Virus record (IMG/VR): IMGVR_UViG_3300048006_000261 | DNA length: 20,000 nt | Source of the DNA: an uncultured virus (IMG/VR IMGVR_UViG_3300048006_000261) | Lineage: Duplodnaviria; Heunggongvirae; Uroviricota; Caudoviricetes | Direction: 5' to 3' (one strand) | In this document: piece by piece, positions 1 through 20,000 of the stretch | Numbering within the stretch: position 1 is the first letter of the stretch | Layout: every line of letters starts with the position of its first letter | Program-made: the position numbers and the translations under genes | The notes under the pieces: model-generated | Database searches by the model: none | Told to the model about the DNA's origin: nothing | Seen by the model: only the letters and a program-made list of their open reading frames with translations

Positions 1-1695
1 AAAGATGTAGGCTATAAACAATATTCAAACGAACAAGCCATAAGAGTTTATTTATGGAATAAAGCTGGTTTTGAAATACCAGGTATGTCTAAAGTTGATA
101 TAGAGAAGTTATCTGATATAGTAAGAAACAATCACAACATGAGAGGTTTTGCTGATCTTGTTGGCGCTACAACTAAACTAGAAGAAGGTTATATAAAACC
201 TGGTCAAGACTGGGTTAGTGGTACCATAGCTTATGATTACTTTAGTATAGCTCAAAAAACAAATAGAAAAAAGTATTTAGCTAATTGGATAGAAAGAAAA
301 AATGAAATATTTTCTGAAAAGAACATGAATAAAATTGAAGCTATATATGGTGAAGATTATAGAAGTGCTTTAGAAGATATATTATGGAGAATGGAAAATG
401 GTACGAACAGAACCACCGGTAAAAACAAACTAGTTAATAGTTGGATGAATTGGGTTAATAATTCTGTTGGTGCTATAATGTTCTTTAACAGTAGATCAGC
501 TATACTTCAGACAATATCTATGATAAACTTTATAAATTGGTCTGATAATAATCCATTAAAAGCTGGTATGGCTTTTGCTAATCAACCACAGTTTTGGTCT
601 GATTTTAGTATGATATTTAATTCAGACATGCTAAAACAAAGAAGAGCTGGATTACAGAGTGATGTTAACGAGGCTGAGATAGCTCAAGCTGTCGCTGGTA
701 AAACAGATAAAGCTTCTGCAGCTATATCTTATTTATTGAAAAAAGGTTTCTTACCTACACAGATGGCGGATAGCTTCGCAATATCAATGGGTGGTGCTAG
801 TTTTTATAGAAATAGATTTAATACATATAAGAGTCAAGGTATGACTGAAGCACAAGCTAAAGATAAAGCTTTTGCTGATTTTGCTAAAACATCTGAAGAA
901 TCACAACAATCTGCTGATCCTGCTTTAATATCACAACAACAAGCTGGACCGCTTGGTAGACTAGTACTTGCGTTTCAAAACACACCAATGCAGTATGCTA
1001 GGTTAATTAAAAAAGCTGTTCTAGACATTAAAAATGGTCGTGGAGATGTAAAGACTAATATATCCAAAATACTATATTATGGTGTATTACAAAATATAAT
1101 ATTTTCCACTTTACAATCTGGTTTATTTGCATTAGCTTTTGATGATGAAGAAGATGAAGAGCTAACACAAAAACTAGAGAACAAAAAGCTAAGAGCGTTA
1201 AACACTTCTCTTGATAGTTTACTAAGAGGTGGTGGTGTATACGGCGCTGGTATATCTACTATAAAAAACATGATACTTCAATTTAATGCTCAAAATGATA
1301 AAGGTTATAGAGCAGACCACGCTTATACAATGATTGAAGCTGTCAACTTGTCTCCTCCGATTGGTAGTAAGATTAGAAAAATTTACTCAGCTACACAAAC
1401 ATATAAGTTTAATAAAAAGATTATACCTCAAATGGGTATGGGTATTGATAACCCAGCTTATTTAGCTATAGCCAATATAGTATCTGCTACTACAAACGTA
1501 CCTTTAGATAGAGCTATAATGAAATTAAACAACTTAAGAGCTGCTGCTGATTCACAAAATCAAGCTTGGCAAAGAGTTGCTACGTTTTTAGGTTGGAACA
1601 CTTGGGATGTTGGTGTTAAAAACACCGCTGTTGAAAAAGCTAAAGCTAAAAATAAAAAATCATCTAGTAAACGAAAAACTAAATACAGAAAATAA
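1..1695 (+). CDS. C-terminal part of a very large virion/ejection-type protein (5'-truncated by window edge)
   Basis: Frame of the 85..1695 ORF is open back to base 1 (KDVGYKQYSNEQAIRVYLWNKAGFEIPG-MS). Helical-looking Ala/Gln/Asn-rich protein with a basic tail. Its position before a lysis-like cluster fits a large internal virion protein (inference). Confidence 0.6.
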   Translation, partial: KDVGYKQYSNEQAIRVYLWNKAGFEIPGMSKVDIEKLSDIVRNNHNMRGFADLVGATTKLEEGYIKPGQDWVSGTIAYDYFSIAQKTNRKKYLANWIERKNEIFSEKNMNKIEAIYGEDYRSALEDILWRMENGTNRTTGKNKLVNSWMNWVNNSVGAIMFFNSRSAILQTISMINFINWSDNNPLKAGMAFANQPQFWSDFSMIFNSDMLKQRRAGLQSDVNEAEIAQAVAGKTDKASAAISYLLKKGFLPTQMADSFAISMGGASFYRNRFNTYKSQGMTEAQAKDKAFADFAKTSEESQQSADPALISQQQAGPLGRLVLAFQNTPMQYARLIKKAVLDIKNGRGDVKTNISKILYYGVLQNIIFSTLQSGLFALAFDDEEDEELTQKLENKKLRALNTSLDSLLRGGGVYGAGISTIKNMILQFNAQNDKGYRADHAYTMIEAVNLSPPIGSKIRKIYSATQTYKFNKKIIPQMGMGIDNPAYLAIANIVSATTNVPLDRAIMKLNNLRAAADSQNQAWQRVATFLGWNTWDVGVKNTAVEKAKAKNKKSSSKRKTKYRK

Positions 1696-1697
1696 CT

Positions 1698-2903
1698 ATG
1701 AGAAAACTAATAACTATAATAGCATTACTTGTGTATAGCAACATAAGCGGACAGTTTTTAAAAGAAGTTTATAAAGACTTTTTAAAATACGGTACGGTGT
1801 ATGTGGCTGGAGACGTAAATAATCCTCAAATGGAGGTTAAAGAATATTTTGTTAGAACAGATCCTCAGGATTTTTATGGTATACCAGATGTTATAGACGA
1901 AACAACGTACCACCCTTATGATTATAGGTTTGGTTTTGGTATACGTAAATTAGCTAGATTTGGTTACGAAAATAAACCAGGTAATTTTTGGACAGGTGAT
2001 GCAGACATTGAAAAACAAACAGCTTTATCAGCACCAACATCAGCTGTTAAAGGTTTAGAGTATTTGTTACATTGGGAAAAAGAAAGACAAAACGGTGATG
2101 AGTTTACTAATAAAAGATTATTTGTAAGACATACTGGTAAATATCACATCGCTAAATTTGAATCAAGAGAATCAGGTAACGTAGGTTTTGAGTATACTTC
2201 TGGTGAGATAAGAGCTAGATTACCTATTGGTAAAAAATTAAGTATATCCGCAGGTGCAATATATAGAACGCATCAACAACCTTACGGATATAATCCAATT
2301 GAAATATGGTTAAACGAAACTGAAATGTATACGGATCCTAATACGGGTCAAGAATTTGAATACCCAGCTAACCCTTGGTATTCGCTAGGTTTTTTATATG
2401 GTTATGACGATATATACTATTCGTCTAACGACGAAAATGGTAACTCAACTTCTGATTGGTATTGGGTTGATGGTGACGGTAGTATAGTTGCTTATACGGA
2501 TTTACAGTTTAGAGACGAAGTATTTGGTGATTTAATGAACAGATTTAACAATGAAGCTTGGGACGAATTAGAGCCATTTGCAGAAATTGCCCCTATTGTC
2601 GGAATTGATTTTTACCACTATAAATCTAATTTTTGGTTACATGCTTACGCTAACTACATATTACCTTATCATAAGTATGTTAAAGGTAATGTAGATTTTA
2701 GTTATTTACATCGTAATAGTTGGGGTAAAGGTGGTCACAACAATCAACTTGCGGGAGAGCAATGGGACGATTATCAAGCTGGTTTAATGTTTGGTTGGAA
2801 AGTTAGTAAATCAATAGGTGTATTCATAGAAGGTGAATATACTAAGTTTTGGGATAGTGAAATATATAACAGTAGCGTTGGACTTAATTTTACATTTAAA
2901 TAA
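1698..2903 (+). CDS. Exported protein, predicted outer-membrane beta-barrel
   Basis: Signal peptide MRKLITIIALLVYSNISG. Alternating amphipathic strands (YDYRFGFGIR, LSISAGAIYR, IVGIDFYHY, GLMFGWKV, IGVFIEGEY). C-terminal SSVGLNFTFK resembles a beta-signal. Confidence 0.65.
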   Translation: MRKLITIIALLVYSNISGQFLKEVYKDFLKYGTVYVAGDVNNPQMEVKEYFVRTDPQDFYGIPDVIDETTYHPYDYRFGFGIRKLARFGYENKPGNFWTGDADIEKQTALSAPTSAVKGLEYLLHWEKERQNGDEFTNKRLFVRHTGKYHIAKFESRESGNVGFEYTSGEIRARLPIGKKLSISAGAIYRTHQQPYGYNPIEIWLNETEMYTDPNTGQEFEYPANPWYSLGFLYGYDDIYYSSNDENGNSTSDWYWVDGDGSIVAYTDLQFRDEVFGDLMNRFNNEAWDELEPFAEIAPIVGIDFYHYKSNFWLHAYANYILPYHKYVKGNVDFSYLHRNSWGKGGHNNQLAGEQWDDYQAGLMFGWKVSKSIGVFIEGEYTKFWDSEIYNSSVGLNFTFK

Positions 2904-3208
2904 TGGAAGAGTTATCAGAAAAGTCACAAGTAAAACTTGACATAAAAACATTAATAGGTATAATCGTAGGTATTGTATCTGTAGCTGGTATATGGTTTGA
3001 TCTAACAGCAAAGATAAGCACTATAGATAGTCAGCTTGTTAGATTAGAATATAACCAAACCTTAAATGATGAGTTTAGAATAAAATGGCCCAGAGGTGAA
3101 ATGGGTGCTTTGCCAGATGATGCTAAGCAAGATTTAAGAATTGAATACCTGCAGAAAGATGTAGAAAAACTTATAGCAACAATTGAAGAACTAAAACAAA
3201 AAAAGTAA
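2903..3208 (+). CDS. Single-TM membrane protein with coiled-coil C-terminus (holin/spanin-like candidate)
   Basis: TM segment TLIGIIVGIVSVAGIWF, heptad-like tail, TAATG coupling to both neighbours. Confidence 0.6.
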   Translation: MEELSEKSQVKLDIKTLIGIIVGIVSVAGIWFDLTAKISTIDSQLVRLEYNQTLNDEFRIKWPRGEMGALPDDAKQDLRIEYLQKDVEKLIATIEELKQKK

Positions 3209-3528
3209 TGGCAAAGAATTTAGATGAAAATTATAAAATAGGTTTAGACATCGATGGTGATGGTAAACCAGATTTTGGTTTATCAATAAAAACAATAGGA
3301 GCGTTAGTGTTTGGTATAGTATCACTAGCTGGTGTTTGGTTTAGCTTAAAGGCAGATATAGCTTTAGCTATGGAAATGCCTGAGCCTACTATATCTAAAA
3401 CAGAGTGGGAGTTGAAAGACGAGTTAATACGTAACACTATCATGGACACTCAAGATGACGTAGAAATGATATTAGAAAAACTAGATAAGCTAGACGAAAG
3501 AATATACGAAATACAAAAAAATAGATAA
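3208..3528 (+). CDS. Single-TM coiled-coil protein, paralogous to 2903..3208
   Basis: IKTIGALVFGIVSLAGVWFSLKADI aligns with IKTLIGIIVGIVSVAGIWFDLTAKI. N-terminal DIDGDGKPD motif. Confidence 0.6.
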   Translation: MAKNLDENYKIGLDIDGDGKPDFGLSIKTIGALVFGIVSLAGVWFSLKADIALAMEMPEPTISKTEWELKDELIRNTIMDTQDDVEMILEKLDKLDERIYEIQKNR

Positions 3529-3938
3529 TGAAATATTTAATTTTAATTTTAATACCATTTTTATCTTTTTCACAATCAGATGTTCCTGATAAATACTGGT
3601 TAACTGATGATAATTTTGAAGATGTAGTTTCTGGTAATTCTGCTTTTGGAGATGATGATGATCAAACTATTCTTATAGAGTTTTGGGCAGATTTTAATAA
3701 AGAAAATTGCTTTAATGAATGGGAACAAGTAAAAGATGCTTTATATTATAGAGTAGATATATCTAAAGCCGCTAAAGCTAAAAAAGAATATAGAATACGT
3801 ATGGCGCCAACTTTGCTAATATTTAAGGGTGGTGAAAAACAAGCAACGTTTAAAGCTGGACTAGACTTGTTGCTACCAACAGATCTAAATGAAATACAAG
3901 AAACAATAAACGAGATTAACACAGCAAGTAAATTTTAA
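3528..3938 (+). CDS. Exported thioredoxin-fold protein lacking CxxC
   Basis: Signal peptide MKYLILILIPFLSFSQ. Trx motifs LTDDNF, ILIEFWADF, YRVDI, IRMAPTLLIFKGGE. Only one Cys. Confidence 0.7.
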   Translation: MKYLILILIPFLSFSQSDVPDKYWLTDDNFEDVVSGNSAFGDDDDQTILIEFWADFNKENCFNEWEQVKDALYYRVDISKAAKAKKEYRIRMAPTLLIFKGGEKQATFKAGLDLLLPTDLNEIQETINEINTASKF

Positions 3939-4405
3939 TGAAAAACATAAGTAAACATGTAACCTATAAAGAAGGTACTTATAGTAACACAGCTAATAGA
4001 CTTGGTTTAGCAAATGATCCTACAGAAGAGCAATTAGAAAATATGAAGCTAGTTGCAGAAAAAGTGTTTGAACCTCTTAGAGAGCACGTATCGCATCCTA
4101 TAAAGATTAATTCGTTCTTTCGTGGACCTCAACTTAACAAAGCTATTGGCGGAAGTCACTCGTCACAGCATTGTAAAGGCCAAGCTATAGATATTGACGA
4201 TAGCTATGGTAACTCTACTAATGCTTATATGTATGAGTGGATAAAGAAAAACCTAGATTACGATCAAATGATATGGGAGTTTGGCACTGATGAAAACCCA
4301 GACTGGGTACATGTTAGCTTTGTAAACGAAGGAGTGAATAGAAATAGATGCTTGAAAGCTTATAGAAAAGAGGGATCAAGAAAAACTTATTATAAAATTA
4401 TATAA
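3938..4405 (+). CDS. Peptidase M15A family protein, probable endolysin
   Basis: INSFFR..LNKAIGG..SQHCKGQAIDID and WVHVSF give the Zn-binding H-x6-D and distal H motifs. Confidence 0.85.
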   Translation: MKNISKHVTYKEGTYSNTANRLGLANDPTEEQLENMKLVAEKVFEPLREHVSHPIKINSFFRGPQLNKAIGGSHSSQHCKGQAIDIDDSYGNSTNAYMYEWIKKNLDYDQMIWEFGTDENPDWVHVSFVNEGVNRNRCLKAYRKEGSRKTYYKII

Positions 4406-4406
4406 A

Positions 4407-4832
4407 ATGACAAACAGAAACAAAAGAATTTTTATTAGATGCGTAGGACTAGGATTTTTTTTAACACTACTATTTGGTTGTGGTACTTACAATAACCAAC
4501 CTAAAATACAAGTAACACATGTACTAGCTGTTACTGAACAAGGTGATACATTGAGATTACCTATAAGTATGATTAAACCTAATGTATACTATAACGTAAT
4601 ATCATATCCTAATAGATATTATGGTAATTGGTACAATGGTTATTACCGACCTAGTTATAACAACTACAGACCTATATACGCTCCTAGCAGTGGTTCAGGT
4701 TCTAGTAACAATAATAATAATAATAATAACAATAACAACAACAATAATAACAATAAGCCTGATCCTAGACCAACGCCAGACATTATAGTAAGACCAAGTG
4801 GTGATGTTCTAAAAAAGAAAGGTGGTAATTAA
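4407..4832 (+). CDS. Predicted lipoprotein with Tyr/Asn-rich, poly-Asn and Pro-rich regions
   Basis: Basic N-terminus, hydrophobic stretch and lipobox LLFG-C, followed by a low-complexity C-terminal half. Confidence 0.6.
   Translation: MTNRNKRIFIRCVGLGFFLTLLFGCGTYNNQPKIQVTHVLAVTEQGDTLRLPISMIKPNVYYNVISYPNRYYGNWYNGYYRPSYNNYRPIYAPSSGSGSSNNNNNNNNNNNNNNNNKPDPRPTPDIIVRPSGDVLKKKGGN
4707..4754 (+). repeat. (AAY)16 trinucleotide repeat encoding 16 consecutive Asn
   Basis: aac aat aat aat aat aat aat aac aat aac aac aac aat aat aac aat, read directly. Confidence 0.95.
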
Positions 4833-4838
4833 TTAATT

Positions 4839-5159
4839 ATGGAAAGTGTATACAAAGGAAAAGGATGTGGACCACAAGCATTAGGTTCACCTAATAAAAT
4901 GATTAGTAAGATAGCTAAAGTTGCTAGTAAAGCTAAAGAAATAGATCAAGCTTATAGAAAAGAAGCTGCGGATGCTAAAAAAGATCCTGACTATTTAAAG
5001 TTTATGATTGATAATGAAGCTCCAGACTCTTCTAATAAAAAGAAAGCTAACTGCTGGAAAGGCTATAAAGCTGTAGGTAAAAAGAAATCACCTAGCGGTA
5101 AGAAAACTAAGGGTGGTAAAGTTAAAATGGTTAACAACTGTGTTAAGATAAAGAAGTAA
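4839..5159 (+). CDS. Basic phage protein with C-terminal CWKGY...VNNCV motif
   Basis: CWKGYKAVGKKKSPSGKKTKGGKVKMVNNCVK, a short motif I recall from other phage proteins. Lys-rich. Confidence 0.6.
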   Translation: MESVYKGKGCGPQALGSPNKMISKIAKVASKAKEIDQAYRKEAADAKKDPDYLKFMIDNEAPDSSNKKKANCWKGYKAVGKKKSPSGKKTKGGKVKMVNNCVKIKK

Positions 5160-5443
5160 TGTTTAACTTACCAGAATCAACCTTTTTAAAGAAAGGTAAA
5201 ATAAGAAAAACTACTAAAGGCAAAGGCCGTAACTTCAGAACAAAAGAAGAAGGTGCGGGTATGACATCTAAAGGTGTCAAAGAATATAGAAAGAAAAACC
5301 CAGGCAGTAAACTAAAAACGGCTGTAACAGGTAAAGTAAAACCTGGTAGTAAAGCCGCTAAGCGTAGAAAATCTTTTTGTGCAAGATCAAAAGGTTGGAC
5401 AGGTGAAAGAGGTAAAGCTGCTAGACGTAGATGGAAGTGTTAA
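5159..5443 (+). CDS. Highly basic phage protein, DUF6321-like
   Basis: GMTSKGVKEYRKKNPGSKLKTAVTG...AAKRRKSFCARS...RRRWKC. TAATG-coupled to the upstream gene. Confidence 0.65.
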   Translation: MFNLPESTFLKKGKIRKTTKGKGRNFRTKEEGAGMTSKGVKEYRKKNPGSKLKTAVTGKVKPGSKAAKRRKSFCARSKGWTGERGKAARRRWKC

Positions 5444-5444
5444 T

Positions 5445-5567
5445 ATGAAGTTTTTTGATTTAAATAACAATGGTAAATATGATTGGTGGGAATATATAAT
5501 ACCTATTATATTGCTACTATGTGTTGAAGTTGTAGCTGAAGTTATAGCTAAATTTTTGATATTTTAG
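5445..5567 (+). CDS. 40-aa membrane microprotein with an EF-hand-like loop
   Basis: ATG at 5445 is 1 nt after the upstream stop. MKFF-DLNNNGKYDWWE-YIIPIILLLCVEVVAEVIAKFLIF. Confidence 0.6.
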   Translation: MKFFDLNNNGKYDWWEYIIPIILLLCVEVVAEVIAKFLIF

Positions 5568-6333
5568 AATACTTAGGAGCGCTTCTAATTAGCTTCTCAT
5601 CTGTCATCCAACCATCATATTTTAACAACTTAGTATCTAAGTCGCTTAACAAATGCCAATTAATATCTCCTCTTCTTTTTAAGAAAGAAACATACTCTTG
5701 TTCTAGATTTTTATCATGAGCAGATTTTTGCATTGCATAACAAGGTAAATGCCAACTATGAGGATCAGCCGCACTTAATCTCCCTGCCTTATCAGATAAT
5801 CCAGGTACACTTACTGTTTTAGCAAAGAAATCAAAACCTATAAGATCAATACTTTTATAGGTTTTTACTTTTTGTAGAAACCATAACAATGTTATAAATC
5901 CAGCGCTAGGTCTTAAATCGTTAGACAGCATATCTTTACCGAACATACTCATTATATCTATAATTTCTTCATCTGTATACATCATTGTGTATAGCATACC
6001 TTGTGGTAGTCTTTTTTCTATTTCCCAATTTTTAAGCTGCAAATTACCTCTACATCTGTTAACTAGTATTTTAGATTTTTTAAATTTACCTTTTTCAAAA
6101 CGGTTTTTATTCTTATACCACTCAGGAGCTCTAAATTGACCAGTAACCCATATATCACATTTCTCGCCTATAGACTTTTCTTGTTCTGGTGTTGCAGATA
6201 TAGCTCTACCAAAGCGAACAATAATATCGTAGGAATCTATAGTCTTACCAAGCTTATGCTTCATAATTTCTACAGAGTTACCTACGAATACTATTCTTTT
6301 GTTTTTTACAAACTGTTGTATATCTTCCACCAC
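5548..6333 (-). CDS. GT29 (sialyltransferase-like) glycosyltransferase
   Basis: Sialylmotif-L-like RIVFVGNS...LGKTIDSYDIIVRF, S-like PSAGFITL...IDLIGFDFF, VS-like HDKNLE. GTG start. Confidence 0.75.
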   Translation of the reverse strand: MVEDIQQFVKNKRIVFVGNSVEIMKHKLGKTIDSYDIIVRFGRAISATPEQEKSIGEKCDIWVTGQFRAPEWYKNKNRFEKGKFKKSKILVNRCRGNLQLKNWEIEKRLPQGMLYTMMYTDEEIIDIMSMFGKDMLSNDLRPSAGFITLLWFLQKVKTYKSIDLIGFDFFAKTVSVPGLSDKAGRLSAADPHSWHLPCYAMQKSAHDKNLEQEYVSFLKRRGDINWHLLSDLDTKLLKYDGWMTDEKLIRSAPKYSKISKI

Positions 6334-6983
6334 TCTTCAGATAATTCAGAATCTTTATACTCATCAAACCAAGGTCCACCTTCTGTGTAATGAATAGCTC
6401 TTGCGTTTGTCTTAGTTATTTCATCAATACCAACTAACATATTATATCTTTTAGGTATTTCACCTATATCATTTTCATTTAAAAATTTAAACTCATGTAG
6501 TTGAGAAGCCGTTGCATTGTCTAGATATTTTTTAGATAATTTTCTATTTAACCTATTACAGTTAAATAACATCAACGAGCTCCAGTTTTTCTTTGGATAA
6601 GACTTGTTGTTAACTCCATTCATTTTGTTAGACTTAACTTCATAGTCATCATGTTTAACTACTGATATTGGTTTATCACCTAGGTATATACTAACTTCTC
6701 TAGGATCTACTCTCCACAAGAAATCGTTATCACAAAACAAAGCATAACCCTTGTAGTTCATTAACATTGGCACATAAAATCTAGTAAAAGAAAACTCAGT
6801 AGATTCTCCTTCTATATCTTCCCTGCCATAAACTCCTATTTCTTTTAATTTAGATTTATCTAAATAAGTTATATTAGCTTCTGGCCAATATTTTAATATT
6901 GAAGCTTTACAAACTTTTGTTGCTTCAGGGTATCTTGAGTCATGCCCTATAAAAATTTTAATACTTCCTGGTTTTTTATTCAT
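6306..6983 (-). CDS. GT-A fold glycosyltransferase (GT8-like / plant CDI-like)
   Basis: IFIGHDSR, STEFSFTRFYVP, DxD motif ALFCDNDFL, YPKKNWSSLMLFNC, HYTEGGPWF. Confidence 0.85.
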   Translation of the reverse strand: MNKKPGSIKIFIGHDSRYPEATKVCKASILKYWPEANITYLDKSKLKEIGVYGREDIEGESTEFSFTRFYVPMLMNYKGYALFCDNDFLWRVDPREVSIYLGDKPISVVKHDDYEVKSNKMNGVNNKSYPKKNWSSLMLFNCNRLNRKLSKKYLDNATASQLHEFKFLNENDIGEIPKRYNMLVGIDEITKTNARAIHYTEGGPWFDEYKDSELSEEWWKIYNSL

Positions 6984-7329
6984 TATTTACTTTTTTACCT
7001 GATGTTTTTCTTATTATATCATCGTGATTAAACTCTGCCCAATATAATTCAAATGCAACTCCAGATTCTTTACCTTCAAACTGATGATACTTACCTGGTT
7101 TAACCATTGTAAAATCACCTGCTTTTAATATGGTTTCGTCAACAAGACCTTGATCGTCTTGCCATACTCTTATTATCATCTCTCCAGACTCTACAAAAAA
7201 ACCGTTCCATTTAAATTTATGTTCGTGCTCTGAGCACTTGTATCCTTTATTAAATTCTATTCGGTGAAACTCTAATACACCGTTCTTGTGTATCATCTCT
7301 GTTGCACCCCATATCTTTCCTGCTTTCAT
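6976..7329 (-). CDS. Cupin-domain protein (sugar isomerase/epimerase-like)
   Basis: CSEHEHKFKWNGFFVESG and LKAGDFTMVKPGKYHQF are cupin motifs 1 and 2. Confidence 0.8.
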   Translation of the reverse strand: MKAGKIWGATEMIHKNGVLEFHRIEFNKGYKCSEHEHKFKWNGFFVESGEMIIRVWQDDQGLVDETILKAGDFTMVKPGKYHQFEGKESGVAFELYWAEFNHDDIIRKTSGKKVNNE

Positions 7330-8144
7330 TTCTTTTGATTATGTTTAAAGTAAGGCTTTCTCCAGTTTTGTGAATTTATTGGGAACCTTCTATTTATTAT
7401 TACTTGTTTTTTTGGTTTTTCTAACACATCGTGTAGATCAATCCATTCGTGCCTCTTGTTATCAGCTCTGTTTGTTATCTTAAACTTTTCTAAACTTTGA
7501 TTATCTTTATTAGTAAAGTGAACACTACATAATATTCTAGGTCCTATAGTTTCTACCTTGTGAAACTGATATTGAGGTATGTAAAGCATATCACCCTCGT
7601 CTAATATAAACTCTTCTAATATTTCTTTAGGCTTGTTAGGTACAAACTCTTTATATATCGTCCATTTAACTTTACCGCTTTGGTGAAACAAAAAATTATC
7701 AGTAGCATCACCGTGAGCAGGAAAGCTTTTAGATCCAGCTTTGGGTGAAACATATACATTAACTTGACCTTTTTTAAAGTACCTTTCAAACTCAAAAACA
7801 ACATCTAACAATTGTTTACTTTCGTATTCAGCAAATGGTATTACAAATGATTTACCTTTTTTCCAAAAATTATGTATACCTGCTTTGGTAAACATAGGTT
7901 GATTTGATTTTTTTCTTTTAACTTTATCAAAACACCATCTTTCATCTTTATCGTTATAATCAAGAACCTGAAGATGAGGTACGTTAGGGTATCTGTTTAT
8001 GTACTTAGTTAAATGACCCCAGTGAAACAAATCTTTAAATTTATTTCTTCTAATAACTAAATGTTTTTTACCCCAGTACTCTTTAAAAAATAAGTCTATT
8101 GGTATTGGATCTAGTATTTCTTTTAATGTTATTTCTTTTTTCAT
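7326..8144 (-). CDS. JmjC / Cupin_4 2-oxoglutarate-Fe(II) oxygenase (YcfD/RoxA-NO66-like core)
   Basis: FFKEYWGKKHLVIRR, NVYVSP...FPAHGD (HxD), GKVKW, LDEGDMLYIP..FH (distal His). Confidence 0.85.
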   Translation of the reverse strand: MKKEITLKEILDPIPIDLFFKEYWGKKHLVIRRNKFKDLFHWGHLTKYINRYPNVPHLQVLDYNDKDERWCFDKVKRKKSNQPMFTKAGIHNFWKKGKSFVIPFAEYESKQLLDVVFEFERYFKKGQVNVYVSPKAGSKSFPAHGDATDNFLFHQSGKVKWTIYKEFVPNKPKEILEEFILDEGDMLYIPQYQFHKVETIGPRILCSVHFTNKDNQSLEKFKITNRADNKRHEWIDLHDVLEKPKKQVIINRRFPINSQNWRKPYFKHNQKK

Positions 8145-8147
8145 ATT

Positions 8148-9869
8148 TTATCCGTCGCAGCTTAAACAGTTAGGGTCTATCGCTTGTTTAGCTATATCAC
8201 CTCTAAGAACTGATTCAGTTCTCATGTAATATAAAGTTTTAATTCCTTTTTTCCATGCATCTAAATGAACCTTATTTATAAATTTAGGTTCTGCTTCTGA
8301 TGGAAAAGCTAAGTTCAAACTAACAGATTGATCTATGTATTGTTGTCTTATTCCTGCTTGATTAATTAGTTCAAGTTGATTTATTTCTTTGAAAGTTTTG
8401 AAGACTTCTTTGAGTGGTATATCGTGATCGCCCAATGTAATTTTCTCTAATGCTTTTACGCCCTGCACCGAGCCCCCGTCCTTTAATATTTGGTCCCATA
8501 TTTTTTTATTGTTTAAATTGTTTTCTTCTAATACTTTTTCAAGAGTTGGATTTTTACGTATGAAAGTGCCTTTCGCAGACTGGTCTGTAAAAACATTAGC
8601 AGCCCAAGGCTCAATTCCAGGACTAATATTCCCAGATAACTTACTGTTACTAACAGTAGGAGCAATAGCTCTAAGATGAGTGTTCCTAAATCCTGTGCCA
8701 ACGCACCATAGTGGTTCGTTAAACGCTTCAGCCAAAGCCATACTAGCTCTTTCCGATTCAATTTTAATTTGACTAAAAATTCTTCTTGTTTCATATTGTG
8801 ATAATAAACCTTCAAAAGGTAATCCTTTTTGTTGTAAGTAAGTATGCCATCCAACTACGCCTAAACCAAGTGCTCTACCTTTTTCAGCAGATCTTACTGA
8901 GTTTTCAAACCCTCTTCTATTTTTTGCTTTCTGTATAAACTCTTCTAATACACCATCTAAAAACCATATACTATCGTATATTAAATTACTGTTTTTCCAC
9001 TCATGATATTTAGCTAGATTTAAACTAGATAAACAACAAATAAAACTATGGTTTTCATCTGTATGTAATGTAATTTCACTACATATATTAGTCATATGTA
9101 CTTTTAAAGCATTATCTTTATAAGCAGAAGGATTATTCTTATTAACGTTACCTTTAAACATTATATAAGGCTCTCCTGTAGCTTTACGCTTCTGTAATAG
9201 TTTACCCCATTTACGTCTAGAAACTTTATCTCCATCTCTAAGCTTTCTCATAAACTTATCACCAACTACAGCACATTGGTGTAGGTTAAGTGATTGTCTA
9301 TTTACATCTCCTTTAGGTTCTCTTATTTCTAACCAGTCTTCAAAATCAGCATGTTCAATATTTATATTAACAGAGGCAGCACCTCTTCTAACTGACCCTT
9401 GGTTTGTAGCTAGTATTGTAGAGTCATATATCTTACAAAAAGGCACAACACCATCTGATGTACCATTGCCTGTTATATTAGCACCTGCAGGTCTAATTTG
9501 ATTTATACCTATACCAACACCTCCACCGTGCTTGGCTAGTAACATCATTTCTAAATTCTTTTGGCCTATATCGATTATGCTATCTGCAACATCAATACCA
9601 AAACAACTTATTGGAAAACCTTTATCAGTACCAGTGTTACTAAGCACAGGGCTAGCAAGACAAAGCCAACCTTTCCAGATGTAATCAAAAAAGATGTCCT
9701 CCATTTCTTTTTTCTGTAATCTATTCGCAACTGTTTTAGCAACTCTTCTGTACGCTTGTCTTGGTGTTTCATCTTCTAATAAATATCCTCCTTGTATTGT
9801 TTTTTTATATACGTCGGACTCTGCCCAACTTGGGTAATCTATACCCTTTTTCCATCTATTGCTCCACAT
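8148..9869 (-). CDS. nrdA: Ribonucleotide reductase class I alpha subunit, compact, no ATP cone
   Basis: SPVLSN, PISCF, GGGVG, TNICSEI, CCLSS, IAPTVSNS, TLYY and C-terminal CLSC. Confidence 0.95.
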   Translation of the reverse strand: MWSNRWKKGIDYPSWAESDVYKKTIQGGYLLEDETPRQAYRRVAKTVANRLQKKEMEDIFFDYIWKGWLCLASPVLSNTGTDKGFPISCFGIDVADSIIDIGQKNLEMMLLAKHGGGVGIGINQIRPAGANITGNGTSDGVVPFCKIYDSTILATNQGSVRRGAASVNINIEHADFEDWLEIREPKGDVNRQSLNLHQCAVVGDKFMRKLRDGDKVSRRKWGKLLQKRKATGEPYIMFKGNVNKNNPSAYKDNALKVHMTNICSEITLHTDENHSFICCLSSLNLAKYHEWKNSNLIYDSIWFLDGVLEEFIQKAKNRRGFENSVRSAEKGRALGLGVVGWHTYLQQKGLPFEGLLSQYETRRIFSQIKIESERASMALAEAFNEPLWCVGTGFRNTHLRAIAPTVSNSKLSGNISPGIEPWAANVFTDQSAKGTFIRKNPTLEKVLEENNLNNKKIWDQILKDGGSVQGVKALEKITLGDHDIPLKEVFKTFKEINQLELINQAGIRQQYIDQSVSLNLAFPSEAEPKFINKVHLDAWKKGIKTLYYMRTESVLRGDIAKQAIDPNCLSCDG

Positions 9870-9870
9870 A

Positions 9871-10122
9871 TTATGTTATTAAGTGTTTTATCCAAGCAAA
9901 TAAACCATTAAGGTTTAATGCTACTAAATTCCATTGTTTTCTTGATCCTGTCTGTACCATAACACAAATAAAACCTATTATATATAACCAAGGTTCTAAT
10001 GTCCATTGTGCGGCTACTAGAAAACCGGCACCCATATATCCAATACGGGTTGCCATCCTTTCTAATACTGTTAATTGTCTTTTTCTTTCGACAAGAAACT
10101 TTTTAAATTTATAACTTACCAT
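9871..10122 (-). CDS. Small multi-TM membrane protein between nrdB and nrdA
   Basis: Fills the gap with tight coupling to both genes. About three short hydrophobic segments. Confidence 0.65.
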   Translation of the reverse strand: MVSYKFKKFLVERKRQLTVLERMATRIGYMGAGFLVAAQWTLEPWLYIIGFICVMVQTGSRKQWNLVALNLNGLFAWIKHLIT

Positions 10123-11084
10123 ACATCTTCAAAATCTTCTCCTTCATTCGCCTTACTATAGTCAGTCGACCTAATCGCGAAAAAATCAGTGTGGGTATGA
10201 CCCCCAGTAAGATGATAGAACCAATCCAAATTACCCGCTGCTTTTTCGTCATATGAGAAGTACGATCCGAGATCCACGTAACCAAGTTCTTGTAATTTTT
10301 CATTAGTTCTTTTTCTTATAAATTGTTTTAGGTCATAAGACTTTATACCATCTATATCACCCATTTCAAACATCTTTTCTATATACTTTTCTTCTAATTC
10401 AACCATTATCTTAGCTGCATCTACAATATCTTCTCTACAGTCTTCTAATAAATCTTTATCTTCTTCGCACATGTGTCTAAACAATTGACAACCCATACGG
10501 CTGTGTAAAGATTCATCTCTAACTGACCATTTCATTTGTTGGCCAATACCTTTAAGTAAATTACGTAGCTGAAAGCTATACAAAACGGCAAAAGCAGAGT
10601 ATAAAGAAACTCCTTCTGCGAAAGCAGAGAAAACAGCCAGTGACTTTGCGATACCTCTTTTATCGTCGCCATCATATGCAACGAGGTTATCAAAACGCTC
10701 AGCCGTAGCTGGTTCATGAAGAAACGCTTCATAATCTTCTAGTTTTAATGTTTCGTTTAAATAACTATATGCTACAGCATGTACAGTTTCCTGTGAGCCA
10801 AACATCATAGCCATTTGTTGTATCTCGTGCTTTGGAAACCACGATACTACTTTCTGAGTCCAGTAATCACTTACTGCACATTCAGTCTGAGCAAAACCTA
10901 GTAAGATGTTTCCTACTAGGTGTTTCTCTTTTGCTGTTAAAGACTCGTTCCAGTCCTTAACATCTCCACTCATAGGTATTTCAGTATGTAACCAAAATGC
11001 TTGAGCTTGTTTTAACCAACCTTCAGTATAGTACTCAGGGTAGTCAAATGGTTTATATGCAATACGTTTGTCGAATAATCCCAT
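10116..11084 (-). CDS. nrdB: Ribonucleotide reductase class I beta subunit
   Basis: FWLHTE, AQTE, ETVHAVAY, AEGVSLYSAF, RDESLH, DFFAIRSTDY. Confidence 0.95.
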   Translation of the reverse strand: MGLFDKRIAYKPFDYPEYYTEGWLKQAQAFWLHTEIPMSGDVKDWNESLTAKEKHLVGNILLGFAQTECAVSDYWTQKVVSWFPKHEIQQMAMMFGSQETVHAVAYSYLNETLKLEDYEAFLHEPATAERFDNLVAYDGDDKRGIAKSLAVFSAFAEGVSLYSAFAVLYSFQLRNLLKGIGQQMKWSVRDESLHSRMGCQLFRHMCEEDKDLLEDCREDIVDAAKIMVELEEKYIEKMFEMGDIDGIKSYDLKQFIRKRTNEKLQELGYVDLGSYFSYDEKAAGNLDWFYHLTGGHTHTDFFAIRSTDYSKANEGEDFEDVW

Positions 11085-11085
11085 G

Positions 11086-11226
11086 TTAATAATATAAAGT
11101 TAAACAAATATCAAATACGCCCACGTAAATTACGTGATCTATCTTATTACCATCTGGGTACTGTCTGTATCCAAATAATATTCCATTAAATAAGCCAAAG
11201 CTTAATTCCCAATTACTTTCTTCCAT
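11086..11226 (-). CDS. 46-aa hypothetical protein (not in ORF track)
   Basis: MEESNWELSFGLFNGILFGYRQYPDGNKIDHVIYVGVFDICLTLYY*. Fills the gap, and its stop lies 1 nt before the nrdB ATG. Confidence 0.65.
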   Translation of the reverse strand: MEESNWELSFGLFNGILFGYRQYPDGNKIDHVIYVGVFDICLTLYY

Positions 11227-11671
11227 CTATTTTTTTTATTAGTTCTACGGTCATATCACATTCTTTTTGGTTTTGAGGTTTATACAAAGTAAAAGGTCCT
11301 ACTCTATCATTTGCTATCAGCCTTTTAAATAATTTCCATCTCATTGGAAAAGACTCATTAGCTCTACCCTTTGTTTCAATTATAAAACCTTTACCTATAA
11401 AATCAGGTGTGTATTTTATATTTAAAATCTTTTTATTACCTCTATTTTTATATTCACCTTTACCATTGCCGCATCTTTCGTATGCTTCAAAAGGGAAATC
11501 AAAACCCTCTACTAGTTCAAATGTTTGTCCTTCGTAAAGAGCTTTAATGTTCGCTTTTTTTAAAGCCATGTACATATAACGTTCTAGTCCTGACGCAAAA
11601 GTAATACCGTCGTAAGTTATTTTCTTTGACTGTACAGGACCTTTTTTTCTTTTATAAAACTTCTTTTTCAT
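11213..11671 (-). CDS. T7 endonuclease I-like PD-(D/E)xK nuclease / resolvase
   Basis: FASGLE, KYTPDF, IIETKG. Confidence 0.8.
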   Translation of the reverse strand: MKKKFYKRKKGPVQSKKITYDGITFASGLERYMYMALKKANIKALYEGQTFELVEGFDFPFEAYERCGNGKGEYKNRGNKKILNIKYTPDFIGKGFIIETKGRANESFPMRWKLFKRLIANDRVGPFTLYKPQNQKECDMTVELIKKIDGRK

Positions 11672-11939
11672 TGACGTCTATATTAGTTACATCTGCTGTG
11701 AATCTTTTATAGGCTACTTCTTCTATTTCATCGTTTAAACATCTTCTAGCTGCTTGTATGTACAGTATTGCATCCATTAATTCTTCTTGTACATCAATAA
11801 GAAATCTATTAAGATCTTTTTCTTCACCCTCAATCTCTTGCATCATTGTAGCGCCATATTTCTTTTGGCCTATTAAACTACGTTCGTCCATCTTTTTTAA
11901 GACTTGTTGAACTATTTTATCTTCTGTTTTAATCCTCAT
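11652..11939 (-). CDS. Small all-alpha protein, possible NTP-pyrophosphatase (MazG-superfamily)-like
   Basis: RSLIGQKKYG...VQEELMDAILY contains an EExxD acidic helix motif. Confidence 0.5.
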   Translation of the reverse strand: MRIKTEDKIVQQVLKKMDERSLIGQKKYGATMMQEIEGEEKDLNRFLIDVQEELMDAILYIQAARRCLNDEIEEVAYKRFTADVTNIDVNEKEVL

Positions 11940-12735
11940 CTTTCACAAATGTTCCGTTAATCATCTTGCCTGTTCTCTTGTTTATCACGTCGTATGCTGT
12001 TGCTATACACCTTTCAATTTTAACACCTTCTAAATGTGCTAGATTTGTGAGTACAACAACCATATCACCAATAGCATCTATAACTTCTGGCTTATCCTTC
12101 TTTAATAAAGCCTTTGCAAGTTCTCCAGCTTCTTCTTGTAGTTTAACATATTGTGTGTGTGAATTACCCTGTTGATATAATCCTCTTATTAATGCCCATT
12201 TTCTAATTTTATCAAATATACTTGATTTGCTAGTGGCTGATTCATTGTGTAACATTTCATGAACAACAGCGTGTTCATATTCAATAGGGTTTTTTTGAAA
12301 GTTTGACATAGCTTTATTATATACGTAGCTTCTGTCATTGTTAAACATAGAGGTTTTAACGTTTTGCATGATCCAATTAATTAGATCTAATGTTAGTTTA
12401 AAATCCCCGTGTTCTGTTTCCCATGCCATACCAATGTTATCCATTAGTTGTCCTTTAAGTTTATTGACTGGACAAGGAAAAGTCGTGGTTTGTTCGGTCA
12501 CGTTTATCTTCATATTTTTATTTGGTTTAAGGTTTCTATAAGGTACTAGATCTACTCTGTACCCATACTCTTTTTGTCTCTCAAGCTCTAAACAAGATAT
12601 ATAATCTATATCCTCTGAGCTTTCTAATATTTCATACTCATCAGGTGAATATCCTTGTTGAACTGTGACCCGGTTATTAAGATCACAGGTAACGCCAATT
12701 TTTTTACCTGGTATATGATATAAATAATATGTCAT
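11929..12735 (-). CDS. Multi-domain protein: GIY-YIG-like N-terminus, unknown middle domain, C-terminal MazG-like pyrophosphatase
   Basis: N-terminus YYLYHIPGKKIGVTCDLNNR. C-terminus KLQEEAGELAKA...VIDAIGDMVVVL...YDVINKRTGKMINGTFVK. Confidence 0.75.
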   Translation of the reverse strand: MTYYLYHIPGKKIGVTCDLNNRVTVQQGYSPDEYEILESSEDIDYISCLELERQKEYGYRVDLVPYRNLKPNKNMKINVTEQTTTFPCPVNKLKGQLMDNIGMAWETEHGDFKLTLDLINWIMQNVKTSMFNNDRSYVYNKAMSNFQKNPIEYEHAVVHEMLHNESATSKSSIFDKIRKWALIRGLYQQGNSHTQYVKLQEEAGELAKALLKKDKPEVIDAIGDMVVVLTNLAHLEGVKIERCIATAYDVINKRTGKMINGTFVKDED

Positions 12736-13373
12736 AATTTGTCGTTATATATATGCATGTTATGTGCGTGATGGTAATACCATCCGACGTCAATAGACAG
12801 TCTCTCTGCAATCATTTTTTGTAATGATGAAAATTGATATTGATCGTTACAGAAACCGTACCAGATGTCATTAGAACGCATATAAACAGACATATTTAGT
12901 TTATTGTCTATTATTGTAAATTGTATTGCATAGGTACAAGGTGTATCGTTACGATACTTATCAAACTCTTTGCAATCATATATACTAATAGCCGCGTGTC
13001 TAGTATTGGGGTTTTCTCTTAATTTACCAACTACATAATCTATTTGATTATTACGTTGCCATTGATAACCGTAGTTACTATTTACTTCTCTATCGCTATT
13101 AGCCATCTTTTCCCATATAGGTGGAACTTTACCATACAGTTCACCTAACTTGTCTATACTAGGATCGCCTGATAAATACCATTGCCATTCGGCTTCTGCA
13201 TATTCATGAGACCATTTTCTGAATTTGTTTTTGATATGATTGTCTAATGGATCTTCTATTGTGAAGCCTACATTAAACAAAGCTTTAGTATTATCAAAAT
13301 CTACACCTTCAGTAATTAAGTCGTGCATTACACAGTTGAAAGCCTCGTTTGCATTTAAAAATTTATTTCGCAT
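12732..13373 (-). CDS. Thymidylate-synthase-fold enzyme, T4 gp42-like dCMP hydroxymethylase/methylase
   Basis: Likely start is ATG 13373 (MRNKFL, 213 aa). Motifs EWQWY, PPIWEKMA..EVNSNYG, DTPCT, MRSNDIWYGFCND, HNMHIY. Asp at the pyrimidine specificity position. Confidence 0.8.
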   Translation of the reverse strand: MRNKFLNANEAFNCVMHDLITEGVDFDNTKALFNVGFTIEDPLDNHIKNKFRKWSHEYAEAEWQWYLSGDPSIDKLGELYGKVPPIWEKMANSDREVNSNYGYQWQRNNQIDYVVGKLRENPNTRHAAISIYDCKEFDKYRNDTPCTYAIQFTIIDNKLNMSVYMRSNDIWYGFCNDQYQFSSLQKMIAERLSIDVGWYYHHAHNMHIYNDKL

Positions 13374-13608
13374 ATTTTTCGTAATAATATTTATAATAGT
13401 TAAATATAACTTCCCATAGTTCTCTGGAATCATAGTATTTAGGTGATCTGTTGACCTTACCATTTATCTGTATATCTATATACCAACTCATAAAGTTTTC
13501 TTTACAAAATGGAGATATGTATATTCCATTGTTTATACACCAATGATAGCATTTAAATTCGTAGCTATCATATGAGTATGCGGGTTGTTTTTGTTTTTTC
13601 TTTCTCAT
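13363..13608 (-). CDS. Hypothetical aromatic-rich protein (81 aa)
   Basis: ATG at 13608 overlaps the primase stop (ATGA). Fills the gap to the next gene. Confidence 0.65.
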   Translation of the reverse strand: MRKKKQKQPAYSYDSYEFKCYHWCINNGIYISPFCKENFMSWYIDIQINGKVNRSPKYYDSRELWEVIFNYYKYYYEKYAK

Positions 13609-15323
13609 GCTTCCCAAGGCATTGGCTCAGTTTCATCTACAGCATTTAACTGTGGTATAAATGAACCAGACCTGTGTTCCCATGTAAAAAACGATTCAGC
13701 GCCATTTTCACCTAGATTTTGAAACTTACATTTTAATACTTTTACTTTAGTATTTTTAGCTTCATAATCTCTATGTACTAACAGACCGTGATAACTAGCA
13801 TCATACCATTCACCACCACCTTTTATGTTGTACATTGTAGGTTCTTCTATTTTACCATCTTGGCCTTTATACATTTTAGTTGGATGTGCTACTATAAACG
13901 TTAAAACATCATACTTTTTACAAAAGGCTTCTATCTTTGCTAGATAGTCCATAGTATATCTGTTCACATCATCTGAAACTGCATTTGTATCTCTAACCTT
14001 ATTAAACGGATCAATAACTAAACATTTAATACCTTTACGTTTAACTAGCTCAGCACCTTTACGTAATACTGATTCTAAGCTATACTTATCCATATCTATA
14101 AAATAATAGTTATCATTTACATGATCTGAAACTTCTTTCCATTTGCTATTACCTATATCACCAGGCGCAGGCATATCACCCCAAGTCTTACGCATAAGCT
14201 TGTGGGCGTGTAAATAAATAGGTGCGTTTTCAGGACTAGCAAAAGCTGTCTTCCAACCATACTGTTTATTATAACCAACTACCATCTGATCAACGAAGTC
14301 AGACTTTCCGCTACTAGGTATCCCAGTAACAGTGATGAACTGCCCAGTATAAGTACTAAAAACATCGTCAAAATTAGACAGCCCAACTTGGAAGCCAGGT
14401 TTGAAACCATTTTTAACAAAATCTTTAAGTTCATTTTCTATATTTTTTAGTGTTGTTACATTTTCTAAAGGTACTGGTTGCGCCGTGTGTATAGCAGAAC
14501 GTAAAGCATCTACTCCGTGTTTTAGTAAATACTCGTTAGAATCTTTGCAGTCTACAAAATCTACTATAAAACAATTTTCAGCACCTAACCTACGTATAAA
14601 CTCTTGTTTAAGCATTTGGCCAGGTTCATCAGCATCAACCGCTAGTATTATCTTTTCTTTGTCATCAAAATAATCTATACAGTTATCAAGATAGTCTAAA
14701 TTATTGTGGTTTAACGTTGCACCGTTTGGTACTGATATTACGTTAGGCACACCTGCCTCGTGTAGGGCTAGAACGTCCATTTCGCCTTCAACTATAACAC
14801 AACTGTTATGACCTACAATACTGTTAATATTGTAAAATACTTTTTCAGCTCCTTTGTATAGTTTAAAGTTTTTACGTCCATCTCTATATTTTACATTGAT
14901 AAGTTGATTACCTATGTAATAGTTAAATTTTATTGTATTCTCAGTCTTACCTGTCTGTGGCATAAACTCAGGACCCTCGCTGACATCTAAGTCAATGAGA
15001 GTCTTCTGAGATATACCTCGAGACTTAAACCAATCAACAACTTTACTACTTGGTACCGTAAGCTCTTGAGCTACAGGGCGAACGTATTCACGATCGCTAG
15101 TACCTTTACGTTGATACGTGTGTAGTTGAAAAGTTGAATCACAGTTGTGACAAGTACCGAGACCACGTTCCCAATCATAAGAAGCACATTTAAGCTTTTT
15201 GTTTTTAGGCTTTCTAGTGTGTGAGCACAAAGGACAAGTCCCTTGCGTCTTACCAACTTCTAGCTTGTGTTGATTGAACTCATCAATCTTAAACCCATTG
15301 ATCTCTATTTCTTCTACTTGCAT
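13605..15323 (-). CDS. T7 gp4/Twinkle-like primase-helicase
   Basis: Zn finger CPLC...CHNC, TOPRIM IVEGEMD and AVDADEPG, Walker A GIPSSGKS, Walker B LVIDPF, VAHP. Confidence 0.95.
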   Translation of the reverse strand: MQVEEIEINGFKIDEFNQHKLEVGKTQGTCPLCSHTRKPKNKKLKCASYDWERGLGTCHNCDSTFQLHTYQRKGTSDREYVRPVAQELTVPSSKVVDWFKSRGISQKTLIDLDVSEGPEFMPQTGKTENTIKFNYYIGNQLINVKYRDGRKNFKLYKGAEKVFYNINSIVGHNSCVIVEGEMDVLALHEAGVPNVISVPNGATLNHNNLDYLDNCIDYFDDKEKIILAVDADEPGQMLKQEFIRRLGAENCFIVDFVDCKDSNEYLLKHGVDALRSAIHTAQPVPLENVTTLKNIENELKDFVKNGFKPGFQVGLSNFDDVFSTYTGQFITVTGIPSSGKSDFVDQMVVGYNKQYGWKTAFASPENAPIYLHAHKLMRKTWGDMPAPGDIGNSKWKEVSDHVNDNYYFIDMDKYSLESVLRKGAELVKRKGIKCLVIDPFNKVRDTNAVSDDVNRYTMDYLAKIEAFCKKYDVLTFIVAHPTKMYKGQDGKIEEPTMYNIKGGGEWYDASYHGLLVHRDYEAKNTKVKVLKCKFQNLGENGAESFFTWEHRSGSFIPQLNAVDETEPMPWEA

Positions 15324-15332
15324 TTAATTTAA

Positions 15333-15425
15333 TTAAAATTCTTCTTCGTCTCTACAATCTGGACATATGTCGCAGAACAAATACTCGTCCTGCGTCATAC
15401 CTTGTCCACATATTTCACATTCCAT
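15333..15425 (-). CDS. 30-aa Cys-rich zinc-finger-like microprotein (not in ORF track)
   Basis: MECEICGQGMTQDEYLFCDICPDCRDEEEF*. TAATG overlap with the SSB stop. Confidence 0.65.
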   Translation of the reverse strand: MECEICGQGMTQDEYLFCDICPDCRDEEEF

Positions 15426-15736
15426 TAAAATGGTAGATCATCTGCAACAGCCGCAGACGGAGCTGGAGCTTGTTGTTGTTGATCATCTCTTGGTGCAACC
15501 GCGACGTTATCGCCGTTCGTCCATACTACCTTTACATTACCTAAGTAAGTCTTAGCAGTTTTAGCATCTCTTTCCTCTTTTGACTGTTGAACAGACACAG
15601 GACCTTGATTGCCAAACTGATCTAACTCATCGTTTAATGTAATAGTTATCGGTAAGTATTTACCTTTCTTACCTATAATAATTTTATCCTTAGGTATAGC
15701 GTTAAGGTTTATACTTGTTGCTATTATACTTGCCAT
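15425..15736 (-). CDS. Putative single-stranded DNA-binding protein
   Basis: Likely start is ATG 15736 (MASIIATSINL). Gln/Ala/Pro linker and acidic DDLPF tail. Lies between the recombination genes and primase. Confidence 0.7.
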   Translation of the reverse strand: MASIIATSINLNAIPKDKIIIGKKGKYLPITITLNDELDQFGNQGPVSVQQSKEERDAKTAKTYLGNVKVVWTNGDNVAVAPRDDQQQQAPAPSAAVADDLPF

Positions 15737-15737
15737 A

Positions 15738-15920
15738 TTATGCGTATTGATTAATTTGATTAAACATTCTCGCCATCTGATCCTTAGTAGCACCAGTGGT
15801 TCTTCGTAGATTATCTACTGCTTTAACATGTGTTTGGTTCGTGTAAAAATTGTTTACACTAGTTTCCATACCTGTTACTGAACAAACTCTAGTTTGCGTT
15901 TTTTTAGTTCTTCTTGCCAT
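15738..15920 (-). CDS. Small basic hypothetical protein
   Basis: Fills the gap, has an A/T-rich leader, and stops 1 nt before the SSB start. Confidence 0.65.
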   Translation of the reverse strand: MARRTKKTQTRVCSVTGMETSVNNFYTNQTHVKAVDNLRRTTGATKDQMARMFNQINQYA

Positions 15921-15930
15921 AATTATTATA

Positions 15931-16674
15931 TTAAAGTGTTTTGCTTATGAAATATTGTTTAGGATCGAAACCCTCGGATTGGTAGAACAGCTCATAAGCT
16001 TTTTCTGCTCTATCAACCTTGTCTTTACCTGAAGCATAAAACTCAGGTGAGCAATCAAATATTCCTATTTGATGTGTTGTTTTGTCTATTACTATAAATA
16101 TCATGTCGTAGCCAAATAACTTTCTGTATATGTAAGCCTGTGAATCGTAATTGTATTTAGAAGCTGACCATCTAAATTTTTGTATATCAGCTGTGGTTTT
16201 TAAATCAACCACTAGTTTTTCTGCATGATTTACTATATCAGCTTTACCTTTCCAAACATAATCATTTACTTTACCTACACCTGGTACTTCGTAATCAATT
16301 TTTACTTTGTTATCAGTACCTCTTATTAAGTCTCTACAAACCTCATTGTTTAGCATTTTGTCTGTCATTAACTCTATGCCATCAACCTCATGTTGTAATA
16401 AACACAACTCGCCACCCGACATTTCTTTATACATCTTAGTATTTCTACTTGATGATTCTACAATCTTATACTTTTTAAGCTTGTCTGGCTCAAGTATACA
16501 TGTGTGAAAGTAACCACCTACAAGAAATGCAGAGCTAGGTTTACTTGGCTTTTTAAACGCTAGTGGGTTATTAAGCAAAGTACCTATATCTGAGTTGCTC
16601 AAGTATTGCCTTCCAAAGTCGCCATAATAATGTTCATCATTTTCTAACTTTTTCAGGATCTCTTTTTTGTTCAT
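15931..16674 (-). CDS. RecE/ExoVIII-like PD-(D/E)xK exonuclease (DUF3799-like)
   Basis: YLSNSD, GGYFHTCILEP, KGKADIV, VVDLKTT, YDSQAYIY. Confidence 0.85.
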   Translation of the reverse strand: MNKKEILKKLENDEHYYGDFGRQYLSNSDIGTLLNNPLAFKKPSKPSSAFLVGGYFHTCILEPDKLKKYKIVESSSRNTKMYKEMSGGELCLLQHEVDGIELMTDKMLNNEVCRDLIRGTDNKVKIDYEVPGVGKVNDYVWKGKADIVNHAEKLVVDLKTTADIQKFRWSASKYNYDSQAYIYRKLFGYDMIFIVIDKTTHQIGIFDCSPEFYASGKDKVDRAEKAYELFYQSEGFDPKQYFISKTL

Positions 16675-16675
16675 A

Positions 16676-17233
16676 CTATAGTGTTAATAATTCTTTCTCA
16701 ATTAATTCATCGAGAGCATATTTATTTTTAATAGTTTCTACTTTACCACCTGCTTTTACATAATCTATAGCTTTTTGATAAGCTGGATCTTTCTTTGAGG
16801 TTAAAGTTGGTTTTTTAGGTACGAATTTACCTGTTGCTTTTTTTCCATGATCATTTGTTGCGTCGCTGTCAGCAGTGTCATCAATTAAGAATAAATTACC
16901 AAGTGCGTATTTCTTAGCATAAGAAGACGCTGAGCCAAACTGCTGAGGTACGTTCATACCTTTTTGGTTTAAGTCTACACCTACTATAGCTGTTGCGTGT
17001 ATAGCATCTTTACCATCACTAATTGTAGCGGTAGATTCTAGCACAGGCATTTCGTACGCGTTGTTAAGTTGTTCGTTAATTGTAACCGTCACACCTAGTT
17101 CTAATAAGAAAGGTTTGGTTGCTTCGAGAATGTCTTCGGCTGATCTGAAGTTGTATTTACCGAAGGAATTAAATCTACTTTTTTTCGATTTAAATTTAGT
17201 CTGGACAGTAGCCAGTTTTTCGTTAATAGTCAT
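16676..17233 (-). CDS. ERF-family ssDNA annealing protein
   Basis: YNFRSAEDIL, QQFGSASSYAKKYALGNLFLIDD..DSDA. Confidence 0.9.
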   Translation of the reverse strand: MTINEKLATVQTKFKSKKSRFNSFGKYNFRSAEDILEATKPFLLELGVTVTINEQLNNAYEMPVLESTATISDGKDAIHATAIVGVDLNQKGMNVPQQFGSASSYAKKYALGNLFLIDDTADSDATNDHGKKATGKFVPKKPTLTSKKDPAYQKAIDYVKAGGKVETIKNKYALDELIEKELLTL

Positions 17234-17307
17234 ATTTGATTTAATTTTAGTCTATATATATAATTACACATTAGCGGGTGTTTGTTAAACTATATCCGCT
17301 CTATAAA
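17234..17307 (-). promoter_or_regulatory. Only sizeable intergenic region; candidate promoter/leader with an imperfect inverted repeat
   Basis: AGCGG (17273-17277) pairs with CCGCT (17296-17300). An AT-rich GTAATTATATATATAG follows on the minus strand, upstream of erf. Confidence 0.4.
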
Positions 17308-18090
17308 CTACAGATAATCAAGCACTTGCGAGTGATCTACATTATCTATTAATTTATCTACAGCTTGTTTTTTAAGCTGTGAAACTCTTACATAAGATGA
17401 ACTGCCTTCAATGTTTAATAGTTTTGCAATTTCTTTTGCTGAGTGTTTATCGCTATGTAATCCATAGCTTAGCGTTAATACTTGATATTCTTTTTCTGTT
17501 AAATATTTTTTTAATATACTATCAAGATATATATTTAGCATGTTCATATTATAAGGTTCTGATTTATCTGGTATTTGATAAACCATATCTTCGTTATCAG
17601 CTGGTTTGTCATCTATACTTAAAAATATAGAATTAAAAAACATAGCAACCATCTTTTTATCTTTACCAAAGTTACGTCTTATTTCGTTAAGTTTATGCTC
17701 AGGTATTCTCATGTCACCACGATTAATATCTATAGCTCTTCTTATTTGACCTCTTATTCTTTTTGATAAAAAAGATTTTATAGTTTTTTCTTGATCAGGA
17801 GATTCTTCTAATAAATTTAAATCTAACCTATCTACTGCTTTTGTTAAACCAGAACTACCTTCTTGTATTAAATCCATTATAGTCATAACACCAGAAGCTT
17901 GTTGAGTTGTTGAAAACTTTCTCGATATATTTTCTACTAATGGTAGAAACATAGTTATCGTTTGTTCTCTGCTTAAATTGGTAAATATGTTATTTTCTGC
18001 TTGTTCTCTAAGCTCTTGTGGAATTGCTCTGATCGACTCAACGACGTCATTTTTCCACCTAACATAATTTACTACGTTATATTTCTTCAT
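17308..18090 (-). CDS. Phage-encoded sigma-70 family factor
   Basis: Region 2 DLIQEGSSGLTKAVDR...RIRGQIRRAI...MRIPEH. Region 4 LSYGL...KEIAKLL...RVSQLKKQAVDKL. Confidence 0.9.
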   Translation of the reverse strand: MKKYNVVNYVRWKNDVVESIRAIPQELREQAENNIFTNLSREQTITMFLPLVENISRKFSTTQQASGVMTIMDLIQEGSSGLTKAVDRLDLNLLEESPDQEKTIKSFLSKRIRGQIRRAIDINRGDMRIPEHKLNEIRRNFGKDKKMVAMFFNSIFLSIDDKPADNEDMVYQIPDKSEPYNMNMLNIYLDSILKKYLTEKEYQVLTLSYGLHSDKHSAKEIAKLLNIEGSSSYVRVSQLKKQAVDKLIDNVDHSQVLDYL

Positions 18091-18703
18091 TTAATATCAT
18101 TTTTTCTTTTTTTAATTGTTTATTTAAATTTCTGTAAATAGTTCTTGTAGAACAATCAAGTAAACCTGCTACTCTGCCCCATGTTATTTTCTTACTTGTA
18201 TCATTTAAATCTAACATGCATTGGTAAATAGATTCTTCATCAACACGTGATGATCTACCTATTAATTTTCCTACAATACTTAGTTTTTGACTCAAGTCTA
18301 AACCTGAGTACATATTAAATACTACTTTACGCATTTTATTAGCTGGTGGTTCACCACCTATTGTCATAACGTTTTCTATCATCTCATCTAATATTCTGCT
18401 TTTAATAAAAAATGTAACAAAACCATTTTCTTTATCAGCTATAAATCTAAACATGTGTTCCATTAATAATGGATTACCATGTGGTATATCTTCATTGAGA
18501 TAATATAAAACAAGCATGTGCCACTTTAATGATTTATACGTAGTTATCTTAGCCTTACTATTAAATAAGTGATAACATTGATATGTACCATTAGCGTAGT
18601 ATTTATATTGTTTGGTTTCAATAGTAGGTATATCAGTATCAGGATCTTTCCTATATACGATGCGTCTATCATTTAACCATTTTATATTTCTTTCGTATGA
18701 CAT
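18077..18703 (-). CDS. Hypothetical protein with C-terminal helix-turn-helix
   Basis: ITWGRVAGLLDCSTRTIYRNL. Confidence 0.7.
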   Translation of the reverse strand: MSYERNIKWLNDRRIVYRKDPDTDIPTIETKQYKYYANGTYQCYHLFNSKAKITTYKSLKWHMLVLYYLNEDIPHGNPLLMEHMFRFIADKENGFVTFFIKSRILDEMIENVMTIGGEPPANKMRKVVFNMYSGLDLSQKLSIVGKLIGRSSRVDEESIYQCMLDLNDTSKKITWGRVAGLLDCSTRTIYRNLNKQLKKEKMILNEEI

Positions 18704-18717
18704 TTGCCTATTACTAT

Positions 18718-19056
18718 TTATCTCTTAATCTCTATTGTCACATTTTCCCATTTACCACCTTTTAATTTTTTAGAAACTAAAAAATCTATACGTGAGGTCC
18801 ATCTTTTATTCATTCTGTCTTGCACGGTCCATACTCCATCGAGATCACCCGCACCTGTTACTATTACTTTTACGCCAAAAGTATAACCTTCAGCTTCTAA
18901 ATCCCTGCTTACAGCTATCCACCTATGTGATTGTGGATCTTCCATATTAATATGTTTACCACTAGCTGTTATATGTGGAGTGCTATCTGTTTGTTCAGGA
19001 GTAGCATGGTAGATTGTCGCTGTAACCAACAACATCTTCAATGTATTTAGTATCAT
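18718..19056 (-). CDS. 3D-domain (MltA/RlpA-like barrel) protein
   Basis: VTATIY...QTDSTPHITASG, IAVSRDL, VQDRM, RIDFL (three conserved Asp). Start may be 19035. Confidence 0.8.
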   Translation of the reverse strand: MILNTLKMLLVTATIYHATPEQTDSTPHITASGKHINMEDPQSHRWIAVSRDLEAEGYTFGVKVIVTGAGDLDGVWTVQDRMNKRWTSRIDFLVSKKLKGGKWENVTIEIKR

Positions 19057-19516
19057 ATAATGTTTCTTTGTTATGCGCTATGTTTTTCTTTTCGTGTACG
19101 TAGTACAGCCAGTACGCGTGTATAGCACTTTCACGCTTGTATTCATCAGGCATACACTGTGGAGGTTCTGAAAAACCTGTATGCAGTATACCATCAGGAT
19201 ACTTAGCTAATGGCTCTTTACATTTAGTAATTGATAAATGTACTTTGCCATAACGTTTAGTATACTCATCACCTAATGCTAGCATGTGATAATACAACCA
19301 CAAATAATTACTAGCACTTTGTCTCGCCCACCTTGTAGATGGGTGATTGACATGAGCTTTTTTGTAAGGTACCCACTCAGTTTCATAGTCAAGACCATGA
19401 CAATGATGAGCCGTACAAAGCATTTGAGCTGATTCTAAGATCATTTTAACCACATGCTTATTATATTGTAGCTGTGCGGCTTTTACTGGATCCTTATCTA
19501 AATAAAATATATTCAT
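18995..19516 (-). CDS. Pyrimidine-dimer DNA glycosylase-like protein (DenV-related)
   Basis: MNIFYLD.DP..AA...KHVVKMILESAQML, HVNHP..RW, EYTKRYGKVH, PQCMPDEYK. Confidence 0.8.
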   Translation of the reverse strand: MNIFYLDKDPVKAAQLQYNKHVVKMILESAQMLCTAHHCHGLDYETEWVPYKKAHVNHPSTRWARQSASNYLWLYYHMLALGDEYTKRYGKVHLSITKCKEPLAKYPDGILHTGFSEPPQCMPDEYKRESAIHAYWLYYVHEKKNIAHNKETLYDTKYIEDVVGYSDNLPCYS

Positions 19517-19623
19517 CTATATCGTTTGTTATCTAATCTGTTATAATGTTTGTCTAATAAGAGGTTTGCTACCTCTTCTGATATTAAGTTGTCGTTGTAT
19601 AATTGCCATATTAGTTTGCTCAT
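19513..19623 (-). CDS. 36-aa hypothetical microprotein (not in ORF track)
   Basis: MSKLIWQLYNDNLISEEVANLLLDKHYNRLDNKRYR*. ATGA overlaps at both ends. Confidence 0.65.
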   Translation of the reverse strand: MSKLIWQLYNDNLISEEVANLLLDKHYNRLDNKRYR

Positions 19624-19715
19624 GATATTATCATTTTTAACTTGTGTACAAAGTCGTATATATTCATATGACCTTCTTCAAACTCCCATATTAAATCTTT
19701 AATTTTTTCATTCAT
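19620..19715 (-). CDS. 31-aa hypothetical microprotein
   Basis: MNEKIKDLIWEFEEGHMNIYDFVHKLKMIIS*. Start overlaps the ligase end, and its stop overlaps the next ATG. Confidence 0.55.
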   Translation of the reverse strand: MNEKIKDLIWEFEEGHMNIYDFVHKLKMIIS

Positions 19716-20000
19716 AATTTCTGATTGCTTTGAATAACGGGTGTCTGTATGAACCTGCATTTGTACGTTGAAAGTAAGTAAAGGTAGCACGTTTACCGAT
19801 ATAATCACCAATGTTATCGAGTATATCGGCTAAGTCTTTGTAGTTGTAGCCTTTGCCCGGAGGACAACCAAACTTATTACCGTCATCATCTTGCATTAAG
19901 AATTTGCCGATAGTACCTTCGCGCTTACCTTTACCTGTTTCATAACCTATGATAGTTGCTTCGGTGTCGCTGAAGTCTTTGAACTTCATAAGATCATAAG
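19708..20000 (-). CDS. ATP-dependent DNA ligase, C-terminal OB domain (5'-truncated)
   Basis: Frame is open to the window edge: YDLMKFKDF (motif V), GKGKREG..G, TFTYFQRT..GSYRHPLF (motif VI). Confidence 0.85.
   Translation of the reverse strand, partial: YDLMKFKDFSDTEATIIGYETGKGKREGTIGKFLMQDDDGNKFGCPPGKGYNYKDLADILDNIGDYIGKRATFTYFQRTNAGSYRHPLFKAIRNYE

Follow-up and report, generated by a model that had tools for sequence, protein, structure and literature searches.

On balance, we favor a reading in which the gene run described here, which lies in a 20,000-nucleotide stretch of DNA from an uncultured virus (the whole stretch is called the window), comprises two separate modules: a gp42-like end and a four-gene cassette that would make a hexose-Kdo glycan on a non-DNA acceptor. 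The proposed connection between these ends is weak.

Gene organization of the run

5548..6333, minus strand: GT29-like (sialyltransferase-fold) glycosyltransferase (GT), 261 aa, soluble, candidate CMP-Kdo transferase (PF00777)
6306..6983, minus strand: GT8-like retaining GT-A glycosyltransferase, 225 aa (AF2 and Foldseek, phrog_28018)
6976..7329, minus strand: metal-type cupin, 117 aa (Cupin_2, 7.5e-8)
7326..8144, minus strand: JmjC 2-oxoglutarate/Fe(II) oxygenase, ribosomal-oxygenase (MINA53/NO66/YcfD) type, 272 aa (JmjC_2, 2.4e-15)
8148..9869, minus strand: RNR large subunit (PF02867, 2.1e-89; phrog_84, 1e-145)
9871..10122, minus strand: hydrophobic conserved ORF between the RNR genes, 83 aa (61-99% identity in relatives; no family match in Pfam or PHROGs)
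10116..11084, minus strand: RNR small subunit (PF00268, 2.9e-58)
11213..11671, minus strand: DUF1064 / Holliday-junction-resolvase-like endonuclease (PF06356, 3.9e-8; phrog_190 'Holliday junction resolvase', 2.1e-12)
11652..11939, minus strand: 95-aa protein with invariant QEELMDA (matches only PHROGs without assigned function)
11929..12735, minus strand: 268-aa fusion of N-terminal domains and a C-terminal MazG-type NTP pyrophosphohydrolase, candidate dCTPase (PF03819, PF01503, phrog_1992)
12732..13373, minus strand: gp42-like TS-fold enzyme with a 5-hydroxymethyl-dCMP synthase signature, 213 aa (PDB profile matches, residues)
13363..13617, minus strand: conserved 84-aa ORF (phrog_5945, 6.5e-4)
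13605..15323, minus strand: T7-type bifunctional primase-helicase (Toprim_2, 2.5e-13; DnaB_C; phrog_239, 5.4e-82)

The ORF listing revealed that the run was unbroken in direction from 15323 to 5548 and that neighboring genes overlapped or sat 1-3 nt apart, with a sole larger gap of 128 nt (11085-11212); the four cassette genes overlapped one another by 4-28 nt. As evident from this listing and from Pfam, every gene was found where the sequence-only reading had placed it. The conserved synteny of all run genes on many viral contigs, together with dN/dS values of 0.06-0.28 in the cassette, showed that the run genes are real. Relatives, too, had the conserved 84-aa ORF upstream of their TS slot, and the endonuclease carried no feature marking cytosine-DNA specificity. 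The closest isolate to the primase-helicase was Cellulophaga phage phi10:1 (42.6%), and the source is probably a marine phage of Flavobacteriia.

The gp42-like enzyme and its MazG partner

Pfam matched Thymidylat_synt (3.5e-28) to the open frame 12732-13463; the match stopped at profile position 214 of 266, and the TS C-terminus was missing. An internal ATG at 13373, the end coordinate of the sequence-only reading, gives 213 aa and is probably the true start, because relatives start there. The PDB ranking placed MilA (6e-20) and T4 dCMP hydroxymethylase (1.1e-19) ahead of thymidylate synthases (3e-16). The enzyme carried the motifs NDTPCT and MRSNDIWYGFCND, the latter lying opposite MRSNDVVFGFRND in the T4 gp42 alignment, with Asp at the positions of N177 and L143 and with D169 retained. 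In the available part of PMC13326640, these same residues mark T4-type 5hm-dCMP synthases, and 5-hydroxy-dCMP synthases bear a D169N signature, unlike the window enzyme. The earlier Asp-type call was thus borne out by a full signature, and the residues suggest that the enzyme is a 5hm-dCMP synthase.

The MazG fusion gene overlaps the TS-fold gene. MazG/PRA-PH was confined to the C-terminal part of the product (PF03819, 24.2 bits, and PF01503 in Pfam; phrog_1992, 3.7e-31; PDB 1vmg, 1.5e-7, spanning this part only), in agreement with the proposed MazG-domain pyrophosphatase fusion beside the gp42-like enzyme. The fusion adjoined the TS-fold gene in each of the 28 counted loci of the family, all of them selected for carrying it. 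Its N-terminal domains were conserved, and their description as GIY-YIG-like found no support, as Pfam gave no match and the PDB profile search reached the MazG part alone. The 95-aa protein had been read as a pyrophosphatase from its EExxD motif; this assignment no longer holds, as hhalign against the MazG fusion gave a probability of 0.2% and the best PDB match was not below E 0.27. The protein was missing in several relatives and is dispensable in some of them.

The T4 glucosyl-hmC pathway consists of gp42 dCMP hydroxymethylase, gp56 dCTPase, gp1 dNMP kinase and alpha/beta-glucosyltransferases. Like T4 gp42, the window enzyme has the catalytic Cys and the three Asp residues and lacks the TS C-terminus, and like T4, the window has a MazG-superfamily pyrophosphatase gene, here adjoining the gp42-like gene. 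Unlike in T4, a complete relative yielded no dNMP kinase, no phage DNA polymerase and no T4-type GT-B DNA glucosyltransferase, the nearby endonuclease of the window is resolvase-like, and the window GTs, which belong to the GT8 and GT29 types, occur independently of TS. In the first module, a pre-replicative one for cytosine, the MazG-type pyrophosphatase would lower the dCTP pool, the gp42-like enzyme would, judging from its residues, turn dCMP into 5-hydroxymethyl-dCMP, and entry of this nucleotide into DNA would depend on kinases and the polymerase of the host.

The glycosyltransferase cassette

Glyco_transf_29 matched residues 14-70 only of the 5548-6333 product, with an E-value of 4.1e-6 and 26.8 bits, above the PF00777 cut-off of 23 bits. 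In 24 sequences, conserved motifs similar to sialylmotifs L, S, III and VS were present and H195 and H206 did not vary; the motifs held against DLP_6 too. The AF2 model (pLDDT 83.1) matched the GT29 sialyltransferases ST6GALNAC2, ST8SiaIII and ST3Gal1 best in Foldseek (E 6e-8), followed by GT42 CstII, so the earlier GT29 fold call agreed with both profile and structure. As described in the available text of Petit et al. (2018; PMC5811610), in which 'phage' and 'virus' do not occur, bacterial GT29 sialyltransferase-like proteins share with the window enzyme these four motifs and the lack of a membrane anchor and of disulfide cysteines; in the available part of PMC11288761, a Kdo donor was proposed for plant GT29-like candidates for RG-II CMP-Kdo transferases. 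Unlike these bacterial and plant proteins, the window enzyme belongs to a phage-specific subfamily. Its 220 relatives at E<=1e-3 were almost all unnamed metagenome proteins, and only two one-kb single-cell contigs matched among 185,579 bacterial species genomes.

In relatives, kdsB-like and kdsA genes were placed between the cupin and GT8-like genes (KdsA, 324.5 bits against an NCBIfam cut-off of 242; KdsB-like, E 3e-39, under its NCBIfam cut-off), and kdsA occupied this position in 15 of 151 distinct GT29-bearing viral loci. Because relatives carry both genes inside the cassette, CMP-Kdo transfer is the most likely activity of the GT29-like enzyme. According to the available part of PMC12801897, Synechococcus phage S-SCSM2R has KdsA/KdsB and 13 GTs in a 'cell wall synthesis and modification' cluster; its GT8-like homolog (38% identity to that of the window) lies next to KdsB, KdsA and a 2OG oxygenase, functions assigned from annotation only. 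Unlike this cluster, the window cassette is minimal: it has four genes, none of them kdsA or kdsB, its oxygenase is a JmjC where S-SCSM2R has a P4H-type enzyme, and it contains a GT29-like enzyme that is absent from S-SCSM2R.

The GT8-like product had no Pfam match; it matched phrog_28018 (E 7e-48), and D85-N86-D87 (DxD) was invariant. Its AlphaFold model (pLDDT 83.9) supported the GT8-like call by matching GT8 enzymes first, with LgtC best (7e-9) and WbbM, GlyE, UGGT and glycogenin also found. One relative reached PF01501. The Atlas clusters were 86-100% viral, and 10-14% of their members carried PF01501. The cupin, whose family call was confirmed by Cupin_2, was the best-conserved cassette gene (84-97% identity where the GTs showed 56-82%). 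It had no PDB sequence match below E 0.26; nearby viral Atlas clusters carried MannoseP_isomer on 12-36% of members or Lyx_isomer on 13-22%, and a sugar or sugar-phosphate isomerase is a possible assignment.

Profile comparison of the JmjC protein with the PDB gave MINA53 (1.1e-15, residues 7-200), NO66 (5e-8), a YcfD-like cupin-4 protein (6e-5) and FIH (1e-3), and no TET, AlkB or TYW5 chains were among the 30 matches listed. The HxD...H iron triad aligned with that of the ROX enzymes, and H144, D146 and H195 were invariant in 20 sequences. MINA53, NO66 and YcfD, which belong to the ROX branch, are ribosomal-protein hydroxylases, and as the nearest solved relatives they uphold, together with JmjC_2, the ROX-type call. 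Unlike ROX enzymes of 373-470 aa, the window enzyme is, by length alone, too short for their C-terminal domains.

The second module would be a cytoplasmic glycan module that is widespread among marine phages whatever their cytosine chemistry. A hexose would be added from a UDP-sugar by the GT8-like enzyme, and the GT29-like enzyme would cap it with the acidic sugar Kdo from CMP-Kdo, which would be host-derived here and, in relatives, made through phage kdsA/kdsB; as a sugar-phosphate isomerase, the cupin may feed the pathway, and the ROX-type JmjC would hydroxylate the acceptor or the glycan. By the kinship of the JmjC (MINA53, NO66, YcfD) and GT8-like (LgtC, GlyE, glycogenin, UGGT) enzymes, a glycan or a protein would be the acceptor; the partners found elsewhere, SET-domain and radical-SAM/SPASM proteins in other lineages and annotated FkbM methyltransferases and a sulfotransferase in Mosig, point the same way. 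We consider DNA an improbable acceptor and tentatively suggest a virion or host protein; a glycolipid or polysaccharide of the host envelope is a rather doubtful candidate.

Cassette distribution and competing explanations

PF00303 was absent from all 30 non-family viral records carrying the GT8-like/GT29-like pair, including G007 and G017, which are rated 100% complete. The TS-fold gene was likewise absent from all four isolated phage genomes carrying the GT8-like gene and from each of the 19 non-family loci for which 8 kb or more of upstream sequence was available; in family genomes the same search does recover the short type of TS. An Asp-type TS was present in 28/28 family loci with the TS slot in view, comprising 16 of the short hydroxymethyl type and 12 of full length with Leu143 kept. 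The latter are predicted to yield methyl-dCMP, and their 'methyl-type' label is provisional because the Leu143 rule separating methyl from hydroxymethyl types is a correlation. Purifying selection on the cassette was equal in both groups (dN/dS, hydroxymethyl/methyl: JmjC 0.24/0.21, GT8-like 0.25/0.22, GT29-like 0.28/0.19, cupin 0.07/0.06). The sequence-only reading had proposed the cassette as the tailoring arm of an hmC pathway, which a distribution independent of the Asp-type TS would contradict; the spread proved largely independent, and this together with the equal constraint argues against that role. Its own caveat, that proteins or surface glycans may be the target, is the better reading.

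A single pathway, in which 5hmC in phage DNA is glycosylated by the GT8-like enzyme and extended by the GT29-like enzyme to hexosyl-Kdo-hmC, with the JmjC supplying or modifying the hydroxyl (in methyl-type relatives it could oxidise 5mC), is in our view unlikely. It draws on the hm-dCMP synthase signature with its MazG partner and, weakly, on the basic pI of the GT29-like and JmjC proteins (9.45 and 9.67). Further points in its favor count against two separate modules. In the complete relative G003 (hydroxymethyl type), the two cassette enzymes were the only GTs found, and no other glycosyltransferase able to protect hmC DNA was found; both GT families are virus-specific. The cassette takes an early position beside RNR, in a nucleotide-metabolism operon in several lineages, and DNA-modifying genes are often located in such operons. 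A Tet_JBP dioxygenase is encoded by two phages with the GT pair, DLP_6 (E 1e-20) and its relative G007 (4e-22), in both cases above cut-off, so a hydroxylated base may exist in that lineage. In its available part, preprint 10.1101/2023.12.21.572611 describes Kdo-like and multi-sugar adducts on 5hmC, which give a Kdo-mass adduct precedent, the Kdo-like sugar being placed by a phage GT-B enzyme. However, the pathway is at odds with the GT carriers lacking a TS-fold gene, of which G017 (complete), G030 and G032 lack Tet_JBP as well. The GTs are not relaxed in the 12 methyl-type loci and the JmjC is constrained in the hydroxymethyl type, so one component would be redundant in each group. The protein-hydroxylating kinship of the JmjC and the failure to find a dNMP kinase in a complete relative also speak against it. 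Like the 5mYOX/ThyS-associated systems (same preprint) and arabinosyl-5-hydroxycytosine, another phage DNA sugar modification (PMC13326640), the window has a TS homolog sharing an operon with GTs; as far as the available parts of these sources go, their GTs are JGT/TarP-like GT-A or T4-beta-GT-like GT-B enzymes, unlike the GT8 and GT29 types here, and 'GT29' and 'sialic' do not occur in that part of the preprint.

We regard it as quite unlikely that the cassette remodels the host envelope by building a hexose-Kdo branch on the LPS core or capsule that blocks superinfection or progeny re-adsorption, in line with the 'lock-out' idea as extended to LPS-type genes of marine phages. LOS and O-antigen are targets of GT8 enzymes such as LgtC and WbbM, Kdo is a sugar of LPS, and phage kdsA/kdsB and GT genes are classed as cell-wall synthesis/modification in the available parts of PMC12801897 and PMC5332604; but the virus-specific GTs, with bacterial counterparts almost nil, speak against LPS enzymes borrowed from a host, inspection of the sequences by eye showed no obvious signal peptide or membrane anchor, and neither a flippase nor a ligase belongs to the cassette. 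Nor does LPS assembly have a role for the ROX-type JmjC or for the SET-domain and radical-SAM/SPASM proteins that partner the GTs in other lineages. Very unlikely, in turn, is that the four genes form no single pathway and that the JmjC acts independently (e.g., on a host ribosomal protein, as YcfD) as a chance neighbor of a two-GT module. In 94 loci the sequence extended 3 kb or more upstream of the GT29-like gene; of these, 92 had the GT8-like gene, but only 56 the JmjC and 52 the cupin, and lineages such as G017 have RNR and both GTs with no oxygenase nearby. Against this stand the overlaps among the cassette genes in the window and the repeated presence of an oxygenase next to the GT8-like gene, in forms unrelated to each other: group D loci have a JmjC there, and the S-SCSM2R cluster has a P4H-type 2OG oxygenase.

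Gene order of the window and its putative cytosine module

The window had a G+C content of 30-37% and consisted of a plus-strand structural and lysis block (1-5443) that was convergent with a minus-strand block for replication and nucleotide metabolism (5548-19989). Along the stretch from 15323 to 5548, neighboring genes overlapped or were spaced by 1-3 nt, with a 128-nt gap at 11085-11212 as the sole exception.

Genes of the run from 15323 to 5548 in transcription order, with the databases supporting each assignment in brackets
1, minus strand, T7-type primase-helicase (Pfam, PHROGs)
2, minus strand, 84-aa ORF
3, 12732-13373, minus strand, thymidylate synthase (TS)-fold protein (Pfam)
4, 11929-12735, minus strand, 268-aa protein with MazG as its C-terminal third (Pfam, PHROGs)
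5, 11652-11939, minus strand, 95-aa protein
6, minus strand, DUF1064/resolvase-like endonuclease (Pfam, PHROGs)
7, minus strand, RNR beta (Pfam)
8, minus strand, 83-aa hydrophobic ORF
9, minus strand, RNR alpha (Pfam, PHROGs)
10, 7326-8144, minus strand, JmjC_2 oxygenase (Pfam)
11, 6976-7329, minus strand, Cupin_2 protein (Pfam)
12, 6306-6983, minus strand, 225-aa protein of phrog_28018, a family with no assigned function (PHROGs)
13, 5548-6333, minus strand, protein above the Pfam Glyco_transf_29 threshold (Pfam)

The promoter and terminator scan, whose coverage did not extend to Bacteroidota-type promoters, returned 36 sites against a shuffled mean of 46.5 and 4 sites against 4.1, respectively; since such sites were no commoner than in shuffled sequence, operon boundaries were not definable from the scan. 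The nearest isolate by primase-helicase was Cellulophaga phage phi10:1 (42.6% identity), and one viral contig (G001) showed 86% identity to the window across the whole region. A megablast search against 50,697 phage records gave no DNA-level match to the region.

The TS-fold protein was most similar in the PDB to MilA, a CMP hydroxymethylase (E 6e-20), and to T4 dCMP hydroxymethylase (1.1e-19), while thymidylate synthases matched at 3e-16 or weaker. The TS C-terminus was missing, as the match ended at position 214 of the 266 in the Pfam profile. In the alignments with T4 gp42 and MilA, NDTPCT of the window was placed over SDFMCT and MRSNDIWYGFCND over MRSNDVVFGFRND; the catalytic Cys was present, and the T4 alignment revealed Asp at all three positions corresponding to L143, D169 and N177 of E. 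coli ThyA. According to PMC13326640, the ThyA N177D substitution selects dCMP, an acidic residue at L143 accompanies hydroxymethyl products, and D169N is the mark of 5-hydroxy-dCMP synthases. The earlier call of an Asp-type, gp42-like enzyme was thus correct and could be sharpened, in that the residues at these positions form the signature of a T4-type 5hm-dCMP synthase. A role as 5-hydroxy-dCMP synthase was considered and rejected because D169 is retained. The MazG domain adjoining this gene was confirmed by Pfam, PHROGs and a PDB profile search, and a dCTPase role is only a candidate. As judged from sequence, the TS-fold enzyme and the MazG fusion together are a good candidate for a 5hmC system, of a kind that is already known.

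Two of the earlier labels for this module were not borne out: neither Pfam nor the PDB profile search gave a GIY-YIG signal in the N-terminus of the MazG fusion, and the 95-aa "EExxD" protein, which had been taken as a second pyrophosphatase, resembled neither MazG nor any protein of solved structure. This 95-aa protein ends in an acidic tail, ...(I/V)xV(N/H)EEE(V/I)L, and in four relatives that are missing the gene (loci L014, L036, L040 and L065), the same tail closes the MazG fusion instead. It seems that a short C-terminal peptide is conserved at this position whichever ORF bears it.

The TS slot was in view in 28 loci of the family, which comprises relatives syntenic with the window, and all 28 carried an Asp-type enzyme of one of two kinds. 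The short gp42-like form was found in 16 loci and a full-length ThyA-like form in the other 12 (Pfam E 4e-75 to 6e-80). The latter aligned end to end with thymidylate synthases and kept Leu143 and Asp169, with N177 replaced by Asp (PYD versus PFN); this signature predicts a 5-methyl-dCMP synthase, the Leu143 rule being a correlation. The two forms are distant from each other and swap in situ, with the 84-aa ORF on one side and the MazG fusion on the other, at the position of window 12732-13373 (relatives at this slot: L014, L036, L062, L065, L070, L072, L078 and L080). Close phage relatives may therefore differ in cytosine chemistry, and a swap of hydroxymethyl and methyl synthases in one genomic slot offers a natural comparison for a change in phage DNA chemistry. 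The window represents an abundant family of marine phages predicted to replace or modify cytosine.

Enzyme families of the cassette and a candidate sugar donor

The enzyme families assigned to the cassette (JmjC, cupin, GT8-like and GT29-like) in the sequence-only reading proved largely right. Pfam family PF00777 matched the GT29-like protein of the window with 26.8 bits against a gathering score of 23, over residues 14-70 only, and matched homologs in other lineages with 21.3-36.4 bits. A search at E<=1e-3 gave 220 relatives, of which almost all were unnamed marine metagenome proteins. In a 24-sequence alignment, motifs resembling the four sialylmotifs were kept and both candidate catalytic histidines were invariant; the motifs also held against the 26%-identical homolog from Stenotrophomonas phage DLP_6. 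Read by eye on two alignments, they were VGNS...IDxYDxVVRFG, RPSAGF...IGFDFF, HSWH and AHDxxxE, which we take to be sialylmotifs L, S, III and VS (with the VS histidine), respectively. Sialylmotifs L, S, III and VS are named in Petit et al. (PMC5811610). A PDB sequence search gave a best E of 0.22. Using the AlphaFold model (pLDDT 83.1), Foldseek placed mammalian GT29 sialyltransferases first, with E down to 5.7e-8 and TM ~0.5; among the matches listed, ranks 1-28 were all GT29 sialyltransferases but for one entry titled merely glycosyltransferase, and GT42 enzymes (CstII) followed. Judged by Pfam match, motifs and modelled fold, the protein is a GT29-type enzyme with a GT-A variant sialyltransferase fold. 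Among the papers that literature searches returned, none described a phage-encoded GT29-like enzyme or a cassette of this kind.

Relatives of the GT29-like protein in 185,579 bacterial species genomes were limited to two 1-kb single-cell contigs, one from Flavobacterium sp. SCGC AAA160-P02 (L168, a 1-kb scaffold) and one from an alpha proteobacterium SAG (L167). Both are probably phage DNA in sorted cells, and the Flavobacterium contig agrees with the inferred host group.

The model of the 225-aa GT8-like protein (pLDDT 83.9) matched the GT8 enzymes LgtC, WbbM, GlyE and glycogenin as well as GT24 UGGT, and its DxD motif, D85-N86-D87, was invariant in 24 sequences. PF01501 (CAZy GT8) did not match the window protein in Pfam and was reached by one distant homolog (27.2 bits versus 24.3), and a profile search of PDB sequences gave no matches. 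On its modelled fold, the protein is a retaining GT-A enzyme with a DxD motif and fits GT8. Its protein clusters were 86-100% viral.

Profile matches of the 272-aa JmjC protein were MINA53 (1.1e-15), NO66, a YcfD-like protein and FIH, and its HxD...H triad fell in register with theirs. MINA53, NO66, YcfD and FIH are protein hydroxylases. By fold family and iron triad, the sequence belongs nearest to the ROX type of MINA53, NO66 and YcfD. Ribosomal oxygenases of this type act on ribosomal proteins and also have C-terminal dimerisation and winged-helix domains, for which a length of 272 aa is short. The cupin had no solved relative in a PDB sequence search (best E 0.26). Part of the viral ESM Atlas clusters near it carry mannose-6-phosphate-isomerase or lyxose-isomerase Pfam families, which we regard as a lead only, and replacement of KdsD by the cupin is speculation.

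Viral contigs were searched with the GT29-like alignment (80 loci kept of 176 relatives) and again with ranking on the DLP_6 homolog (80 kept of 352); pooling both searches and dropping four twice-fetched contigs gave 151 distinct loci. Throughout the window family, the block from primase-helicase to GT29 was syntenic, and some members contained extra genes between the cupin and GT8-like genes. These included a KdsB-like cytidylyltransferase, whose best NCBIfam family match (E 3e-39) was under its cut-off, and a KdsA that passed both equivalog cut-offs (324.5 bits versus 242) and occupied this position in 15 of the 151 loci. Other inserts were small methyltransferase-like proteins (some Methyltransf_23) and a Cys-rich protein. 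KdsA and KdsB were absent from the window, and KdsD and KdsC were found in none of the loci examined. In Synechococcus phage S-SCSM2R, a homolog of the GT8-like gene adjoins genes annotated as KdsB and KdsA and one for a P4H-type 2OG oxygenase; the authors who described the phage filed these genes under cell-wall synthesis/modification without experiments (PMC12801897). Plant GT29-like proteins have been proposed as CMP-Kdo users (PMC11288761). The kdsB and kdsA genes inside the cassette of relatives are the best available evidence on the donor, and from them we infer that the GT29-like enzyme is a candidate CMP-Kdo transferase. A soluble enzyme of this kind would be of practical interest for glycoengineering.

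Relation of the cassette to the cytosine enzyme and its possible acceptors

The cassette had been proposed as the tailoring arm of the cytosine pathway, an idea that a cassette distribution independent of the Asp-type TS was to refute; we found the distribution to be largely independent. When whole records were searched for the TS family PF00303, there was no match in 30 records from other viral lineages carrying the GT8-like/GT29-like pair (two with a completeness rating of 100% and a further four with 66-76%), nor in four isolated phages with the GT8-like gene, one of which, DLP_6, also has the GT29-like gene. As a control, the same search recovered the short TS in family genomes. Gene order also varied, and the following four arrangements were seen elsewhere: methyltransferase, GT8, GT29, glutaredoxin and a GT-B enzyme (DLP_6-like phages); RNR alpha/beta, GT8 and GT29; RNR, optional JmjC, GT8, radical-SAM/SPASM, an SDR-like protein and GT29; and GT8, a SET-domain protein, radical-SAM and GT29.

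The pair (GT8-like alone in Mosig) lay directly downstream of RNR of class I or II in several lineages (L109, L121, L133, L123, L087 from Mosig, and L097), and glutaredoxin adjoins it instead in DLP_6-like phages. Shared ancestry of module order or a functional link may account for the RNR adjacency.

Within the family, the cassette was intact in both the hydroxymethyl-type and methyl-type groups, and its dN/dS values were as follows.

Median dN/dS of the cassette genes (21 pairs per group)
JmjC: 0.24 in hydroxymethyl-type, 0.21 in methyl-type
Cupin: 0.07 in hydroxymethyl-type, 0.06 in methyl-type
GT8-like: 0.25 in hydroxymethyl-type, 0.22 in methyl-type
GT29-like: 0.28 in hydroxymethyl-type, 0.19 in methyl-type

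These results bear on the reading in which the cassette tailors DNA, with the GT8-like enzyme glycosylating 5hmC, the GT29-fold enzyme capping it with Kdo and the ROX-type JmjC acting on the nucleobase or sugar, which we consider unlikely. If the glycosyltransferases depended on TS-made hmC, they would be expected to be dispensable in methyl-type phages, and if JmjC made hmC from 5mC, it would be expected to be dispensable in hydroxymethyl-type phages; neither was seen. Methyl-type relatives could, as a corollary of this reading, reach the same adduct through 5mC oxidation by JmjC; a role of JmjC as a TET-like 5mC oxidase was judged unlikely from the PDB profile matches and the dN/dS pattern. 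Adjacency to RNR favors the DNA reading, as does a preprint (10.1101/2023.12.21.572611) in which phage glycosyltransferases are reported to decorate 5hmC with glycans of several sugars and with a Kdo-mass adduct. However, the enzymes of that system are GT-B and JGT-like GT-A, unlike the GT8 and GT29 types of the window, and neither "GT29" nor "sialic" occurs in the preprint. A Tet_JBP domain was above cut-off in 2 of 15 records searched, DLP_6 and G007 (C1:11062-11493); the search found none in G017, G030, G032 and the family genomes. The DLP_6 domain is part of AAY80_030, annotated "SNF2 DNA repair protein" (KU682439.2 27179-28525; E 1.1e-20), which suggests that pyrimidines are oxidized after replication in this T4-like phage, and a hydroxylated pyrimidine may exist in its lineage; yet the dioxygenase is ~89 kb away from the glycosyltransferase cluster. 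The DLP6 study tested 18 restriction enzymes (PMC5349666). The complete 65.5-kb relative G003 (L090-L093) encodes a primase-helicase, ligase, Erf, exonuclease, sigma factor, GroEL/GroES and two virion proteins of >2100 aa. PHROGs and Pfam detected no DNA polymerase or further glycosyltransferase, and no known kinase family, and so no dNMP kinase, among the ORFs scanned (49 and 42, respectively); a T4-like route into DNA would therefore need host enzymes.

The near absence of the GT29-like protein from bacterial genomes and the viral GT8-like clusters point to virus-specific families, which fits a phage-specific acceptor, whether DNA or virion protein, better than borrowed LPS enzymes. Overall, the first observation was confirmed and its interpretation was half right: for the cassette, the better explanation is a phage-specific module that is mobile, stands apart from the cytosine enzyme and assembles a hexose-Kdo glycan in the cytoplasm. 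As the acceptor of this glycan, a protein of the virion or host is a reasonable possibility with a less than even chance, a host envelope glycoconjugate is rather improbable, DNA is doubtful to a similar degree, and other or unrelated functions take the remainder. The compact phage-specific set of oxygenase, cupin, GT8-like and GT29-like enzymes, sometimes with kdsA/kdsB and methyltransferases, recurs on no fewer than 151 distinct viral contigs, which span several lineages. A protein target would mean that phages perform a Kdo-capped glycosylation linked to hydroxylation, in a form not yet studied. With DNA as the target, DNA hypermodification would gain three enzyme families, and action on DNA would be shown for the first time for GT8, GT29 and JmjC enzymes.

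Other genes of the window and its relatives

In the plus-strand block, the gene at 4407-4832 (+) encodes a predicted lipoprotein with a lipobox-like LLFGCG and a run of 16 asparagines; homologs at the same position in relatives have Ser/Asn/Gly-rich tracts of variable length. The ORF at 3528-3938 (+), in the lysis/structural block, has a signal-peptide-like N-terminus, and its G003 homolog matched Pfam Thioredoxin (8.8e-7). The 173-aa protein at 18995-19516 (-) belongs to phrog_624 ("DNA binding protein"), and its G003 homolog (L091:6404-6925) scored 22.8 bits, just under the Pfam cut-off of 23, for Pyr_excise, the T4 endonuclease V-type pyrimidine-dimer glycosylase. In one relative, a gene with a glutamine-synthetase catalytic domain (Gln-synt_C, 5e-21; L083:2347-3325, minus strand) lies directly downstream of the cassette and may be an auxiliary metabolic gene.

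Follow-up and report, generated by a model that had tools for sequence, protein, structure and literature searches.

Cytosine modification is a familiar phage defence strategy, and the locus described here raises the question of whether a gene that reads at first sight as a thymidylate synthase (TS) gene encodes instead an enzyme acting on a cytosine nucleotide. The gene lies in a stretch of 20,000 nucleotides from an uncultured member of the Caudoviricetes (IMG/VR record IMGVR_UViG_3300048006_000261), hereafter the window. The phage is marine and podovirus-like, with a genome of about 65 kb, and its hosts are probably Flavobacteriia. A megablast search of positions 5500-20000 of the window against a phage collection returned no match. 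The features discussed below are collected in Table 1.

Table 1 Features of the window, with their coordinates, strand and the evidence or occurrence recorded for each.
Feature	Coordinates	Strand	Evidence or occurrence
Accessory four-gene island: JmjC, cupin, GT8-like and GT29-like genes	5548..8144	-	Pfam; in 14-17 of 57-60 relatives only
RNR large and small subunits and an 83-aa ORF	8148..11084	-	PF02867, PF00317, PF00268; 60/60 and 65/66 relatives
Conserved 95-aa ORF, next gene of the cassette	11652..11939	-	70/71 relatives; PHROG matches all to families without a function
MazG fusion, 268 aa: conserved N-terminal domain of ~145 aa without a recognisable fold and C-terminal MazG/PRA-PH pyrophosphohydrolase domain	11929..12735	-	PF01503 (5.3e-7) and PF03819 (4.3e-5), residues 196-254
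TS-fold gene, predicted dCMP C5-hydroxymethylase (short form), 213 aa	12732..13373	-	PF00303; PDB matches to MilA and gp42; AF2; Foldseek
Asp177 codon (GAT), equivalent to ThyA Asn177, base-selecting	12843..12845	-	Asp in 120/120 close homologues and 119/119 full-length 50%-cluster representatives
Asp169 codon, Asn in flavin-dependent 5-hydroxy-dCMP synthases	12867..12869	-	Asp in 119/120 close homologues and 119/119 representatives
Cys146-Thr147 codons, catalytic Cys followed by Thr (His in ThyA)	12933..12938	-	C146 in 120/120, T147 in 120/120
Asp143 codon, equivalent to ThyA Leu143, three residues ahead of the catalytic Cys	12945..12947	-	Asp in 120/120 close homologues and 115/119 representatives

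Family, fold and extent of the protein

The encoded protein matches the Pfam profile PF00303 with 99.5 bits (E 2.3e-28; gathering cut-off 24.3), and, as judged from sequence, its membership of the TS superfamily is not due to chance. All eight TS equivalog models of NCBIfam scored far under their cut-offs, the best of them reaching 88.1 bits against a required 327. Among PDB sequences, the best matches were MilA (4.6e-20) and T4 gp42 (9e-20), followed by the best ThyA (2.8e-16) and the ThyA of E. coli (3.6e-14). Homologues are numerous: at E <= 1e-10 the database search reached more than 7,900 proteins, and IMG/VR yielded 401 loci. The earlier note had anticipated that automated pipelines would label the gene thyA; the JGI names of homologues and all four PHROG families do say 'thymidylate synthase', whereas the NCBIfam equivalogs would withhold that label.

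The AF2 model of the 213-aa protein (pLDDT 96.6, pTM 0.92) was assigned by Foldseek to TS-family structures with a probability of 1.00. The CMP hydroxymethylase MilA ranked at the top (TMq 0.91, rmsd 1.7), and TMq values were 0.86 for 9iqc, about 0.80-0.82 for ThyA and 0.77-0.78 for T4 dCH. The catalytic set of TS is kept (C146, R166, H207 and Y209, with E62 and Y101 as the equivalents of Glu58 and Tyr94). Members of the TS superfamily are obligate homodimers, in which Arg126' is lent to the active site of the partner. A homodimer of the present protein was modelled with a score of 0.89, a mark reached by 20 of 30 solved one-chain pairs and by 1 of 23 solved single chains; the best control scored 0.00, the runs agreed in at least 98% of contacts, the partner pLDDT was at least 94 and residues 125-126 lay within the modelled interface, although this pass may merely reflect likeness to solved TS dimers.

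The sequence details on which the earlier note relied were all recovered. The codons at 12843-12845 and 12936-12938 read GAT (Asp177) and TGT (Cys146), the string RSNDIWYGFCND occurs in the protein as claimed and PPIWEKMANSDREVNSNYG begins at residue 84. The strings given for comparison, RSCDVFLGLPF-N for E. coli ThyA and RSNDVVFGFRN-D for T4 gp42, agree with the fetched sequences, and in the HMMER alignment the region of PPIWEKMANSDREVNSNYG is paired with the gp42 segment PKIW...EINSNYG, to which it had been likened. The protein also ends just after HIY, without a ThyA tail: its C-terminus is HIYNDKL, so that 4 residues follow the Tyr209 equivalent, compared with 28 in T4 gp42 and 55 in E. 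coli ThyA. An alternative, longer start exists in the same ORF (ATG at 13463), and the usual length among the 120 homologues listed is 213 aa. The TS profile match extends past the stop codon; since the frame beyond it is that of the conserved MazG fusion, the extension was treated as spill-over.

Diagnostic residues and characterised relatives

When aligned with fetched references, the protein carries D143, C146, T147, S167, D169 and D177, and T4 gp42 is identical at all of these positions. ThyA and RB69 td carry L143, H147 and N177, and the Xp12 dCMP methylase carries N143, P147 and D177. The dUMP hydroxymethylases of SPO1 (gp29), M6, ViI and phiW-14 have D143, N147 and N177 as well as a one-residue insertion before position 177. 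The 5-hydroxy-dCMP synthase RB69 gp48 has E143, T147, N169 and D177, reading RSQN where the present protein reads RSND.

Several published rules bear on these positions. Passages of PMC13326640 state that N177D selects dCMP, that L143D/E marks hydroxymethyl products and that D169N marks the 5-hydroxy-dCMP synthases. In the part of PMC8670742 that compares cytosine-modified with unmodified virome contigs, the greatest differences fell at positions 177 and 147, and the modified contigs carried TS together with PF01503; ThyA N177D is cited there as a dCMP methylase. For the sugar, the relevant sections of PMC5175136 assign ribose selection to Ala176 and Lys133 of MilA, and deoxyribose selection to Ser and Arg. 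Read by these rules, which are correlations from other clades, Asp177 points to a cytosine base, Asp143 to a hydroxymethyl over a methyl product and Ser167 with Arg125 to a deoxy over a ribo substrate, while the kept Asp169 argues against a flavin-dependent 5-hydroxy-dCMP synthase. The rule for position 143 is not clean, as Xp12 carries Asn there and not a bulky hydrophobic residue.

Set against each enzyme class in turn, the protein lacks the Asn177, Leu143, His147 and C-terminal tail of ThyA. It departs from the dUMP hydroxymethylases by D177, T147 and the absence of the insertion, and from the CMP hydroxymethylases by having Ser167/Arg125 and not Ala167/Lys126. It has the D177 of the Xp12-type dCMP methyltransferases, but its D143 and absent C-terminus are not ThyA-like, and it is without the D169N marker. 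The diagnostic residues of dCMP hydroxymethylases, namely Asp177, Asp143 with Asp169 kept, and Ser167 with Arg125, are all present. In every sequence test run, the outcome spoke for an enzyme acting at C5 of a cytosine nucleotide and against a thymidylate synthase. These residues support the earlier proposal of a dCMP-type enzyme predicted to make a hydroxymethylated, methylated or related dCMP, and among these products they favour the hydroxymethyl one. Two phosphate-binding Arg residues of ThyA are missing, position 21 aligning to Val24 and position 127 being His in 120/120 close homologues.

In the phylogenetic tree, the protein falls inside its own well-supported (starred) clade of 25 rows of very short proteins, the deeper relations not being resolved. 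A 100/99 branch separates it from ThyA and Xp12, and gp42 forms a long branch elsewhere, in a radiation shared with the dUMP hydroxymethylases and RB69 gp48. The likeness to T4 gp42 put forward in the earlier note thus stands as a residue signature but not as kinship. No characterised enzyme was found in the short clade among the tree members or in the literature, and a literature search for this marine phage group together with a hydroxymethylase found nothing specific.

The T4 system, in which gp42 (PDB 1b49, 1b5d, 6a9a) works with the dCTPase gp56, is one of the closest parallels. Both enzymes have the same fold, D143, C146, T147, RSND at 166-169, G173, D177, a PxIW...NSNYG segment and a C-terminus shorter than that of ThyA, and each can plausibly be paired with a nucleotide pyrophosphatase. 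However, their Foldseek identity is only about 24-25%, gp42 is not the sister of the present protein and has the longer tail, and Arg127 in the gp42 comparison is replaced by His. The MazG fusion yielded no sequence match in T4, and in G002, a complete and collinear relative of 65.5 kb, neither a gp1-type kinase nor a beta-glucosyltransferase homologue was recognised. MilA, the CMP 5-hydroxymethylase of mildiomycin (PDB 5jnh, 5b6d), likewise has Asp at 177 and 143, as given in passages of PMC13326640, and shares Asp169 and Thr147, but differs by the ribose-selecting Ala176/Lys133 and by a large C-terminal extension that is absent here; sections of PMC5175136 describe engineered C-terminal truncations of MilA as insoluble.

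The TS-like proteins of the Enterococcus phages VPE25 and VFW and the Lactobacillus phage ATCCB are 35-38% identical to the present protein (VPE25 35%) and share its D143, T147, D169 and D177, but their length is 269-281 aa and they group in a starred clade of their own. Their genes adjoin a T4-like beta-glucosyltransferase gene and, in VPE25, also a dUTPase gene, neither of which occurs in the window. VPE25 DNA is reported in part of PMC4999554 to resist bisulfite and MspI and to be cut by PvuRts1I, indirect assays that indicate a modified cytosine, probably glucosylated hydroxymethylcytosine. The closest named homologue (46.5% identity) is gp32 of Bacteroides phage BF486P2, which is a deoxycytidylate 5-hydroxymethyltransferase by annotation only; it falls within the same short clade, carries the same signature and has 17 residues past Tyr209, but phages of its type differ in that they also encode a dUTPase and a further, divergent paralogue with Asp177.

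The conserved cassette and the slot upstream of the MazG fusion

The start codon of the MazG fusion overlaps the stop codon of the TS-fold gene upstream of it (ATGA), and the fusion lies directly downstream of the TS-fold gene in 72/72 relatives with enough DNA. Its PHROG matches are phrog_1992 and phrog_715 ('MazG-like pyrophosphatase'). The MazG domain had no sequence match in T4, SPO1, Xp12, RB69 or BF486P2, in a search run without a positive control. The idea that its N-terminal domain is a GIY-YIG nuclease resembling T4 EndoII was dropped: the sole Pfam hit was MUG113 at E 0.16, hhalign against I-TevI gave a probability of 0.3%, and residues 1-85 of the AF2 model have pLDDT < 50. An apparent TS-MazG fusion, P0275 (423 aa), turned out to repeat the N-terminal domain in tandem and to have no TS part.

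The gene preceding the MazG fusion was surveyed in 80 IMG/VR loci selected by their primase, 77 of which had enough downstream DNA, and the fusion follows this slot in 77/77. The occupant is of the short type in 69/77 and a full-length ThyA-like enzyme in 8/77, and Asn177 was found in 0/77. The eight ThyA-like occupants carry L143, H or Y147, D169 and D177 and retain the C-terminal tail, and are predicted dCMP methylases. Together with the Xp12 dCMP methyltransferase they have Asp177 in common with the present protein, and the slot occupants also share its place ahead of the MazG fusion; all differ in being full-length with a tail, in having Leu (Asn in Xp12) at 143 and His, Tyr or Pro at 147, and in lying beyond the 100/99 branch. 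That two such unlike enzymes alternate in a single slot suggests that their products also differ.

Downstream in the cassette, the RNR genes are its nucleotide-supply context. The 95-aa ORF was considered as a second MazG-like protein and rejected, as Pfam gave nothing credible and the Atlas only viral hypothetical clusters. Five complete relatives each carry a single TS-fold gene (5/5) and none carries ThyX (0/5). Pfam and PHROG searches of G002 found no dNMP kinase, dCMP deaminase or DNA polymerase, and a scan of it for P-loop kinase motifs found a credible motif in the primase-helicase only.

Products of the accessory island may, on sequence grounds, glycosylate a substrate, with DNA as a candidate target. 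PF01501 occurs on 10-14% of the members of the nearest Atlas clusters, which provides a lead for the GT8-like protein; no useful hit came from PDB sequence searches with either glycosyltransferase-like protein. The island was rejected as a module for glycosylation of DNA 5hmC in view of its patchy occurrence (Table 1). It is absent from 8/8 methylase-type records, an observation too weak to decide, as only 3 of them are at least 90% complete and there was no positive control.

Competing readings and the predicted pathway

Asp177 by itself would suit a dCMP C5-methyltransferase that makes 5-methyl-dCMP for 5-methylcytosine DNA, as it is found in Xp12 and as ThyA becomes a dCMP methylase once it is introduced (a result quoted in PMC8670742), and the relatives whose slot is filled by a ThyA-like D177 enzyme also speak for such a product. 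A methylase is nevertheless quite unlikely, given an Asp143 where TS and the ThyA-like slot enzymes have Leu and Xp12 has Asn, the loss of the tail with which ThyA closes its active site for hydride transfer, and the 100/99 branch. The common fold (with 9iqc among the closer structures), Asp177, an acidic residue 143 and a short C-terminus would equally be found in a flavin-dependent 5-hydroxy-dCMP synthase of the type of RB69 gp48 and PDB 9iqc; the D169N marker of that class, as described in passages of PMC13326640, is replaced by the nearly invariant Asp169, and Gly173 and the Trp equivalent to ThyA W80 are kept, as opposed to N169 and no G173 in RB69 gp48, making such an activity highly improbable.

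An activity on dUMP, either as an ordinary thymidylate synthase or as a dUMP hydroxymethylase, would make the gene an auxiliary nucleotide-supply gene beside RNR. This would accord with its place in a nucleotide-metabolism module, with its being the sole TS-fold gene of the complete relatives that also lack ThyX, and with the existence of short archaeal TS models of ~200 aa, one of which, TIGR03283, aligns to the protein over positions 39-196 of 201. We give it hardly any credence, since every homologue examined has Asp in place of Asn177, L143 and H147 are absent, the TS equivalogs score far under their cut-offs and the dUMP hydroxymethylases differ by their N147 and N177. The enzyme might instead hydroxymethylate another cytosine nucleotide, CMP as in MilA or a di- or triphosphate, or its product might not be destined for phage DNA. 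MilA is the best match in both sequence and structure, and the two missing phosphate-binding Arg residues and the failure to recognise a dNMP kinase could be taken the same way; but Ser167 and Arg125 are of the deoxy type, whereas Ala and Lys occupy these positions in MilA and BcmA (PMC5175136, in its treatment of these residues), and the gene sits in a lytic-phage replication and RNR module and not in an antibiotic gene cluster. We therefore regard this possibility as unlikely.

On balance, the protein is probably a homodimeric, folate-dependent dCMP C5-hydroxymethylase that would be fed by the MazG fusion and would serve to put 5-hydroxymethylcytosine or a derivative into phage DNA. Points that count against this reading are the two missing phosphate-binding Arg residues, the loss of the entire C-terminal segment, the imperfect rule for position 143 and the failure to recognise a dNMP kinase. 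In the proposed mechanism, Cys146 would attack C6 of dCMP, and methylene-tetrahydrofolate would supply the one-carbon unit to C5. The active site would be open, with the acidic Asp143 replacing the water-excluding Leu of ThyA, so that water would add to the exocyclic methylene without hydride transfer and 5-hydroxymethyl-dCMP would be released. In T4, gp56 supplies gp42 and keeps plain cytosine out of the DNA. By analogy, the MazG fusion would most likely hydrolyse dCTP (perhaps dUTP) to the monophosphate, which would feed the hydroxymethylase and keep plain cytosine out of the DNA of the present phage.

No dNMP kinase that would take 5-hydroxymethyl-dCMP towards the triphosphate was recognised in G002. 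We propose, as a speculation with a slim chance of being right, that in this abundant marine lineage the place between the primase-helicase gene and the MazG fusion accepts interchangeable cytosine C5 enzymes, either a minimal hydroxymethylase or a full-length ThyA-like methylase, and that the N-terminal domain of the invariant MazG fusion may supply the missing step, for example the phosphorylation or channelling of 5-substituted dCMP. If true, a minimal cytosine-replacement pathway would consist of two genes, one of them with a new nucleotide-handling domain.

The strategy itself is already known from T4 and from virome surveys such as PMC8670742, so that no new principle is involved; the value of the finding lies in correcting the annotation of genes named thymidylate synthase and in providing a compact enzyme for biochemistry. 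If the hydroxymethylase reading is true, the TS fold would remain functional even when trimmed to 4 residues past Tyr209, and a very common group of ocean phages would replace cytosine with 5-hydroxymethylcytosine or a derivative. This would affect the recovery of such phages by modification-sensitive library methods, and would bear on which host restriction systems these phages escape.

Diagnostic residues and fold

The likeness of the 213-aa protein to the thymidylate synthase (TS) family is confirmed and chance resemblance is excluded: the protein scored 99.5 bits against Pfam PF00303 (cut-off 24.3) and matched four PHROGs, all named thymidylate synthase. None of the NCBIfam thymidylate-synthase equivalog cut-offs was reached (best 88 bits versus 327). 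Searched against the sequences of solved structures, MilA ranked top (4.6e-20) and T4 gp42 scored 9e-20, with ThyA proteins behind these cytosine enzymes (2.8e-16 and weaker). The strings RSNDIWYGFCND and PPIWEKMANSDREVNSNYG were both found in the protein by script, and the codons of Asp177 (bases 12843-12845, GAT) and Cys146 (bases 12936-12938, TGT) lie where the earlier note had placed them, again by script.

The protein, whose residues 143-209 coincide with E. coli numbering, was aligned with characterised enzymes taken from public records of phages and E. coli. Cys146, Arg166, Ser167 and Gly173 are also common to the protein and gp42.

Residues at the diagnostic positions (E. coli ThyA numbering)
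Enzyme	143	147	169	177
TS-fold protein of the window	Asp	Thr	Asp	Asp
T4 gp42	Asp	Thr	Asp	Asp
E. coli ThyA, RB69 td	Leu	His	Asp	Asn
Xp12 dCMP methylase	Asn	Pro	Asp	Asp
SPO1, M6, ViI, phiW-14 dUMP hydroxymethylases	Asp	Asn	Asp	Asn
RB69 gp48 5-hydroxy-dCMP synthase	Glu	Thr	Asn	Asp

According to the available text of PMC13326640, N177D leads to dCMP selection, an acidic residue 143 instead of the water-excluding Leu accompanies hydroxymethyl products, and D169N marks flavin-dependent 5-hydroxy-dCMP synthases. The preference of MilA for CMP is ascribed to Ala176 and Lys133, where deoxynucleotide enzymes carry Ser and Arg (PMC5175136, in excerpt); the protein has Ser167 and Arg125 there. Since the residue rules for 177, 143, 169 and 167/125 match the protein, its predicted product by these rules is 5-hydroxymethyl-dCMP. 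In viromes enriched for modified cytosine, the largest differences are reported at positions 177 and 147, and on modified contigs the TS domain co-occurs with PF01503, a PRA-PH domain (PMC8670742, in the portion available); PF01503 is also present in the gene downstream of the TS-fold gene. The counterpart of ThyA Arg21 is Val24 by our reading of the alignment and the Arg127 position is His in all 120 closest homologues listed, suggesting that phosphate binding differs from that in ThyA.

Among the same 120 homologues listed, Asp177, Thr147, Cys146 and Asp143 are each invariant, Asp169 is found in 119, and the C-terminus falls exactly 4 residues past Tyr209 in 107. In the 50%-identity cluster representatives (119 of 150 listed kept, threshold ≥190 aa), Asp177 and Asp169 are invariant, and Ser167 (117/119), Asp143 (115/119) and Thr147 (111/119) are nearly so. 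The entire C-terminal segment of ThyA is absent from the protein, bearing out the missing tail noticed earlier. This counts against the predicted function, as does the insolubility of engineered C-terminal truncations of MilA (PMC5175136, in excerpt).

The AlphaFold2 model (56-row alignment; pLDDT 96.6, pTM 0.92) was matched by Foldseek against the PDB to MilA (TMq 0.91, rmsd 1.7), flavin monooxygenase 9iqc (0.86), ThyA (about 0.80-0.82) and T4 dCH (0.77-0.78). A homodimer model scored 0.89 versus 0.00 for the best control, which indicates no more than likeness, TS dimers having already been solved; among proteins solved as one-chain pairs 20 of 30 attain this mark, and among those solved as single chains 1 of 23. 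Agreement between runs was at least 98% of contacts, partner pLDDT was at least 94, and the modelled interface takes in residues 125-126.

Phylogenetic position

An IQ-TREE phylogeny was built from 64 rows: besides the protein and 13 references, these were 5 close homologues and the first 45 of the cluster representatives of ≥200 aa, the remaining representatives being left out. The protein falls in a starred clade (99/94) whose 25 rows are almost all 204-230 aa long and include gp32 of Bacteroides phage BF486P2. This short clade is one of many in a radiation without a resolved branching order, which a 100/99 branch parts from ThyA, RB69 td and Xp12 and which also holds, outside the clade, gp42 (on a long branch), the dUMP hydroxymethylases and RB69 gp48. 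Of the resemblance to gp42 proposed in the earlier note, the shared signature therefore stands, but close kinship is unsupported by this tree.

Literature searches turned up no short-clade enzyme that has been characterised. Among relatives with an experimental anchor, the closest are the TS-like proteins encoded by Enterococcus phages VPE25 and VFW, which share 35% identity and the same four diagnostic residues with the protein but are 281 aa long, and whose genes adjoin a beta-glucosyltransferase gene. The DNA of both phages is described as bisulfite- and MspI-resistant and PvuRts1I-cleaved (PMC4999554, in excerpt). Phage BF486P2 itself encodes two divergent Asp177 TS-fold paralogues (CDS at 9156-9917 and 11989-12669 of its locus); in gut phages of this type both are annotated as dCMP hydroxymethylase, a dUTPase gene lies between them, and the second forms a very long branch.

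Gene neighbourhood and the TS slot

Replication and nucleotide genes of a lytic-phage module occupy the - strand of the window (33% G+C). Ligase, sigma factor, Erf, exonuclease, primase-helicase and an 84-aa ORF precede the TS-fold gene; it is followed by a 268-aa MazG fusion (11929-12735, MazG / PRA-PH domain at the C-terminus), a 95-aa ORF, a gene for a DUF1064 protein and those for the two ribonucleotide reductase (RNR) subunits, with JmjC, cupin and two glycosyltransferase-like genes next. The TS-fold stop codon and the MazG fusion start codon overlap (ATGA). The phrog_624 ORF also gave a weak pyrimidine-dimer glycosylase family match (22.1 bits, just below the cut-off of 23).

Features of the window
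Feature	Position	Strand	Remark
TS-fold ORF, 213 aa	12732-13373	-	ORF listing and translation
Four-gene island	5548-8144	-	downstream of RNR genes
JmjC protein	7326-8144	-	part of island
Cupin	6976-7329	-	part of island
GT8-like glycosyltransferase	6306-6983	-	Atlas lead only: PF01501 on 10-14% of nearest-cluster members
GT29-like protein	5548-6333	-	PF00777, 26.8 bits, residues 14-70
ORF, phrog_624 'DNA binding protein'	18995-19516	-	1.2e-49; overlaps next ORF
ORF, PHROG of unknown function	18718-19056	-	overlaps previous ORF

TS-fold proteins of this family were found in 401 IMG/VR loci. Across 80 loci found with the protein, counting those with sufficient DNA, the TS-fold gene is followed downstream by the MazG fusion in 72/72, the 95-aa ORF in 70/71 and the large RNR subunit in 60/60. 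Five terminase-related named phages have neither the TS-fold gene nor a full-length MazG fusion (each 0/5), and one has a stand-alone MazG domain. The N-terminal domain of the fusion (residues 1-145) has no recognised fold or Pfam family and was poorly predicted by AF2; conservation is high, dozens of positions being invariant across 20 aligned rows, and the database protein P0275 carries the domain twice in tandem.

A second IMG/VR search, with the primase-helicase as query, yielded 80 loci, of which 77 were counted after 3 with too little downstream DNA were dropped. The slot between primase-helicase and MazG fusion holds the short type in 69 (RSND...D motif seen in 68) and a full-length ThyA-like protein in 8 (L164, L166, L167, L170, L173, L185, L187 and L191); the MazG fusion follows in all 77. 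In the remaining short-type locus, L199, the TS-type ORF around 5968-6489 is 205 aa long and yielded no RS.D...D motif; this copy may be degraded or frameshifted. The 8 ThyA-like proteins (255-291 aa from the first Met, 36-43% identity to E. coli ThyA) have Leu143, His or Tyr147, Asp169, Asp177 and an intact C-terminal tail, and are predicted to be dCMP methylases alternating with the short hydroxymethylase type. No Asn177 enzyme occupies the slot among the 77 loci. The restriction of the slot to Asp177 enzymes, in two builds that differ greatly, independently supports a predicted cytosine-directed function, and the alternation fits a MazG partner serving either chemistry.

Of 57-60 relatives only 14-17 have the four-gene island, and none of 8 methylase-type records has it (only 3 of the 8 at least 90% complete); it could glycosylate 5hmC in DNA or something unrelated. 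The window aligns collinearly, at 85-97% nucleotide identity, with the related IMG/VR record G002 (65,531 bp, completeness rated 100%). Neither Pfam nor PHROGs turned up a dNMP kinase, a dCMP deaminase or a DNA polymerase in this record or assigned a family to its ORFs of 614, 709, 880 and 2330 aa, and a P-loop kinase motif scan found none, which counts against the predicted pathway; 5hm-dCMP could reach the triphosphate via host enzymes or an unrecognised phage protein. G002 also encodes GroEL and GroES homologues and a 2157-aa virion protein with a C-terminal crAss 'muzzle' domain. The host is probably a marine member of Flavobacteriia, since the G002 terminase is nearest to those of Flavobacterium 'elemo', Cellulophaga and Tenacibaculum phages and the window primase-helicase to that of Cellulophaga phage phi10:1.

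Enzyme class and distinctive features of the group

The protein differs from ThyA, dUMP hydroxymethylases, 5-hydroxy-dCMP synthases, MilA-type CMP hydroxymethylases and Xp12-type methylases in the residues defining each, and carries those of the T4 gp42 class. This is a match at residue level; the tree, with the protein in its own starred clade and gp42 elsewhere in the radiation, neither supports nor refutes a common descent with gp42 to the exclusion of enzymes with other activities. The most likely mode of action is that of T4 gp42 paired with a dCTPase. It is an addition to a known kind of enzyme, because TS homologues with Asp177 on virome contigs with modified cytosine, and their pairing with PRA-PH/MazG domains, have already been published (PMC8670742, in the portion available); TS-associated glycosyltransferase contigs are likewise catalogued in IMG/VR (bioRxiv 10.1101/2023.12.21.572611, in excerpt). 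Marine metagenomes hold a very large number of family members: at least 7,991 proteins, many of them from Tara samples, reached E ≤ 1e-10 among 8,000 candidates scored. What sets this group apart is how extremely short the enzyme is, how abundant it is in the ocean, and that a hydroxymethylase and a methylase are predicted to alternate in one slot.
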